A stretch of DNA of 63,222 nt, counting the filler, from Stramenopiles sp. TOSAG23-2 (lineage: Eukaryota): the NCBI GenBank assembly GCA_900128395.1. It is 2 parts of 2 records of this genome, joined end to end, with 100 filler letters (N's around TTAATTAATTAA, not from the genome) between each part and the next. Parts side by side here need not be neighbours in the genome. Positions count along the whole stretch, not along the records: positions 31,742 to 63,222 come from LT649370.1; 1 more part is not named here. The stretch is one strand, 5' to 3'. This document shows, one piece after another, positions 1 to 63,222 of this stretch. The notes under the pieces were generated by a model, which made no database searches, was not told the DNA's origin, and was given only the letters and a program-made list of their open reading frames with translations. A program made the translations under genes and the position numbers. How positions within the stretch are numbered: position 1 is the first letter of the stretch; every line of letters starts with the position of its first letter.

Positions 1-246
1 TAAATATTGTTATTGTTATATACATTAAAAACCACTACTATACGTGAAATGTATTGCAAATTACGACGCTTAGATTAAAAAAAAGTATTTCGCCACAGAA
101 ACGGTTCCCGGCCTTCTTTTAAAATTCTGTACGGTGGAATCTCGTTAAATGTAATTTTCTTCCCCTGGTTAAATTTTGAAGAAATTTTGACCGTGGGAAT
201 TTTTTTCGTTATTTTGCACGAAATGGCCTATGCAGTGGCGCCGAGG

Positions 247-404
247 TAATATTAGTTTTTGATTTGAATCAGATCTAATTTTTTGGAATACCATCCTTTA
301 ATAAATATTATACTACACTACCTGGTACATACACTTACACTATGATACTACTATTAATACTACTAAAAAATTAGATCTGATAGGAAATCAAAAAAAAAAT
401 ATTA
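247..404. mobile_element. MITE-like element with ~38-40 bp imperfect terminal inverted repeats and a 6-bp flanking direct repeat CCGAGG
   Basis: TAATATTAGTTTTTGATTTGAATCAGATCTAATTTTTT (247-284) is the near reverse complement of AAAAAATTAGATCTGATAGGAAATCAAAAAAAAAATATTA (365-404). CCGAGG lies at 241-246 and 405-410. Confidence 0.6.
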
Positions 405-1098
405 CCGAGGTATGTCGAGTACAACTATACTACTGCTGTATGTTTTGCACTTTTTAAAAAATAATAATAATAATGTTGCGTTTTTTTACGAGATATATTT
501 TTTCGGAAATTATTATATTAAATAATTTAATCTACATTTTATTTGTCGTTTTCGTCATTTAAATTATTATAATATAACCATTTTTATAATAATATTTCTT
601 ATAAAATTTTACTAAAATCAGTAATCCCAGGGGAGTCATTTTTGGAATTTAGGTGTGCACAGCAGTAGCTACAGCAGTTAAAAAATTGTGAATTTATGTA
701 AAGTAATACCGAAGCAAATAGTACTGTAATTTCGTACATAGTAATAGTATGTACGGCGTAGCTGCTCTCCAGGCTTCGGTGCAAAAAAGAAGTTATCGAA
801 AAGATTACTATTGTTGCGACGGAAGAAGTGTGGGGGAAAGCCAGGAAAGCCGATACAAATGCTACTACAGTACGCTACAGTATGTAAAAGCTTTGTACCA
901 TAGTAACATAAACTAAAATAAATAAATAAAAAAATAAGAAACCTCCTGGAAAGCCCGAAAGCCCGAAAGCTTGGCATAATCTACAGTACCTCACAATTAT
1001 GTTTGTGTTGAAGAAAAAAAGCAACTGTTGTAAATCTAACCTACTACATAAAAGAAAGATTAATTTCAGTCAGGTCGTAAAGGTATATTCTAGGCACG

Positions 1099-1758
1099 AT
1101 GAATTTGGGGATGTGGACCCGCGTTTTACTTTGTGTTTGTGCAGTATTTTCTACGTTTGATCGCTCCATAGCTGTGGGCAATAAACAACGTGTCTCGACC
1201 AAGATTCCTCCTGTAGTAGGAACAACGTCGCAGCACTCTTTTTCTGTGGGATCAATAAACATGTATGCTTTGGTAAATTACAAGAGTGATCCCAAAAAAA
1301 ATCAACCGTTATATATGATAAAGTCTACAGGTACAAAAAGCACAGGTATCATGAATATCTTTCGTAAACAAAAACTTAAACAAAATGTTGAAACTTGGGG
1401 AAATTATTACAAGCAAAATGTCCGCTTAATGAAGAGACAATATGATTATAAAAAAGACAACGCGCATAAAAGAGCTTGTATAAAAATGAATTTGGAGGAA
1501 GGCATGCACACGTTCCTAAAGTTTGCGAGTACTGCAGAAAAACATTACAAGACAAATATCCAAAGTACAGTAGCTACCCCCCAGTTTCTACAAGTTGGCA
1601 CTAAAATAAGCAAGAAAGGAGGGAAGAAAGGAGGGAAAAATGGAAAACTAAAGAAAAAAATGAAAAAATCAAGCGAATCAGGAAATAAGATAGACAATGG
1701 CAAGTGCGAAAGAATCTCAAAGGGAAGAAAGTTTAAGTTTTGGGGAAGTCGATCATAG
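1099..1758 (+). CDS. Hypothetical secreted, lysine-rich protein (219 aa)
   Basis: ATG-initiated ORF with an N-terminal hydrophobic signal-like segment (WTRVLLCVCAVFSTF) and a basic tail; no family recognised. Confidence 0.6.
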   Translation: MNLGMWTRVLLCVCAVFSTFDRSIAVGNKQRVSTKIPPVVGTTSQHSFSVGSINMYALVNYKSDPKKNQPLYMIKSTGTKSTGIMNIFRKQKLKQNVETWGNYYKQNVRLMKRQYDYKKDNAHKRACIKMNLEEGMHTFLKFASTAEKHYKTNIQSTVATPQFLQVGTKISKKGGKKGGKNGKLKKKMKKSSESGNKIDNGKCERISKGRKFKFWGSRS

Positions 1759-2577
1759 TTTGTAATTGTATTATATATATATAATATATGCGTTACTAAT
1801 CCTTTTTTTTTTGTTATATATATATATACGTTACTAATCCTTTTGATTTTTTTTATTATATATATATTATACGTTACTGATTCTTTTTTTTTCTTTCCAT
1901 CATTAAACTTCACAGACACACACACATGTTCTTTTGATTATTCAATCTCTATATGAATCACGTTTCTATTATTAAAAAATGTAAAATGTGTGTCCAAAAG
2001 AAGCTTCTCATGTTGTTATTGGGATCCCAAAATACGATCCAGAGGTACAAATAATAAAATATGCTTAAAATTATTATTTCTTGAAATAGATATCATGAAA
2101 TAATTTTCAATATTAAGGGTATATAAAAATAGCTACCCAGAGGTTGTTTTATATACCCATACTATATGCTACAGAATGTACACCCCACTAATAAAAAAAC
2201 ATATACTACTGTGTATAAGCTGTGATGGAGACATAAATTTGATTTTTGTATAATTTAAGGTTACCATACTGGCATATATTTGTGTCATATGATGCAAGAA
2301 ATATAGTCATATATTCAGTTACAGTACATATACTTGTATCATCATTTATGAAGATAATTGCATATATAGTCGTCTATATATATTTGTGTGGTCGGTGGAT
2401 TATTGTATGATATCAATTTGATACACACATATATATAGTCGTCGTTTGTTTGTCGTGCATAATCAATTTGTGGTGATATATATATATATATATTTGATTG
2501 AAATATTATATTACAATCCATCACCACCATATATATTATACGGAACAATTTTAGTACACATTTCCAATATCAAAAAC

Positions 2578-3906
2578 ATGGCACATTCATTCATTCATCA
2601 TTTAGAAAGGGTTCAAAAAATATATCAAGAAGATTTAAATCAATTAATTAAAGAATTAAATGATGAATATCAACAATTTGTATTACATGCAAATGTTAAG
2701 AAAGATGATAATCACAACGCCACGTCAACAAAACAAAATTTAAAGAAAGATTTCAAATATCTTAAATCAGCAATAATCAATATGTTTGAAGAGTGCATGA
2801 CGAATCATGATTTATTATTAGATAACAAATGTTTTGAAAATAATACATTAACATTTTATGAATTTTTTACTACAAAACTTTTTCTTCAAGACAATAATAA
2901 TAATGATCATGATATATCAAATAAAGAAATAACAAAATTAGTAAATAATCGTGGTGATCTGGAAAAATTTAAAACAATAAAAAATATAATAGATGCAATT
3001 AAAAACGAGCGTGATGATAGCAATAGTAATATTTCACAACGACAACAAGAAAAAAAAAATGTGTCATGTTGGCCATCCCAAGAGAAAGAATCACAACTGA
3101 ATGTAAATAGCATGTTTCAAATATACAATGGAGATAAATACTGTACCCGATTATCGATGAATAATTACATTCACGGTATTTGTGACTGTTTAAAATTTTA
3201 TTATCACATTGATAAAGGTGTTCATATTCAATTATTAATTGAAAACAATGAAGGGTATATAAAAATATCAAATTTATCTTCATCGGTATTGCAAAACAAT
3301 GCAACAATTGAACAATTAATTTTTAAAAAATTATTAAGTAATAACAGTACCATTAATAATAGTTCGAATAATGGTAATAATAATTTTTCCATTGGTGGTG
3401 GAAGTTCATTGGTTGATATATATGTCTTGGATTCAAATTTTACAGCAAAAGAAACAGTTGATATTGATCTTGCATATAAAAATCATGCTTACAAAATTCA
3501 TCAATTAAAGATACCTAATATTAATGCCAATTTGCGGATAGTTCGTGAAATAATTTACGGCATTACCTTGAAAAATGACGAGGGTGATGGTAGTGGCGGC
3601 AATAAAGATCCAGGCGATGATAGTAGTAGTGATGAAGATAGTGAAAATGATGATAATGATTTTGATTATGATGATGATCTACATCATCGAAAAAATCATG
3701 CAGAAATTATTAAATATAAATATCAAATATTTAGTAAATTAAATCAAAAAGAAACTTATCATTTCTCACATCAAGGTATAAATATTGAACAAGATCAGGA
3801 AATACATACAGGAGCAATTGAAGTTGCAATTGATGAAGGATGCCTTGAAACATATAATGGCGTTGTACAAAGTGAAGAATTAATTTTGTTAATTAATGAT
3901 GAATGA
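2578..3906 (+). CDS. Hypothetical Asn/Asp-rich protein
   Basis: Long open frame; likely start MAHSFIHH at 2578 because the upstream part of the ORF call is AT microsatellite. Poly-N and acidic low-complexity tracts. Confidence 0.7.
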   Translation: MAHSFIHHLERVQKIYQEDLNQLIKELNDEYQQFVLHANVKKDDNHNATSTKQNLKKDFKYLKSAIINMFEECMTNHDLLLDNKCFENNTLTFYEFFTTKLFLQDNNNNDHDISNKEITKLVNNRGDLEKFKTIKNIIDAIKNERDDSNSNISQRQQEKKNVSCWPSQEKESQLNVNSMFQIYNGDKYCTRLSMNNYIHGICDCLKFYYHIDKGVHIQLLIENNEGYIKISNLSSSVLQNNATIEQLIFKKLLSNNSTINNSSNNGNNNFSIGGGSSLVDIYVLDSNFTAKETVDIDLAYKNHAYKIHQLKIPNINANLRIVREIIYGITLKNDEGDGSGGNKDPGDDSSSDEDSENDDNDFDYDDDLHHRKNHAEIIKYKYQIFSKLNQKETYHFSHQGINIEQDQEIHTGAIEVAIDEGCLETYNGVVQSEELILLINDE

Positions 3907-4350
3907 GAGTAATAAATACAAGAGTTCGTAATTGTACACCCACATCACGTAAAGAATGTGCACGCGTGCATTTAATTTTATTTGAGAATAAACGTTTTAT
4001 TTTTTTCATTGGGTGGCGAGAGAAGTTGTGTGTTTATAATTAAAATGATACACAATATGATTTTATATTTCTAGCTATAATGTTTGAAAATAAATAAAGT
4101 TATTTTTTAATTATTCTGGTAATAAAATTTTTATAGAATATATGATTCGTATAATATAAGAACTCCAGAACTCCTCCTTCGTATAAAATTTTCTCTTACC
4201 TCCATATATATATATACTATGTATGATAATATATGATATATGAATATATATCATAATGATATGCATACCGATAAATAATTAAAAATCTTTTTATTATATT
4301 AAATATATTATATATATTCGTATCATTTTTAAAAAATTAAAAAATTTTAA

Positions 4351-5112
4351 TCAATAAGATCCATAACGAGGTCTAATCCGTTTTCCTTCATCAAAATTTA
4401 CTTGATGGTTTCTTATTTTACTACTATTTTTGTTTTTCTTGTTTTTACTATTTCGTTTTTTACTATTTGATTTAAATGTTTTGCAAGCTAAAAAATCTTC
4501 CAAAAGCTCTGGATCCTTTAATAATAACTTAAATCCGGCATCTTTCTTTGAGAAGTTTATGCCTAAGGTATCATCTAGAAAGTCGATATTATTAATGCCA
4601 TCTTCGCCAACAGTCTCCCCAAATGTTTTCCAAAAAGCCTCGGAATTCAATAAATGGTTATTATCATAGATACGTTGCTTGCGTCTGCCTAATTTTTTCC
4701 TTCGCCTTTGTCTCGGTTTATCATTACTCGAAGTTGGTTGTATTTGTTTATGATGGTGCATGGTTGGTGACCGCGCCAATGGTGATGCTCTTCTCCGTGT
4801 TTCTTTACTAATTTTATTTGGTGTATGGGCTCGATCATCACCGGATGCTGCATTTCGGGGTGCAATGAGCGGCCCTTCATCCTCGCTGTCACTTGATACA
4901 TTGACTGGATCATCATTAATATTACCCTCAATCAAAATATATTCCTCTTCAATATTCTTAGTTGCAATATTATTATTATTATCATCATTATTACCTACAG
5001 AAAGGATTTCATATTCTTGCAAATCAACATTATCATCAAACGTGACTTTATTGAATTCTAAATCCAATTCATCCATTTCATTTATATTTTCTACTTTTAA
5101 TATACTAGCCAT
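4351..5112 (-). CDS. Hypothetical protein with an R3H-associated-like motif
   Basis: Likely start MASILK at 5112. KKLGRRKQRIYDNNHLL resembles the GRRxQRRxEN motif of the R3H-associated N-terminal domain; no R3H domain is visible. Confidence 0.55.
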   Translation of the reverse strand: MASILKVENINEMDELDLEFNKVTFDDNVDLQEYEILSVGNNDDNNNNIATKNIEEEYILIEGNINDDPVNVSSDSEDEGPLIAPRNAASGDDRAHTPNKISKETRRRASPLARSPTMHHHKQIQPTSSNDKPRQRRRKKLGRRKQRIYDNNHLLNSEAFWKTFGETVGEDGINNIDFLDDTLGINFSKKDAGFKLLLKDPELLEDFLACKTFKSNSKKRNSKNKKNKNSSKIRNHQVNFDEGKRIRPRYGSY

Positions 5113-5665
5113 ATTATTGTTATTATTTCTTCTTCTTCTATATATTGCATATATGTTTATATATCGATGTCGTCTATAATGATATTTATTTTTATTATAT
5201 ATAATATTTTTAACACTACTAACAATGGGGAAAGTTTTGTACATGAGCAGTTATTATTCGAAAAGAAACTAAACGCGTGTGCTACAAAATCTTTTAAGTA
5301 TGAATATTTAATACAAGATGAACCCTATCAACACCAGCTTTTTTGTAATAATTTGCATTTTTTGATTTCAATTTCAAAAAAATCATCTTCATCTTCTTCG
5401 CAAATAATAAAAATGCAACGACTAACGCTTTATTACAGGTAAATACCATTATAGATATAAAGGTTATAAAATATATCAATTAGTATTTTTATACTTGTAG
5501 ACAATAATAGTATATATATATGCATTTACAAATAACAATGAATTTTAGTAAAACAAACTCTATTTCGTTTAAATATAAATATATTTCATCATTATCTTGT
5601 CTATTATTAATCAATTATATATTGTTTTTCCTAACTAAAGACGTAGATAGCTTGTAACAACACCA

Positions 5666-8600
5666 ATGTTTCCAAGCATCACACCTAAGAAAGGTAGTGA
5701 TGAAGATGTAGATAAAGAAAAAAAGGAAAAAAAAGAAAATAGCAATAGTAATAATATAAATAAAACTAATGAAGACTTTGAAAGTTTTTCCATTAGCAAA
5801 ATTAATAATAATGATAATAATGATATATCAAGACCAAATACAAGCGGGAGTATGGGTGCCATGTCAGACAATAATAACAGCAGGCCAAGCACGCGGGAAA
5901 ATAATATGCGCAGGGATGGGAATTCTAGACCAAGCACCTCTGACAATAATGGTGATAATAGTCTGGGCTTTGTTGAAGGTAACTTAAATTTTTTTCCACC
6001 TAGACCTGGTACGGCGGATTCTGGATATTTTGAGGATGATAATGAAAGTGAAAGCCACTCGAGGCCAGGGACTAGTGGTAGCATGACTTTTTCTAGGCCA
6101 GTAACACGTGAGAATGATATCACTAATTCAAGACCTGGGACACGAGAAGGTGATGACAATAACTCGAGGCCTTCAACACGTGAAGGTTTTGGCCTTGATA
6201 ACTATGACAATAGAAGTGAATATTATAATGATAGTGAAGATGGGAACAATTCTCGTCCTGGAACAAGTGGTAGTATGAATTTTTTCCCACCACGACCAGG
6301 CACGGCAGATTCCATGGATTGGAACAATGAAGTTGGCCAAAACATACGGCCAAGGACCAGCGATACATTTCGTCGCCCAGACACGGCTGATCGACTACGT
6401 AGTGATTTTAGACCCGATAGTGCAGATACATATGGTCAGTTATCTCGACCTGGTACAACAGAAGGACAATTTATTCAAGAACGGCGTCCTGGAACAAGTG
6501 AAACATTTCGTCGGCCGAATACAGCTGATATTATTCGTACTGGTGTTAGACCTGGTACTGCTGATACATTTTATACTGACGAGCAATCAAGTATAGGTGG
6601 TAGTAGTAGGCCACAAACAGCAGCAACGATTCGACCGATGGATCAGCAACAAATGCAACAAAATCAAATACCAAAAAAACATATTAGACCCGTAACTGCT
6701 GCTTTGGATGGTGGATATAATAAGAACAACAATAACGATAACAATATTCAGCAACAATCTCAATTCAACACAAATGATAGAAATAAAAAGCCAGTAGGAA
6801 TTTTAAAGAAAAAAAGGCCACAAACAGCTATGGTTAAATCTCATATTCCAATGAGCGTTGTCGCTGATGCTAAACGTAGTGTAGATAATAAAAAAATGAG
6901 GCCTAGAACGGCAAAATTTAATTTAAGTGGGAAACCACCTACTGGTAAATCTAGGCCAACATCCTCTGCAGCTGGTACGAAGCAAAACCATGCTGGCAGC
7001 CGTCCTCGTCAAAAAATTAAGAAAAGACCAATATCAGGTACAACGCCTTTGCCTAAAGAAGCGGATCCATTGAAAAATACTGGTCCAAAAATTATAATAA
7101 CAAAATCACCTAAAAAAATTGATTTTCGACCATCCAAATTGTTAAAAGATGAGGAACGGATTGGTGGTTTTGGAAAAAGGCCATATGACTTAACAGAGAG
7201 AGAGAAACGAAAAGTGAAAGAAATGGCTGCTATTGGAAAGACAGTGAAGCGGAAAGCGCAAAAATTAAGAAATACGAATAAATTACGAGTTAGTAGAGAT
7301 CCATATGCCGTTAAAGATGCAAAAGATTTTTTTGAAGAGTTATCACGCCCACAATCAGCTGCGTCGCAAATGACATCGCGATCACGACCAAGATCACCAT
7401 CACCAATAGTGCCTCATCCACGTGGTGGAAAAGTTCTGCCAAGGCCAGCAACGGCATCTATAATGGCTCAAATCAGAAAAGAAGCCGAGGATGACGAAGA
7501 CAACAATCCGTGGGAAGTAAATTTATCCAGTTCCGTCCCAATACCACGAACAGCTGCAAGAGCAACTTCTCCGCCAACAGATGCGCAACGCCGTCCATGG
7601 GTACCAGAGAAAAAAAGCATGCCAGAAGGTTGGAAACCGAAGAATCCAAGACCTTGGTCCACCGATGAGACATTAACACGTAACGGTGTAAACCGTGGTT
7701 CGATTCTCCTTGCTGATGGTCGGCCGCATACCGTTGGAAGTTTACCACGACCTACCAAAATCTTGTCTTATAATGAAGCATATGATGTATCCCAATCTCA
7801 TTCAGAAGCTAGAAAAATTATAAAAATGCAACACAAATTGGTGGATGAAGATCAACATCGTATGTATGAAGATTGGGTACTTGATAAAGCTGATTTAGCA
7901 TTAACAAAACGCAACGTGAAATCATGGGGAACAAAAGGGCCAGGTGTAACAGAAAATCCTGTTGTGCGTGCTATCAAAAAAACGGATTTGAGGGAAAAAA
8001 AGAAAAAAAAGAAAGGCACCCATATGCGTTCTCCACAACGAGAAAAAAGACCTCATACTGTGACTGGGGCTACTGGATTAAAAGGAGAAAGGAGAAAAAT
8101 GGTATATAAATACAAAGACGAGCAAACGTACCATGCAGCGCTGTTAGATTCCTATAGAACTGGCGAGTTGGAAATTCTATGGAAAGGCTTGCAACAAATA
8201 CCTAGAAGAATAGCATTTAATACACTTTTGTTGTCGATGCACCATTTGCACACTGTGCGCTTATCTGGGAACAAACTTACGACGATTCCATCTTGGTACT
8301 TTACTACGCTACATTGTACTACCGAATTAAACATTGGAAACAATCGTTTGAAAAAATTACCAGAAGCATTAGGCTTAATGCATCAATTGGTTAAATTTGC
8401 ATGTCCACAAAATCGAATAACTTACATGCCAGAATCATTTACAAAGCTTACCAATTTAACACAATTGAAAGCTGCAGGAAATGGATTGTCGATGTTACCA
8501 AAACGGATTGGGCATTTATATAAATTACGCATCGTCCGTCTGGAAGATAATAATTTAAGAACATTGCCTGGAGATTTTCAAAAGTTAGTAAAATTACAAG

Positions 8601-11600
8601 AACTTTCGTTAAATAGAAATAGGATGGGTTCTCTTGCATTGATAACGCCATTAGATCCTCCAAAGAAGCGGACAGACAATGACGAGGACTGGGTGCAACA
8701 AAAAGTTGGTGATTTTGGTTTGTTATGGTTCAATAAAATTACAGGAGAATGTCGCAGATACAAGCCACCGGCTAGAAAAATAGAAACTAAACTTGATGAG
8801 GATTTAAAAATTGATTTATCAAAATTGAAAAAGCCCGGGCAACATGAAACGTTGGAGTCTGCTTTTGATGGATTATCTAATTTACAGAAACGGGGGAAAT
8901 TAGGGGAAGAAGGCAGAGGAGTTTATGACATACGATTTGATCCGATTGAAGGTTTCCCTTTTTTTGTTAATAATTTGACAAACGAGAAGATAATGGAAAT
9001 GCCATATGAAATAGATAATTTTGGCCGCATTGGAAACATTAAACGTTTGAATTTGTCATTTAATATTTTACATGACATACCAAAAAGTATTGGCAAACTT
9101 CATTACTTAATAGAGCTTATACTCGATCACAATAAATTGACGGTACTTCCAATTGAAATCCAAGGTTTATTTCGTTTGAAAACATTGTCCGTGGTAGACA
9201 ATCGTTTAAAAGAAATTCCATGCCAAATACGAAACATGACGAGTTTAGAGCGCTTAGCTATTAACTATAATAAATTGAAAGAGATTCCACCAGATATTGC
9301 AGAGTTGCCTAAATTGACACGATTATGGATTTCCAACAATTACATAACTGTCATTCCTGCACAATACTACAAGTTGACACTGCTCACACAGCTATATGCA
9401 GGGGACAATCCATGGGAGACACCACCGAAGAAGACGGTTCAAAAGGGCATTGTGCCAATTTTACGTGATTGTAAAGAACGTTGGGAAAGATATCGACGAG
9501 GTGGAAGACCACCTGAAGTCACTACTATGAGTGTTGGGATTTTAAGTGAGGTAGTAGTGCCCGAACCTCGTTATCAAGCTAAACTAGAATCTGCGCATAA
9601 ATCTGCAGCAAGGACGAACCAATTACGTCTCCAATGGCTCCAATTAAAAGAAATTCCTCCTCAATTCTATGAATTAACATCTTTAACAGATTTAGGTGTC
9701 ATGTGTAATTTATTGACCACAATTCCTATTACGCTATGTAAAAAATTAACAGCATTGACGACATTGAATATGTACAACAATAACTTAACGGCAATCCCTG
9801 ATGGCATATCTGCTTTGAAAAATTTAAAAAGTTTAAACCTGGAGAGAAATAAAATTGAGAAAATTTCAGGTCGAATTTCATTTTTAAATCAATTGGAATA
9901 TTTGCGCTTAACGGCAAATCGTATTAAAACGTTGCCGGAAAAATTTCATCGGTTGAAAAATATTAAAGAGTTACATTTGGATGTCAATAATTTGCATAAG
10001 TTACCAGATGCAATAGTTGAATTGCCAAAGTTGCGTGTTTTATTATTAATGAAAAATAAATTAAGAAAATTTCCCCCAAACATAATCCAACTGAAACGTT
10101 TAGAAATTTTAAATTTAAATCAAAATTTTCTTTCACGAATGCCTAAAAGTATACACGAGTTACCGCGTTTAAAGGAACTATGTTTAAGTCACAATCGCAT
10201 AGGGAAACTTGCTGAATCGTTTGGATTAGGGGCATTACAATCAACTTTAGCAAAATTATGGTTGTACGGTAATAATGTCGTGGAATTGCCTTACTCCTTT
10301 CGTTTTTTAACAACATTAGACGATCTAAGATTAGAACATAATCCAATGCGTTCACCACCGCCAGCATTAGCGTTAGAAGGTCCAGCACGAATTCGCATTT
10401 ACTTAGAAGATAGAATAACACGAAATACGGCACTGAAAGAACAATTAAATGAAAAATTGTTACGTTTTAATACACGAAATCTTAGTCCACAATCAAGCGA
10501 AGTATTAATTCGTAGTAAATATTTAGCCGCAGATACGACTGTTGGGTATCTTAATGACGATGATTTGTTATACGTCGATAAAATGGTAGATAATTATATT
10601 AATGCAGATTACTACAACTACGAATTGACATTGCAAGAAATAGTTGCGTGGATTGAAGAAACAAAAGAACACAGGAGAATTGAATTCCAGAAAGAATTAT
10701 TGAATAGATTCTTAGTGTGGATCGAATGGGCTGAAATGGAAGAAAATGAACAGCCAACTTTATTAACTGATGACATCTATCGCTTTGACATGGTTCGTAA
10801 ATGGGGGGAGGAGGTACAAGGGCAGCGCAATGCCGAGCCTGTATTTGCTATTGTAACACCAGCAATTTTCAGGAAGGAAAAATGGGTTCCAGCAGACGAT
10901 GGAATTGAAGAAAAACAAGACAATGAAGTGGGGGATGAAGACGATATATACAAGTCTATTGTAGATCGTGGAAACGATCGTATAAAAAGAAGAAATGCGC
11001 ATGAAGAACATCAGCAAATGATTAAACGAGACTACACATTTGAATATGTTTTGACATTTGATTATTCCGAACGTCAATTATTGGAAGCGGCAAAAATGTT
11101 CCTTGGACCATATGGGCCGGTTGCACAAGTGGAAAGTGGAGTTAAATTTCAACTTGATGCGGCAGGTAAAGCACGTGCAAAAATTCGTGCGCAAGAACGT
11201 TTAGAAAAAATGCGAGAGAAAGAAAGGAAACGACGCCATAAAATAAAGATGGAGAGGGAGAAAAAATTGTTAGAGAAGAAAAATGCAAAAGCGGAGAAAA
11301 AAGAGAAAAAGAGGCTTGCAAAAGAAGCGAAGAAGAAGAAGAAAGGTAATAAAGGTGATGAGAACAAAGAGTCTGATGGTGAAGATGTGACAAGTGGAGG
11401 AGAAGATGTTACTAGTGGTGGGGAAGATGCAACTAGCGGTGATGAAGAGAAACAAAAAGAAACAGATGGAGATGCAACCGAGGGAGAGGAGGAGGAAGAA
11501 GAAGAAGAGGAGGAGGATATATTATTAAAAAAGAATGACGCATTGGTTCTATTGAAAACTATATACACGCAAGAGGAAGTAAATCGAAAATATCAAGAGG

Positions 11601-12457
11601 AACAACGTGACAATCGTGCTCAACAGCAAGCAAGAGATGATGTGACGGAATGGTTTACTTTAAAACAAGGTAAAAAAATGCAAAAGTTGGAATACAAAAA
11701 GCGTAAGAAATATTCAATAAAACGGGTAAGCGTAGTGAAAAAGGCTATTAGAAATTCAAAGAGAGAATTGAAAGAGGCAGAAAAAGAATATAAATACATC
11801 ATGTCCAGAAGCCAGGCTTACGACGACAATCCTGCAGCATTTGAAAACCACAGATTTAACACTATTCAAGAAAGAGATGCGATGGTCATGGATGCTAATT
11901 TAGGTATGAATAAGCTAACTGAGACTCTAGAGCAATATAAAGATAATTTGGAAGAAGTTATTTTGTTAAGCAAACGTAAGAAAAAAGAAATTGAAGAAGA
12001 ATTATATTTCGAGTTATTGGAAAAATATGCAAGGGTGGCGCGTGAAAATGTTATTGATGACGGTAGAGTTTATGCACGAGATCGCAAATTGAGGAGGCCA
12101 TGGGATGGACGAAATGGTAAATTGTATAAACAGTGGTTAAGAGAACAAGCAGATCTGATGGCATTGATCACTGGTGGTGGTGGAGATGATACCGACTCTG
12201 ACTCTTCCTCAGGTGATACACCTCGTGATTTATTTGGTTTCAAAGTCAAAGTGGATCCTCTTGAAACTAAATTTGAATGGGATAAATACGTTGATCCATT
12301 GGAGAAAGAAATGAAAGAGAAAGCTAGGTTGGCAAAAATTGCAAAGAAGAAGGAAAAAGCAGAAAGGCGTGCGTTGGCAGAAGCAGCTGGAGAAGACTTT
12401 GATGAAAGTAGCAGTAGTGAGGATGAAGATGATGATGATGAAGATATTGAAGATTAA
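5666..12457 (+). CDS. Giant leucine-rich repeat protein (2263 aa) with RP(G/S)T-repeat disordered N-terminus, WW-like inserts and coiled-coil/acidic C-terminus
   Basis: Many LxxLxLxxNxLxxLP repeats (e.g. LHTVRLSGNKLTTIP, LIELILDHNKLTVLP); repeated SRPGT/RPxTA motifs at the N-terminus; uninterrupted 6.8-kb ORF. Confidence 0.9.
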   Translation: MFPSITPKKGSDEDVDKEKKEKKENSNSNNINKTNEDFESFSISKINNNDNNDISRPNTSGSMGAMSDNNNSRPSTRENNMRRDGNSRPSTSDNNGDNSLGFVEGNLNFFPPRPGTADSGYFEDDNESESHSRPGTSGSMTFSRPVTRENDITNSRPGTREGDDNNSRPSTREGFGLDNYDNRSEYYNDSEDGNNSRPGTSGSMNFFPPRPGTADSMDWNNEVGQNIRPRTSDTFRRPDTADRLRSDFRPDSADTYGQLSRPGTTEGQFIQERRPGTSETFRRPNTADIIRTGVRPGTADTFYTDEQSSIGGSSRPQTAATIRPMDQQQMQQNQIPKKHIRPVTAALDGGYNKNNNNDNNIQQQSQFNTNDRNKKPVGILKKKRPQTAMVKSHIPMSVVADAKRSVDNKKMRPRTAKFNLSGKPPTGKSRPTSSAAGTKQNHAGSRPRQKIKKRPISGTTPLPKEADPLKNTGPKIIITKSPKKIDFRPSKLLKDEERIGGFGKRPYDLTEREKRKVKEMAAIGKTVKRKAQKLRNTNKLRVSRDPYAVKDAKDFFEELSRPQSAASQMTSRSRPRSPSPIVPHPRGGKVLPRPATASIMAQIRKEAEDDEDNNPWEVNLSSSVPIPRTAARATSPPTDAQRRPWVPEKKSMPEGWKPKNPRPWSTDETLTRNGVNRGSILLADGRPHTVGSLPRPTKILSYNEAYDVSQSHSEARKIIKMQHKLVDEDQHRMYEDWVLDKADLALTKRNVKSWGTKGPGVTENPVVRAIKKTDLREKKKKKKGTHMRSPQREKRPHTVTGATGLKGERRKMVYKYKDEQTYHAALLDSYRTGELEILWKGLQQIPRRIAFNTLLLSMHHLHTVRLSGNKLTTIPSWYFTTLHCTTELNIGNNRLKKLPEALGLMHQLVKFACPQNRITYMPESFTKLTNLTQLKAAGNGLSMLPKRIGHLYKLRIVRLEDNNLRTLPGDFQKLVKLQELSLNRNRMGSLALITPLDPPKKRTDNDEDWVQQKVGDFGLLWFNKITGECRRYKPPARKIETKLDEDLKIDLSKLKKPGQHETLESAFDGLSNLQKRGKLGEEGRGVYDIRFDPIEGFPFFVNNLTNEKIMEMPYEIDNFGRIGNIKRLNLSFNILHDIPKSIGKLHYLIELILDHNKLTVLPIEIQGLFRLKTLSVVDNRLKEIPCQIRNMTSLERLAINYNKLKEIPPDIAELPKLTRLWISNNYITVIPAQYYKLTLLTQLYAGDNPWETPPKKTVQKGIVPILRDCKERWERYRRGGRPPEVTTMSVGILSEVVVPEPRYQAKLESAHKSAARTNQLRLQWLQLKEIPPQFYELTSLTDLGVMCNLLTTIPITLCKKLTALTTLNMYNNNLTAIPDGISALKNLKSLNLERNKIEKISGRISFLNQLEYLRLTANRIKTLPEKFHRLKNIKELHLDVNNLHKLPDAIVELPKLRVLLLMKNKLRKFPPNIIQLKRLEILNLNQNFLSRMPKSIHELPRLKELCLSHNRIGKLAESFGLGALQSTLAKLWLYGNNVVELPYSFRFLTTLDDLRLEHNPMRSPPPALALEGPARIRIYLEDRITRNTALKEQLNEKLLRFNTRNLSPQSSEVLIRSKYLAADTTVGYLNDDDLLYVDKMVDNYINADYYNYELTLQEIVAWIEETKEHRRIEFQKELLNRFLVWIEWAEMEENEQPTLLTDDIYRFDMVRKWGEEVQGQRNAEPVFAIVTPAIFRKEKWVPADDGIEEKQDNEVGDEDDIYKSIVDRGNDRIKRRNAHEEHQQMIKRDYTFEYVLTFDYSERQLLEAAKMFLGPYGPVAQVESGVKFQLDAAGKARAKIRAQERLEKMREKERKRRHKIKMEREKKLLEKKNAKAEKKEKKRLAKEAKKKKKGNKGDENKESDGEDVTSGGEDVTSGGEDATSGDEEKQKETDGDATEGEEEEEEEEEEDILLKKNDALVLLKTIYTQEEVNRKYQEEQRDNRAQQQARDDVTEWFTLKQGKKMQKLEYKKRKKYSIKRVSVVKKAIRNSKRELKEAEKEYKYIMSRSQAYDDNPAAFENHRFNTIQERDAMVMDANLGMNKLTETLEQYKDNLEEVILLSKRKKKEIEEELYFELLEKYARVARENVIDDGRVYARDRKLRRPWDGRNGKLYKQWLREQADLMALITGGGGDDTDSDSSSGDTPRDLFGFKVKVDPLETKFEWDKYVDPLEKEMKEKARLAKIAKKKEKAERRALAEAAGEDFDESSSSEDEDDDDEDIED

Positions 12458-13141
12458 AAAAAATAAAAAAAAACTTTTTTGTTTATCATTATATTTAATT
12501 ATATTTAATCATATACCGAAGTAAAACTACACATGTCATTTCTATTTTTCATTTTACGCCCCACCATTATTGTCATTTAAATCAGAGTTCGTACGAGTAT
12601 CATAATTAATTACATGTATGTACATCGTATTATTTCAATTATACGAATATGATATATATACTAAAAGAAGTAAATTTACGCTCGTACTATGCATACCTTT
12701 TATAATTTCCTCTTCCTCATTTTTTCAAGTCATAAAGCAGATATTATTTTACACAAAAGTAAAATTAATAATTTTTATATCCACCAACCATCATTATAAC
12801 AATTTTTCTCTTACCTTTCCCACTACGAAAAGGAAGATTAAATCAAACGAGAACGCCGAGATGTGATCCTAACTGTATTATACATGTATTGAAAACAATG
12901 GAAAACACATAACTAAAGTATTGAATAAACACGTTCTGTGACATCAGCATATTAATATGTACTCATTTTAATACAAAAAATATATTTAAACATTTTTTGG
13001 TTCATCTTCAACAGTTGAATATTCATCTGTAGCAACTTTTGACACGTTGTTTTTACTAATATTACTTTTATTAATATTTCTAATCAAACAATTACATGTA
13101 CTGAAAATCATAACAGCTGCCCTGGTTGCAGCTGTACTGGG

Positions 13142-14086
13142 TCAAAAACGCGTCAGGGCTAACATACTTGAATTAACTATCGCTGATAAAATTAAAATTT
13201 TATTAACATTTGTATTTACACTATTTATGCTAACAAAATGTATGTCATATAATATTTTAATCAATGCATTTAAATATATGAAGAAAACGACTTTGTATGG
13301 AATTGTTGTCACAGCATTGCCCCGCCGTTTCCAAATGATAATGGTACTTAATGTGCTAAGAAATGAAAAAGGATTTGAACCATGAATTTCAAACATAAAT
13401 ATGTCAATAGTCAAAATCCATATTATCAACACTACAATATATATATTAATATTTAATTGTAAAAATATCCAAATCAATAATAATAAAATAACGTGAAATA
13501 AGCTCCATAATCTTAAAACATTGGAGTATACGTGAGTTTGTACGTTGCAAAACAATAATCTCATTGATTTATTTTTTCCACCTGGTGGTACAAATGGTTT
13601 AAATTTGCTGTTTTCTTGTATATATGGACTCCATTCGATATTTTCATGTCCACTTTTGATCGTTAATAGTTCTTTGTTTGTTTTAATTATATTTATAATT
13701 GTTTCAGAATTTTGTACAATATCGTCACTTCCTCCATGAAATATGCCATCAATAATTATAACAGGAAATGATATACTTGGTTTCGCTAGGAGCTTTTTCA
13801 AAGCAAAACGATAGTTGATTGACTCACCATTTTTAACATAAATTTCATTTCCATTGGCATTATTAAATAAAAAATCCTTTCCACTTTTACAATAACCACA
13901 TCCTTCTTTAACATATATAACTATCCTATTTGTTTCTATATCTTGTAAAATTTGATTTGCTGTTTTTTTAACTGACTTGGAATGGTAACATATTAAACCG
14001 CATGTAATGTCATCCAAATATTGGGCGAACCATACCGACAATCCTGTTTTAGCAACTTCCACATGGCTTTTTCGTTTATTCGCCAT
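13142..14086 (-). CDS. Glutaredoxin (CGYC) fused to a DUF4395-like membrane domain; may extend through UGA to 12986
   Basis: KEGCGYC active site and SFPVIIIDGIFHGGSDD glutaredoxin motif, followed by several hydrophobic helices. Confidence 0.8.
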   Translation of the reverse strand: MANKRKSHVEVAKTGLSVWFAQYLDDITCGLICYHSKSVKKTANQILQDIETNRIVIYVKEGCGYCKSGKDFLFNNANGNEIYVKNGESINYRFALKKLLAKPSISFPVIIIDGIFHGGSDDIVQNSETIINIIKTNKELLTIKSGHENIEWSPYIQENSKFKPFVPPGGKNKSMRLLFCNVQTHVYSNVLRLWSLFHVILLLLIWIFLQLNINIYIVVLIIWILTIDIFMFEIHGSNPFSFLSTLSTIIIWKRRGNAVTTIPYKVVFFIYLNALIKILYDIHFVSINSVNTNVNKILILSAIVNSSMLALTRF

Positions 14087-14713
14087 CGTTTGTTTTTGTC
14101 ATCAAGTGTGGTTATATTATATATATATACTATTTCTACTTCTTTGTTTCATCCTTTATTGATTATAAAGATCTATATCTATATATATATAAAACAACAA
14201 TTTGTTGGGTTTGGTATGCATATTCAATTATCATCAATTATTATTATTATACCTGTGTAGTTAGCATGGTCATAGCACTAACAAAAAGCTATAGTAATAT
14301 TATTAATATTAATATTATAGTTTTTGGTTGATGATTCATACTGGAATATGTTTGCGAATACATGTTCCAAAAAGAACAAAAACTATCAAAACCAAAAGAA
14401 ATACAATTTAATTATTATACCTTAATGTTTTTTATAATGCTATTGCAGTGTTATTGGCACCGGCGTGTTATATTGAAGAACCACAATAATAAAATACACA
14501 CATTATATGCAACACATGATGAATTGTGGTGTATCTTTTTTATAAAAATTGTTGTGCATGTATATAAACTATATCTATATAGAATATATGTTTGTATGTA
14601 GACATGCATAATAATACATAGAGATTATCATTGTATCAGATTTTAAGTTGTTTATACATTAATTTATTTATATATATATATATATATATATTTATATTCA
14701 ATTTTCGACAATA

Positions 14714-16738
14714 ATGCCAAGTGGTAACAACGAATTTTCATTATTACAAAACGCAAATAATAATAGTGACAGCGGAAATAGAAAGGTAACGTCTACCTCT
14801 TTAAATATGGTATCCGATACTGATGCATCTTCCAGGAATGTTTCAGGATTTGAGCATACGGCAATTGAAGTGCCAAAATCAGAGGCACCAGGGACACGGT
14901 GCATTGATTTTAAATTACTATGGGCATATACTGGGCCTGGTTGGTTAATGTCTATTGCCTACATAGATCCTGGCAATCTTGAAGCGGACTTACAGTCAGG
15001 GGCATATGCGGGGATGCAACTACTATGGATGTTATTTTGGGCAACTGTTGCTGGTTTGTTGTTGCAAATCTTAGCGTTACGCTTAGGCGTAGTGACCGGT
15101 AAAAACCTTGCACAAGTTTGCAGGGAAAGATACTCAAGACCTACATCATTTATATTATGGATCATGACGGAATTAGCTATTATTGGTTCCGATATACAAG
15201 AAGTGGTTGGCAGTGCAATTGCATTTAAAATATTATTTGGTTGGAAATTATGGGTAGGATGTGTTGTGACAGGACTTGATACTTTCACGTTTCTCCTATT
15301 ACATGTATTAGGTACAAGAGCCTTAGAGGCCTTTTTCACTTCACTTATTTTTATTATGTTGGTTTGTTTTGTGATTAATTTTGCTGGTGCAGATCCACAA
15401 TGGTTAGGTGGCATGAGTGATGATGGTGGTGGTATTTTATTTGGCACGGCTGTGCCAACTGTTGATGATTACGCGCTTGTTCAAGCCGTTGGAATATTAG
15501 GTGCAGTGATTATGCCACATAATATATATTTACATTCAGCACTGGTAACTAGTCGCAAAATCAATCGCCGTGATCCAAAGCAAATTGAATTAGCAAATAA
15601 ATATTTCTCTATTGAAGGTAGTGTTGCACTTTTCGTCTCTTTTTTAATTAATGGTGCGGTAGTCGCGGTGTTTTCACGTGGTTTTTTTAATCGAAATCAA
15701 TGCGCACGACCAGGTTGGGATACACAAACAGGATTAGTAGAGGGGAATGTGATCATAAATGGCAGTAATGTTAATTTGGCTTGTTATCCTGGGCCAGAAC
15801 GCGACGGCTGTCATATCAGTTTACAAACAGGAGAATATTTAAGTTGTGTAACACCGTTAGGTTTGGAAGGTAAATGTTGTGGTATAGGTTTACATAATGC
15901 TGGTACGGCATTAGAAGGTTTTCTTGGTAAAAGCGCTAAATTCGTGTGGGCAATCGGATTATTAGCAGCTGGACAAAGTTCAACCATGACTGGTACGTTT
16001 GCTGGACAATTTGTTATGGAAGGTTTTTTAAATTGGAAAGTCAGTCCATGGATACGGGTTATGATCACACGCACTGTAGCAATTGGTCCCGCAATTGCAG
16101 TGGCGATCATTTCATCATCTAATGCTACTGCTGGTGATGTCTTAAATGAATGGTTAAATGTTTTGCAAAGTGTACAGTTGCCATTCGCTGTGTTACCTGT
16201 TTTACATTTCACTTCAGATTCAAGAGTGATGGGTGAATTTGTTAATCGTGGTCCAGTAAAAGTCGTGTGTTGGTTTTTAGCTGCTCTCGTTATAGTTATT
16301 AATTTTTATTTAGTTACAACATTTGTGACTGCGCCAGATTCGTAAGTTTGCGCCTCCCTTTATATGAACTTGAAAACTTACATATACGTATTTATTTATA
16401 TTTATATATTAATATATATATTCAAAATATCTAACAAAACACCCTTTTTTTTATATATATAACACAGGCCAACACCACAAACTCCACTTTTTTTCATGTT
16501 CGTAATTCTTGTAGGAGTGTTATATTTGACATTTATATTTTATGTTATTAAAGAAGATTTGCAAGAGTTTTGGAAATTGATAAGACGAAGCATGGGTCAA
16601 AATGATACTTTTGATGATAGCTTAAATCTATTGAAGGAAGATAGTAATGAAGGTGATAGTAATATTTATTATGAAAATTTAGATAGTAATAGTAACATCG
16701 TTGATGATTACGGTGCAATAAATAGTGATGAAGTTTAA
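14714..16738 (+). CDS. NRAMP: NRAMP/SLC11 divalent metal transporter, two exons (14714-16341, 16468-16738)
   Basis: GPGWLMSIAYIDPGN, IMPHNIYLHS and AAGQSSTMTGTFAGQFVMEGFL signatures. Splicing GTAAGT(16342)...ACAG(16467) joins in frame to the 16496 ORF, which supplies the last TM helix. Confidence 0.95.
16342..16467 (+). other. Spliceosomal GT-AG intron (126 nt) in NRAMP
   Basis: GTAAGT donor, CTAAC branch-point-like motif near 16431, T-tract and CAG acceptor; removal restores the frame (..PDS-PTPQTPLFFMFVIL..). Confidence 0.9.
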
Positions 16739-16874
16739 AAATAAATGAAGCGAGAGATTATTTTTTATTTTTGCTTTTAGCTCCGTCTCTTGTTTATTCT
16801 GTGTGTGTGTTGAGTGCTTGTATGCATCATGTGTTTATATTGTTATATATATAATATTTGCTATACGTCCTACG

Positions 16875-17084
16875 TCCAGCGCGTTCAACGAGAGCGCATG
16901 GAAGGATAGAAACCTACTCGTGCTTGTAGAGTATTAGTTTGCAGAGAGGTGCATTAGAGCTTTACTATAGTATCATAGGATAGATTATCATATTATTCTT
17001 GCGATTGAGTATTGAGAGCATAATATTACTTAACACCGAGAAGTGTAAAATTATTATATAACTTAGCTTTAGATTTTAACCATC
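16875..17084 (+). repeat. Dispersed ~200-bp repeat family, copy A
   Basis: TCCAGCGCGTTCAACGAGAGCGCA...GCGATTGAGTATTGAG...TAGATTTTAACCATC, alignable to 26999-27399, 30356-30560 and 37386-37639. Confidence 0.9.
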
Positions 17085-17910
17085 GATATTCGTAATATTT
17101 TCTATAAATATTATATATATATGCAGCTGATGCTTCGTGTAATCGCAGTTCTGATGCCCAAATATCTTTACACAACCTTGTGCCGATTACTGACTCTGAT
17201 GCGAGTCATATTCATTGCACTTTAAACTGTATATGCAAGAAGGATCATGATATACTCTACCACGGTGCGATGTATCACACACCTTTGAACAATACACGGT
17301 TTTCAATTGATGCATATAATGCGTTAATTGCATCTATTTACCTCCACCAATGTTTTTATATCTTAAAAATATTGGCACACTCTGTGGATTTCAATGAATT
17401 CTATCGCAATGTTACGATTCATTGTCCATCTTTCAGTTTAGTGAGATAGATTTGTCTCAGTTATTGTATTCTTTCTGGAGAGTAGGAATTATCATGAGTA
17501 AATTAAAAAATAAGTTATGCATATTTTAAAATTTAAATATAAAAAATTCTCTTATCATATTTATTAAATATAAAAAATTCTCTTACTTAAAATTTAAATA
17601 TATATATGCATATATATGATATAATATACTTCTACGAAATCTATAATATATTTTATACACGCAAATATAATTTTTTTTAAAATACGAGAGCTTCGTGCTT
17701 CTTGTGTGTGTCTCATTTTTTTACATATCTGTTTTTTTTTGTGCACGTTTTTATTTATTTTTTTACAACCACACACACTGTACACATTAAAAATGCAATC
17801 TCTCTTCTTTTTATTTTATTATAAAAAACAGTATTTTACGAACTCGTGTCTATAGAAATGTACATCTTTTCGTATGCGTGATATACGCTACTACTAGCTT
17901 TCAAATAATT

Positions 17911-19494
17911 TTAAAATTTCGGCAAATTAGGCGGAGGGCATAAACTAATGTCATATGCATTTGGACCTGGTGTTTCTGAGGCATTATGTATTGTCCATTC
18001 CAAATCTGATTTTGGTCTTGCACTACTAAAACGACCCCCACGTAAGCGACTTGCAACATCTTTATCGGGTGAATATTGATTAGGGCCTGGAGTTTGACTA
18101 GCATTTAAAATGATCCAATCAATATCTGACTTTGGGTTTGCATCAGAAATTTTAATTGCACCAGCTGTATTTGGACGAGTGTAATCGTCATTAATTTTAT
18201 AATAATTTGGACCTGGCGTTTCTGCACTTCGTAGCATCAAAATTTCAGTATCAGTTTTTGGTTTAGCTGTTGAAATTCTTCCACCTTTCATCCTATCTGG
18301 CACATCTGCAAATCCATATTGATTTGGACCAGGTGTTTGACTGGCCCTATATTGTATCAGCTCAATTTCTGATTTTGGTCTACTTTCATTAAATTTACCA
18401 CCAGACATACCGTATGTTCCAGAATATTTTGCCATGTCATATTGATTTGGCCCAGGTGTCTCTGCTGCTCTGATCATTTTAAGATCAATATCACTTAATG
18501 GATTTGCGTCACTAATACGAATTCCACCTTGTCCACTACCAAATTGTGGAAGCTTATATTGTCCCGGGCCTGGTGTTTCTGCCGCTCTCAACATTTTTAA
18601 TTCTATATCTGTTTTTGGGAAGGACGTACTAAATCTACCACCGCCGTCTGCAAGGGTAGATGGAATAGAATATTGATTAGGGCCGGGAGTGCGGCTTGCA
18701 CGAAGCATAATAATTTCGGTGGATGTCATTGGTTTTGCTGTACTAAAGCGTCCACCCCCCATTTTACTATAATCGTGTGCGACATTGTATTGATTTGGCC
18801 CAGGTGTCTCTGCTGCTCTGATCATTTTAAGATCAATATCACTTAATGGATTTGCGTCACTAATACGAATTCCACCTTTTCCACTACCAAATTGTGGAAG
18901 CTTATATTGTCCCGGGCCTGGTGTTTCTGCCGCTCTCAACATTTTTATTTCGATATCACTTTTCGGTCTAGCATTTGAGAATCTACCTCCACCAGGTTTA
19001 CTCCAACGCCCAGTAGCGCTGGATGGTTGGACATGGTATTTACTTGGTTTTTTCTTTTGCCTAGGTTTTGATAAACGATTGATTATATCCATATTTATAG
19101 GTGCGTACTTTTTTGGTGATTTTCGAACTGGTGGGCCACGTTTCCCCCTTAGACTTTGTGATGTGGTTGGTCGTCTGTCATATAACCTACTGCTTCCACT
19201 ACCTGCAGTTCTGGTTTTTGCCCTTAAACTTTTTGCAGATGCCGACTTCGATGGTTGTGACCTTGTCTTTATAGGAGAAGCATACTTTGATGGCCTTTTA
19301 TTTGCTGCTGTGGTCCTCGGTCTACTATTTGCATTTCTGTCATTAATCTGTTTTCTACTTGGTTTTGCCTTCTTAGTTTTATTTAGTGGTTCTTCGTCTT
19401 CAAAAAAATTCTTTAAAAATGCTTTTTTCTCTTGATCTGCGTTTGTTGCCTCATCTAACTTATTTTTCAAATCAACTTCACGCTTATCCGACAT
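17911..19494 (-). CDS. STPG/SHIPPO (ODF3-like) PGP-repeat flagellar protein
   Basis: About nine TPGP(N/G)xY repeats spaced by GGRFSxAxPKSDIE units. Confidence 0.85.
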   Translation of the reverse strand: MSDKREVDLKNKLDEATNADQEKKAFLKNFFEDEEPLNKTKKAKPSRKQINDRNANSRPRTTAANKRPSKYASPIKTRSQPSKSASAKSLRAKTRTAGSGSSRLYDRRPTTSQSLRGKRGPPVRKSPKKYAPINMDIINRLSKPRQKKKPSKYHVQPSSATGRWSKPGGGRFSNARPKSDIEIKMLRAAETPGPGQYKLPQFGSGKGGIRISDANPLSDIDLKMIRAAETPGPNQYNVAHDYSKMGGGRFSTAKPMTSTEIIMLRASRTPGPNQYSIPSTLADGGGRFSTSFPKTDIELKMLRAAETPGPGQYKLPQFGSGQGGIRISDANPLSDIDLKMIRAAETPGPNQYDMAKYSGTYGMSGGKFNESRPKSEIELIQYRASQTPGPNQYGFADVPDRMKGGRISTAKPKTDTEILMLRSAETPGPNYYKINDDYTRPNTAGAIKISDANPKSDIDWIILNASQTPGPNQYSPDKDVASRLRGGRFSSARPKSDLEWTIHNASETPGPNAYDISLCPPPNLPKF

Positions 19495-20427
19495 AATTTA
19501 TTGTGCTTGTCAACTGTCTGCTTCTTAATTTTTTCCTTTGTTGAGTATAAAGACAAATAAATTATATATTTACAATAAATGATCGTTCTATGCTTGGCTA
19601 TTTAACAATTTGACGTCTTAGCATGGTTTATGTTCATTAACTTTATGCAAAGGTATATATATATATAAATACATTAGTATTAATAATAATAATATATTAT
19701 TATTACTACTAGTAGTTATATGGTATACCAGTATAGTAATAGTAGATATAATAATAATAATAATATTTTTTTAATAATAGCAAAATAATAATAATAGTTA
19801 ACAGTGCTGTGTAATGCTATTATCAGGTATGCCAGGTGGTACTTATTTACCTTTTTGCTTAGAAAAGTCAATGCTATTTGTATGGTACAAAAAGGAGATT
19901 TATCAACGAATAAGTCTGTGTGTCTGTGTAATAATAATAATAATGTGTAAAAAATATTACACTATAAAATACTTCATACTTCATATACCCCAGATATTAA
20001 TACCAGCGCATACCAGCAGCAGCATACCAGCATACCAGCATACATTCTAATTCTTTAAATGAAAAATAATGCTGCGATGCTAGGTGATGGTAGACTATGG
20101 TAAATTATAGTAATATTAATAGGAAGACAGCAGTTATTACGTTATTAGTTATTACTTAGCTCTTATAGCTAGACTAGGAGCTAGCTGAGCTAGCCGCCAG
20201 CTAGAGCTAGCTCTAGCTGCCAGCAGCATTTGTAATATCACAGGATCACACAGGATGACGTTGAGTGCTGGAGTGCCAAGTGCCAAAATTACAAAAGGAG
20301 AATACTGAGAGATGGTGTTAAAAAAAAAATGTGCGTATTACTAAGTGCCTATAATAACCACAGGCTAAGTATACAGGAGGTATTATTATTACCACAACAA
20401 GAAGAAGACGGTGGTGGTATTTTTTAT

Positions 20428-20623
20428 AAAAAAATCTAGAAGTTAAAGTGTGATTTATGACAATAACATATATGGTGACAACGTCCAGGAAACCACAAAA
20501 CATATAAATCAAATCGTCCATTTCGAAAAAAATCTAGAAGTTAAAGTGTGATTTATGACAATAACATATATGGTGACAACGTCCAGGAAACCACAAAACA
20601 TATAAATCAAATCGTCCATTTCG
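20428..20623. repeat. Exact tandem duplication of a 98-bp unit
   Basis: 20428-20525 is identical to 20526-20623. Confidence 0.9.
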
Positions 20624-20656
20624 TTCTTGTCGACACAAATAGTCTCCTTTATAACA

Positions 20657-23600
20657 ATGAGACGCCGTGATCCGCTATTGAATCCCCGAGATTATGGCCC
20701 GGAGTCTAAATTTAGAAAACCAAATGGCAATGCTGTCTTTACAAGTTTTTTAGACGGTACGTTTACTCCACAAAGTGCTTTTGTATATAGAAGAAAAAAG
20801 ATAAGACGAAAAGATGATCCTTTGCCGGAAGTTTACACTATGTCGTCACCTTACAAAAAGCGTCGTCCTCGTCCAAAATCTGCCTCATCGTCAACAAGTA
20901 GTATGAAGAGAAGAAGAGCTAGTTTGAAAAATAGAACACCTACAGACTCTCCCTATAGTACACCAAGAGATTTAGGAAAAAGTAGAAGAGGCAGTAGGCC
21001 AAAAACCGCTCCGTTAAATAAGAATAGCAGTAGACGCGGTAGTAACAGTCAAATAAGTCCAAGAACACAAAAATCTGAATTTGCTATCCCTTCTAAAAGA
21101 GAGGAGTCCAAGGATGAGGCGATTGCACGCAGAAGGAAAGAAATTTTAATGAAAAAAAAAGAGCGTGTCCTTCACCTTCGAAGTATGAAACGAGTTAGTC
21201 GTAATCGCCCTGGTATTATAAATGATGATAATGAAGAAAAATACAGTTTGCCTGTCATGGTTGGAAATTATTCTCGTCCAGATGTTGTAAATTATCCCTC
21301 AACCAAAGAGAAAGCAACGCCTAAGCATTTTGAAAATGACGATGGTGGTGCAGAATATAATTCCCAAGCACAACAAAATGATATTGGAAAGCGAACAATA
21401 AATCGTGTCAAGACGACATTTACAATAAAAGAGTTGTTTACATCAATTATTCCAAAACGTATTCTTTATTCAGATTTACTTTATACTATACCATTGATGG
21501 AATTAGTTTTAGATCACTGGCCTATAGACGATCATTTTTTACACATGCTTGCGGCAAATAAATCTGTACATAAAAACTTGACATTACTACATATTGGATA
21601 TTGCCATCGAGTCACTGACAAAGGGTTAAAAGAATTAGATGGTTGTAGAAATATTGAATCATTTGATATTTCAGGCATACAGAATATAACAGATTATGGA
21701 GTGACGATGTTTGTAAAAACACATTCGCGTATAAAATCTTTTAATTTGTCTCATTGTCAAAGCATCACTGGCGTAGGGGTGCAAGCCTTAATCATGGGTT
21801 GTCGAAATTTAGATACTATTACTATGATTAATTGCAATGGGCTGACCGATAGTGCCATGCAAGCGATTGCTCATCATGCAAAAATTCCATATGCAGCTAA
21901 AATGAAACGAGTAAATTTAAAAGGTTGCACATCTGTTAGTGACGCTGGGATGATGCAGTTGATAACATCTTTGCGCGGGCATGTGGAATACCTAAATATA
22001 TGTGGGGCTAAAGGTACAACAGATATAGCATTATCGGCGTTGCATCACCATGGATCTGCATCGTTTAAGTCATTGCGTTATATTGATGTTTCGAATATGC
22101 GTTTAGGTGATTCAGGCTTAGAATGGATTTCAGAAGGCTGCGGACCAGGTTTGTTGCAACTTAATTTGCGAAATTGCAATTATATAAGTGACACGGGAAT
22201 TGAAACATTAGCTGGACGATGCACCAATTTAACGAATTTAAATCTATCCAAGTGCCATTTATTAACAGATCAATCTATGATTGCTCTTGCAAAATATTTG
22301 AATGGCCACAACATTGATGATACCGGGCACGATAACCATGCTGAAAATGAAAATGTTCGTTTAACTACGCTTTCAAAAGCTGTCCTGACTGGCGAAGTAA
22401 GTAGCGTCAAAGTTTTACTTGATGCTGGTGCAAATATTAATCATAAAGATGGAAATTTGAAATTTCCGTTATGGCATGCTTGCGAACTGGGTTATTTAGA
22501 CGTCGCTCTGTTTTTAGTACAACAAGGGGCAGATATCAGTCAAATTTTTAAGCCAACAGGGCAAACCTGTTTGCACATTGCAGCATTTTATGGACATATG
22601 GATATTGTTATGTTATTAGTTGGCAATGGTATAAGTATAAATAAAGAAGACAATCAAGGGCTGACCCCGCTGTCTGCTGCTGCTACAGAAGGAAAAATTG
22701 ATATTGTCAACTTTTTAAGTAAAAAAGGAGCAATTGGTGACCCCGGTCCAGGGCTTCAAGTATTGGACATAACAGACTGCAAATATATTTCGGATGAAGG
22801 CATTCAAGCAATAGCTACTTGCCAACGTTTGAACACTTTAACTATGGTTGGTGTCGAGCGACTAACAAAACGAGGTTTAAAAGCTTTGGCTTATTCTGCT
22901 TCTGGGAAATCTATGACGTCGTTAAACGTTTCTGGTCGTTATAATGTTTCAAATTCTGGGCTGAACGTTTTCTATGGGATAGCCAGTATAACAACACCAG
23001 GAGCTAGGGCTTTGTCGCATATGATACATTTAACAAAATTAAATTTATGTGGTTTACATCAAATTGGCAATGGCGCAATTAAATCTATTGCAACACATTG
23101 TAAGCATCTTGTAGACTTGAATATAAGTGGATGTGGCCATGTTGAAAACCATAGTATTGCTGTATTATCTCAAACTTGCACAGAGTTAAAAATTTTAAAT
23201 CTTTCAGGCGTTGTGAAATTAGGTGATGAAGGCTTAATCAGTATAAGTAAAGGATTGCGTTCTTTAGAATATTTAAATTTATTTCGTTGTGAAGCTATAA
23301 GCGATAATGGCTTAAAAAAACTTGCATCTTGCACCAATTTAACAGAGTTAAATATTCGTTGTTGTAAATGGATATCTGATGTTTCCGTGTGTGAATTAGC
23401 AAAAGGACTTCCCATCTTAAAATCTTTAAATGTGTCTAATAACTTAGATATAACAAATCGCTCGGTGGAATGCCTGGTCGATAACATGAATTCTCTTCAA
23501 AAGTTTGTTTGCAATGGTTGTCCTGAAATAGAGCCGCCCTGCTTGCAATACGCTGCACTTAAATTGCCATTGTTACAACTTGCTACAATGCGAACAGCTG

Positions 23601-26600
23601 GCTTCATAGGTTTGAGACCGTTAGCTAAAGGGGGTTACATGCGTACAAGAGAAGTCTTTTTAAAGAATGAAGAAAGGTACAATGACGCAGCACTTCAAAT
23701 ACAATTTCATTGGAATTTATATTGTCGTAGGCAGGCCGGAAAAGCTGAGTTAGACATGCGCAGGCTTCATTTTCGAGCTTTTGAACATAAAAATGCTCTT
23801 AAGATTCAAACCATATGGCGTATGTATCATTATGGGAAATTAGGGATTATCAAACGAAAAGAAGAATTGAAGCGGGAGCATGAGAAATTAGTAAAAGCGG
23901 TATGTATGGTTCAACGAAATTATCGCGGCCATCTTGGGTACTTTAAATTTTTAGGTAAAAAATCGCAAAGAAAACGTGAGACTATTGCTGCAATTAAAAT
24001 CCAAAAGATGTTGCGAGGGCATTTTGGTCGCTTATATGCAAAACAATATCGTGATGAATTAACCAAAGCATGTGTACGAGTTCAAAGATCATTTCGCAAT
24101 CATTCTGATCGCATACATAGGATTCTTGCTAGAGAAGCAAAATTGTACCGTAAAGAAATGGAACGGAAAGAAAGCACACTTATTCAGACACAATGGCGTC
24201 GATATTATGCTATAAAATCTGTTCAAGCCAAGCGAGCCAAGATGAATAATGCAGCTGTGACCATTCAAAAACACTATCGCTGCTACTATAAAAGAGAATG
24301 GTATAAAACTTGGAGAAAGAAGCTAATAGATGCTGTAAGACTAGTTCAAAATTGCTTTCGCTGTCATGAAGCAAGGTTTCATTTGCATATTAAGAAACAA
24401 GCCAAAAAATTTAGAGATAGCTTAGAAAAAGATGCATCTACAATTATTCAGAAATACTTAAGAAGGTTTTTTCAAAGAAATACTCTCAATTACCATCAAA
24501 GCAGGCGTAACGCGGCAAAGATGTTGCAAAAGCATTGGCGCGGAAGATTGGAAAAAAAGCGCATTCGATTTGACTATTTATATAAACGTTATAATAAACG
24601 TGAAGAGGAAAAACTAGTGAAAAAAGCAAAACAATTGTATGATGTATGGAGGGAGGAGGAAAAATCAACACCACAAGGTAGACGCATCAATATGATAATG
24701 CGAACAGGTGCTGCAATGATATTGCAAAGAACCAGACGCACAATTCTATGGAATAGGAGGCAAATGGCCATACAACGTTACAATCAATTTTGCAAAGAAT
24801 CGGATGCAGCTACTGTCATTCAAGCGGCTATGAGAATGTTTTTAGGCGTCCGACATTATCGTGAATTCGCATGGAGAGCAGATGAAGCTTCATATAATAT
24901 TTCAAGGTGGTTTAAAAGTTTAAAAATTAAATGGGCATTTCGCTTGAAACTTAAAGAAGCCCGAGCCATTGCTCGAGAAAAGCAGATACAGGAGAAAAAA
25001 CGCTTGATCCAACGATCTTGGGATAGGAGATATGACGCATTGCAACATAGAAGATGCGTTAGAAGTGCTAAGATTATCCAAAAACATTATCGAATACATG
25101 TAGACTATGAAAAGAGGATGGCAGAAGCACGCAGAAAATTAGCCGAGGAAAAAGCAGAGGAGATAAGGGTTCAGGAAGCAAGAGAGCGGGTAGCACAAGA
25201 ACGAATTGAGAGGCGGACCTTGAAAGGTAAATTAAAACGATTAAAAAATCACCTAAGCGATCCTGAGAAAGTAAAACAAACTATAAAAAAATATACAAAT
25301 CCTCATATCATATTGGATAAAGTTGGAAACGCTATAAAATATGTGGAAGAATTAAACGACGAGAAAAAAAGGTTTGAACGAGACCAAGAGGAGTTAGGTG
25401 CAATGGTCTACTCTATTCAATCGAGGCAAAAATCTATGGTATCTCAAAGTGGGTGCATTGATATACACGTAACAGTAGGTGAGACGAATATGGATAACTT
25501 CTTAGAAACGCAAAATGCTCATATGAAAGAAGGCCGTCCATACTTTGAGCGTGTTGGTATAGACCTTGGCTCAAAAGCATATAAAATGTCTCAAGGGCAA
25601 AAAGTGTCTCGGCCTAAATTTATATATTTATGGATGAAAATTGGAAAACAGAGGACGGCACATATTATAACAAACATAACGATCGTTCCTTCTCCGAAGT
25701 TGCACAATAAACATGAAGCAGAATTACGTAGATTGGATCTACGCAAGCAAGGGTTTCAAGTTATATGGCATCATAGACTAAAATTTGAACTTCATCTACG
25801 CCGTGATGGTCATAGCTTAATACGAAAAATTACTACTTGTGCGGATAAGAGAAAGAAGCAGCGATTGGTATCTAATTCCTGGGAGCAAATTGAACCTTCT
25901 TTTGATACGTTTGACGACCAATATGATGATGGTTCGAAATTATTCCTTTATCACACAATGCCGCCAAAAAATGCTAAAGCTCAAGAGGCCCAATACAAGG
26001 CCATTATGCCAGATGATGAATTGGATACGGCAAATATTTCAATGGATGCTCATAGCCGTGCACTGCTTTTAGAACAAGTTGAATATGTGGGTTATTCAGC
26101 TGATGATATAGACTATTTACGTGGTGTTTTTCATCTTATGGATGATGACGATAGCGGTACTGTCGATGTTGATGAATTTTTCAATTATATTAAGCAAAAT
26201 CGTACACCAATTTCAAATCATATATTTGAATTTCATGGCCATGAATTTGGTCATAGTGTCGAAGCAGAGGTTCTTGATTTTGGCATGTTTGTCAAGGTCA
26301 TCTCGCATTTTTGTTTATTTGACACTAATTTAATGGCTAGATTTTTTTGGAAAATAATTGACCCTGAAAACATGTTTGAGGCGGAAGCAAAGGATGTTTT
26401 GCGACTAATAAATATGTTGAGTGAACAATACCCTGGTATTATTAGTACAAATGCAATGAAATTAGCAAAATCTAGGTTGAAGTTAGAATATCCTGAAAAT
26501 ATTGTGAAATATAAAGACTTTTACGTGTTCGTAACTAAAATGCCTACGTTTTTATATCCAGTATTTAGGTTACAGCATTCGATACAAGAGAAATTTTTAG

Positions 26601-26758
26601 GACAAAAATATTGGGAAGATAAGAAAATTATGATGGAAAGAGCCAGACAGATGGTTAAAAAACAAAGAGATTCTGGAAACGATCCAAATATGAGACAAAC
26701 TAGAGCAGGGGATGATAAGAAAGTTTTTGTGGACGCAAAAAAGAAGAAGAAACGTTAA
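20657..26758 (+). CDS. Large protein with cysteine-containing (FBXL/AMN1-type) LRRs, ankyrin repeats, IQ motifs and C-terminal EF-hand
   Basis: LxxLNLxxCxxITD repeats; TGQTCLHIAAFYGHMDIVMLLV and GLTPLSAAATEGKIDIVNFL ankyrins; IQKMLRGHFGR-type IQ motifs; MDDDDSGTVDVDEF EF-hand. First ATG at 20657. Confidence 0.9.
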   Translation: MRRRDPLLNPRDYGPESKFRKPNGNAVFTSFLDGTFTPQSAFVYRRKKIRRKDDPLPEVYTMSSPYKKRRPRPKSASSSTSSMKRRRASLKNRTPTDSPYSTPRDLGKSRRGSRPKTAPLNKNSSRRGSNSQISPRTQKSEFAIPSKREESKDEAIARRRKEILMKKKERVLHLRSMKRVSRNRPGIINDDNEEKYSLPVMVGNYSRPDVVNYPSTKEKATPKHFENDDGGAEYNSQAQQNDIGKRTINRVKTTFTIKELFTSIIPKRILYSDLLYTIPLMELVLDHWPIDDHFLHMLAANKSVHKNLTLLHIGYCHRVTDKGLKELDGCRNIESFDISGIQNITDYGVTMFVKTHSRIKSFNLSHCQSITGVGVQALIMGCRNLDTITMINCNGLTDSAMQAIAHHAKIPYAAKMKRVNLKGCTSVSDAGMMQLITSLRGHVEYLNICGAKGTTDIALSALHHHGSASFKSLRYIDVSNMRLGDSGLEWISEGCGPGLLQLNLRNCNYISDTGIETLAGRCTNLTNLNLSKCHLLTDQSMIALAKYLNGHNIDDTGHDNHAENENVRLTTLSKAVLTGEVSSVKVLLDAGANINHKDGNLKFPLWHACELGYLDVALFLVQQGADISQIFKPTGQTCLHIAAFYGHMDIVMLLVGNGISINKEDNQGLTPLSAAATEGKIDIVNFLSKKGAIGDPGPGLQVLDITDCKYISDEGIQAIATCQRLNTLTMVGVERLTKRGLKALAYSASGKSMTSLNVSGRYNVSNSGLNVFYGIASITTPGARALSHMIHLTKLNLCGLHQIGNGAIKSIATHCKHLVDLNISGCGHVENHSIAVLSQTCTELKILNLSGVVKLGDEGLISISKGLRSLEYLNLFRCEAISDNGLKKLASCTNLTELNIRCCKWISDVSVCELAKGLPILKSLNVSNNLDITNRSVECLVDNMNSLQKFVCNGCPEIEPPCLQYAALKLPLLQLATMRTAGFIGLRPLAKGGYMRTREVFLKNEERYNDAALQIQFHWNLYCRRQAGKAELDMRRLHFRAFEHKNALKIQTIWRMYHYGKLGIIKRKEELKREHEKLVKAVCMVQRNYRGHLGYFKFLGKKSQRKRETIAAIKIQKMLRGHFGRLYAKQYRDELTKACVRVQRSFRNHSDRIHRILAREAKLYRKEMERKESTLIQTQWRRYYAIKSVQAKRAKMNNAAVTIQKHYRCYYKREWYKTWRKKLIDAVRLVQNCFRCHEARFHLHIKKQAKKFRDSLEKDASTIIQKYLRRFFQRNTLNYHQSRRNAAKMLQKHWRGRLEKKRIRFDYLYKRYNKREEEKLVKKAKQLYDVWREEEKSTPQGRRINMIMRTGAAMILQRTRRTILWNRRQMAIQRYNQFCKESDAATVIQAAMRMFLGVRHYREFAWRADEASYNISRWFKSLKIKWAFRLKLKEARAIAREKQIQEKKRLIQRSWDRRYDALQHRRCVRSAKIIQKHYRIHVDYEKRMAEARRKLAEEKAEEIRVQEARERVAQERIERRTLKGKLKRLKNHLSDPEKVKQTIKKYTNPHIILDKVGNAIKYVEELNDEKKRFERDQEELGAMVYSIQSRQKSMVSQSGCIDIHVTVGETNMDNFLETQNAHMKEGRPYFERVGIDLGSKAYKMSQGQKVSRPKFIYLWMKIGKQRTAHIITNITIVPSPKLHNKHEAELRRLDLRKQGFQVIWHHRLKFELHLRRDGHSLIRKITTCADKRKKQRLVSNSWEQIEPSFDTFDDQYDDGSKLFLYHTMPPKNAKAQEAQYKAIMPDDELDTANISMDAHSRALLLEQVEYVGYSADDIDYLRGVFHLMDDDDSGTVDVDEFFNYIKQNRTPISNHIFEFHGHEFGHSVEAEVLDFGMFVKVISHFCLFDTNLMARFFWKIIDPENMFEAEAKDVLRLINMLSEQYPGIISTNAMKLAKSRLKLEYPENIVKYKDFYVFVTKMPTFLYPVFRLQHSIQEKFLGQKYWEDKKIMMERARQMVKKQRDSGNDPNMRQTRAGDDKKVFVDAKKKKKR

Positions 26759-26998
26759 AAAGTACGAACTCGTACGAGTAAAAGTTTATATATAAAAAAG
26801 AAAATGTGCTGACTAACCAACAAAATATCAAGGAGCAAATACCCGAGATTCATCACTTGTCAACGTTACCAACTCGTGATAATTTTGTGCATTGCAATCA
26901 CAACCTATTGTCATCCAAGACAACGGTTGCTATGAATCCACCCCTGGGGAATTCAAAACCATCAAATTTTGGAAAACCTATGGACTGTTCACATCACT

Positions 26999-27399
26999 TT
27001 CATCGAGAGTGTTATGCTGGATTCAGACCTACTTGTGCTTATAGAGTATTAGCTTGCGGCGGCGCATGAGAGCTTTATTAATAGTAGGAGTAAATCTTTT
27101 TTCAGATTGAGAGGATTAACATATATTATTCCTGAGATTGAGTATTGAGCTTGTGCTTATAGAGTATTAGCTTGCGGCGGCGCATGAGAGCTTTATTAAT
27201 AGTAGGAGTAAATCTTTTTTCAGATTGAGAGGATTAACATATATTATTCCTGAGATTGAGTATTGAGCGGTGTAGTATTTTTCCACGGGAAGTAAAATTA
27301 TTTTTATAAAATATACTTCGTACGTCGTATGATATAATATAAATAAAATATATTACGAATTATATCATAAATAAATGATAACTTTAGATTTTAACCATC
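26999..27399 (+). repeat. Dispersed repeat family, diverged copy B, with an internal exact 118-bp tandem duplication (27033-27150 / 27151-27268)
   Basis: ACCTACTTGTGCTTATAGAGTATTAGCTTGC, GAGATTGAGTATTGAGC, CACGGGAAGTAAAATT and TTTAGATTTTAACCATC blocks match copies A, C and D. Confidence 0.85.
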
Positions 27400-27502
27400 A
27401 TTTTTACGCCGTATAAAAAAGAAAATAAAATCTCTCACGCACGTTAATGTACAGTTATACTAGAGATAATTTTTCGTATTTGGTGTAATACTACGATATA
27501 AT

Positions 27503-28441
27503 TTATGGATTCATAATATATCCAGGTACGCTATCTCCATGTACAATTACTAAATTATTGCTAAACGATTTGATTTTTATATATTCTAAGAATTCAGGGG
27601 TTAATTTCTTTAAATTTGATTCAGCTTCTTTTTCAATTTTATATTGAAGTGAATCTGCTTTTTGTTTTTCCCGAGCTACATGCATTTTATCTGCAATCAT
27701 TTCGATTTCCACTTGTTTCTTTGCTTCATCTTCTTGTTGTTTCATATTTACTTTTGCAACATCAAATTCTTTCATAGCTTTTTGTATTTTAACAGCACCA
27801 TCATTTTCAACTTTTTTCAATATAGTACGGCGTTGTTGTTTTCGTATAAGCTGTTGTGTTTGTTGATTGGAAATTTCTGAATAATGTGCCATTAATTTAT
27901 CACTTATTATCGGTTTGGTGACACGTATAGATATCAACTCAATGCCAGGCGCCCAAATATTCAGAACTTTTCGGAGTTGAACTAATAAATTCTCATCTAT
28001 TTGATCGAATTTTGATATATAAATATCTTGCAAGGACGACGTTGAGCAAAATTGATTGATTTCATGATGCAACCTATCGACAATCCAAGTTTGTGCATAG
28101 GAAATAGAATAGTTGGCAACAGTTTCAATAACTTTCGGTCTTTTCAGTCGATGGACAACTTCAATCAGTTCAAAATAAATAGTAACACCGCCATTTGTGC
28201 CACAAGGAATATCTTTAACTCGCTCTGTTAAAAATGATAAAGATATTTGCTCAACACTATCAACATATGGTATTTTGACACCGAAACCGGGGTTCAATAA
28301 AGTTTCTTGTAATTTTCCAGCACGATAAACTATACCGACTTTTCCTGATTCTATTTGAATGATTGATTTTGGTATTGATAATATTGCACTAATAGCAATA
28401 AAAGCTATGATTCCTTGAACAATTATTGTTGGTAATGCCAT
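27503..28441 (-). CDS. ERLIN: Erlin-like SPFH/band 7 domain protein
   Basis: N-terminal TM, VKDIPCGTNGGVTIYF, HHEINQFCS..SLQDIYISKFDQIDENL, IRVTKP and AESNLKKLTPEFLEY motifs typical of erlins. Confidence 0.88.
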   Translation of the reverse strand: MALPTIIVQGIIAFIAISAILSIPKSIIQIESGKVGIVYRAGKLQETLLNPGFGVKIPYVDSVEQISLSFLTERVKDIPCGTNGGVTIYFELIEVVHRLKRPKVIETVANYSISYAQTWIVDRLHHEINQFCSTSSLQDIYISKFDQIDENLLVQLRKVLNIWAPGIELISIRVTKPIISDKLMAHYSEISNQQTQQLIRKQQRRTILKKVENDGAVKIQKAMKEFDVAKVNMKQQEDEAKKQVEIEMIADKMHVAREKQKADSLQYKIEKEAESNLKKLTPEFLEYIKIKSFSNNLVIVHGDSVPGYIMNP

Positions 28442-29036
28442 GGTTGTGTTATATGTGCTTGTATCTATTATGTATATTATTATTATACCCTATATCCTTT
28501 TGATTCTATTAACATACATATTACATATATCTTTTTTTAATTAAAAAGATATGTGTTGTATTAGATATTTTAGTATTAATATATTGTAGTAAATATATGC
28601 ACATAGGAAGAAGAACAAAAAAAAAAAAAAAAATGTTGGTTTTATTTTTTTTTTTCTTCATTCCTTCCCGTCGTCGCACCGCACCACCGTCCAAAAAAAA
28701 TATTCTTCTGTGACTTTGGCCTAGTATAGATATATATGTGCATATATAATACTTAACTACCAATTCCAGTATTATGAACCAAGGCATCGTTCCTAGCAGA
28801 TTACTATGAGTATAGCAGTATAGCATCGGTGTAAAAAGCATATTTATATGATATAATGATGTATTATTATTATTATTATAGATATGGAGGGAAATGCTAA
28901 AAGGAAGGAATTTATAATAAAAATTGATATAATAATTAGAATAATACCAAGTAAAATATATTGTATACATATATTTACAATAGTTTCAACGATAATAACG
29001 GATTACATAAACATCTAATATCGTTGAATTGTTATT

Positions 29037-30098
29037 ATGAAGAAAAAACGTAGACGATGTAAAGAAACGAAACATTATAGACGCGTAGTAAGAAATAGGG
29101 TACAAGAAATATTTGGCCGATATGATAAATTATGTAATAATAATAAGAAGAAATTTAATCAAAAAACTGCATTGAACGTAGTTGAAAACCAAACACGACA
29201 AACTACATTAGTAAATAAGTGTACTATGGAACAATTAGTAATGAAACCTCCCGATCAACCTACGCCATCTCCATCGTCGTCCATCCATAAATTAAAAGAT
29301 ATGATAACATCACCTAATAACGGTCTTAATAATAATGTCAACCTCTCTCCAATACTTTCTTCAAATAATTCCTCCTCCATACAAATAATGAATGTTGATG
29401 GAAGTTTAAGTTATAACCAATCACATTTTATGTATGAAAGTTCGGGGATTATGTCTGATATCGATGGTAGTCAATCTCGCCCATTAATCGTTTCGCCATG
29501 CAAAGATGGTGTTACTACTCTTGGCCATGCTAGGAGAGCTCCCAAAACGACATTGCAATTATCATCCTTTGAATCATCATCATCATCCCTTGAAGAAGCG
29601 GAGGAAGATTTGGAATTATTCGTAAAAGAAAATGAAATGATAAAACAACAATTCTTCGACAATATTAAAAAAAGAATATCGTCATTGATGAAAGAAGGTA
29701 GCAGTCATACAAATGTAAATGCATTCATTGAAAAGTATTGCCAGTACGATAGCAATAAATTTAATACTAGTGTAAACATATTGATTGAACGTTTAAAAGC
29801 ATTGGCTTTGTATTTTTCAACAGATCCATCCTCACAATATACAGCGTGGCGAACTTGCAGTGCTTTAAAAGACATTATAACATTATCTAAAGAGGAAGGT
29901 CATAATATACAGCCAAAATACTATTGGAAACATCGATCATTAAATTTTTGTCGACATTATTTAAAAATTGAAAAAAGTAAAGGATTTCTTTTCTCTCCAT
30001 GGTTATTAGATAATGATGAAGTGGATGATACTGAAGAAGATTCATTTGATGATGCGGAAGAACAAGCATTTGCCGAATCAATACCATTTTCATTGTGA
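29037..30098 (+). CDS. Hypothetical protein (353 aa)
   Basis: Long ATG-initiated ORF with Ser-rich and acidic tracts; no family recognised. Confidence 0.65.
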   Translation: MKKKRRRCKETKHYRRVVRNRVQEIFGRYDKLCNNNKKKFNQKTALNVVENQTRQTTLVNKCTMEQLVMKPPDQPTPSPSSSIHKLKDMITSPNNGLNNNVNLSPILSSNNSSSIQIMNVDGSLSYNQSHFMYESSGIMSDIDGSQSRPLIVSPCKDGVTTLGHARRAPKTTLQLSSFESSSSSLEEAEEDLELFVKENEMIKQQFFDNIKKRISSLMKEGSSHTNVNAFIEKYCQYDSNKFNTSVNILIERLKALALYFSTDPSSQYTAWRTCSALKDIITLSKEEGHNIQPKYYWKHRSLNFCRHYLKIEKSKGFLFSPWLLDNDEVDDTEEDSFDDAEEQAFAESIPFSL

Positions 30099-30355
30099 AT
30101 TAAGATAGTATGGTATCATATGACCCATAAGATATTGATATGATTAGAGATATGCATATCATATTTAAATCTTACTCGTAATATATGATTACAAATTATA
30201 TGGGGACTATTATATATTATATATATTAACTACCAAAAGAGATTCTTAAATCATATAGAAAAATGAGTCAAAAGTTATTACATATATATATATGATGTGA
30301 GTATTGCATGTATACGGGAATGTATTTTTATATGAAATTTATTTTTTTTATATTT

Positions 30356-30560
30356 TCCAGCGCGTTCAACGAGAGCGCACGGAAGGATAGAAACCTACTC
30401 ATGCTTGTAGAGTAATTTAGTTTGCAGAGGTGCATTAGAGCTTTACTATTAATAGTACTCGTAGGATAGAATATTATTCTTGCGATTGAGTATTGAGCAT
30501 ATGGCCATATTACTTAGCACGGGAAGTAAAATTATTATAACTTAGATTTTTAACACCATC
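30356..30560 (+). repeat. Dispersed repeat family, copy C
   Basis: Same left boundary (TCCAGCGCGTTCAACGAGAGCGCA) and nearly the same right boundary (AGATTTTTAACACCATC) as copy A. Confidence 0.9.
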
Positions 30561-30608
30561 ATTTTTTAATAAAAATACGACGGTACGAAGTTCGTAATAT
30601 TTTATTAT

Positions 30609-31640
30609 TTAATATTCAGTTACAATACCACCTTTCATAGAATAAAAACTAGACAAACGATCCTCAACAACTTTCGAGCCACTTTCAAAGTACTCATCTT
30701 TTGTCGTCATTAATGATGAATTTACAAAGGAGGAGGATGCGAGTACATTTCCACCCGTCCACGCAAGATGATGTCGCCCTATAGGTGCATATACCTTTGC
30801 ACCGACACTACCCCACCCATAGGAAGATGTTATTTCATTACGAAATCGTTCTAGGAAGCACGGTAACAACGTTGTTCCACCACATAATACTACATTATGC
30901 TGTAATTTTGCACGATTTTCATTTGATAATCGAGTATTTAATATTGCCTTCCAAAACAATTCTTGCAATGGAGGTATCCTTGTATAATCACTTTCATTTT
31001 GATATAAATTTGCACGTCTAGGAGACCATAATGTTCCCTCTTCTCTAGGGCTTCGAGCAACTTTATTTTCTCCAGGAAATTTCCCATAATCACCAATTAT
31101 AGAACCCGAATAACGGCGACCAGGGGAAACATGCATACGTTTTGAACCAGGTGCAAGATTTTTCATCTTTGATCCTGTAAATAATATTTCTGAAAAATTT
31201 GTTAATTCACTGCGCACAATCAATTTGGTTCCATCTGGTAATTTCATCGGGTATTCCTCCGTGCCAGAAGGTAATTTACAATCATATGCAAATAAATAAT
31301 GAAATAAACTTTTACAATCTATTGCTGGCATTTGTCGGATCATCGGTACACTTTCCTTTGCTGAGTATACTAATGATAAACGTCTATTTACAATTTTATG
31401 CCGTGCATCCCAAAGTGCTTGGCCGCCACCTTTGTGCATTGCAATTTTACCATATTTTTCCTTTGTCGATGTCCACATATGTATATTGCCAAATTCCTTC
31501 ATTATTTTTTGACCATATCCATCTTCTGAATTTGATTTGACAATCAAGTCTTTCAATGAATCCGTTAAGTCTTTCCCAGCTAATTTAACGAATTGGCTTG
31601 CTGGCTGGAAAATTTGTCCATTTAAACAGGCATCAATTGC
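30609..31640 (-). CDS. Divergent actin-family (actin-related) protein, 5' end lost in the gap
   Basis: KLAGKDLTDSL, MKLPDG, NVVLCGGTTLLPCFLERF, AWTGGNVLAS and TKDEYFESG actin-fold motifs; frame stays open to the N-run. Confidence 0.85.
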   Translation of the reverse strand, partial: AIDACLNGQIFQPASQFVKLAGKDLTDSLKDLIVKSNSEDGYGQKIMKEFGNIHMWTSTKEKYGKIAMHKGGGQALWDARHKIVNRRLSLVYSAKESVPMIRQMPAIDCKSLFHYLFAYDCKLPSGTEEYPMKLPDGTKLIVRSELTNFSEILFTGSKMKNLAPGSKRMHVSPGRRYSGSIIGDYGKFPGENKVARSPREEGTLWSPRRANLYQNESDYTRIPPLQELFWKAILNTRLSNENRAKLQHNVVLCGGTTLLPCFLERFRNEITSSYGWGSVGAKVYAPIGRHHLAWTGGNVLASSSFVNSSLMTTKDEYFESGSKVVEDRLSSFYSMKGGIVTEY

Positions 31641-31641
31641 T

Positions 31642-31741
31642 NNNNNNNNNNNNNNNNNNNNNNNNNNNNNNNNNNNNNNNNNNNNTTAATTAATTAANNN
31701 NNNNNNNNNNNNNNNNNNNNNNNNNNNNNNNNNNNNNNNNN
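31642..31741. other. Artificial contig linker (N44-TTAATTAATTAA-N44)
   Basis: N runs flank a six-frame stop cassette; the genes on both sides are truncated. Confidence 0.97.
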
Positions 31742-34354
31742 TTCAGTGACGCCTTTGAAATATTCGTCGTTTTGATCATTACTACCATCGGTTTTTTTTT
31801 CCACATATGTGGCTGGATTAGATAATGAGGTTGCATACTTTTCATTGCCCCATTCTTTTGATCCGAAAGCTTCATTTAGCTTACTACCCCCAAAACAAAA
31901 TGTTAGCTTACAGCTTTTAAATTTCTCATCAAAATTTAACTTCCAGTTAACAAAATATTCAAACTGATATAGATTGTAAATATCCGAGCTGACAGTTTTT
32001 GATAATGGTCTGATGTTAAACGTAAAACGATAATTGAAATTTCTAAACATAAAGAAAGTTTCTAAGACTCTTGCATCTGCATTGTCCTTTACACTACCTA
32101 AGCAGTTGATCGTATACCATGCCATGAATTTTTGTATATCTGCAATTTGACTTAAGTCTTGTCTCTTCGCAACAACTTTTTTTACATTTGAAGGATTCGT
32201 TTGCAATATGCTACAGCCCGCTTCTTTACTTTTCTCAATTAAAACTTGCTGAAATTTCAAAGTAGTATCTTTTGCAGTAAATTGGTTTTCCGGTGATCTC
32301 GTACTATCAAATAGTGCTTTGTCTGTATTGAATTTCATGGCATTGATAAAGTCGCATATTACGCCACGTGCTTTTGCTAAATATGGTTTATCGAGAATAA
32401 GTTCAGCGGTAAAAATAGAGAACTCTTGTAATTCTCTTGGTGTGAATGTGGTGAATCCATATTTACCATCACCAATTTCACCACGTAACATTTGACCTAA
32501 GGAAAAATCAACTGTTGCAAGTTGTTTTTGTATTTCTACGCGTGCTGCTCGTATCGTCTTGGAACTACGATCATATTTTACTACATTTAATGGGTCATTA
32601 TCATCCTCTTGCGATGGCGGTCCCATTCGGATTAAATGATAGAAACTACACATTATAGCAGCATGCGTAATAACACGGGTTGGTTGACTGCCGCTTAAAA
32701 CCATACCTTCACAAGCAGAAGTGTAAATTGCACTTAACGAATTCAAAATGTTTCTTAAGGTGTAAAACATTGCAGATGAATTATTCACAGCCCAACATTT
32801 AGATGCCAGAGCATTAACGTCATTATTATTCCATACTGGTAATGGAATTAACTGTAAAAAGATATATTCAATTAACGATGCAATTTCAATTAATCTTGTA
32901 CCAATCCTGACAGCCTTGTCTGAATGTACATTTTCACATAATGTTTTTGTAGCTGTTAATGTTTTTAAAAGTTTTTCGGCAGAATCAATTTCTTCTTTTT
33001 TTTTTGGTAAAATGGAATAATCAAGTTTTGGTGGCTCCTCGCGTTTATTTGCCGGACCGTGAAACTTTCTCAAATTCACATTAGCAGTATTTCCTAATAT
33101 TTTTGGATTCATGAAAAAGTTTCCACCATCAACAGCATCGTTCTCCGCTGTGCAATTTTTAATCGTTTCTTTCATCCAGAGATTCCTATTTTCCCCATCT
33201 CCAAAAATCGGCAATGTAGACACTAATTCTTCCACACGCTCAATTTCTTTCACCACATCTTGCAATACACCTTCGCCCATACGGCCAGCCTTGCTTTCCT
33301 TTACTGCTGAGTAACCCAATTGATTTGCTGATAGACGAACAAGTGATATTTGCGATGGGTACAAACCACGTTGAGATGGATCGTCAATATTTGACTCCTT
33401 CACTGATTCGTGACATTTTTCCAAATCTTCGATCACACGATGTACATACCCACGTCGAATAATATGTAACATTTGTTTGACTTGATCTTGCTTTAAACCC
33501 AAACGTCTCATTGAATACCTCATAGCAGTAAGTATACAACGGTAATAACAAACACCACTGCGTTGCAATGTTTCTGGTATCATGTAAGGATCTTCACCTG
33601 AACTTTTTACTGCAGTTTCGAGAGAACAACCTAACAAACCAGGTAGAACCACTTCATAAAATATTTTTTCATCATGATCTTTGTGACCAAAAGCCCTTAT
33701 GCGAAACAAGAAGTATAACCACACCGTATCTGTAATTTTTTCAAGTGGAATATTGTTAAGTCGCATACATGTATGCCGTTTGATTTTATCTGAACCCACG
33801 CCTGGATGATAACCTACCCCTTGGCCAGTGTTACATACAATAAAACTTACTTCTGTTTCCGAAGTGCGTTCGACAATATACATAATAGCATGACCGCCAT
33901 TTGTACCGCTCCAACCGCCACACCATATACAGAAATCTTCGACTTCGAGGGCTTTGACTTGATCAGCTCTTGCCTTTAAGTAATTTGAAAAGGATTTAGA
34001 AGTATGGTCACCACGAAAAGACGTATTTGGCGATTTACTTAACTTTCCAAGTACTTTACGATAGGTCGATAGATCATTGTCATCAAACAGTGACAAAGCC
34101 TCGCTTCCTTTCAACTTGGATATAATTTCTTCCGCTACTTCGATCATTTCTGGAATAGATTGTTCCGTTTGACCACCTTCCAAGTCAGTGGACATAACAA
34201 AATTGTCTCCAAATGTACCAAAGAAGGCTTTTGAGCACCACATTGGGTTGCGGTCACCATCAGCTTCTTCAGCCGATGCTGTGGTAACCATTATAATTCT
34301 TTGTGCTTTTTCGTGAGCTTGCTCTCTTGGAGATAAATTATTTAAATCTGCCAT
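31742..34354 (-). CDS. N-terminal part of a large protein with a putative cysteine protease/deubiquitinase-like domain; 3' end truncated
   Basis: ORF of more than 860 codons running into the gap; GGHAI, FIVCNTGxG and QRSGVC motifs in H-N-Q-C order. Likely start MADLNN at 34354. Confidence 0.7.
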
Positions 34355-34443
34355 TTTTCTAAATTTTTTGTTTTTATATTTATGTATATTCACTTTAAAA
34401 ACCTAGCAAACAAAAGGAGACGTATGAAATTTTTATGTTTTAC

Positions 34444-34635
34444 AATGTGATTGCAATATTATACAGTATTAATATATGAAGAACGTTGTTTCGTATGGAT
34501 TATGTAATTCATCCAACTAAAGATACGAATCTTTTATATAATGTGATTGCAATATTATACAGTATTAATATATGAAGAACGTTGTTTCGTATGGATTATG
34601 TAATTCATCCAACTAAAGATACGAATCTTTTATAT
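34444..34635. repeat. Exact tandem duplication of a 96-bp unit
   Basis: 34444-34539 is identical to 34540-34635. Confidence 0.9.
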
Positions 34636-34706
34636 CTGTAAAATCAATATTAATATCTTCAGAGGAGAAAAAAAAGGTGCAAAGATATACCCCAGGTAAA
34701 GAATGG

Positions 34707-34730
34707 TAGAGAGGATCCGGATCCTCTCTA
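34707..34730. mobile_element. 24-bp perfect palindrome flanked by an 8-bp direct repeat (hAT-like micro-element or footprint)
   Basis: AAGAATGG | TAGAGAGGATCCGGATCCTCTCTA | AAGAATGG. Confidence 0.55.
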
Positions 34731-35164
34731 AAGAATGGTGGCTACCTGGTAGCTAGAAGATTTCTAATTAAAAACTGCTGGTGTGTTAGTGTGGTGTGTC
34801 GTTGGTTTCCGCCGGGCTTGCCAGCTTGGCACCTTAATTATTGCTGAATGTCTGCTGGTTTCTCTCTGGCTGGTCTGAATCTTCTTTTTTGTGTGTGTGA
34901 AAAAAAAATAAAAATCATCATCATCAAAAAAAAATTGATGTAGTTGTTGTGTGAAATAAAATTTTTTATAAAAAATTGCTGCCAGAGTTCTTGGTTGGAT
35001 CGAGGATCGAGGAGTGATGTGTGAATGTGTGAGAAGGAAAATATACAACTAACAAGTAAAATTGATCTTACATAACGTAAAACAATAGGTACATACATTG
35101 TATGCATTTCATATAAATATATAAAACAACTAGATAAATTATAATAATATTTTAAAATACCAAT

Positions 35165-37171
35165 ATGTCGTTATCGACATATCGACGTGCTTATTATGAT
35201 ATGCTCGTTGATTTAGGTAGTAGATTTTTATCTATACGGCGTTGGAAAATATTAATAGCGTTTTATGGGAGTGTATTTCTTGGAGCAACGGGATATTCCT
35301 ATTATCTGCATTTCTTTTCTTCTTTTAAATCAAGCAAAAAGAAGAAAAAGAAGAAAAAACGTACTGGTACTGGTATTATTGAAGAGCTAAAACGGTTATT
35401 ACCATTGTCTTTTGGACATACAATTTTTTCTAGTTCATTTGGCCATTTCATTTTATACAGCAGTATGCTATTTATTCGTGTTTTAACATATGCACAATTG
35501 GCCGATATAGGGGCTATTGGAATGAAATGTTTAGTAAATAAAGATTGGGACTTGCTATTTTTGACTCAGTCAAGGTTCATGACATTATGCATCCCAGTTT
35601 CCATGGTAAATGCATTTGCAAGATATGAGCAACATCAATTAGCATTATCTATTAGATCTAATTTATTAACTTACATCAATAGCTGTTACTTAAATAAATA
35701 CGCAACGTTCTACAGGGTCAATAGTTTTGGGAAAAAATTATTAAGTACTGTTGATCAAAGGGTAACAACGGATATTGAACAATTTTCAGAGAAACTAGCA
35801 GAAACTTGGGGTTCTATGTTACGTCCAACATTTGAAATTGTGGTTTACTCATATAATATATACATAAATTTAGGCTTGCCCCAATTAGTTTTTTTCATTG
35901 GATATTTTTTTGGTACTAGCATTTGGTTAAAATCTATAATGCCCCATTTCGGAAAAATGTTAAGTAAAAGTAAAGATTTGGAAGGTAAATTTCGTCAGAA
36001 TCATTCCTCCATAATTGAACATAGTGAGGAAATTGCATTTTTAAAAGGTGGAGAAGTTGAAAATAAAAGATGCGAAGAAACTTTTAAAGAAATAAAACAG
36101 AATAGGCACAAAGTTCTCGAAAATCGAATGCTAATCAGTTTCCTAGATACGACAGCTATTAAACATTTTGGTACATTAGTTAGCTATGAAGTGATGATAC
36201 CGGCAATGTATCTGGGTCGTGAAGGTATTAAATTGGAAACACATGGAGATAGAACTCAATTTTTAATTCAAGCTATACAATACTTTACATCGCTTGGAAA
36301 TGCTTTGAATACCCTTTATAATGCAGTCTACGTTGGCTTCACTGAACTAGCAGGTATGACAACTCGTGTAGTTGAATTAATTGATGAATTAGAAAGACGT
36401 GGAGGCAATGATGATGGAAATGACTTGGTTGCAAAAATGTTTGTTGAAAAGCATAGGCTATTATTAAGAAATAACAACAGATTAAATCAACCACAACGAT
36501 TTAATTCAAAAAATATTTTATTTAATAAAGTAACAATTTTTTCCCCAGAAGGAAGATTGCTTGTGAAAGATTTGAATTTAAGTATTTGTCAAGGGGAAAA
36601 TTTAATCATCGAAGGTCCTAATGGCGCAGGAAAAAGTTCTCTTCTTCGAACTATTGGCGGTCTTTGGCCTTTACTTAGTGGCGCGTTGCATTCACCACAA
36701 GATGGCATTGTTTTTGTACCACAAAAACCATACGTATTTAAAGGCAGTTTAGTTGAGCAAATTGTTTATCCAGATGAAGAACTAACATTGAATGGTACTA
36801 CTGTGAAAAAAAACACACCACATTTGGAAAGTTTATTAAAGAAAGTTGGATTGGACGTAAAGAAATTGCTTCCAAAAGAGAATCAATGGAATGATGTTCT
36901 TCCATGGAACGATATATTAAGTGGTGGTGAGCGACAACGATTAGCACTGGCACGTGTATTGTATCATTCTCCACAATATGTTTGCTTAGATGAAGCGACT
37001 AGTGCCATAAGTAAAGATATAGAAACAACATTATTTGAGCTATGCAAGCAGCAAAATATAACTTTAATTAGCGTAAGTCATCGCCCATACTTACGACGTT
37101 TTCATTCACAAGTTTTAACCATCAAAGGTGATGGCAAAGGTAGTTGGGAGGTTAAGCAGGTAGAAAATTAA
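35165..37171 (+). CDS. ABCD: Peroxisomal ABC transporter subfamily D half-transporter
   Basis: DQRVTTDIEQF, EEIAFLKGG (EAA-like loop), GPNGAGKSS Walker A, LSGGERQRLALAR signature, LDEATSA Walker B. Confidence 0.92.
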   Translation: MSLSTYRRAYYDMLVDLGSRFLSIRRWKILIAFYGSVFLGATGYSYYLHFFSSFKSSKKKKKKKKRTGTGIIEELKRLLPLSFGHTIFSSSFGHFILYSSMLFIRVLTYAQLADIGAIGMKCLVNKDWDLLFLTQSRFMTLCIPVSMVNAFARYEQHQLALSIRSNLLTYINSCYLNKYATFYRVNSFGKKLLSTVDQRVTTDIEQFSEKLAETWGSMLRPTFEIVVYSYNIYINLGLPQLVFFIGYFFGTSIWLKSIMPHFGKMLSKSKDLEGKFRQNHSSIIEHSEEIAFLKGGEVENKRCEETFKEIKQNRHKVLENRMLISFLDTTAIKHFGTLVSYEVMIPAMYLGREGIKLETHGDRTQFLIQAIQYFTSLGNALNTLYNAVYVGFTELAGMTTRVVELIDELERRGGNDDGNDLVAKMFVEKHRLLLRNNNRLNQPQRFNSKNILFNKVTIFSPEGRLLVKDLNLSICQGENLIIEGPNGAGKSSLLRTIGGLWPLLSGALHSPQDGIVFVPQKPYVFKGSLVEQIVYPDEELTLNGTTVKKNTPHLESLLKKVGLDVKKLLPKENQWNDVLPWNDILSGGERQRLALARVLYHSPQYVCLDEATSAISKDIETTLFELCKQQNITLISVSHRPYLRRFHSQVLTIKGDGKGSWEVKQVEN

Positions 37172-37385
37172 AAAATAATTGTGTTTTATGAGTGCAGTTT
37201 TTTTGATATTTTATATATACTTCGTATATATATACGAGTATATACATTCGTATATGAAAAAGTAATTTTTTACGAACGTACGAGACGTATATTTTTTATA
37301 TTATATAAAATAAAATCTTGTGAGATATTGATATGATATATTTTACGAAAATATACGCGTATAATATTTTAATATATATATAAAG

Positions 37386-37639
37386 GATGGTTAAAATCTA
37401 AAGTTATATTGGTATAAATTTTTACTTCCCGTGCTAAGTAGAGACTAATATGCTCAATACTCAATCTCAAGAATATGACATAATATATATAATATATATT
37501 ATTATATATTATTTGCAGAGGTGCATTAGAGCTTTACTACAGTAGGATAGAATATATTATTTCTTGCGATTGAGTATTGAGCATAATTAACTTAACACGG
37601 GAAGTGTAAAATTATTATAACTTTTAGATTTTAACCATC
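37386..37639. repeat. Dispersed repeat family, inverted pair D (minus-strand partial copy 37386-37475, plus-strand copy 37512-37639)
   Basis: Begins GATGGTTAAAATCTAAAG and ends CTTTTAGATTTTAACCATC; ACTTCCCGTG/CACGGGAAGT and GCTCAATACTCAATC/GATTGAGTATTGAGC are reverse complements. Confidence 0.88.
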
Positions 37640-37686
37640 ATACATTATATAAATATAAATTATGTCTAATATAGAATTTTAATATT

Positions 37687-38454
37687 TCACTTCTTTTTCG
37701 ACGCTTTCAATATGGCACTATATGGTAATTGATTATCAACACTTCTTTCCTCATCTGGCCAATATCCTATGCCATCATCTACAAAATCTTCAAGATGAAG
37801 TAATGATGGACCTCTCACTAACTTTTTGTTTGATGCCAAAGATGGGGAATACATTAGCGTATTTGCAATTAATCGTTCCGCCATAGGACTATTTTTTCCG
37901 CGAGCTAACTTTGTACTAGATGGTGATGACGTGGCTTTTTTCTTCCATGGTTTACTTTCAATAATTTTTCTTTCACTCTCCGGTAACCAAGGATCATCAA
38001 CGTGGGTCATCACATTAAGGCGCTTACAATGTCTATAAAAAGCTTCATTCCATTCGTTTCCTTGATTTAAGTTTGGAATAACTTTCTTCAACCTTTCTCT
38101 TTCATCTTTATGATTTTGTGCTGTTTTCTTACGTTTTCTTTCATCATCAGCTTCTTTATAGGTGCGACTAAGTTCGTATATTTTATCAGTGACTTTGCAA
38201 AAGTGTTTATGCCTTTTAATTTGTGTTCCTACGTAGGATGTTGCACTATTTATTAAATTGTTATGCATTTTCATTTGTTTTTTTCTCCATTTTACAGTTG
38301 CTGCACCCTCTTTATATCCTAAAGCTTTGCCTTGCTTTTTTTCTAATTCGGTTAAATGCTTAATTTTCCGTCTACAGTATTTTTTTATTTCTGGTGAACG
38401 TGGATGAATGTCAAAACCACCACCTCTTCTAGGATTGCCTTCCATGTCAAACAT
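37687..38454 (-). CDS. Hypothetical basic protein (255 aa)
   Basis: ATG-initiated ORF with coding-like composition; no family recognised. Confidence 0.7.
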   Translation of the reverse strand: MFDMEGNPRRGGGFDIHPRSPEIKKYCRRKIKHLTELEKKQGKALGYKEGAATVKWRKKQMKMHNNLINSATSYVGTQIKRHKHFCKVTDKIYELSRTYKEADDERKRKKTAQNHKDERERLKKVIPNLNQGNEWNEAFYRHCKRLNVMTHVDDPWLPESERKIIESKPWKKKATSSPSSTKLARGKNSPMAERLIANTLMYSPSLASNKKLVRGPSLLHLEDFVDDGIGYWPDEERSVDNQLPYSAILKASKKK

Positions 38455-39092
38455 ATTTACTTGTTCTTATTCTTATTGCGTAATATGAAAGTTGTAGCTA
38501 GTACAAGCAATTAATAAATATATCAAAGAGAAGACTATATATATATATTTAGTTGTTTTGAACTTATATTAGTTTTATTATTATATGTTATTATTATTAT
38601 TAGTCTATCCAGGGCTCCTCGTATGTTAATAAAAAAAACAAAAAAAAAAAATGCTGTGTTATACGCAGACTTTATAAGGAGGACATAGTATTATAAATTA
38701 TACCTTAAATACAGTATCAACAAAGAGAACAACAGAGTTTTTATTTTACAGTAGTAATTTTAAATTACAAAACTTGTTTTTTTTCTTTTCGTATTAGTAT
38801 AATAGTATTAACCAGAAGACGCTCCCGAACGGATTTATTATATCCTAGCACGTAAATATCATTGTTATCTCGCATAACAATGGAGATACGAAAGCTTCTT
38901 CTAGTACTGGTGCTATTACTACCTGGTTAGACTATAGAATAAACAACAATAATATATATATATACACACACGCATACACATACATAACCATAGAAAACTC
39001 CATCTGAATCTCAAAAACAACATCATATTGCTAGACAATAGAAGAAATACACTGTAAATATTTTATAAATAAAGCAGAATAATACTGAAAAC

Positions 39093-42000
39093 ATGCCATC
39101 AGAAGAAAAAAAATTAGAAAGAACATTATTGTTTAAAGATTTTTCTAAACATGTTATGCCAGTTGATTTCGTCAACCGAACTGGTTATGGTGGTGTCCCT
39201 GGATATACTAAACCACCAGATGTAAAACAACGTAGAAGAGCACGGGATTTATCCCAAACAAACATGAGAAAAGCAGCTGGTCATAAAACGTTTGAGCAGC
39301 TAGAAGAAATATTAAGATCGAAAATTATGGAGAAAACTAAAAGCGGCGGTCTCGTTTTATTCCGCATGTTTCGTAAGTTTGATACAAATAAAGATGGTGT
39401 AATAGACTTTGACGAGTTTGACGTCGGAATGCGTAAATGGAATATGAACTTAGAAAGAGAAGAATTAAAACAATTATTCGATAGGTATGATAAGACCGGC
39501 AAAGGTCATATAAGTTACTATGAGTTTATACGACATTTGTTACCAGATGATTTCGTATCTCTAGAGGATATGAAAGGTTTAGGTGGTTTACCTGGACAGA
39601 GCAAATTTGATCGATCAAAAGCAATACTCGAAAGAGCAGCAAAACGTGCGGAGCAAAAGGCTAAAATAGCCCATCTAGGCCTTGGTACACATTCAGACAT
39701 AGAGGCAATGCTACGTTCAAAAATCAATGGAAAAACTAAAGCTGGAGGATCAATGTTATTTCGTACTTTTAGAAAATTTGATGTAAATAAAGATGGCGTA
39801 ATAGATTTTATGGAGTTTAAAAATATTATGAATAAATGGAATTTAAATTTGGATGATAACACATTGCGAGAATTATTCAAAAGATACGACAAAAATGGCA
39901 ACAACCATATTAAATATTATGAATTTCTACAGCATTTGCTGCCATCTGACTTTCCAGATGAAAAATCATTTATGGAGTCTATGGCAAACGATGGTAGATC
40001 ATCACCGATACCATCTAGCCCATTTACACAAGGAGCAAAATCTGCCTATGAAGTAGCAAATCTACGTAGATTGCATAATTCATCAAGCGGCATGAAAGGT
40101 TTAGATTCATTTGCCCATCTTGAAGAAATTTTAAGAGAAAAAATAAACGGAAAAACTAAAGCTGGTGGCGCATCATTGTTTCGTACATTTCGTAAATTTG
40201 ATACAAACAAAGATGGTGTTATTGATTTTGATGAGTTTAAAACAATAATGCATAAATGGAACTTAAACATGGATGATCAAACTTTATGGAAAATGTTTCA
40301 TAGATATGATAAGGAAAAAAATGGACATATAAAATATTATGAATTTATCAAGCATTTATTGCCTGATGATTTTATATCAAAGGAAAAACTAGTAAAAATG
40401 GGTGGAATGCCCGGTGGTACGGAAGATAGAAACCAAAGAAAGATTGCACAACGTAAAGCCGCAAGTCGAGTTGCTAGAAGTGCTATGATATCATCACAAA
40501 CAATTTCGCTAGATGCTTTAGAAGATATTTTACAACAAAAAATTATGCAGAAAACTAAAGGAGGTCCGCGTGAACTTTATTTAGCTTTCCAAAAATTCGA
40601 CGATGATGGAAGCGGGGATATTACATTTGAAGAGTTCAATAGAGTTGTTAGATACCACTTTAACCTTGAGTTATCGTCCGTGCGTATGAGACAATTATAT
40701 GAAAGATTCATGCCAAAATTAAAAGGTAGAGGCGGTGGTAGAAATGCATTAAGTGCAACGGATATAGCAAACTTGCCAATCAAAGCTACAATAGTTTCAA
40801 GAAATGACAAGAATTCAATGGAATCGTCAAGGAAAAAGCAATTAACGAACAGTACAAAACACAGAAGAATCGCAGAACATACTGTTGGTAAACAAATTAT
40901 TAAATTGGTGAAAAAAAAATACTCACAAATGTTAAAAAACTTAAATGAAGTTAGCCGCCATTCGACTGGTCTGGTAACTAGGGCAGAATTGCGATTTGTT
41001 ATATGTCAAATGGGTGTTAATTGTAATGACAGTGATTGCTTAGAAATTGCTAGATTAGCCGATTGCAATCGACGTGGAAGTGTTGAATATAAAGTCCTAC
41101 TTGACATCTTAAATATGCAAATAAATAATTTACACAAAAATAAATCAACGGAGTTCAAACGCCCAGGTAGTGCAAAATATCTTGCTTTAAACAGTAGTAG
41201 AAGACTTCGACAGTCGCAATCTAATGATTCCATGGCTTCCACATTGCATTCTACATTACATGCACCACCTGCTAAAGAGCTGGAAGATATAAGAAAGAAA
41301 TTGAATAAATCATGGAAACAAATCTTAGGTCGCTTAAAAGGGCAAGATACACGAAGAAAAGGTGTCTTGTCACCTAATACTTTCCGAAAGGTGCTTACTA
41401 GATTTCATATATATTTATCTGATCACATGATGAGACATTTTAAATCATTATTTGCTAGCAAAAAGTCGAAGCGTAAAGGTATTTCATATACAAAATTCAT
41501 CAAATATTTTACTGTTGAATATGGCAATACTACGTTTAAACGCCCTGTTAAATATGTGCCACGTCGAGTTTCAATGTCGAGAGGAAAATCGATGCCAATT
41601 TTGTCCAGTAGTCGCAAACAGCAAAATGTTTCAAAGGTAAAAAAAAGACTTGTACAAAAAATTGAACGCCAAGTAAAACAGTTAACAACGACAAATCCAA
41701 ATCCGTTTGGCGATAGAGTTAAATTAGCATCGTCACAAGGAAGAAGAAGTCTCCATACTACAGATATGAAAAAAAACAATAGTCTTCGTAGCCTTAAAAA
41801 CGTTATTACCCCAATAAATAATAATAGTACCCTAAATAGCACATTACAAAGTAGCTTGGATGTAGTTTCTACCGCTCGCAGCGGTCGTAGTAACAATTTG
41901 GACACGTCTAGCGTAATGTCAACAAGTAGAAGTTTTCAAGCATATCCAAGCATGGTGGTACAAGCTGATGCATTGTTTGATCCTTCCTCTTCATTTCGAT

Positions 42001-42272
42001 TAAAGCATACAGATCAATCTAAAGCAGTGTGCCAGAAGTTAAAGTCTAGAATGATGCAAATGTGGAAGCCTATACGACTAGAGTTGCGTAGATTAGATCC
42101 TAAACGTAAAGGATTTATCTCTGGCCGTAAGTTTCGCGAAATATTAGCAAGATATTCAATTTCGATGACTGAAAATGAATTCTTTTCTATTTTAGAAGTT
42201 TTTGAGAAAAAACCACGTACCTCAGGGCAAAAGATCAATTATGATTTGTTCATTAAAGAATGTATTGCATAA
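39093..42272 (+). CDS. Multi-EF-hand calcium-binding protein (EFCAB6/calcyphosin-like)
   Basis: Three near-identical FRKFDxNKDGVIDFxEF / RYDKxGxGHIxYYEF units plus further degenerate EF-hand pairs. Confidence 0.9.
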   Translation: MPSEEKKLERTLLFKDFSKHVMPVDFVNRTGYGGVPGYTKPPDVKQRRRARDLSQTNMRKAAGHKTFEQLEEILRSKIMEKTKSGGLVLFRMFRKFDTNKDGVIDFDEFDVGMRKWNMNLEREELKQLFDRYDKTGKGHISYYEFIRHLLPDDFVSLEDMKGLGGLPGQSKFDRSKAILERAAKRAEQKAKIAHLGLGTHSDIEAMLRSKINGKTKAGGSMLFRTFRKFDVNKDGVIDFMEFKNIMNKWNLNLDDNTLRELFKRYDKNGNNHIKYYEFLQHLLPSDFPDEKSFMESMANDGRSSPIPSSPFTQGAKSAYEVANLRRLHNSSSGMKGLDSFAHLEEILREKINGKTKAGGASLFRTFRKFDTNKDGVIDFDEFKTIMHKWNLNMDDQTLWKMFHRYDKEKNGHIKYYEFIKHLLPDDFISKEKLVKMGGMPGGTEDRNQRKIAQRKAASRVARSAMISSQTISLDALEDILQQKIMQKTKGGPRELYLAFQKFDDDGSGDITFEEFNRVVRYHFNLELSSVRMRQLYERFMPKLKGRGGGRNALSATDIANLPIKATIVSRNDKNSMESSRKKQLTNSTKHRRIAEHTVGKQIIKLVKKKYSQMLKNLNEVSRHSTGLVTRAELRFVICQMGVNCNDSDCLEIARLADCNRRGSVEYKVLLDILNMQINNLHKNKSTEFKRPGSAKYLALNSSRRLRQSQSNDSMASTLHSTLHAPPAKELEDIRKKLNKSWKQILGRLKGQDTRRKGVLSPNTFRKVLTRFHIYLSDHMMRHFKSLFASKKSKRKGISYTKFIKYFTVEYGNTTFKRPVKYVPRRVSMSRGKSMPILSSSRKQQNVSKVKKRLVQKIERQVKQLTTTNPNPFGDRVKLASSQGRRSLHTTDMKKNNSLRSLKNVITPINNNSTLNSTLQSSLDVVSTARSGRSNNLDTSSVMSTSRSFQAYPSMVVQADALFDPSSSFRLKHTDQSKAVCQKLKSRMMQMWKPIRLELRRLDPKRKGFISGRKFREILARYSISMTENEFFSILEVFEKKPRTSGQKINYDLFIKECIA

Positions 42273-42941
42273 AATTTTTTTTAAATTAAATATATATAAA
42301 AAAATATATTAAATTTTATTTTTAACGTGCACCTCAGTAATTTTTTGAGCGTGGTGTGCATGTGTGTGTAATTTTATCATGTAAATATATTTTTCAATAA
42401 AATTAAAAAAACATCTCGTATACATACTGAAAAGTTTTTATCACATATACGAGAGTATATGTACGTTCGTACTGATATAATATTTTTATACGAATATGAT
42501 ATACGATATTTTACAATAAAGCACTCTGGTATCATATACGAAGTATTATTATGCGTAAATTAAATTACGAAGATTATATATATATATCAGATTGATTAAA
42601 GAATGTGATTTACAACTTTATGAAGGAGGACCTCTTTCATTTAGCTCTGAATCACAGACAGAGGAAACATCTTTTGAATACTAAATAATTTTTACTAAAA
42701 TTTATAAATCATTTTTGATTTGAGATGTTAATAAACGGGAGTAAAAGAATTTTATATAACATATGAGTAAGAGAAAAACACATATATATATATATATTTC
42801 TGGTAATTCCATACATATATATATACAATATGAGTAAATAAAATCTTTAAATTATAAATAAGAGAATTTTTTATATCATAATGATAAATTTTACACACAC
42901 ACATATATTTTTGTAATATTTCTCTTTTCTCTCTTCTTGTA

Positions 42942-44390
<1,449 letters not shown>

Positions 44391-45280
44391 TTATTGTTTT
44401 TGAACGATGTTGGTTACGATTGTTTTTGAAGAGAATAGAATAGCAATGTTTGATTTGTCTGGTTGTTTCTTTTATGTTTATCTTGTTGCTGTATTGATGA
44501 TATAACTACATGCAATATATACGGTATATATCATAATCATATGTTGATTATATTGAAAATCAATAATTAAAAAATGTATATTATTTTTTTAGAAAAAAAT
44601 TTCTGGTTCCTCCCACATCATCACCACTTACTGTACACTTACTCAGGAAACCCCGCTATGCTATTCGCATATACAGTATGGCAGCGACTGTACACTACCT
44701 GGTACTGTACCAGAACGAAAGGAGACGACATTAATAATAATAGTACAGGACGACAGTAGCCGATTATAAATCTGCCTATATAATTGAATTATAACATGCA
44801 CATATTATAGGGTCACACAATGTCACAATAATTTTGGAGATTGAATTAGTGAAATTAGAGTATGACATAAATTTGTGTTGTCGTTATTTAATTTTTTTTC
44901 AATATGGCCTATATAATAATAGGTGCATAGCTCTAAAGAGAAAGATGATGGATGACACATTCTTAATTTGCAATTTATAATAAATAAAGAGATATATCAT
45001 ACATATATGTATAAACAGATCAATGAAACATTCATCACAAATATATAGAAACATAAATATGGAAACCATGATTACTACTATTACGGTCAATTGATAATGT
45101 ACGGCGAAAAGTTATTAGAAAATGAAGTTTTGGGCGGAACACCACGATTAAACTCTCATAGCCCAGAGAAATTAAAAGATTTTACTGTGCGTCGGCAGCA
45201 TGGCGATTAGTTTTTTTTTTAAATTTGTTTTTATTCGCAGCGCGTTCGAAATTTTTTATTTTGTTTAAAACCCCTCTCTC

Positions 45281-47359
45281 TCACTTATTTTTCTTTAATA
45301 TTAAACAAACACCTTCATCATCATTACTATCCTCCTCCTCATCGTCTTCACCAGGACGTTTTACTTTTCTTTTCTTTTTATTATACCAAGTACTTTGCGA
45401 ATACAAACAGGTACATAATGGCATGCAAAATAAAATTATTACAGAAAAGAATTTCAAAATATCTTTTAAATTAATATCAAAATGGGATGCTCCAATGATA
45501 TAAGGTTTCCAACAATCGATTCCGATACATTCAAAATTTGTACAATCATCTTGTATCTTCATCATTGTGATCATACCTTGTCCCGAATGTGTTCCGATAT
45601 GGCAATGCAATATAACACGCCCTGTAATACCATTCATAGATGGATAACGAATACGTAATTTCCTGTTTATTGGCATAGGAAATGTATCACGCCAATTACC
45701 GTTATCCAAAAATTTATTTAATTTTGACATTGCTTCTGGTCCATCTCGTTCATCTGTTTTTCGTAGCAAACTGCTACCTTCATTGGCATCGATTGTTTGA
45801 AAATGATTTACATGTATGTGAAAGGGATGTGTTCCTAAACTTGCTTTGAATTTTAATGGCCATGTAAATCCATGGTATGTATTGTCTAAAACTAAATCTT
45901 CAATACTACCAACTTTCATACAATGCCTAGGTTTAATTTCTTTTTCTTTTGACCATAAACCACCATTTATACCAAATTGGCTAACTCCTTTTGTTGCATC
46001 TTTACGTTTATCTGGGTTTCTTTTCAGTCCAATGTTTGAAAATCCAAGCTCGTACGTACCAGCTATTTCAGATTTGTCTACTTTTGTTAAATCTTTTTGT
46101 AAAAATCTTGGAAGTGATGGTAATGTTGTTGGCATTTTCATTGGGGTTGATCCAATTGGCGCTTCCTTCATATCAAGTGTTAAAAGATCTTGAAATACCC
46201 TTTCCTCCGGATCTTTTCCTAAATATACATCGTTATCTTCATTTTGTGCACTTTTAAATGTTTTTGTACCTGTAGTGCTGCAACGAAATAAAAAATCAAC
46301 TCTCGTAGCAGGATATAAAATTAACTCTTGTAAAATTTGTATTCCTGTACGTCGATATACACCATCATATGCAAGCACATGGAATTCACAACCACCTTCT
46401 TCAATTGTTATTTCCATTATACCAGTATTTCCAGCATTTACCATTTTAAAACGTCGTATTTCATTCACATGCATATCTTTCGCTTTTGGTACAAATTGAC
46501 CATTTGTTAACATAAATAAATTATATTCTGGATCATTCAAGTTCGTTCTATTATCATCCCAAATAACTTTTAGATTATCACGTGCGAAATGTTTCAATAC
46601 ATAGTTTGATCTCCATGGCGTCAATGTCTGCTTCATTGTTTGTAAAATAATAATTTGAAAAATTAATACGGTTTCTTCGATAATCGCAAGCTCAAGTGGT
46701 ACATTTTCTGGATCATCTTTAATTAATATAATACCAGCCATGCCTCCACCTTTTTGTATTGCGGCACTTCCATGAGCATGAGGATGATACCAATACATCC
46801 CAGCAGGATGATTCTCCATAATGTTATACGTATACGTGTATACTTCTTTTGGTTTTGTTTCTCTTAAAATATTATCAGCATGACCTTCTGGGGATACCAT
46901 AAACCCATGCGTATGAAGATTGGTTGAATTAGGTTCTGCAGGAACATTAAATAACGGTTCTTGAGGTGGTTCGTTGTTAATATCTTCCAACGTATTATTA
47001 AGTGTAATTTTCAAAATATCTCCAGAAGAGATTACTAATGTTGGTCCTGGTATCTTACCTTCATACGTTCTCGTGTGAAATGTTAATGGCCCAGCTTTAT
47101 ATACCATTGGTTCAACATTTAACGTTGTATCCAATAAACCATTTGATGCATACCTAAATTCAGGTTCTTGTAATGGCATTCCACGTTTTCTGTTGCCATC
47201 ATTTTTTTTCAAATGCATTTCAGTACCAATTCCAACAATTACCGGTCCAAAGGTTTGTATTCCCACTAAATCAAAAATTAATGTAACTCCAAATAAACAT
47301 ACGAGCCATATCGGTATCAAAAATAATATAGCTACCACGCACAATTTATTGTATTTCAT
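45281..47359 (-). CDS. Membrane-anchored multicopper oxidase
   Basis: All four copper motifs are present: TNLHTHG, YWYHPHAHG, HPFHIHVN, LHCHIGTHSGQGM. Hydrophobic segments at both termini. Confidence 0.92.
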   Translation of the reverse strand: MKYNKLCVVAILFLIPIWLVCLFGVTLIFDLVGIQTFGPVIVGIGTEMHLKKNDGNRKRGMPLQEPEFRYASNGLLDTTLNVEPMVYKAGPLTFHTRTYEGKIPGPTLVISSGDILKITLNNTLEDINNEPPQEPLFNVPAEPNSTNLHTHGFMVSPEGHADNILRETKPKEVYTYTYNIMENHPAGMYWYHPHAHGSAAIQKGGGMAGIILIKDDPENVPLELAIIEETVLIFQIIILQTMKQTLTPWRSNYVLKHFARDNLKVIWDDNRTNLNDPEYNLFMLTNGQFVPKAKDMHVNEIRRFKMVNAGNTGIMEITIEEGGCEFHVLAYDGVYRRTGIQILQELILYPATRVDFLFRCSTTGTKTFKSAQNEDNDVYLGKDPEERVFQDLLTLDMKEAPIGSTPMKMPTTLPSLPRFLQKDLTKVDKSEIAGTYELGFSNIGLKRNPDKRKDATKGVSQFGINGGLWSKEKEIKPRHCMKVGSIEDLVLDNTYHGFTWPLKFKASLGTHPFHIHVNHFQTIDANEGSSLLRKTDERDGPEAMSKLNKFLDNGNWRDTFPMPINRKLRIRYPSMNGITGRVILHCHIGTHSGQGMITMMKIQDDCTNFECIGIDCWKPYIIGASHFDINLKDILKFFSVIILFCMPLCTCLYSQSTWYNKKKRKVKRPGEDDEEEDSNDDEGVCLILKKNK

Positions 47360-47939
47360 CGTATAATACTCCCTTCAATCAATATACATACATATTATCT
47401 ACATACACAATCAATATACTCCCTTCAAACCCATCTGTCCTATGAATTTATACTTATATCTATTATCATATTTTTTTTTCGTGTTAGACAAAAAACAACA
47501 TACAGTATTATACCTGGTAAGGTTGCATAAGAATAATAAACAACAACAAACAACAATGGCAACAACTGAATGCAGGAGGAAGAATGAAAAAAAACCAAAA
47601 CCAACAACAACAAAAACACAAGAGAAAAAAAAAGAAAAAACCACCTTAACCTATCATTAAAATACCATTACCGTATTAATAGTGGTATTGCCATACTAAG
47701 ATCGAAAGAAATCTGAACGTCGTCGTTCCTTCGTTCTTATAAAAAAAGAGGGCATCTAAGATATGAATCTAGTAAACTTGTAAACTTTGTGTGTAGATAA
47801 CATATATATATATATCGTGTGGATTGAAAGAAAATAATATACATTGTATAATTTACAATAGTTCAAGACATTCAAGTATTTTGTTTTTGTTTCTCTCTCT
47901 CTCTCTCTCTGTTGATATATATATATATTATATATAAAA

Positions 47940-49397
47940 ATGAATAATAGCAAAATCATAGTATTATTAACTGTATTATGTCTCTTATATACGTCAGAAG
48001 CTACTTCTTCTTTGTTGCGAGAAAGAGCACCACCTGCTGATGGAAGACCACAACGATATGGTAAAACGATATGGAAAAACTCGCAAGTTACTGGTTTTAT
48101 GTGGACAGATAAGAAACCATATAAATATGGCATTTTAAATTTTGAAGATGGATTATGTGCTGAAAAAGTACCTGTTGACTCTGTGAAAGAAACAGATACA
48201 AAACCTCTTGTTATCAAAGCTATGGAGAAGAAAGGATATCAAATCAATGAGAAAAGTGGCGACGTAAATGTCATTGGCGTGCGATTAACAGACCCATTAG
48301 GGGTCTGTCAAGGTAGCAAGACGAATAAATGCTGGAAAACTGTTTTTACAAATCGATTCCAAGATAAAATGCATATTATTTGGAAATGTGATAATGGAAA
48401 GTGGAGACATTATCAAACCGATTTTACCACCCTGCCAGGTTGGGATTTGGATAAGAAAGGTGGTTCGTTATCGAGTGTTATGGCACCAGGTCAATATACG
48501 AATTCGTATTGTTTAGGTGATCATAAAGGTACGCCTGCAATGAGACAATGCGCAAGAGTGAAGCAATGGTTATTGCAACGCCACGGTGTGAAAGGTACTG
48601 CAAGTGTTGTTTACAAGTTGCAAAATACAAAACCAAGTGTAAAGCCACATTCATTAAATTTTCATGGAACTATCAATGGACGTAGCAAACCGAAGCAAAA
48701 TAAGGGTAAATTTCCATTTACAAAATTAGTAAATAGTTGGAGTCATGGATGCCAAGTAACATTTGGAAGTATCTTTCGTGACGAAGTATTGCCACTTATT
48801 GGAACTTCAATGAATGACGAGAAATTAGCTGATGTACATTTAGTAAACCCAAAAACGAGTACATGTGTGAAACACAGAGCGGATTGTAAGAAATGTACTA
48901 CATATACTTTATTAAATCTTGCTGATGTGAAGGAGGCAGAAAACGAGAAAGGAAACGATGATGAAAAAGAAGAGGTAGTTACGGAGGAAAAGAAGGAAGA
49001 TGTAGAAGAGGAAAAATCAGGAGATGATGAAGAAAAAGAAAAAAAAGATGATGGATATAATGAAAATACAAATACAAGAAATTCAATGTGTGAAGATTCA
49101 GTAAATGCTGATATCAATAGTGCGATTTTTACACTATGTTCAACGAAACAAAAATTTTGTGAACCACGTAAGAATAAACGCGATTCTTTAATCGATTGGG
49201 TATACTGTTTAAGTTCTGGCGATAGGAAAGCAGCTGCTATGAAATCGTTGAAAGATAGTGATGATGAATTACCTTCACCATGTAAAATTGAAAAAGGCAA
49301 ATCGTATTCATTTACTACTGAAGTTCGTCATTACAAAAAAATTGCAAACGATCCAGCTGTTAGATGTCTTTTAACGAAAGGTTTCAAAGGGAAATAA
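47940..49397 (+). CDS. Secreted protein with a bacterial/phage-type YkuD-like (H...SHGC) domain, acidic linker and Cys-rich C-terminal domain
   Basis: Signal peptide MNNSKIIVLLTVLCLLYTSEA; NVIGVR, NRFQD, TTLPG, PGQY, LNFHG, WSHGCQV and TYTLL motifs. Confidence 0.7.
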   Translation: MNNSKIIVLLTVLCLLYTSEATSSLLRERAPPADGRPQRYGKTIWKNSQVTGFMWTDKKPYKYGILNFEDGLCAEKVPVDSVKETDTKPLVIKAMEKKGYQINEKSGDVNVIGVRLTDPLGVCQGSKTNKCWKTVFTNRFQDKMHIIWKCDNGKWRHYQTDFTTLPGWDLDKKGGSLSSVMAPGQYTNSYCLGDHKGTPAMRQCARVKQWLLQRHGVKGTASVVYKLQNTKPSVKPHSLNFHGTINGRSKPKQNKGKFPFTKLVNSWSHGCQVTFGSIFRDEVLPLIGTSMNDEKLADVHLVNPKTSTCVKHRADCKKCTTYTLLNLADVKEAENEKGNDDEKEEVVTEEKKEDVEEEKSGDDEEKEKKDDGYNENTNTRNSMCEDSVNADINSAIFTLCSTKQKFCEPRKNKRDSLIDWVYCLSSGDRKAAAMKSLKDSDDELPSPCKIEKGKSYSFTTEVRHYKKIANDPAVRCLLTKGFKGK

Positions 49398-50694
49398 AAT
49401 AATATTTCTCGCAGCACTCTCCCTCTTGAATTAATCTCATATAATGCACCGCTTTAAAAAAAATTTTTTTATAAAATTTTTTTATTAAAAGTGACCTGGT
49501 GTGTGTGTGAGGTATGATTATATATTATATATAATACATGAGTAAAAAACAACAGGTGTAGCACAAAGTGAGAGTGTGTTGATTACGAACGTATTTTTTT
49601 TAATTTTTAATATAAAAAGTAATTTATTAAAACATTAAATATGTCATAAAAATTATCATTATTATATTTACAATATCATATTAAAAAAGTGTCTTAGTCT
49701 CCTCTGTGAAATTGGAAAAAATAGTTTTTTGTACACTGCATATACGATTCGTATATATATTTATAATGTTGAGGTTGGAATATTAAAAAGTACTCGTATG
49801 ATACTTCGTACGTCAGTATGATACAACATACATTATGATATTACGAGAGTGTAAAATGCATTTTAGTAAATGATCTCTCTCTCTCTCTCTCTATAATTTT
49901 TCATATTTTTAATGTATACGTATATCATACCTTTTATACCGGTACACAAAATGTGTCACATCATTAATGCGTGCATGATTGCACCGATTAATATAATACA
50001 CCGAATATGATATAAATACTGTATATAAATATGCGTTTATTTTCTTGCTTTTTTATAAAAACTGTTCTATGATATTACATGTACAAAAATTTAAAACATT
50101 CACACTCTAACACCCACATCCAACATTTAAATATGTAAACAAATTCAAATTCCAGACACATAATTTTTTAACATTTTTGTAATATTAAATAATATATACC
50201 ATTATCAAACTTATTACATTGGTGTACGATATAAACATATAGCAGTTTTTCCAACATAAAAGAAGATAAACGTCTTTGCTAAATGACTACAATAACAACG
50301 AAAATTAGTTCCTACAATGGGGTAGCTTCCCATTCTCCTATGTTCATTGTATTTTGAATTACAAAGATGAAAGTTACATGATGGATACAGAATCAAATCA
50401 AATTTTTGAAATACCAGAAGAAGATACGGAAGAACCAGAAATGATTGGTACATATAATCTAGAAACACAAATGTTAAAAAAATCTGATGGTACGGAAGAT
50501 AATTGGTATGGGGCAACTTTATTTAAAATGGATTGGGAAACAAATTGAGAGAGGAGAGAGAGAGAGCCGGGGAGATATTCAAAAAAGTGTGGTGTGTTTT
50601 TAAAGAAAGTTAGATTAATATTTAAAAATATATTATACGGAGGGTACGTCGTACGTATATTTTTAAATATAATTTTTTCGTATATTATATTTTT

Positions 50695-51924
50695 CTACAT
50701 AATAATATTATCATACACTAATTTTGCTGACAATGCATCTAAACCTAATTTCTCCATCAAATCATTTTTATTTTTGTACATAGATGGCATCGTAAATTTG
50801 GCCCAGGTTGGTAAAGTTGCACTAAATTGCCATGGTTTATTATTATTGTTGTTATTGTCATTTTCAAACATTCCATTATTACCACCATAGATCCATGCAT
50901 GTAAATAAATTGGACGTGTACAACAATTTCCCCATGGACCTTCAACATAATCATCTTTATTATTATTATTTTTCCTCGATTTACAAGCTTGAATATGCAT
51001 TTCTATTTCCGACATATCAACACCTTTTTCATTTTTATATTTTTCATATGCATGCAATAACATTTTTAACAATTTTCCATCATCATCATCTCGATATGGA
51101 TCTTCATATTTTAATTTATTATCACCACCATGCAAAGGATCATTAGCAATAGGATATCCAAGTTCTTTCAAATGTATACGGATCTGATGCTTTCGCCCAG
51201 TTTTAGGGAAACAAATGACCAAGCTTGAAGGCTCAACATCGTCACATTTATTTGCTTCTTTTACACGAAGAAAATATGTAATAGCTTCACTTAAGTGATT
51301 TCTACCATTTTTGATTTGTTTTTTACATTCAATTAATTGATTTTCAGGAAATGATCCACATACTCGTGCCATATAAATTTTCGATACATCTCTTTCTTGA
51401 ATCATCGCTTGTAGACGTGACGCTACTTTTTTCTCAGTTGTGCTCATAACAACACCTGTAGTGCATATATCTAAACGATGTGCTAATGAAAATCGACCAT
51501 GTAAATCAAGTTGTTTCTTTATCGCACTACGTATATTGCTTTGCCCATATCCAACACATTTAATTGAATTGAGCGGCGCAGTTTTATTAATAACAATTAG
51601 ATTATCATGATTATGTATTATTTCAATTTTATCAGCTGACATTGGATGATCACAAATAACTCGTTTCATTCCCTTTTTCCCACCAATGTATGGATAAAAA
51701 TATCGTAAACCAAATAGTTCAATGGGTTCCATTGATTTTCGTTGTTTTTCTTTCCATAGTTTTCTTTTTTTTCGTTTTTCAGCATTCCTTTTCATACGCT
51801 CATCTAAATTCATTTCGATATTTTTCGAACTTTTATTAATGGGATTTGATGAGGAGTTGGAAGAAGATGACAGCGACGTGTTTGGCACGGGTCTCTTTAA
51901 TGATTGTTGTTCTTTCTTCATCAT
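50695..51924 (-). CDS. RluA-family RNA pseudouridine synthase
   Basis: IVINK, HRLDICTTG (catalytic Asp), KIYMARV, TGRKHQIRIHLKELGYPIANDPLHG and YLHAW. Confidence 0.93.
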   Translation of the reverse strand: MMKKEQQSLKRPVPNTSLSSSSNSSSNPINKSSKNIEMNLDERMKRNAEKRKKRKLWKEKQRKSMEPIELFGLRYFYPYIGGKKGMKRVICDHPMSADKIEIIHNHDNLIVINKTAPLNSIKCVGYGQSNIRSAIKKQLDLHGRFSLAHRLDICTTGVVMSTTEKKVASRLQAMIQERDVSKIYMARVCGSFPENQLIECKKQIKNGRNHLSEAITYFLRVKEANKCDDVEPSSLVICFPKTGRKHQIRIHLKELGYPIANDPLHGGDNKLKYEDPYRDDDDGKLLKMLLHAYEKYKNEKGVDMSEIEMHIQACKSRKNNNNKDDYVEGPWGNCCTRPIYLHAWIYGGNNGMFENDNNNNNNKPWQFSATLPTWAKFTMPSMYKNKNDLMEKLGLDALSAKLVYDNIIM

Positions 51925-53061
51925 TTTTATATTATTACGTGCCTATATGTATGAAGTTTCGTTGTGTTGGTATATGTATCTGTCTGTATTTAGACGACAA
52001 TATTGATTCATATTTATTTCAATCAACTTGATTTTTGCATTCCAGCTTAAGCTGGCCTGGGCTGGCCCAGGGCTGGCCAGGCATTATTCTAATAAATAGC
52101 ATTGCTTTTTAGCTTTCTCGAAATTTAGAGCTAGCATCAACATAGCACTGTCTAAATATTTTTTGTACCAGGATAAGGATAGCACTAAAATTAGAAAAGA
52201 GGCTCTGTCTCTGATGATATGTGGTGTTAATGATCGTTTCATCATCATATACATTTGCAACATTTACAGGATTGTTGTTTAAAATGGACATATAATTCAT
52301 AAAAAAATATTATATACAAATGGAGATAATATCATAAGGAAAACATTAGAATAGAAATATTAATAGACGGCGATAACGAGATATACTTCCTGCATTATAA
52401 AGATGTTTCGATCATCATCATCATCACGTGGAAATAGAAGCAGATCATCTTCACATGCAACTAATTATGGTTTAGATATTGAAGGCACTTCATTCGGTAG
52501 CGCTTTGTCTACTAAACCAAAACGCTCTGCGCCAACTATGGTCGAGCAATTAGAGAAGACATTAGCTATCAAGGAAGAATTTGAGTCGATTGAAATGCGC
52601 GTGAAGATATTGTTAGATGAGTTTGAAGAGTACGATTCAATTGATATATATTCTGGTGATTTAGACAGAAGAATACCAATTGAAAAACGAGATAAGGCAT
52701 ATAGAGGTTAAATGTATCTGGATGGGATGATAATAATTTAGAGGAACAACAACAAAAAACCTCTAGGCGCCTAATAGCTCTGACGGCTCCTCGATCACAA
52801 AAAACCTTATAATTATTATAGCTCCCGCACACCGCACAAGCCCAAGTAAGAGCTTAGAAAATCAAAAAAATACGAGCACAGGCGCATCGCTACATACTTC
52901 TTCTTGGACAGGTTAAGGTATACAGGTATGCAACTATTATATATATATTTTTGTAGTAATAAATAAATAAATTCTTCAAAAATTGAAATGGTATTTTTCT
53001 GATACAAAAGTACATACATGATGAATGATGTATGTATAAAAGAAAAAAGAAACAATTAAAG

Positions 53062-54315
53062 ATGATGTTAATAAATCATAATAAAAAGTTCGTAAAACAT
53101 ATAATTGAAAGATATGCATCTTTCTCTACTGTAAATATACAAACAAAGCTTGCTCAAGCTGGATGTAAAAAAACAGATGATAATAACAATAATAATAATA
53201 CTGATTTAACTCCACCGATACATTTTTCAACAACCTTTGAACGAGAGAAAGACTTATCGTATTTGTCACATATATATTCACGCACTTCAAATCCAACAAG
53301 AGATTTATTAGAAGAAACCATTGCTGATTTAGAAAATGGTACTGATTGTTGTTCCTTTGCCTCCGGTAGTGCTGCTACTTCTTCCTTATTAACAGCAGTT
53401 GGAAACAATTCTCATGTGATTATCGGAAATGATATATATCATGGTACTAGGTCTTTGTTGGAAAATGTATTCAACAATTGGGGTTTGTTTCATACTGAAA
53501 TTGATTTAACAAATATGGATATTATAAAAAATGAAGTAGAAACTATTAAAACTCACGGAAAAAACGTAATATTAATATCTGAAATACCAACAAACCCTTC
53601 TTTGAATGTACCTGATTTAATTGAAATATCAAATTTATTGCGTAACTACGAAAATTGTATACATATTTGTGATTCAACTTGGATGTCTCCTGCAATTTGT
53701 AATCCATTAAATTTAGGTGTTGATATGGTATTGCATTCAACAACTAAATATATGGGTGGTCATAGTGACCTTTTAGGTGGATGTATTGCATATAATAAGC
53801 AAGGAAATGATACAAACAAGTATTCACAACAAGTATTTGATCAAATTCGTATAGTCCAACAACAATCTGGTAATGTTCCTTCTCCATTTGATTCTTGGCT
53901 TTTATTACGTGGTTTACGGTCGTTAGATGCAAGAATTGCACGGCATTGTGAAAATGCTTTTAAAATTGCTGAATATCTAGAAAATCATAATGCTATATAT
54001 AAAATAAATTATCCTGGATTAGTTAGCCATCCACAACATGATATTATGTCGAAAATGATATCAAATAATAATAGGTATGGTGGTATGTTATCAATTGAGT
54101 TGAAAGGTGGAATGGAAAAAGCAATTGGTGTTAGCAGCAAAGTTCAAATATTTAAACGTGCTACTTCATTAGGTGGTACAGAATCATTAATTGAACATCG
54201 AAAAAGCATTGAACCTGAAAATAGCCCAACGCCTGATAGTTTATTACGTTTATCAATTGGTTTAGAAAACGTGGATGATTTAATCAAAGATTTAGATCAT
54301 GCATTACGTTCGTAG
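53062..54315 (+). CDS. Cystathionine gamma-synthase/lyase family PLP enzyme
   Basis: PPIHFSTTF, YSRTSNPT, FASG, EIPTNP, HSTTKYMGGHSD (PLP Lys), TSLGGTESL and LLRLSIGLE; start assumed at MMLINH. Confidence 0.92.
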   Translation: MMLINHNKKFVKHIIERYASFSTVNIQTKLAQAGCKKTDDNNNNNNTDLTPPIHFSTTFEREKDLSYLSHIYSRTSNPTRDLLEETIADLENGTDCCSFASGSAATSSLLTAVGNNSHVIIGNDIYHGTRSLLENVFNNWGLFHTEIDLTNMDIIKNEVETIKTHGKNVILISEIPTNPSLNVPDLIEISNLLRNYENCIHICDSTWMSPAICNPLNLGVDMVLHSTTKYMGGHSDLLGGCIAYNKQGNDTNKYSQQVFDQIRIVQQQSGNVPSPFDSWLLLRGLRSLDARIARHCENAFKIAEYLENHNAIYKINYPGLVSHPQHDIMSKMISNNNRYGGMLSIELKGGMEKAIGVSSKVQIFKRATSLGGTESLIEHRKSIEPENSPTPDSLLRLSIGLENVDDLIKDLDHALRS

Positions 54316-54570
54316 AGAGAGAGAGAGAGAGAGATGTAGTGGGTACGGTACCACCGATAAAAAAAATTAAACACCAAAACACAAATATATGTGGAATATA
54401 TGAATTTAAAAAAAAAATAAAAACTAATGATATGAAACCTATCATATTAATATATATGCATACATCTATATGCCATACTATTTTTACAAAAATAATGATA
54501 TTGGTAAAAAATAAAAATATCAGTATTATAATTAATGCATCTCATATTTATAATTTAAAATCTCTCTCGC

Positions 54571-55812
54571 TCAAAATATATTTTTGGATGATAACAACGC
54601 CTTTTTCTTATTATTCTTATCCCCATTAATACTATGGTGTTTTTTTCTTTTTCCAAGTATTTTTCTATTACTAGTGCTATTATGACTATTATTATTAGAA
54701 TTATCATTATTACCATCTTTCTTTTTTGAATAATGATTAGTGATTCTCCCTTTTAATAAGCGCTTTACAACCGATTTTAATGTATCAGTCGAACATTTTT
54801 TAAATTCATCATGCTCATCTAATGGAGTTATAAAATTTAAACAATTTGTAGTTGGACGCTGTGGAGACGCTAATGTGCGTACAAGTGGTAATGTAAATAT
54901 AAATATACGTGCATCATGACATGGGAAACTGCCTTTTCCACTCCGTGCTTTCCTATTTCGATATCCAGGATACAATGTTTTATCAAAGATAACACATGAA
55001 CGAAACAATAAACCTGATTTCTCGGCTAATTCAATTATATTCCAATGTGAATAACTTGCTTTCGTTTTATGAACTATATGTATTTCACCACCAGGTACAC
55101 CGACATGATGACATCGTGAAAAAAATTTCAATAGCAAATTCTTATTTTTATTCATTTCTTCATTTTGACCATCACGTTTAGATTCCAATGAATTGATTTT
55201 AGCATTATTATTTTGTGGTGCTATACATGGAAAATGCCATACAATTTTATGATATGAAGTTTCGGACGAATGTGCTAACGGTGATTTTTTCTTCCCGAGT
55301 TGCGTAGCATCTACACTATGTATGATTCGCAAGTTAGATAACATGCTAGCAGAATTTAACATATTTTCTGCATCAGTATATACACTTTTAAACTCAGTTT
55401 TGGATAAATACGTCGTCCCAACAACACGACATTTTGGTATATGTTTCGCAAGATTTAAAGTGAATGATAAATCCCCGTCGCCAATTGTTAATATTCGTAC
55501 ACCACTTTGATTTTTGTAGATTCCATATGAATTAGTATTTTGTAACGCTGCATTACCTTTTGTACGTTTTATATCTAATATGCGTAAGCACATTTCTGGC
55601 CTTTGGTTGGGTGGACATTTATTACCATTATACGTTGTGTTTGGTCGATGTACGATAATTTTATAAGCACAGCATATGCAACCGTTTTTATAACATTTAT
55701 AGGTATCACGAGGTATATACAAGACTGAATCACATTTTGTTAAATACGATACTGCATTTAATTGTTGTAAATCTTCATTAGTAAATGTTATTTTTTTCTT
55801 TTTCTTACTCAT
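54571..55812 (-). CDS. DUF2431 / Bmt5-like rRNA uridine-N3 methyltransferase
   Basis: RILTIGDGDLSF, VDAT, IVWHFPC, GEIHI, YSHWNI and YPGYRN motifs; likely start MSKKKK at 55812. Confidence 0.85.
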   Translation of the reverse strand: MSKKKKKITFTNEDLQQLNAVSYLTKCDSVLYIPRDTYKCYKNGCICCAYKIIVHRPNTTYNGNKCPPNQRPEMCLRILDIKRTKGNAALQNTNSYGIYKNQSGVRILTIGDGDLSFTLNLAKHIPKCRVVGTTYLSKTEFKSVYTDAENMLNSASMLSNLRIIHSVDATQLGKKKSPLAHSSETSYHKIVWHFPCIAPQNNNAKINSLESKRDGQNEEMNKNKNLLLKFFSRCHHVGVPGGEIHIVHKTKASYSHWNIIELAEKSGLLFRSCVIFDKTLYPGYRNRKARSGKGSFPCHDARIFIFTLPLVRTLASPQRPTTNCLNFITPLDEHDEFKKCSTDTLKSVVKRLLKGRITNHYSKKKDGNNDNSNNNSHNSTSNRKILGKRKKHHSINGDKNNKKKALLSSKNIF

Positions 55813-56010
55813 GTTTATTATGAATATATACACAAATGTATATATATGTGTTAATGTATTGGTTTCTTCTTCTTTTTTCATCATTTGTTCATCTGTTTTC
55901 TATAATACACAAAAAATTAAAATGGTATTTTAATTTTATATATATTTTTGTTGTTGGGCACTTGGTTGTTGGTATTATATTATTTTTTGCATCTTCTTCT
56001 TCATCATTTT

Positions 56011-56107
56011 GCTACCTTAACCTGGCCGGCTGGGCCGGCCAGGTTAAGGTAGCTAGCTCTAGCTAGAGCTAGCTCTAACTACCTGGTATCTGGTATCTAC
56101 AGGTAGT
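56011..56107. repeat. Cluster of three adjacent inverted repeats
   Basis: 20-bp perfect arms with a TGG loop (56011-56053), a 24-bp perfect palindrome (56051-56074) and ACTACCTG...CAGGTAGT (56078-56107). Confidence 0.9.
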
Positions 56108-56132
56108 GCTTTTATTACCAGTGGATGGAAAA

Positions 56133-56699
56133 ATGCGATGTGGTAGCTGGACGGAAGAAGAAGAAAAGTATGCTGGAGATCTCATTAAATGCTTTAACGA
56201 TGGCATTTTAGACAATGTTGCAGATGTGTATAATACAGTGCAAAGTTTACTTGCAGACAAGTTACTGTGCAAGCTACAACGAATAAAGGATAAATTTGCT
56301 GGTAAATACTGGAAGCTATATGTTGCCAGTAATAAGTCCAAATTCTCAGAGATTGTATTGGCTTGCCGCAGAGAAATTCTAGAAAAATCACGTGTAGATT
56401 TTTTTGAGTCAGTTAAGGCAGAGAGGAAGGCCAAGAAGGCAGCAGCGGCAGAGAGGAAGGCCAAGAAGGCAGCAGCGGCAGAGAGGCAGTCCAAGATGGC
56501 AGCAGCGGCAGAGAGGAAGGCCAAGAAGGCAGCAGCGGCAGAGAAGGCAGCAGCAGCAGAGAGGAAGGCCAAGATGGCAGCAGCGGCCTATTGTTGCCTT
56601 GTAGATGAACTGCAGCGGCGGCCTTCGATGACTTGCGACCTCCTTGTGCAGCAGTTGCTATGCTATCATCATCAACAACAATTATTCTTCAACATATAA
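56133..56699 (+). CDS. Stramenopile-type Myb-like domain protein with KAAAAERKAK repeats (possibly degenerate)
   Basis: RCGSWTEEEEKYAGDLIKCFNDGIL...LADKLLCKLQRIKDKFAG resembles the RxGKWTxEEExY...LxCxxxRIxKKF family recalled from stramenopile/algal proteomes. Confidence 0.55.
   Translation: MRCGSWTEEEEKYAGDLIKCFNDGILDNVADVYNTVQSLLADKLLCKLQRIKDKFAGKYWKLYVASNKSKFSEIVLACRREILEKSRVDFFESVKAERKAKKAAAAERKAKKAAAAERQSKMAAAAERKAKKAAAAEKAAAAERKAKMAAAAYCCLVDELQRRPSMTCDLLVQQLLCYHHQQQLFFNI
56415..56588 (+). repeat. GC-rich 30-bp coding tandem repeat
   Basis: AAGGCAGCAGCGGCAGAGAGGAAGGCCAAG unit, about 5-6 copies with variants. Confidence 0.9.
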
Positions 56700-56801
56700 T
56701 AATAATTTCAATAATAATAATTAAGATATAATGATAATATAATAAACAAACAACAAAAGTAATATAGTAGTAGTAGTTATTAGCATAGTCTGCAGAGTGT
56801 A

Positions 56802-59699
56802 TCATGGAGGAATAACTATTGGATTGTTAACTGTTTTGTACGACTTGAATGTTCTCCCTTCACCCTTGTTATAGTTACGGGCTGTGAAAGTTTTTCCAGG
56901 TATCACCTCGCCATCCAAGTTTAAAACGCCCTTAATCTTACGGTCTTTGCTAAACCATTCTAGTTCTGCTCCACCTACATGCGTATTATCTATGTATAGG
57001 ATATCGCCCTCTTTGATGCTAATTACATCAAATCCTCCCTTATAATCTAGTGGTACTTTAGCATCCCCTGTCTTACCTTTGGGGGGTGCTTGTAAAGGCA
57101 TTTTGTCTTTATGAGTTTCCAAGTCTATATCCCCGATAAGCTTCTTCAATTCATCTAAATTATTCTTATCAACTTGAAAACCATGCCAAATACCTTTACC
57201 TGATACGTCTACCTTCACGATTTGTGCTTTTCCACTTGATCGTGATCGTAATGCATCTGCAACTTTCCCATCGAAAAAGCCCGAGTCGCGGAACACGCTA
57301 GGTTTAAAATTTGAGCGAGTTACTGTTATTTTTGGTTTTGGTTTTTTTCTTTTTTTACCAGTACTACCAGTAATACCTTTGTCTAGTAAAACTGTTTGTT
57401 CTTTTGGCGTTATGCCAGCTTCACTCATAATTTTTGACTTTGCCTCAATTTGAACTTTTGTAAATTTACCAAACTCATCTGGTGTTCCAGTTATATGTGC
57501 TTCGTAAACTGCTACTTTTTTTTCACTTGTTAATGGGCCAATTTCATTCTCTGCGCGTTTAATTGTCGTTTCAAAATCTGGCTTAGCTTCGTATTTTCCT
57601 AATTTTTTCTTAAATTTCTTTTCTTTCCAGGTCTTGAAATTATCCTTACTACCACTATTCTTAAATTCTACTTCTAACTCTTGACGACGAATCTTTCTAT
57701 GTTTCCTAAAATTCTTCATTCTTTTTCCAAACGGGTTCCGGTTTTTTAAGTAGTTTTTTAACCTTCCAGAGAGAGAGAATCGATGCTTTGGCCTTAACAA
57801 TCCATCTTTTTTTGCCCTTGCATTTTCTAAATTTTGATATTTTTTCAACCAATCAGATTTGGTAAGAGTAGGTTTACCATTTAATCTCTTGGTATTAATA
57901 TATTTATTCCAAGCTCGTTTCTCGGCTGTGCTAAATGGGCGAACAATACTTGTTCCCATATTCTTTAAACCATCCGCGACACCAGACGTAATTCCTTTCG
58001 TTTTCATAGAACTATACAAATTTTTAATTGACGTTGATACACCCTTCTTAGCATTCTTTGCAGCACTTGCTAGTGTCTCCATATCCCCAATAAAACTGCC
58101 AGAACGTATAACTTTATACTTTTTAAATAAACTTTTTGCACCTGGAGTCTTCGTAATTTCTGCAAAATCACCTAAACCACCTAAAAGAATCACTTCGACA
58201 ATTGCACCTATCACTCCAGCACTTTTTTCAATTAATTGCTTCTTACATGCACGCTTACATGTACCAGCCCACATTTTCTTTATTTGCATGTAACTTTCAC
58301 AGACACTATTTGTCATATAAGCAAACGATTCATATAATCCCCACAGACCGCCAAGCAGTTTAATTAATATTGGAATTACTACAAATCCAGCAGCCACAAA
58401 GGCTATATTTAATAGAACCATCCCCCCAATCATAAGTAGCACCATTCCAACCATTTTGGTCGCTGGGCAAGCCATAGCAAATTCCCAACCTGCTTTTAAC
58501 GTTGAAATTAACGCGTTTAATAAACCTCTCACTGCATGTATTAAATGCTTCCGGCCTTTGGATGTCCATATTTTTCTATGAATTCTTTTTATTACATTCT
58601 GCCAAACGTGCGTCATATTGCGCACGACATATTTAATTTTTTCACTAATATCAGAACGATCTTGACATTTATCATCTTGCCACTGTTCATGCAAATCTGT
58701 TGCCATTCCTCCTAAAAAGCCATCAACTAAGCCAAAAAAAAAAGCTTTATCAACATCTTGGCTTGTCAATGCTTCTTCAATGCTTCTCTCATTCTCCATT
58801 ACTTTACTAGTATCAACAACTTCATCAGAAAAAAAACATTGCTTCAATTTAGCAATTGTACCTTTAGAAACACATTCGCACTCATTTATCCTGGTGGTAT
58901 CACACATACATTCACCACGGCATGGATTCTCTGGATCTGGTTGACAATGAGCATTTTTGCCGCATGTTCTCAAAATCGTTGTACGTTTACATTCACCTAA
59001 CGGTTTTGTCGTGGATGACGGACAACATAAAATATCAGATCCACCATCACATTTACCTTTGACAATCGGTTTGGAACACTTATCTAGATTGGTATCTATA
59101 CAAGTACCTTCATGGTTATCACATGGTACCCCCTCAGCTTTATTGTACGCGAACGATTTTATATAGTTTACGCCGCCTTTTATAGCACCCCATACAGCTC
59201 TGTTCGTTGATTTTCCTGACGTTGCTTTCTCCAACAATATCGATATATCATCCCGATGTTTTTTTAAGTCAGATGGTGATAAAATTGTATTTTCAGGTAT
59301 CTCCTTTAAATTTTGCAAATCATCCATGATAGGACTATGTTCAAATGAAAATCCTTCTTTTAAACTTTTATGTATTTCCTTTATTTCATACGTTGCATAT
59401 GCTTCAACTGACATACCCTGCATATCTTTAACTTCTAGAAAACTTAAACTATTCTCGTCAATGTTGTCTACGTTTTTTTCTAACGTTTTGACAATATTTT
59501 CCAAACTATCAGTAGACATTAAATTGTGAAACATATCATCATGCATATGTAAATGGTTTTGCATCATAACACCATGCTTAATTTGATTTGTAATGGCAAT
59601 ACATTCATGACTGATTAATAATATCAAAAAGCATAAACCTATTGTTTGTAAACGATTTTTGGTGGACTTTTTCATCTTTTTCTTTCTGGACGTATTCAC
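56802..59699 (-). CDS. Secreted polymorphic-toxin-like protein with a putative C-terminal colicin E3/CdiA-type (BECR) RNase domain
   Basis: Signal peptide, Cys-rich modules, long hydrophobic hairpin, basic linker and C-terminal KEGDILYIDNTHVGGAELEWFSKDRKIKGVLNLDG motif. Confidence 0.75.
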   Translation of the reverse strand: MNTSRKKKMKKSTKNRLQTIGLCFLILLISHECIAITNQIKHGVMMQNHLHMHDDMFHNLMSTDSLENIVKTLEKNVDNIDENSLSFLEVKDMQGMSVEAYATYEIKEIHKSLKEGFSFEHSPIMDDLQNLKEIPENTILSPSDLKKHRDDISILLEKATSGKSTNRAVWGAIKGGVNYIKSFAYNKAEGVPCDNHEGTCIDTNLDKCSKPIVKGKCDGGSDILCCPSSTTKPLGECKRTTILRTCGKNAHCQPDPENPCRGECMCDTTRINECECVSKGTIAKLKQCFFSDEVVDTSKVMENERSIEEALTSQDVDKAFFFGLVDGFLGGMATDLHEQWQDDKCQDRSDISEKIKYVVRNMTHVWQNVIKRIHRKIWTSKGRKHLIHAVRGLLNALISTLKAGWEFAMACPATKMVGMVLLMIGGMVLLNIAFVAAGFVVIPILIKLLGGLWGLYESFAYMTNSVCESYMQIKKMWAGTCKRACKKQLIEKSAGVIGAIVEVILLGGLGDFAEITKTPGAKSLFKKYKVIRSGSFIGDMETLASAAKNAKKGVSTSIKNLYSSMKTKGITSGVADGLKNMGTSIVRPFSTAEKRAWNKYINTKRLNGKPTLTKSDWLKKYQNLENARAKKDGLLRPKHRFSLSGRLKNYLKNRNPFGKRMKNFRKHRKIRRQELEVEFKNSGSKDNFKTWKEKKFKKKLGKYEAKPDFETTIKRAENEIGPLTSEKKVAVYEAHITGTPDEFGKFTKVQIEAKSKIMSEAGITPKEQTVLLDKGITGSTGKKRKKPKPKITVTRSNFKPSVFRDSGFFDGKVADALRSRSSGKAQIVKVDVSGKGIWHGFQVDKNNLDELKKLIGDIDLETHKDKMPLQAPPKGKTGDAKVPLDYKGGFDVISIKEGDILYIDNTHVGGAELEWFSKDRKIKGVLNLDGEVIPGKTFTARNYNKGEGRTFKSYKTVNNPIVIPP

Positions 59700-60444
59700 G
59701 AATAACTATACAAATAATAACAAGCGCTGTAATTTCAAAAGAAACTATGAAATGCACAAATACAGCAACGAGAATATATTTGTTTTATTTATCGTATGGA
59801 ACTAACTTCGTCTTTCCACGAGTACACGAGGATATCTCTGAATTGTCTGCGATTGCGTTGGCTTGACCGGTTGATGAAAAAGGATGGACGTGAACTTTAC
59901 CTTGTTGTTTATTATCTATTATCCCCCCCCTGTGTAGGGGTGGTAGTAAATACTATAATTAGTGTTGTATTTTTTTTGTCCTTTTACTTTGTTCTCATAA
60001 TTAATACAATATATTGTAAAAATGATCGTCGCTGCTACTAATAATTTTCTTCCTCCCCCCCTCCCTTCTTTTTTTATCATCATCCTCTTCGTTATTATTA
60101 TTCCTCATCACCTTCGGCCTCCAGCAGAGTAGAGCTGCTCCGTTTTATGTCCGGTGGTCGGGGTGTGGGGGTAGGGGGTCTGCAAAAGTTTCAAATGCTA
60201 TGATCGGGCATCGCAAAATTATTAATATAGTTTTTTTATATTTCCGATTTTTATGTTTGATATTAATTTTTTGAAATCTTTTTTTCCACTGTCAATTGAA
60301 TCACGTGTTGCATCTAGCGCTGCCACATCAATGTTTGTGGTTTGGCCGACTACACGATGATTTTCAACTGCTGTAACAACTGTACATGCTACCAAACGCA
60401 TTGGGGATGTTCCCACATCTCTTGTCATTGTTCTTGATCTGCTG

Positions 60445-60735
60445 TCAAGCATTTAACGATGGTTGATATAAAACCAAAATTTTTGCTAGTTCATACCAAG
60501 CAGGACATTCACATTCGATGTCTTTGTAGTATTGAACATAATTTTCGATTTTTAAACTAATCCTATTCGATGTTACTTCTTCCTCAGTTTCTGGATCATC
60601 TCGACAATGTTTTTTGCCAAGATATTTCACTGAAAATGTGATACCTACTGACATGATTCTACCAACACGTTTCATCGGATAACCTAAACAATACATGTTA
60701 CGTAATGATTTTTGCAGAATAAACCGCGTATTCAA
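60445..60735 (-). pseudogene. Probable hAT transposase relic (C-terminal dimerisation domain fragment)
   Basis: CPAWYELAKILVLYQPS resembles the hAT dimerisation motif PxWxxxAxxxLxxQPSSAxxERxFS but breaks off before ERxFS; it sits among short broken ORFs. Confidence 0.45.
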
Positions 60736-61781
60736 GTTGCGCCTTAATCACATAGAGTGGGAAAGTGACAGCATGTATACAACAGACGTGAAACGCAAAA
60801 GAAACAAGAAAAGAAAATGCACACGCACCGCCAAAAGTACCTAAATTCTAAAAGTAAGTTTCAACATTGGTTGTTGCAAATAATAATAGTAGATACAATT
60901 GATAAAACAACCTGTTATAGAACCTGCTGTTGGAAAAAGAATTACAAGATTAGATGATGGTGTAGGGTCTTTGACACAAGGTCAATGGATTCCAGGAACT
61001 ATTAGTGAAGTAAAAAGAGGGAAAAAAGGATATAAATTTGTGTTTGACGATGTATGGGTTGATACTTGGCTCATTTTCCTTCCAAATTTCTTTGGCAAGT
61101 GTCAGCTCCACATTAACAACATGATCATAACGTTTCAATAGAGCTTCTGCTGTACCAGTTTCAAAATGTAAGTATGGATGAATACATACGCCATTGTTTC
61201 ATCTCGACACACACAGAATTAAAAAAAATTGGTTTATGCATATACATACTGAAAAGAACTGGAATTCGACCAGACTCTTGCAATGTCAGGCCGTACCATC
61301 CAGATATGGACGAAATTTACGTGATGTATCAACCATACGAGCTGCTCTTGAATGTGTAACTTTCTCAACAACTTTTACCTTGTTTATTACATTTTGTCTG
61401 CTATCATTGTTGATTTTAAACATGGCGCTTGACATTGATTTAATAAAATCAAGGTGCCTCTCATGTCTCATAGCCAGATAGCTGAGCTAGCATTCATCAT
61501 ATTTCATGTCCTACATAGGGTTTGGACGTTTCTATAATTTCTAATGCTAGATCTATAATACTACAGCTTAATAGTGTCGTGTGTTCAAAAGACTAGACGA
61601 CTAATATACTGTGTACTATACCAGCGCACCACCAATAGTACAACAAAATACACATTAACATAATAATGAGAAAACATTTAACCACATTTTATCTACACAA
61701 CAAAACAAACACAAAACAAATAGCCATTTCATTAGTAGATCATCAAAAACAAAACATCAAAAAGAAAAAAAGAATAGAACC

Positions 61782-62624
61782 ATGAAGAAAGGAAATACAA
61801 ATGTAAATCATACCAGTAACAATAACAATAATATTACTATTCGATATTCATATCAAGGACATCATGTATCCAAAGGTACGTTTTTGTTGATGCCTTTTAT
61901 TGATAGTTATAAACAAACAAGAAATATACCTGGTACTGCCATTTATAAAATTTTAAGAAGCAATACTTTTATTAATCCAAACTATCACCTTGTTTTTTTT
62001 TACAATTATCATTTGCATGGGTGGGATCAATTAAATGATAACTCCAGCATTGTTTTGAAAGAAAATGAAAGTAGAGTAGATATATTAATTGAAAATAAAT
62101 ATCAAATGTTTTTCCCACCAAACTCCGACATTTATCAAAAATTCAACCAAATTCAAAGTACCGGTAATCCAGAATTTTCCATCGGTATTTTTCAAGGAAA
62201 AACAGCATTTAATGTTGTGAAGTTGAGAAAAATTGCAACGCAGTTTGGTGCAAAATCTATTTTTGTCATTCATCCACGTTATAGCGATAAAAAACCCTTT
62301 GACGAAGCTGAAAAAGAGTTGTCAAGAAAACAGCAACAATTGTGCCCTTTTATCGAATATATTGATTTTAATGATTTTGCAGCTAAAATGGATGAAGGTT
62401 GGGTTTTAGTAGGTATTGAAATGGGTGGAACACCATTAACTGATTTTCAGCATCCACGTAAAGCAATTTATATATTAGGTGCAGAAGATAATGGTGTAAG
62501 TGCATTGGCACAAAAGGCGTGTAAATATATTATTGAAATACCATCTGTTCGTTCTGAAAGTTTTAATGTAACATGTGCTGGTGCAATTGTTATGTATGAT
62601 AGAAGTCTAAAATATTTGACGTGA
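61782..62624 (+). CDS. SpoU/TrmH-family (SPOUT) RNA methyltransferase
   Basis: LVGIEMGG, FQHPRKAIYILGAEDNGV and IEIPSVRSESFNVTCAGAIVMYDR knot motifs. Confidence 0.92.
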   Translation: MKKGNTNVNHTSNNNNNITIRYSYQGHHVSKGTFLLMPFIDSYKQTRNIPGTAIYKILRSNTFINPNYHLVFFYNYHLHGWDQLNDNSSIVLKENESRVDILIENKYQMFFPPNSDIYQKFNQIQSTGNPEFSIGIFQGKTAFNVVKLRKIATQFGAKSIFVIHPRYSDKKPFDEAEKELSRKQQQLCPFIEYIDFNDFAAKMDEGWVLVGIEMGGTPLTDFQHPRKAIYILGAEDNGVSALAQKACKYIIEIPSVRSESFNVTCAGAIVMYDRSLKYLT

Positions 62625-62872
62625 AAAAGAAAAATATTTTTTAAAATATTGGCTCAGCAGTCAACTGTATTCTTTTGAGAAGTACGAACGTAGGAATTGT
62701 CATGTGTAGGAATACAAATTAAAATTACGCGTTACTTTTATACGAAAAGTATATACGAGACGTAACAATATATATAATATTTTTTTTAGTATGGTTCGTA
62801 TTTTTTTAAATAATATTTTTTAAAATATTTTAATTTATTATGCACATAACTTATTTTTTAATTTACTCATGA

Positions 62873-63220
62873 TCAAAAAGCTCCAAAACCACTGCTGCTA
62901 TTGCCAAATCCACTCGTGTTTGTACCAAATCCACCTCCAGTGTTGCTACTGCCAAATCCACCACCAGTATTGCTACTGCCAAATCCACCACCTCCTCCTT
63001 GATTTCCAAATCCATTATTAGTGGTATTAGTATTCGTTTGACCAAAGCCTCCACCATTACCACCACCGAATGCATTCGTCGTATTACTAGTGCCAAATGC
63101 ATTAGTCGTGCTACTGCCAAATCCACCACCATTATTACTACTGCCAAATCCATTATTAGGGGCAGTGTTTGTTTGACCAAATCCACCACCTCCTCCTTGA
63201 TTTCCAAATCCATTATTAGT
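62873..63220 (-). CDS. C-terminal FG-repeat (GFG, Gly/Asn/Ser-rich) tail of a gene starting beyond the window; nucleoporin-like
   Basis: Frame from 63220 reads TNNGFGNQGGGGGFGQTN...SSSGFGAF* with the stop at 62873-62875; the ORF-track call 62863-63213 is in a different frame. Confidence 0.8.
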   Translation of the reverse strand, partial: TNNGFGNQGGGGGFGQTNTAPNNGFGSSNNGGGFGSSTTNAFGTSNTTNAFGGGNGGGFGQTNTNTTNNGFGNQGGGGGFGSSNTGGGFGSSNTGGGFGTNTSGFGNSSSGFGAF

Positions 63221-63222
63221 GG

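What the first reader, a model, noticed from the sequence alone, without database searches (positions are those of the whole stretch)
12986..14086. Candidate new selenoprotein: in-frame UGA at the position of a conserved Cys in a glutaredoxin-DUF4395-like fusion
Seen: the ORF stops at TGA (13142-13144) after ..SMLALTRF, but the frame stays open for 51 more codons (PSTAATRAAVMIFSTCNCLIR...EDEPKNV) to TAA at 12986, which is unusual in such AT-rich DNA. The membrane part follows the DUF4395 pattern as I recall it (VxxNVxR, xxIDxxxxxxxG.xS, P-x-K, ending in F-C-x-G-C), which puts the UGA at the Cys of FC. Established: stramenopiles have rich selenoproteomes, mostly redox proteins. Inference: UGA encodes Sec and is redox-coupled to the CGYC glutaredoxin. 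I could not see a canonical SECIS by eye; there are only weak hairpins near 12805-12840 and 12940-12970 on the minus strand.
Basis: partly seen in the sequence, partly recalled or inferred. Interest (0 to 1): 0.7.

Follow-up and report, generated by a model that had tools for sequence, protein, structure and literature searches.

The report
Selenocysteine glutaredoxin-membrane protein, marine protists
A marine protist gene that databases cut short at a UGA "stop" very probably reads it as selenocysteine, giving a glutaredoxin fused to a four-helix membrane domain, and it appears to stand for a widespread selenoprotein family that I could not find described.

Summary
The UGA (13142-13144) is unchanged in RNA contigs of three runs. 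Of 129 distant relatives, 93 reach the motif before it: 92 end exactly there, one is a TGA read-through, none has Cys. A 56%-identical orthologue also has TGA, then 11 of 18 identical residues, 10 by synonymous codons. The host has tRNA-Sec, SepSecS and six TGA-bearing GPx genes. The membrane part is a remote DUF4395 relative, below the Pfam cut-off. The UGA aligns with DUF4395's first conserved Cys, which is itself TGA in 4 Chloroflexota genes lying beside thioredoxin genes. Most likely a membrane selenol oxidoreductase recycled by its own glutaredoxin; the substrate is not shown. It is not MSP or Ostreococcus hypothetical 1-3. Limits: DNA for only two lineages, no protein evidence, one algal catalogue supplement unreadable. 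The scan earlier noted other glutaredoxin-membrane UGA genes and Cys-type glutaredoxin-DUF4395 fusions on other DNA, with no sequence look-alike of this one.

The parts
12986..14086 (-). Complete intronless CDS, 366 aa when the UGA is read as Sec
   Evidence: single match in the own genome; RNA contigs cover 12973-14095 in pieces with no joint
14003..14065 (-). N-terminal helix (residues 8-28), present in many relatives; role unknown
   Evidence: AlphaFold model; alignment
13673..13978 (-). Dithiol glutaredoxin domain (about residues 37-138)
   Evidence: Pfam E 4.8e-5; structure match to PfGrx1 4hjm Z 13.6, rmsd 1.9, 98 aligned
13889..13900 (-). CGYC active-site motif (residues 63-66)
   Evidence: of 92 relatives ending at the motif, 51 show C-x-x-C in these four columns, 37 have gaps only, 3 are partly gapped, 1 is SAEC
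13145..13540 (-). Four-helix membrane domain, remote DUF4395 relative (residues 183-314); conserved Y-x-N-x-x-R, D, G-x-x-P, W-x-x-R-G, P-Y-K, N-S-x-x-L-A-x-x-R-F
   Evidence: hydropathy peaks 2.3, 2.5, 1.7, 1.7
13142..13144 (-). In-frame UGA, predicted Sec315, in a U-P-S-T (UxxT) context at the end of helix 4
13088..13141 (-). 18 conserved codons after the UGA, with two Cys (C331, C333) shared with the orthologue
   Evidence: 11 of 18 residues identical with L003, 10 by synonymous codons; third-position identity 3 of 18; 0 of 20000 column shuffles reach this
13113..13135 (-). 8-bp hairpin starting 6 nt after the UGA (placed like a Sec redefinition element, recalled); not conserved in L003
12986..13087 (-). 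Poorly conserved polar tail and true stop TAA
12724..12794 (-). SECIS-like element: AUGA-U, 4 bp + 4-nt 3' bulge + 9 bp helix, unpaired A run, inner hairpin, U-GA-A
   Evidence: own pattern scan, 1 of 100 shuffles with any hit; orthologue L003 hit with 0 of 100; 0 of 23 control regions; folds (z -1.95); covered by RNA contigs, strain indels fall in loops

Best explanation
The gene encodes a 366-residue membrane selenoprotein. UGA315 is decoded as selenocysteine through the 3' SECIS-like element and the host's Sec machinery (about 0.9). The cytosolic glutaredoxin (CGYC) is followed by four membrane helices, so Sec315 at the end of helix 4 faces the same side as the glutaredoxin (inferred). Most likely cycle (about 0.65, inferred): the selenolate attacks a substrate at the membrane surface and becomes oxidised or forms a mixed Se-S bond; glutathione and the fused CxxC glutaredoxin, perhaps through the conserved C331/C333, re-reduce it. 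Substrate guesses: lipid or organic hydroperoxide about 0.35 (UxxT resembles GPx, recalled), persulfide or sulfane sulfur about 0.3, disulfides of a partner membrane protein about 0.25, metal or metalloid handling about 0.1. Shown: sequence, conservation, RNA, machinery, homology. Not shown: Sec incorporation, topology, coupling, substrate.
For: 92 of the 93 representatives that reach the N-S..L..R-F motif end exactly there, the 93rd being a TGA=W read-through of a near-identical gene. L003 (56% identity, same downstream neighbour) has TGA plus a synonymous-rich conserved continuation. RNA contigs X1 13102-13513 (0 differences), X2 12973-13972 and X3 13086-13322 bridge the TGA with no difference there and no joint. 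SECIS-like hits in window, L002 and L003; the same bulged design follows host GPx L014. Host: 3 tRNA-Sec matches over cut-off with TCA anticodon, SepSecS, 6 of 6 GPx matches with TGA at the catalytic column, thioredoxin reductase ending G-C-TGA-G-TAA. DUF4395 link: ESM Atlas 0.90, 202 shared features; DUF4395 profile scores 13 of 97 family members above 8 bits against 0 of 97 reversed; hhalign median score 29, E 2.6e-4, against at most 16.1 for shuffled columns; UGA on the first Cys in 68 of 71 global alignments, which share one alignment and are not independent. Four Chloroflexota DUF4395 genes have TGA at that Cys, a hairpin behind it and selA in the genome; 17 of 20 divergent DUF4395 loci, these four included, are followed by a CxxC thioredoxin-like ORF, and 3 of 71 typical ones are fused to one.
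Against: The stop codon itself was seen in only two lineages (window/L002 and L003); the 92 relatives are protein ends, codon unknown. No Cys-bearing close homologue was found, so the classic Sec/Cys pair is only remote. My SECIS pattern was written after seeing the candidates and finds only 2 of 8 host selenoprotein-family 3' regions; Rfam SECIS_1 found nothing here or anywhere in the genome; folding z-scores are weak (-1.95 window, +0.15 L003); the two 3' regions do not align above chance (59 of 500 shuffles). hhalign probabilities are modest (median 42%, range 1-76%), and the Sec-bearing bacterial subfamily alone gives no significant profile match (score 12.9). The model is unreliable at residues 315-320 (pLDDT under 50), and no Cys63-Sec315 distance could be measured. 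RNA data are assembled contigs without strand, and DNA carry-over was not controlled.
Confidence: 0.88

Rival explanations
1. The UGA is a plain stop and R-F is a conserved true C-terminus, for example a sorting signal.
For: All 92 relatives ending at one column fits a fixed terminus equally well; 9 of 23 window ORFs end in TGA; most relatives' codons were not seen.
Against: Synonymous-rich conservation of 18 codons after the TGA between 56%-identical orthologues; SECIS-like elements in both; the column matches a conserved Cys/Sec of DUF4395.
Confidence: 0.04
2. The UGA is read through as Cys, Trp or Arg by a leaky context (UGA-C plus the hairpin 6 nt downstream), not as Sec.
For: UGA-C context and an 8-bp hairpin in the window; the SECIS is non-canonical and not recognised by Rfam.
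Against: The hairpin is not conserved in L003, the SECIS-like element is; the host is Sec-rich; bacterial relatives show Cys/TGA interchange at this column with selA present.
Confidence: 0.05
3. The selenoprotein is real but already catalogued under another name (a 'GRX', 'Hypo' or unnamed entry in algal selenoproteome databases).
For: Members occur in sequenced algae (Triparma, Proboscia). The supplement of PMC7539508 and its database could not be read; Aureococcus and Emiliania lists were not seen.
Against: MSP and hypothetical 1-3 in PMC2375036 supplement 2 have different Sec motifs and sizes (compared by eye). The main text of PMC7539508 has 0 occurrences of 'DUF', and its fusion section names no such fusion. 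Only 2 papers in the library mention DUF4395, neither as a selenoprotein.
Confidence: 0.15
4. The UGA is removed by splicing or editing, or the organism reads TGA as Trp throughout.
For: A 31-nt GT..AG stretch (13167-13137) with a branch-like CTGAC surrounds the TGA; gene callers read three near-identical sequences through as Trp.
Against: RNA contigs of three runs keep the stretch; removing it shifts the frame, deletes the invariant motif and stops 9 codons later; the gene's six Trp are all TGG; TGA ends other ORFs.
Confidence: 0.01

Closest known systems
DUF4395 (Pfam PF14340), small bacterial membrane proteins with C-x-(G/x)-C
   Same: Four-helix layout with matching motifs end to end; the UGA column aligns with the first Cys; partners are thioredoxin-fold proteins.
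   Different: Below the Pfam cut-off; U-P-S-T replaces C-x-G-C, so the second Cys is absent; fused to an N-terminal glutaredoxin; eukaryotic.
Class I dithiol glutaredoxins (PF00462; PfGrx1 4hjm, Chlamydomonas Grx2 7ncw)
   Same: Fold (Z 13.5-13.6, rmsd 1.8-1.9) and CxxC motif.
   Different: Membrane-fused; below the NCBIfam GRX_euk cut-off (24.8 against 87 bits). Sec is not in the Grx active site, unlike the UxxC Grx listed for bacteria in PMC13188914.
MSP, the 'membrane selenoprotein' of Ostreococcus, Chlamydomonas, Volvox and Dictyostelium (PMC2375036)
   Same: Protist multi-pass membrane protein with Sec next to a hydrophobic helix; almost only Sec forms (PMC7539508).
   Different: MSP has L-V-G-S-U-C-W-P after its first helix and no glutaredoxin; here R-F-U-P-S-T after the fourth helix. 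No shared motif by eye.
E. coli YgaP (rhodanese plus two-helix membrane domain; PMC4730233)
   Same: Catalytic cytosolic domain fused to a helical hairpin ending in F158-C159-G160.
   Different: Analogy only: YgaP did not appear in sequence or fold searches; rhodanese instead of glutaredoxin; two helices per chain; Cys.
Diatom nucleoredoxin-like DUF4395 cluster (ESM Atlas, 78 members, PF14340 99%, PF13905 97%)
   Same: Eukaryotic fusion of DUF4395 with a thioredoxin-fold domain.
   Different: Feature score only 0.76, a lead; different redoxin; Sec status not examined.

Membership tests
Eukaryotic selenoprotein | In-frame UGA kept in the transcript | tested here: met
   RNA contigs of three runs bridge it unchanged; contigs only, no strand
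Eukaryotic selenoprotein | Coding conservation on both sides of the UGA | tested here: met
   44 of 60 codons before, 11 of 18 after, 10 synonymous; one pair of lineages
Eukaryotic selenoprotein | SECIS in the 3' UTR (RUGA/GA core, about 11-14 bp helix, unpaired AA) | tested here: inconclusive
   Found in both orthologues by a post hoc pattern with low background; not found by Rfam; SECISearch3 not available
Eukaryotic selenoprotein | Sec machinery in the host | tested here: met
   tRNA-Sec, SepSecS, TGA-bearing GPx and thioredoxin reductase; eEFSec, SBP2, SPS2 and PSTK not searched
Eukaryotic selenoprotein | Cys-containing homologues at the UGA column | tested here: inconclusive
   None among 129 representatives; only remote DUF4395 relatives supply the Cys
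Eukaryotic selenoprotein | Selenium in the protein | not testable with these tools
   needs 75Se labelling or mass spectrometry
DUF4395 (PF14340) | Score above the Pfam gathering cut-off (24.5 bits) | tested here: not met
   No hit for this protein; best relative 17.3 bits
DUF4395 (PF14340) | Two conserved Cys (C-x-x-C) | tested here: not met
   U-P-S-T here; C-x-G/A-C in 70 of 71 typical bacterial members
DUF4395 (PF14340) | Full-length profile homology (superfamily level) | tested here: met
   remote, probabilities modest
Glutaredoxin | Grx fold with CxxC | tested here: met
Glutaredoxin | Glutathione-dependent activity | not testable with these tools
   needs an assay
MSP | G-S-U-C-W-P motif after the first helix | tested here: not met
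   compared by eye with PMC2375036 supplement 2

The most novel reading that the evidence does not exclude
A widespread, apparently Sec-only, undescribed selenoprotein family of marine protists (about 90 clusters at 50% identity) whose Sec sits in a membrane four-helix domain rather than a thioredoxin fold. Together with Sec forms in Chloroflexota it would define DUF4395 as a new catalytic Cys/Sec membrane redox module that works with a thioredoxin-fold partner in both bacteria and eukaryotes.
Probability: 0.68. Interest if true: 0.78.

Novelty: new variant of a known kind. Interest (0 to 1): 0.7.

Why it matters
New eukaryotic selenoprotein families are rare, and most have Sec in a soluble thioredoxin-like fold. 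This one seems broad (stramenopile algae with cultured members, many uncultured protists) and is cut short at the UGA in the public predictions examined, so it drops out of selenium budgets for plankton. With no close Cys form, Sec/Cys pair searches would miss it, which points to a blind spot of those methods. Because Sec marks catalytic residues, it gives DUF4395, a domain of unknown function, a specific active residue and a testable redox role.

Tried and rejected
Rfam on 12300-13300: 6 weak matches, no SECIS; SECIS_1 over the genome: none, even at GPx genes, so the model is insensitive here. Length of the open frame after the stop: not discriminating. More DNA for distant members: the metagenome scan gave 2 loci from 329 candidate stretches; none confirmed in viral contigs (43 candidates) or prokaryote genomes (199); so not found there, not shown absent. 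Longer fused forms (680-2000 aa): none among 7995 candidates scored, weak evidence. Plasmid tblastn: the 30 rows listed, of 37, matched only the glutaredoxin part. DUF4395 in 4 plasmid records and in the own genome: none. Sep15/SelM in the own genome: no match, uninformative. Solved structures for the membrane domain: no significant sequence or Foldseek match, only generic helical bundles at Z up to 10.9. Six TGA matches of a DUF4395 motif scan (of 120) were out-of-frame noise; 54 of 102 translated matches were kept as DUF4395-like. Alignment of the two 3' regions: not above chance. A 31-nt intron over the UGA and TGA=Trp: rejected. No DUF4395 match with a TGA among 23 matches in 81 genomes of a second phylum or 51 matches in 151 genomes of a third. 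No complex prediction was run.

Full report
Observation. The minus-strand ORF runs from ATG 14086 to TGA 13144-13142 (314 codons) and the frame stays open for 51 codons to TAA 12988-12986. Pfam finds only a glutaredoxin (residues 55-114, E 4.8e-5). The gene has one match in the 32.8-Mb own genome. The open stretch alone is weak evidence: 3 of 23 other long ORFs of the window have 54-98 open codons after their stop, and 9 of 23 end in TGA.

Homologues. A phmmer search of 1.84 billion representatives gave 129 proteins at E up to 0.001, mostly 24-44% identical. 93 reach the motif N-S-x-x-L-x-x-x-R-(F/L/V/W): 92 end exactly there, and one is a near-identical sequence read through with TGA as Trp. 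36 lack the motif (fragments, likely intron-broken calls, glutaredoxin-only hits). None continues with Cys. Named members include Triparma verrucosa and T. strigata (GMH92237.1, GMH74412.1, ending at the same column), a Proboscia alata fragment, and a transcriptome labelled 'Hpha' (which I recall as a diplonemid, unverified). These are protein ends; their codons were not seen. DNA was obtained for two loci only: L002 (99%) and L003 (56%, same converging neighbour gene). L003 has TGA at the column. Of the next 18 codons 11 give the same residue, 10 of them by a different codon; identity by codon position is 10, 15 and 3 of 18; 0 of 20000 column shuffles reach 11. That is selection on protein sequence beyond the UGA, from one pair of lineages.

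RNA. 17 RNA runs hold part of the stretch; four were laid. Contigs of X1 (13102-13513, no differences), X2 (12973-13972) and X3 (13086-13322) bridge the TGA without change or joint. X1, X2 and X3 contigs also cover 12724-12794, where two strain indels fall in loops. These are contigs without strand, and no silent control stretch was laid. A 31-nt GT..AG stretch around the TGA looked like an intron, but it is retained in these contigs and its removal would destroy the motif.

SECIS and machinery. The host has three tRNA-Sec matches over the cut-off (TCA anticodon), SepSecS, six GPx matches all with TGA at the catalytic column, and a thioredoxin reductase ending G-C-TGA-G-TAA. Rfam's SECIS model finds nothing in this genome. 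By eye and then by a pattern of my own, an element at 12794-12724 has the AUGA/GA core, a 13-bp helix with a 4-nt 3' bulge, an A run and an inner hairpin. The pattern hits this region (1 of 100 shuffles), L002 (2 of 100) and L003 (0 of 100), 2 of 8 host selenoprotein-family 3' regions (GPx L014, with the same bulged design, and a SelT-like gene), and 0 of 23 control regions. The pattern was set after seeing the candidates, its sensitivity is low, folding z-scores are weak, and the two UTRs do not align above chance. I rate the SECIS likely, not proven. An 8-bp hairpin 6 nt after the UGA is not shared by L003.

Anatomy. AlphaFold with 74 sequences (pLDDT 86, pTM 0.77) gives an N-terminal helix, a glutaredoxin (4hjm Z 13.6, rmsd 1.9, 98 aligned), and helices 188-210, 215-235, 262-284 and 293-311, with low confidence at 315-320. 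Four hydrophobic peaks and basic loops at 150-187 and 236-266 suggest that the glutaredoxin, the W-x-x-R-G / P-Y-K loop and residue 315 share the cytosolic side (inference). The membrane domain has no significant solved relative.

DUF4395. The Atlas ranks DUF4395 clusters first for residues 170-314 (0.90). Pfam gives sub-threshold hits for 3 of 74 members. A profile of 71 bacterial DUF4395 sequences scores 13 of 97 family members above 8 bits and 0 of 97 reversed. Profile-profile local scores have median 29 (E 2.6e-4, probability 42%) against at most 16.1 for column shuffles. The UGA falls on the first Cys of C-x-G-C in 68 of 71 global alignments, which differ only in master sequence. So this is a remote relative, not a member by cut-off.

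Bacterial Sec forms. In 151 genomes of the phylum of an Anaerolineae genome (Chloroflexota), 4 of 71 DUF4395 matches hold a TGA. In all four it is that first Cys (U-x-x-C), with a hairpin behind it and selA in the genome; Cys orthologues exist. 17 of 20 divergent loci fetched, the four included, are followed by a CxxC thioredoxin-like ORF, and 3 of 71 typical proteins are fused to one. No NCBIfam model covers the two Sec forms scanned. This subfamily alone does not match the eukaryotic profile significantly, so the link runs through typical DUF4395.

Mechanism. The recurring pairing of this domain with a thioredoxin-fold CxxC partner, as neighbour or fusion, and the use of Sec at one column, point to a catalytic selenol that the fused glutaredoxin recycles with glutathione. 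That coupling and the substrate are inferred, not shown.

Literature. PMC2375036: passages and supplements 1 and 2 (parts 7-8 read); MSP and hypothetical 1-3 differ from this protein by eye. PMC7539508: text parts 1-2, section 11 and passages; 42 families, no 'DUF', no such fusion named; its supplement could not be read and may bear on novelty. PMC13188914: passages only; the library-wide search for DUF4395 did not list it. That search gave 2 papers, both passing mentions. PMC4730233: passages on YgaP. Searches were seen as listings and showed no description of this family. Aureococcus and Emiliania selenoprotein lists were not seen.

Earlier scan notes. No sequence look-alike for this protein or for the Triparma member. 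Three notes describe shorter glutaredoxin-membrane UGA genes, one filed near MSP, which prompted my MSP test; whether they are this family is unknown. Three notes describe Cys-type glutaredoxin-DUF4395-SLAC1-hemerythrin fusions; I did not recover these.

Verdict. Sec-encoding UGA about 0.9; family undescribed about 0.8 given that; redox coupling to the glutaredoxin about 0.65. New variant of a known kind: ordinary Sec recoding, but a new membrane-domain selenoprotein family. Interest 0.7.

Noticed in passing
L220-L223 (G154:C28:4534-4917, G068:C588:1737-2120, G006:C19:1836-2213, G032:C14:29025-29405): Candidate bacterial selenoprotein subfamily: DUF4395 with U-x-x-C, a SECIS-like hairpin behind the UGA, selA in the genome and an overlapping membrane-anchored thioredoxin-like gene; Cys orthologues among L224-L237; no NCBIfam model for the two scanned.
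   Followed up: partly
L014 3' region; L016 3' region; L009 3' region: Host SECIS-like elements with 3'-side bulges and long A-rich apical parts that Rfam SECIS_1 misses; L009 has a candidate with a very large bulge, seen by eye only.
   Followed up: partly
L014 (G000:C631:45799-46119): GPx-like gene with an unusual catalytic context (V-A-R-L-TGA-D instead of A-S-x-U-G), about 14 kb from SepSecS on the same contig.
   Followed up: no
L015, L019: Two SelW/Rdx-like genes with in-frame TGA (Y-C-G-D-TGA-G and H-G-T-S-TGA-G contexts); the second lacks the usual Cys.
   Followed up: no
L007/L008 (G000:C631:30178-31801): SepSecS matches in three pieces over two open frames; insertion, intron or frameshift not examined.
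   Followed up: no
L004/L005 (G000:C1254:11214-11478): Two tRNA-Sec copies in tandem 179 bases apart, and a third on C7545.
   Followed up: no
window 14714-16345 (+): NRAMP metal transporter gene divergent from this gene (Pfam E 1.5e-104); a shared promoter region is possible; linkage not examined in relatives.
   Followed up: no
window 5666-12457 (+): 2263-aa leucine-rich-repeat protein with N-terminal R-P-x-T repeats, converging on this gene; same neighbour in L003.
   Followed up: no
window 1099-1758 (+), 35165-37171 (+), 50695-51924 (-): ORFs followed by 54-98 open codons after TAG or TAA; probably introns or chance.
   Followed up: no

Follow-up and report, generated by a model that had tools for sequence, protein, structure and literature searches.

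A secreted protein of a marine protist, Stramenopiles sp. TOSAG23-2, probably cuts bacterial cell walls, as its sequence and a structural model suggest. The gene lies in an analysed stretch of 63,222 nucleotides (from the assembly GCA_900128395.1; hereafter the window), and we consider it likely, if well short of certain, that the product is a once-acquired, secreted Cys/His L,D-peptidase of YkuD-type fold, with bacterial peptidoglycan as its substrate. Activity, bond specificity, disulfides, cellular location and biological role are inferred. The protein would represent a divergent branch of the L,D-transpeptidase superfamily, formerly comprising only unnamed ~200-residue proteins of bacteria and tailed phages. 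After the acquisition, the protists would have equipped it with a signal peptide and an extension at the N-terminus, with further cysteines, and with tails particular to each lineage.

The open reading frame is the sole long frame at the locus, and its product is collinear with the relatives P0046 (494 aa, 96% identity) and P0047 (Table 1). The motifs and residues quoted in an earlier note on this DNA were all recovered in the translation at the places given: NVIGVR starts at residue 110 (position 48267), NRFQD at 138 (48351), TTLPG at 163 (48426), PGQY at 183 (48486), GDHKG at 193 (48516), LNFHG at 239 (48654), SWSHGCQV at 266 (48735) and TYTLL at 321 (48900). The histidine placed at 48663 is His242 (codon cat), and the cysteine at 48750 is Cys271 (codon tgc). 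The signal peptide named in that note agrees with an N-terminus of signal-peptide type, judged by reading of the sequence and not by a predictor, in which a short polar start is followed by ~12 hydrophobic residues and then by TSEA/TSS. A hydrophobic leader is also found in the eukaryote-type relatives P0001, P0004, P0006, P0008 and P0047, and the N-terminus of the bacterial and phage relatives (~200 aa) is the start of the domain itself, with no leader. Complex-plastid transit signals typically carry an aromatic residue after the cleavage site; here the likely site is followed by Thr, with no aromatic residue, and plastid targeting was set aside. The N-terminal extension is alignable only among eukaryote-type relatives, and its first ~40 residues were modelled with low confidence (pLDDT 44-51). 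The catalytic domain runs from the helix preceding NVIGVR to TYTLL, with AF2 pLDDT mostly of 84-98. In the acidic linker, insertions of 9 to ~90 residues separate the relatives (alignment A4), and the Cys-rich tail described earlier is indeed present, with Cys at residues 384, 400, 407, 423, 448 and 476.

Table 1. Features of the gene and its predicted product, in window positions.
Feature	Position	Strand	Basis or remark
Complete coding sequence, 485 codons and stop, no intron	47940..49397	+	Single open frame, ATG to TAA
Signal-peptide-like N-terminus, residues 1 to ~21	47940..48002	+	Read from the sequence, no predictor
N-terminal extension, residues 22-84, with conserved Cys73	48003..48191	+	Eukaryote-type clade only
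Catalytic domain, YkuD-like fold, residues ~85-326	48192..48917	+	Model, structural matches, phrog_3000-type homology
His242, candidate catalytic base (LNFHG)	48663..48665	+	Conservation; hhalign pairing (weak alignment)
Lys-rich loop, His242 to S-H-G-C	48666..48740	+	Exceeds the loop of bacterial relatives by ~11 residues
S-H-G-C motif with Cys271, candidate nucleophile	48741..48752	+	Conservation; hhalign pairing with YkuD S-H-G-C
Acidic Glu/Lys/Asp-rich linker, residues ~327-383	48918..49088	+	Length varies among relatives
C-terminal 6-Cys domain, residues 384-485, predicted helical	49089..49394	+	Cys kept in relatives
Probable 3' untranslated region	49398..49520	+	Ends of RNA-library contigs

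By using residues 25-335 as the query, phmmer returned 45 matches at E<=1e-3 among 1.84 billion proteins. The best relatives, with E values of 3e-141 to 6e-33 in this search space, lie far beyond chance. The close relatives P0001 to P0011 are long and of eukaryote type, with P0001 and P0002 taken from EukProt; P0012, a GLE1 protein, was discounted as a spurious low-complexity match. The remaining matches are mostly proteins of ~200 aa from bacteria and phages, reached with E values of 2e-8 to 8e-4. The relatives thus fall into two groups, namely a small set of eukaryote-type secreted proteins and a large bacterial and phage family of ~200 residues, and those of the domain are overwhelmingly bacterial or viral. 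Among the 38 relatives scanned, phrog_3000 was matched by 35, and 28 matched the C-terminal half of phrog_33083, annotated 'endolysin', as well. The earlier note had given, for an uncharacterised bacterial and phage family, a motif order like that of the window protein. This order is real: the consensus of alignments A2 (21 sequences) and A3 reads NLNIVGIR..N.F(N/D)D..TTDPG..VPGQY..G.HKG..GINIH..WSAGCQV..FTYTL, and the homology itself is established by the phmmer links to phrog_3000-type proteins.

The window protein matched no Pfam family at E<=1, including YkuD, YkuD_2 and Tlde1_dom, and the sole Pfam signal was a sub-threshold one of EBP50_C on the acidic linker; none of these three families was matched by 41 relatives at E<=0.01. 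At the level of sequence, no significant match to a model of the Pfam YkuD clan (PF03734, PF13645, PF10908) was thus obtained. It matched no PHROG at E<=1, and its close relatives P0001, P0006, P0007 and P0008 reached the phrog_3000-type profile with E values of 1e-4 to 2e-9. No NCBIfam model matched the window protein or 12 bacterial and phage relatives, and PDB sequences gave no match by phmmer or by the profile of alignment A1. An HMM built from A1 scores the window protein at 237.7 bits, within the range of bacterial members, a value that is partly circular as A1 includes this protein. Across 147 family members, 24 columns are conserved in at least 90%, and the window protein keeps all 24; the shared positions include N..G.R, F.D, TT.PG, GQY, G.H, an invariant His, S-x-G-C-Q-V and YTL. 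By homology over the whole ~190-residue domain and by these columns, the protein belongs to the phrog_3000-type family.

The earlier proposal of a conserved His and S-H-G-C Cys stands. The column of His242 is His in all 147 members; at the S-x-G-C columns, Ser is kept by 145 members and Gly and Cys by 146 each, and the residues that follow are Gln in 134 and Val in all 147. The second motif position is Ala (S-A-G-C) in 112 of the 147. In weak alignments, hhalign pairs His242 and Cys271 with the conserved His and the S-H-G-C Cys of 11 YkuD domains, and both residues are regarded as the candidate catalytic pair. The published L,D-transpeptidase motif is H-x-x(14-17)-[S/T]-H-G-C-h (10.1101/2020.02.18.954545). 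The window protein carries it as H242..S268-H-G-C271-Q-V, with two departures, a His-to-Cys distance of 29 and a Gln in place of a hydrophobic residue after Cys. By a regular expression that covered 127 of the 147 sequences and missed 20, 22 of 29 eukaryote-type sequences show this distance of 29, and 66 of 98 bacterial and phage ones a distance of 18; a spacing of 18 is typical for the published motif. In the same eukaryote-type subset the motif reads S-H-G-C in 24 and S-L-G-C in five, with Cys in all.

The fold is supported as YkuD/L,D-transpeptidase-like by an AF2 model of pLDDT 84.5 and pTM 0.86. In Foldseek searches against the PDB, the 1,3 L,D-transpeptidase 8qzg was the only match at E<=1e-3 (E 7.7e-4, probability 0.98), but with a TM score of only 0.30-0.34 and an rmsd of 10. 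VIA-align comparison with 48,161 chains gave 22 at Z>=2, of which the top 20 range from 4.6 to 7.7 before a drop to 2.1. Pgp2 (7.7), 8qzg (7.5), Csd6 (7.2), Bd1075 (6.9) and DpaA (6.7) lead, and 4xxt, Ldtfm, LdtMt2, YcbB and Tlde1a (4.9) are also among the 20. We take 19 of these 20 to be L,D-transpeptidase or carboxypeptidase structures, by title or by what is known of them, 4xxt being titled otherwise. Values of Z<8 are middling and can reflect a common arrangement, so that membership of the L,D-transpeptidases holds at the level of fold only. A further structure comparison gave the same L,D-transpeptidase-fold picture. At sequence level, hhalign against the 11 YkuD domains was weak (P 0.003-0.006, probability 6-11%). 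Among Atlas clusters with a Pfam assignment, the closest was Tlde1_dom, with a score of 0.76 that serves as a lead only. Similar predicted structures in BFVD matched with E values of 1.4e-13 to 9e-4 and include a 'Lysin [uncultured marine phage]'. The YkuD-like fold claimed earlier is thus borne out by 8qzg in Foldseek and by the top 20 VIA-align chains, all of that fold class, and the adverse outcome named in the same note, a fold unrelated to YkuD, was looked for and did not appear.

The C-terminal domain and its Cys are conserved in P0046, P0047, P0050, P0002 and P0048. Its AF2 model is moderate (pLDDT 78.1, above 77 in only two of five models), and searches gave no fold match (Foldseek best E 4.5; VIA-align best Z 3.8, to mixed helical proteins) and no Pfam match. 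A saposin-like reading of this domain was dropped because its Cys spacing misfits the saposin pattern. Two relatives, P0004 and P0008, are fusions with defensin-like 6-Cys modules. The earlier note had placed the gene ~7 kb from a toxin-like gene; the distance is right (7.4 kb, to a gene of 965 aa), but the proximity is in itself meaningless. By weak matches (E 3e-4 and 1e-3), the product of the neighbour contains a 6-Cys module like those that two enzyme relatives elsewhere have as fusion partners, and the module, a weak tie drawn from sequence, is the only link found between the two genes.

The gene appears to be an old and settled part of a eukaryotic genome. Its neighbours in the window encode eukaryotic proteins, including a multicopper oxidase, a pseudouridine synthase, an ABCD transporter, Nramp, LRR and EF-hand proteins. 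An Atlas search with the ABCD transporter likewise pointed to a eukaryote, and to nothing narrower. Its GC content of 35.3% and GC3 of 24.5% fall within those of 22 other open reading frames (26-40% and 17-36%, respectively), and its codon usage is host-like. Contigs from poly(A)/oligo-dT RNA libraries span 47944-49429 (1,532 nt, three differences, no gap) and 48089-49477, with no joints across the gene and zero depth in the flanks. The contigs of three runs end at 49429-49521 and depth is 0 beyond ~49665; as contigs from RNA libraries, they are no strict proof of transcription or of a transcript end. The stretch was found in 20 of 24 listed runs, from 13 seawater studies.

In the phylogeny with bacterial and phage homologues that the earlier note had proposed, the eukaryote-type sequences form one clade. 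All ten rows lie on one side of a branch with support of 100/99, recovered in 100% of 200 bootstrap trees and in the quick tree. For eight of these ten members the label 'eukaryote-type' comes from signal peptides, Cys patterns and transcript-sized contigs, and a eukaryotic source is on record for the window, P0001 and P0002 only. The clade sits on a long stem of 1.4-1.6 changes per column. In the trees, which are unrooted, its apparent sister, weakly supported, is P0023/P0034 at 83 (quick) or P0077 at 74/62 (careful), and the direction of transfer is taken from how widely the family is spread across taxa and from the substrate. Context, host-like composition and clade are together those of a horizontally acquired eukaryotic gene, in line with the gene transfer put forward earlier. 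Most likely, judging from these sequence data, an ancestor of a marine protist group acquired the gene once, from bacteria or their viruses.

The genomic settings of the relatives bear on what the domain does. Phages that encode family members are crAss-like, Bacteroides, Pseudoalteromonas P2-like and uncultured ones, and many genomes of Bacteroidota, Microbulbifer and Desulfobacterota encode them too. Phage ACA1, with 52 features carrying HHpred notes, has two annotated holins and no annotated endolysin, and its family member, gp35, is annotated 'hypothetical'; gp35 is suggested to be the only endolysin candidate in this phage. In a Microbulbifer HP1/P2-like prophage the family gene lies between HP1 Orf24 and a tail assembly chaperone, with two overlapping small open reading frames next after it, and in crAss-like phages it is followed by two small genes and the terminase. 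These positions suggest that the phage relatives occupy places in which one would look for a lysis gene. Domain fusions comprise PG_binding_1 in P0006 and SPOR in P0020. One Flavobacterium copy has a non-phage setting, beside DUF2589 genes (L017), and a lysin role therefore does not extend to every relative. The two bacterial loci examined showed neither a T6SS nor an immunity-gene setting. For the ~200-residue bacterial and phage family, service as a cell-wall lysin is the most likely role that these settings indicate. A wider and more doubtful proposal, to which we give less than even odds, is that tailed phages (crAss-like, P2/HP1-like and others) have in this unrecognised superfamily branch a thiol endolysin, captured once by marine flagellates and diversified into secreted antibacterial or digestive enzymes. 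It would cut an L,D stem-peptide bond, possibly L-Ala-D-iGlu, whose cleavage has so far, to our knowledge, been credited to zinc peptidases, and diversification would have proceeded by fusion to domains that bind peptidoglycan, to defensin-like 6-Cys modules and to a helical Cys-rich domain that is new.

For the secreted L,D-peptidase that we favour, Cys271, activated by His242, would attack the carbonyl of an L-centre residue in the peptidoglycan stem peptide and form a thioester, the resolution of which by water would result in cutting rather than cross-linking. YkuD-fold enzymes may also cross-link or exchange D-amino acids, and hydrolysis is therefore not given. The candidate bonds are mDAP-D-Ala, as in an L,D-carboxypeptidase, or L-Ala-D-iGlu, as in a stem-removing endopeptidase. 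The protein, secreted and presumably stabilised by disulfides, would meet its bacterial targets either outside the cell or in a food vacuole, for digestion or defence.

Among known systems, the phrog_3000 and phrog_33083 proteins are the relatives by sequence, from which the window protein differs by its signal peptide, an N-terminal extension of 60 residues, some nine additional Cys, a His-Cys loop ~11 residues longer with S-H-G-C and not S-A-G-C, an acidic linker and, at the C-terminus, a 6-Cys tail of 100 residues. The best structural neighbours are the YkuD-fold L,D-carboxypeptidases Pgp2 (6xj7), Csd6 (4xzz) and Bd1075 (7o21), with Z of 7.7, 7.2 and 6.9, over 124-127 aligned residues at rmsd 3.4-3.6 and 8-11% identity, and with no match at sequence level. 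These enzymes serve bacterial cell shape and have a second domain of NTF2-like type, and ~100 residues of the window protein's domain lack a counterpart in them. Pgp2 and Bd1075 use the fold for hydrolysis, by a Cys/His active site. Csd6 is described likewise (10.1101/2020.02.18.954545). The longest structural alignment, 175 residues at Z 7.5, is with LDT_Go (8qzg), the 1,3 L,D-transpeptidase of Gluconobacter oxydans, which differs in cross-linking its own bacterial wall; identity is 10-11%, with the low TM score given above. The Cys of LDT_Go is reported to engage L-Ala1 of the stem peptide (PMC10864386), and L-Ala-D-iGlu is therefore suggested as a possible target bond. In the Salmonella T6SS effector Tlde1a/Tae5 (7uma), the same fold, with conserved His and Cys, serves as an antibacterial weapon (PMC9638812). 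This effector differs in belonging to another branch (PF10908) and in its T6SS delivery together with an immunity protein, and its His-Cys spacing is reported to be shorter (10.1101/2020.02.18.954545). Antibacterial wall enzymes acquired by eukaryotes include the Trichomonas NlpC/P60 proteins (PMC6299479), GH25 lysozymes (PMC4241558) and the tick Dae2 (10.1101/2020.04.10.036376). The likeness is that of a captured bacterial or phage peptidoglycan hydrolase that gained a signal peptide and was turned on bacteria. NlpC/P60 (papain-like), GH25 (a barrel) and Dae2 differ in fold and in the bond cut, and none is of YkuD fold in these accounts.

Other readings of the gene were weighed. It seems unlikely that the protein is a Tlde1-like poison, which would trim tetrapeptide stems or swap terminal D-Ala and so starve the cross-linking of growing bacteria; such a protein would be an antibacterial weapon or defence factor in place of a food-vacuole enzyme. 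This reading is prompted by the shared fold class of Tlde1a (7uma, Z 4.9), reported to be an L,D-carboxypeptidase and D-amino-acid exchanger that kills target cells (PMC9638812), and by the Tlde1_dom Atlas cluster, the lead mentioned above; the 6-Cys fusions in P0004 and P0008 would fit an extracellular antibacterial role. However, PF10908 is unmatched by the window protein and 41 relatives, the structural Z to Tlde1a is below those of Pgp2, Csd6 and 8qzg, T6SS and immunity genes were not seen at the two bacterial loci, and the settings in phages indicate lysis from inside the cell, for which a load-bearing bond must be cut. Somewhat less probable again is an enzyme that has left prey peptidoglycan, for the remodelling of a symbiont wall or for a substrate such as a protist surface or extracellular protein. 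The retention of all 24 conserved columns speaks against it, as do PG_binding_1 in one relative of the eukaryote clade and the lack of peptidoglycan-synthesis or symbiont genes in the window, although the long eukaryote stem, the longer Lys-rich loop and the new N- and C-terminal domains are compatible with such a change.

Domesticated enzymes sometimes lose catalysis, and a catalytically dead peptidoglycan-binding protein, an enzyme-derived lectin or receptor, was considered as well. No specific support for it was found, and with His242 and the S-H-G-C Cys271 intact and Cys present in 29 of 29 eukaryote-type sequences covered by the regular expression, we judge it very improbable. The least credible reading, with a nearly negligible chance, is that a piece of bacterial or phage DNA was wrongly assembled into a eukaryotic contig. 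The bacterial and viral majority among the domain relatives would agree with contamination, but the frame is flanked by eukaryotic genes within the window, its GC, GC3 and codon usage are host-like, a signal peptide and eukaryote-only domains are present, the gene occurs in poly(A)-selected RNA libraries, and the closest relatives are in EukProt.

No paper on this family or on a eukaryotic YkuD-like gene was found in the literature searched. If the proposed activity is true, a Cys/His L,D-peptidase of YkuD fold would be a new catalytic type among phage endolysins, and a function would be assigned to an unnamed family that is widespread, both in gut phages of the crAss-like kind and in many bacteria of the sea. 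The protein would also be, as far as the literature searched shows, the first known YkuD-fold wall enzyme taken over by eukaryotes. One enzyme would be named by which abundant uncultured marine flagellates may degrade bacterial walls, and since the gene is found in DNA and poly(A) RNA libraries from seawater, of 13 studies, it could then be a marker in grazing studies.

An AlphaFold2 model of the study protein, built on the 40-sequence alignment of the protein and its relatives, reached a pLDDT of 84.5 and a pTM of 0.86, with uncertainty only in the first ~40 residues. Foldseek gave a single PDB match at E≤1e-3, to 8qzg, a 1,3 L,D-transpeptidase, at a probability of 0.98 but with a TM of just 0.30-0.34. 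With VIA-align, 22 of 48,161 representative chains scored Z≥2; ranks 1-20 ran from Z 7.7 to 4.6, and the next chain fell to Z 2.1. These best 20 comprise Pgp2, 8qzg, Csd6, Bd1075, DpaA, 4xxt, Ldtfm, YcbB, Tlde1a, an Acinetobacter enzyme and several mycobacterial and enterobacterial L,D-transpeptidases, and a second structural comparison agrees with the ranking. Each Z alone is middling; it is because one fold family fills the entire list, followed by a cliff, that the YkuD-type fold claimed in the earlier note is persuasively supported for the predicted structure. Among predicted viral structures, six matched at E≤1e-3; all six are from phages, and one bears the name 'Lysin'.

The gene consists of one open frame of 485 codons; all eight motifs quoted in the earlier note are in place and the His242 and Cys271 codons correctly located, which confirms that observation. 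Across 147 family members aligned to an HMM (164 hits minus 17 fragments, near-duplicates of the study protein's cluster included), His is found in 147 and Cys in 146, with Ser (145) and Gly (146) before the Cys, a pattern that agrees with the L,D-transpeptidase motif as published (10.1101/2020.02.18.954545). Bacterial members mostly carry S-A-G-C with the His 18 residues ahead of the Cys, whereas the study protein has S-H-G-C, as do canonical YkuD enzymes, but a His-Cys spacing of 29 owing to a Lys-rich insertion. The profile-profile match to 11 bona fide YkuD domains from four bacterial genomes was weak (P 0.003-0.006), yet it pairs exactly His242 and Cys271.

Positions of the study gene, its candidate active-site codons and surrounding features
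Feature	Position	Strand	Remarks
Multicopper oxidase	45281-47359	-	692 aa; Cu-oxidase_2 and Cu-oxidase_3; adjoins study gene
CT/TA microsatellite	47876-47943
Study gene	47940-49397	+
RNA-library contig	47944-49429
RNA-library contig	48089-49477
His242 codon	48663
Cys271 codon	48750
CT/TA microsatellite	49865-49903
P0085	56802-59699	-	965-aa ORF; signal-peptide-like start and 6-Cys module

The study protein matched no family in Pfam, PHROG or NCBIfam, nor any PDB sequence. Searched exhaustively with phmmer, residues 25-335 returned 45 proteins at E≤1e-3, of two kinds: about 12 long proteins that begin with a signal-peptide-like stretch and have additional cysteines (eukaryote-type), and about 30 proteins, most of ~200 residues, with the consensus N-L-N-I-V-G-I-R, F-(N/D)-D, T-T-D-P-G, P-G-Q-Y, G-x-H-K-G, I-N-I-H, W-S-A-G-C-Q-V and F-T-Y-T-L. 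This consensus reproduces the motifs that the earlier note gave for an uncharacterised bacterial/phage family. Of the long kind, P0001-P0011 scored E 3e-141 to 1e-13, P0001 and P0002 coming from EukProt; P0012, a GLE1 protein, was a spurious low-complexity match. The P0001 gene model (377 aa) is shorter than P0048 (551 aa) from the same 90% cluster: the TYTLL domain end, the acidic linker and the tail's first half are missing, apparently because gene prediction placed a false intron across the acidic repeat. No Pfam model covered the shared domain in the 41 relatives scanned; 35 of 38 matched phrog_3000 (function unknown), and 28 of 38 also matched the C-terminal half of phrog_33083 (endolysin). 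The extra Pfam domains, PG_binding_1 in P0006 and SPOR in P0020, are both peptidoglycan-binding.

By tblastn with the relative P0019, the family is present in 24 phage records, which belong to crAss-like, Bacteroides and Pseudoalteromonas P2-like phages and to two huge uncultured ones. The 52 HHpred-annotated features of Pseudoalteromonas phage ACA1 name two holins and no endolysin; the family member gp35, annotated 'hypothetical', lies between tail tube and tail chaperone. In a Microbulbifer HP1/P2-type prophage the family gene holds the equivalent position, followed by two overlapping small ORFs, and in crAss002 and a murine crAss-like phage the order is family gene, two small genes, terminase. 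One depositor labelled the crAss-like gene a peptidoglycan-binding protein. Of 140 candidate stretches from a pattern scan of bacterial genomes, 96 were confirmed as relatives, predominantly in Bacteroidota but also in Microbulbifer, Desulfobacterota, Bacillota MAGs and other groups. One chromosomal Flavobacterium copy (6612-8104 of its locus, L017) lies outside any prophage, with LytTR response regulators before it and two DUF2589 genes and small ORFs after it, a setting that differs from those in phages. The bacterial/phage family most likely serves as a wall lysin. Were it a phage's only lysin, it would have to cut a load-bearing bond; among L,D bonds the L-Ala-D-iGlu stem bond would be the obvious candidate, and 8qzg is reported to engage L-Ala1 (PMC10864386). 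The domain is C-terminal in the long relatives P0023, P0034/P0084, P0035 and P0042 (407-1006 aa), which look like virion or tail-associated proteins, and this suggests a use in cell entry besides lysis; their N-terminal parts had no PHROG match at E≤1e-3. P0014 and P0032, of the bacterial/phage type, have a hydrophobic, membrane-anchor-like C-terminus, unlike the ~195-aa soluble members.

The window is eukaryotic and AT-rich (~32% GC), with densely packed genes and long uninterrupted ORFs. Besides the multicopper oxidase, the neighbours include a pseudouridine synthase, an ABCD transporter and Nramp, along with giant proteins of the LRR, ankyrin and EF-hand types. Because the neighbours are eukaryotic and the gene's GC (35.3%), GC3 (24.5%) and codon usage fall within the spread of 22 other ORFs, it is a resident gene rather than a contaminant. 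The adjoining multicopper oxidase, with an acidic tail and hydrophobic segments at its two termini, showed no connection with the study gene. The study stretch occurs in 20 of the 24 listed runs, which stem from 13 studies, all of them marine, and include eight RNA libraries. Contigs from poly(A) or oligo-dT libraries cross the gene without joints, with three differences each, which fits an expressed, intron-free gene, although RNA-library contigs are not strict proof. The flanks had zero contig cover; the mapping passed over the flanking microsatellites as repeats and so gives no position for the transcript 5' end.

An unrooted maximum-likelihood tree (66 rows, 191 columns) kept all ten eukaryote-type rows, bacterial rows being thinned to <62% identity. 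The ten form one side of a branch (support 100/99, in 200/200 bootstrap trees), a single clade that supports the foreign origin proposed in the earlier note. A long stem, of 1.4-1.6 changes per column, leads to this clade, which contains at least three deep lines, and no sister lineage was resolved in the trees built. We infer transfer from bacteria or phage to eukaryote, because the family is broad in bacteria and phages and because of the nature of the substrate.

Eukaryote-specific features of the study protein are a leader, which reads as a signal peptide, an N-terminal extension, conserved extra cysteines (residues 73, 150, 191, 309, 316, 319) and a tail of acidic linker and predicted helical 6-Cys domain, its six cysteines lying within the C-terminal 100 residues. 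Among eukaryote-type relatives the tail varies: P0006 carries PG_binding_1, and P0004 and P0008 carry 6-Cys modules of a defensin-like kind. These modules, spaced C-x6-C-x3-4-C-x8-13-C-x7-CC and without a Pfam match, may resemble beta-defensin or big-defensin patterns. P0085, probably the 'toxin-like gene' placed ~7 kb away in the earlier note, has a module of this type (C-x6-C-x7-C-x8-C-x7-CC, terminating C-D-G-G-S-D-I-L-C-C); modules of this type are joined to the YkuD-like enzyme as two N-terminal copies in P0008 and two C-terminal copies in P0004 (BLASTP E 3e-4 and 1e-3). Beyond its module, P0085 shows more stretches rich in Cys, a hydrophobic segment around residues 395-445 and a tail rich in Lys, and it matched nothing in Pfam or PDB sequences.

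Taken together, the family is a divergent branch of the YkuD fold, probably a lysin of phages, that marine protists have domesticated; the study protein may have the enzymatic activity, bond cut and disulfides proposed for it and may serve in the digestion of prey.

Follow-up and report, generated by a model that had tools for sequence, protein, structure and literature searches.

Does a stramenopile export a protein that ends in a colicin E3-type ribonuclease? The question is raised by a minus-strand gene in the stretch of DNA analysed here (63,222 nucleotides, filler included; hereafter the window), which the initial annotation described as a secreted eukaryotic protein built like a bacterial polymorphic toxin, with a colicin E3/CdiA-type RNase at its C-terminal tip.

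Open reading frame and genomic context

Translation and checking of residue and nucleotide positions recovered the 965-aa open reading frame (ORF) together with all the sequence features that had been listed for it:

56802-59699, minus strand: whole ORF with stop codon, 965 codons counted from GTG.

The first ATG of the ORF is at 59675 (M9) and is the probable eukaryotic translation start, giving a protein of 957 aa. The surrounding genes are ordinary eukaryotic housekeeping genes (Pfam results for the neighbours: BMT5-like, SpoU and none); for a housekeeping ABCD transporter, the best named relatives were only 31-43% identical. These neighbours and a hydrophobic leader (residues 17-38) support the earlier assignment to a eukaryotic gene encoding a protein with a signal-peptide-like leader.

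An assembly chimera at the carrier-tip junction, or a tip of contaminant DNA, is extremely unlikely. An open frame runs through 2.9 kb, the genes on either side are eukaryotic and the tip had no bacterial relative in the searches made. The GC content at third codon positions (GC3) is 0.35 in the tip and 0.25-0.32 in the remainder of the gene; the tip is thus as AT-rich as the rest and is not a fragment of a GC-rich contaminant. In addition, RNA-library sequence from a separate study includes a contig with 0 differences over positions 57526-57788, in the member-specific linker that precedes the tip. What speaks for a chimera is that the whole stretch was present in only 2 of the 18 runs listed, both possibly its source, and that runs X4, X6, X9 and X13 had no contig over the tip (56805-57104) or bridging 57789-58019; the missing contigs count as evidence neither way.

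The absence of a small immunity ORF downstream, noted in the initial annotation, was confirmed: the only minus-strand ORF of at least 80 aa in that direction (56075-56572) is a low-complexity antisense of a plus-strand ORF, which left no plausible same-strand candidate. No cognate immunity gene of the cloacin-immunity type adjoins the ORF, as judged by the ORF scan and the Pfam hits of the neighbours. If the protein enters the endoplasmic reticulum (ER), such a gene may be dispensable.

A family with a common front and unrelated C-termini

Relatives were retrieved by homologue searches, four in one search and seven loci in another. Residues 1-559 matched nine of nine relatives (E 2e-35 to 6e-153) and residues 560-965 matched none of the nine at E≤0.01. 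The layout is therefore real: the gene belongs to a small, lineage-restricted family with a conserved carrier and a variable C-terminus, and the polymorphic-toxin layout proposed earlier, with paralogues that differ in their C-termini, is what was found. The region common to all nine relatives is the N-terminal ~560-590 aa (alignments A1 and A2). The leader is near-identical in the paralogues L078 and P0005, the remaining protein being 28-35% identical outside it. In run X4, a contig of 2092 nt is about 90% alike over 58020-59655, the fit ending at 58020 (codon ~560), and one contig of the same run matches the leader region only (59527-59655). Pfam found no toxin family in the C-termini of P0002-P0005, L074, L076, L078 and L079; the C-terminal extensions of P0005, L074, L078 and L079 carry Cys-rich modules. 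Viral contigs held no relative of carrier or tip.

The features of the conserved front were as follows:

59595-59675, minus strand: signal-peptide-like leader with a basic N-terminus and a hydrophobic core, residues 9-35 (hydropathy and paralogue comparison).
59430-59444, minus strand: SFLEV, residues 86-90, within the block SFLEV.DM.GMS, invariant in the four-sequence alignment A2.
59019-59108, minus strand: Cys module G.C.D.....C...CCP, residues 198-227 (judged by eye; L075 has it too).
58869-58994, minus strand: six-Cys EGF-like module, residues 236-277, family-conserved (A2).
58329-58472, minus strand: 48-residue hydrophobic stretch, residues 410-457 (Kyte-Doolittle), conserved in A2.
58155-58226, minus strand: third, weaker hydrophobic segment, residues 492-515 (Kyte-Doolittle).

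SFLEV is possibly a processing or sorting site. The Cys-rich region contains 16 Cys within residues 101-400, and its EGF-like module was modelled by AlphaFold with a pLDDT of 64-78 over about residues 249-278. By eye, P0005 has a similar Cys module, placed C-terminal to the hydrophobic region. The 48-residue stretch has a Kyte-Doolittle peak of 2.72 and is long enough for a helical hairpin.

The member-specific tail

Beyond the common region, the protein continues with these segments:

57330-58019, minus strand: basic linker, residues 561-790, without Cys and member-specific (composition and comparison with relatives).
57330-57359, minus strand: polybasic GKKRKKPKPK, residues 781-790 (sequence).
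57105-57329, minus strand: small alpha/beta segment, residues 791-865 (AlphaFold, low confidence).
56805-57104, minus strand: C-terminal tip, residues 866-965, candidate E3/CdiA-CT-like domain (feature search, alignments and low-confidence model).

K and R make up 26% of the linker, which includes a helical stretch at residues 669-778 (pLDDT 76-86). The linker's resemblance to L076 (WSKKYKN, HRFSL), a gene cut off by the end of its contig, was not significant (E >5). The terminal motif of the initial annotation, KEGDILYIDNTHVGGAELEWF...IKGVLNLDG, is located at nt 56910-57014.

The hydrophobic segments at 410-457 and 492-515, followed by a strongly basic tail without Cys, as the positive-inside rule would have it, also fit a protein that passes the membrane two or three times and has an ectodomain rich in Cys and a variable, Lys-rich tail in the cytosol; the tip would then be a cytosolic interaction domain and not an exported payload. 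Three stable membrane spans, if formed, would leave the tail facing the cytosol, and the four Cys between the hydrophobic segments, conserved in A2, suggest a lumenal loop. We consider this arrangement quite improbable: Cys-rich modules also occur in the C-terminal extensions of P0005, L074, L078 and L079, and a Cys module that precedes the hydrophobic region here and has a similar counterpart after it in P0005 suggests a lumenal or extracellular position for both sides.

Feature, profile and structure searches with the tip

Of the searches for an E3/CdiA-type RNase in the tip, only those by language-model features pointed to PF09000; neither the profile and pairwise comparisons nor the structural tests gave a significant or informative result. 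In the ESM Atlas, residues 780-965 had PF09000 and hemagglutinin (CdiA-type) clusters at the top (0.83, 0.81 and 0.81). The same was true of residues 866-965 (0.86, 0.85 and 0.84, with 186, 176 and 173 of 256 features shared), for which the ten best family-bearing hits were all of one family. These scores lie below the Atlas threshold of 0.9 and are a lead only, the tool being uncalibrated for protein parts. By the tool's own figures, shuffled proteins yield a first hit of at least 0.8 in a third of cases and ten consistent hits likewise in a third; at least 170 shared features are reached by 9 in 10 true members, as against 1-2 in 10 among chance hits or remote relatives.

Pfam at E≤10 gave no family for the whole protein or for its C-terminal pieces (PF09000 cut-off, 22 bits; positive control cloacin DF13, 114 bits), and NCBIfam and phmmer against the PDB gave nothing relevant. 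In unfiltered runs, the tip scored -0.7 bits with a custom E3 HMM (58 sequences) and 0.1 bits with a broader one (22 sequences), the latter score being equalled by 318 of 2000 shuffles. Alignment of the tip to E3 profiles with hhalign gave probabilities of 0.2-0.7% (P 0.08-0.26). In Smith-Waterman comparisons with 15 E3 representatives, the maximum score was reached by 260 of 1000 shuffles and the mean by 39 of 1000; with three divergent E3 members, 115, 251 and 272 of 2000 shuffles were as good. BLASTP of the tip against cloacin was non-significant and in a different register. A homologue search from the cloacin RNase domain returned near-identical cloacins only and was useless for a diverse profile.

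Against plasmids, tblastn of the tip returned seven records (best E 2), no colicin among them. The matches of the tip in 401 sampled gammaproteobacterial genomes (43 genomes at E≤1, best 0.006) were treated as noise; one of 13 loci checked for position lay at the end of an ORF. PF09000 itself is rare, exceeding its cut-off in 3 of 401 Actinomycetota and 3 of 400 Gammaproteobacteria sampled. AlphaFold models were of low confidence (mean pLDDT 35 for the tip alone and 44 for the full-length protein). The full-length model has low-confidence strands at 900-904, 912-916 and 922-926 (pLDDT about 47-55), which coincide with ILYID, ELEWF and IKGVL, and Foldseek against the PDB gave 0 matches at E≤0.001.

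Among 1.84 billion representative proteins, residues 780-965 found no true relative; the sole hits, P0020 and P0021, are both bacterial repeat proteins and were judged to be summed-repeat artefacts. Taken at face value, P0020 would make the tip an Ig-like He_PIG or cadherin-like domain: it was the sole strong hit (E 3.8e-14, 7 matched stretches), it is 41-45% identical to the tip over about 52 residues, its repeats are He_PIG (PF05345, 12 stretches), and an HMM from 11 of them scores the tip at 13.9 bits, which 0 of 2000 shuffles reached. This identification is nevertheless very improbable. The shuffle test is post-selection, because P0020 had already come out on top among 1.84 billion proteins; single stretches score at most 11.3 bits, the E-value being a sum over near-identical repeats; and the match spans only half a He_PIG unit and is limited to the repeats of P0020. 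The Pfam He_PIG model misses the tip, though it gives P0020 628 bits. P0021 aligns to a different part of the query, no further He_PIG protein was found in the representative search, and Ig or cadherin families are absent from the Atlas hits.

Comparison with E3 catalytic and conserved residues

The E3/CdiA consensus given in the initial annotation did not hold: the consensus derived from 58 distinct domains is G[KR]IYEWDSQHG.[LV]E.Y...G.HLG.FD..TG, which the tip follows loosely. The E3 catalytic residues are numbered D510, H513, E517 and R545. When the tip is aligned by hhalign, HMMER and MAFFT, D904, H907, E912/E914 and R949 occupy the conserved D, H, E and R columns, in alignments that are themselves non-significant. 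One register was chosen by the best Smith-Waterman, HMMER and hhalign alignments (75 columns in hhalign). The tip agrees with 5 of the 16 columns conserved at 90% or more (D, H, E, G and R), F replaces Y, and the spacing from H to E is three residues longer than in the E3 family. It has neither RxRW, nor the W of YEWD, nor the His of G.HLG, in whose position it carries T (I in the other register). In the broader set, this His is found in 22 of 22 rows and the R, R and W in 20 of 22 each; the divergent E3 members L082, L083 and L100 retain the His. According to the available part of Zhang et al. (2012, PMC3482391), the Tox-ColE3 signature is 'R, Dxx+[HK], E, H', and the second His is conserved across the E3 fold.

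The BECR label of the initial annotation was wrong, colicin E3 not being a BECR-fold RNase: Tox-ColE3 is classed as a separate all-beta fold in the same part of that survey (Zhang et al. 2012, PMC3482391), and the excerpt of PMC9990079 gives PF09000 without a clan. Neither the protein nor the tip matched a Pfam family among the BECR toxin profiles (Ntox21 and others). E3-type cleavage is placed in small-subunit rRNA, between A1493 and G1494 (PMC9990079, in the excerpt available).

The tip may also be read as a lineage-specific domain unrelated to E3, in a family that is itself real, its motif being a chance likeness in a short Gly/Lys-rich beta-hairpin region and the variable tails having no enzymatic role but serving, for instance, in adhesion, extrusomes or surface variation. 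This is possible, if on the doubtful side. It agrees with the noise level of all the alignment-based E3 tests, with the lack of a relative among the representatives, with tails of other members that have no known toxin domain, with the frequency at which shuffles reach such Atlas results and with the absence from the tip of the family-invariant His and RxRW. It accounts less well for three observations: two Atlas queries of differing lengths led to the same small family that had been predicted beforehand, the narrower query scored higher (186 of 256 features), and three alignment programs gave one colinear register that brings D, H, E and R into line with conserved columns. We regard the tip as quite possibly a very divergent relative of colicin E3, pyocin S6 and CdiA-CT, which makes it a good lead, and its RNase activity as predicted.

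Proposed mode of action

The gene is best explained as a member of a lineage-restricted modular secretory family of an uncultured marine flagellate. The front, with its signal-peptide-like leader, SFLEV.DM.GMS block, EGF-like Cys module and helical region containing the 48-residue hairpin, would act as a shared carrier that serves export and perhaps membrane insertion, and the unrelated C-terminal extension of each member would be its payload. Here the payload would end in a 100-residue domain, the most likely candidate being a divergent 'Cytotoxic' rRNase of the E3/pyocin S6/CdiA-CT kind. Released at the polybasic site 781-790, the tip might cut the ribosomal RNA of prey or competitor cells, and co-translational import into the ER would shield the producer's own ribosomes. 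This joint reading (a modular secretory family with a common carrier, variable payloads and an E3-like rRNase tip) falls somewhat short of an even chance. The fuller proposal is rather unlikely: a polymorphic toxin system evolved in a eukaryote, with an ER-exported carrier that has a processing site and a membrane-inserting hairpin, recombined killing modules and no immunity protein, one of the modules being a horizontally acquired, diverged colicin-E3-type rRNase directed at bacterial prey or competitors.

Comparison with known systems

Like the PF09000 Cytotoxic/Tox-ColE3 domains (colicin E3, cloacin DF13, pyocin S6, CdiA-CT(ECL)), the tip is a ~100-residue domain at the extreme C-terminus of a modular protein that would be exported. 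It shows D-x2-H, E-x-E followed by an aromatic, and a late R, in the same column order in the non-significant alignments, and Tox-ColE3 is its nearest family by language-model features. Unlike those domains, it has no significant profile match, carries a three-residue insertion after the His, lacks the invariant RxRW, Trp and second His, and has no adjoining cloacin-type immunity gene. Its host is eukaryotic, whereas Tox-ColE3 is recorded from bacteria only in the available part of Zhang et al. (2012, PMC3482391).

The joining of unrelated C-terminal modules to a conserved N-terminal part for trafficking is also the plan of bacterial polymorphic toxins, as set out in that part of the survey (Zhang et al. 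2012, PMC3482391). The present family differs in that Pfam finds neither RHS nor filamentous-haemagglutinin repeats, and neither a releasing peptidase (HINT or other) nor a pre-toxin domain. Nor does it detect immunity genes or downstream cassettes, a negative that covers the flanks of this locus. Export would proceed via the ER, not a bacterial secretion system, and the other tails are not known toxins.

Domesticated amidase effectors are an example of bacterial effector domains in eukaryotes. Many further cases of uptake of bacterial toxin and effector domains are described in the available part of Zhang et al. (2012, PMC3482391), and cdtB in insects is one in that of PMC8455502. If the tip is E3-like, and so perhaps of bacterial origin, it would likewise be a bacterial weapon domain behind the host's own signal peptide. 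Those acquired toxins are single-domain proteins or simple fusions with clear homology; here the homology is unproven, the carrier is family-specific and the tails are swapped.

In venom-peptide superfamilies such as conotoxins, a highly conserved leader precedes a C-terminal product that is hypervariable. Similarly, L078 and P0005 have leaders near-identical to that of the present gene while the remainder has diverged, but these proteins exceed venom peptides by far in size, with a conserved carrier of ~560-590 residues, and belong to a unicellular eukaryote. The literature searches made turned up no report of a eukaryote with an E3-type domain, nor of a protist family of such a layout.

The proteins form a new family in protists and are laid out like toxins. 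Should the tip prove to be a working rRNase on a eukaryotic carrier, the gene would show that the plan of bacterial polymorphic toxins can be rebuilt by a phagotroph or competitor through its own secretory pathway, and it would offer a testable example of the means by which uncultured marine protists kill or digest bacteria. Without RNase activity, too, the family clearly illustrates how recombination diversifies tails behind a near-identical leader, in a eukaryotic lineage about which little is known.

Sequence features of the ORF

The minus-strand ORF at 56802-59699 comprises 965 open codons counted from a GTG; its first ATG is at 59675 (M9), giving 957 aa as a eukaryotic product. The elements listed in the initial annotation, from the 965-codon frame and leader to the hydrophobic hairpin and terminal motif, were all found, as follows:

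Residues 17-38 (-): hydrophobic leader
Residues 86-90 (-): SFLEV
Residues 101-400 (-): Cys-rich part, with 16 Cys
Residues 410-457 (-): hydrophobic stretch of 48 residues
Residues 492-515 (-): weaker hydrophobic stretch
Residues 781-790 (-): polybasic site of the basic linker (26% K+R)
nt 56910-57014 (-): terminal motif

GC3 of the ORF was 0.25-0.35, versus 0.17-0.24 for the neighbouring genes. No immunity gene was seen beside the ORF, in agreement with the earlier statement that no small immunity ORF follows it.

A conserved carrier with differing tails

Four relatives were obtained by word-based search and seven loci by scanning metagenome contigs with the alignment of the conserved part; the two sets overlap by two genes. 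Residues 1-559 matched 9/9 family sequences (E 2e-35 to 6e-153), and residues 560-965 matched 0/9 of the same sequences at E<=0.01. In the family alignments, the carrier contains the leader, an invariant SFLEV.DM.GMS block, a six-Cys EGF-like module, FGFVDGF.GGM, the hydrophobic hairpin and a four-Cys loop. The tails vary in length and content (Cys-rich modules and repeated RRRLL-type motifs in some), and contig names indicate several family members per assembly. The proposal of a polymorphic-toxin-like layout, with paralogues carrying different C-terminal tips, was therefore borne out by the N-terminal search. A membrane protein with a cytosolic tail is quite unlikely, this reading being weakened by the Cys-rich modules in the tails of other members.

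The leaders of L078 (a metagenome locus) and P0005 (a relative protein) are almost identical to that of the ORF, and the remainder is only 28-35% identical. The near-identity lies at window 59527-59675 in the ORF and covers the first ~95 residues for L078 (L078:130-420) and residues 1-57 for P0005. In X4, a sequencing run compared with the window, one contig fits the ORF at 59527-59655 only (leader), and a second resembles it at ~90% between 59655 and 58020 (codon ~560); past that point, it does not fit at the 90% setting, which does not separate an unrelated continuation from a merely more diverged one. The near-identical leaders and the leader-only contig suggest that the 5' end underwent gene conversion or exon-like shuffling. 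Since the carrier is shared by all nine relatives and the tail by none, and given the leaders and the X4 contigs, a conserved carrier with a variable C-terminus is a real layout, and recombination at both carrier ends is likely.

RRRLL/RRRRLL-type motifs are found repeatedly near the C-terminal modules of L074, L079, L078, P0003 and P0005, and could be processing sites; a Cys-containing terminal module (..F.CS......C.CI...G), common to L074, L079, P0003 and P0005, could be a second payload type.

Comparison of the tip with E3-type RNases

The tip (residues 866-965) had been assigned to the colicin E3/CdiA-type RNases. Neither the whole protein nor its C-terminal pieces hit a Pfam family at E<=10 (positive control: cloacin DF13, 114 bits with PF09000), NCBIfam and PDB phmmer searches returned nothing relevant, and full phmmer with residues 780-965 against 1.84 billion representatives returned no true relative. 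An E3 set was assembled from 58 distinct domains out of 72 bacterial loci, plus three divergent members found by genome searches. The tip scored -0.7 bits with an HMM from 58 E3-family sequences and 0.1 bits with a broader HMM (22 sequences), a value reached by 318/2000 shuffles. In Smith-Waterman comparisons with 15 E3 representatives, shuffles reached the maximum score in 260/1000 cases and the mean in 39/1000; with the three divergent members, 115, 251 and 272 of 2000 shuffles were as good. These results speak for the main alternative, only slightly less likely than an E3-like tip, in which the family stands and the tip is an unrelated lineage-specific domain.

The sole strong database match was P0020, which is bacterial and contains 12 He_PIG repeats, and an HMM of these repeats gave the tip 13.9 bits, reached by no shuffle. 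A He_PIG-type tip nevertheless has a low probability: P0020 was picked as the best of 1.84 billion proteins, its single stretches reach <=11.3 bits, its E-value is a sum over near-identical repeats, the tip is invisible to Pfam's He_PIG model, and Ig families are absent from the ESM Atlas lists.

PF09000 and CdiA-type "hemagglutinin" clusters topped the ESM Atlas feature searches with residues 780-965 (0.83) and 866-965 (0.86, 186/256 features shared), scores below the 0.9 line of the tool, which is uncalibrated for protein parts. The E3 family had already been named before this search, and the narrower query scored better. Smith-Waterman, HMMER and hhalign each gave a best alignment in the same colinear register, which puts D904, H907, E912/E914 and R949 on columns where the family conserves D, H, E and R; the tip agrees with 5/16 columns of >=90% conservation. 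The Atlas lists and the D/H/E/R register speak for the E3-type assignment; the direct tests with Pfam, HMMs, hhalign and shuffles were negative.

In the E3-family alignment the tip is without RxRW, and at YEWD and G.HLG it lacks the Trp and the His, respectively; this His is present in 22/22 collected sequences. It has been described as conserved throughout the fold and favoured over H58 as catalytic residue (Zhang et al. 2012, PMC3482391). If homologous to E3, the tip is an aberrant member.

Five bacterial loci (L002-L004, L035, L038), in assemblies labelled Arthrobacter, Limoniibacter, Pedobacter, Actinomadura and Streptomyces, have small contigs with RNase domains that share 96-100% identity with cloacin DF13; a colicin-type plasmid from an enterobacterium seems to have been carried over into these assemblies.

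Structure models

The tip alone was modelled at pLDDT 35 and the full-length protein, with eight aligned rows, at pLDDT 44; confidence was reached only for the EGF-like module and for a helical stretch of the member-specific linker (residues 669-778). Three low-confidence strands coincide with ILYID, ELEWF and IKGVL. In the profile and structure comparisons proposed for the tip, hhalign against the E3 family yielded probabilities of 0.2-0.7%, and Foldseek on the model no match at E<=0.001. The helical stretch (57366-57692) was modelled at pLDDT 76-86 without any aligned sequence there, and had no Pfam or PDB match.

Read evidence and genomic setting

The whole stretch was present in 2/18 listed runs, both possibly its source. 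Among four runs compared, an oligo-dT RNA-library contig from a separate study had zero differences over 57526-57788, a span that excludes the tip and is no proof of transcription, and other contigs (RNA-library and DNA) span parts of the carrier. The zero-difference contig shows that the member-specific linker also occurs beyond the assembly of origin. Runs sharing parts of the window are labelled marine or seawater metagenome.

With a GC of about 0.27-0.41, the window is AT-rich; long unbroken ORFs are tightly packed in it, and those that Pfam recognises belong to the ordinary eukaryotic gene repertoire:

BMT5-like and SpoU methyltransferases, Cys/Met PLP enzyme, pseudouridine synthase, multicopper oxidase
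Adenylosuccinate lyase, EF-hand protein, peroxisomal-type ABCD transporter, Nramp, SHIPPO-repeat protein
LRR and ankyrin giants, Band 7 protein, actin-like protein

An identical copy of the ABCD transporter exists in metagenome data; the closest named relatives of the transporter are just 31-43% identical. Two unbroken ORFs of >2000 aa (5666-12457 and 20627-26758, +) are rich in LRR/ankyrin/IQ repeats. Nramp is encoded at 14714-16345 and a SHIPPO-repeat protein at 17911-19494, as would fit a flagellated phagotroph. A convergent ORF (56106-56699, +) contains AAAERKAKK repeats, and its end lies 103 nt away from the stop codon of the ORF under study; short contigs of all metagenome runs stack on its repeat at 56520-56563, a low-complexity effect. 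At the window end, an ORF leaving it (62863-63222, -) has GFG/FG repeats like FG nucleoporins.

Proposed mechanism

The family resembles bacterial polymorphic toxins in layout, but their repeats, releasing peptidases and pre-toxin domains were not detected in it by Pfam. The tip resembles PF09000 yet falls short on two of the features that define that family. In the literature searched, there was no eukaryotic E3-type domain and no account of the carrier family. What is shown is the architecture and the family pattern, and the functional steps are inferred. We tentatively propose, at somewhat below an even chance, a diverged E3-like nuclease payload on an ER-exported, processed carrier. The leader would take the protein into the ER, and cuts may be made close to SFLEV and within the polybasic site; the helical and hydrophobic part of the carrier would serve storage or membrane insertion, and the C-terminal module would be the active payload, here a putative diverged E3-like nuclease acting on the rRNA of other cells.
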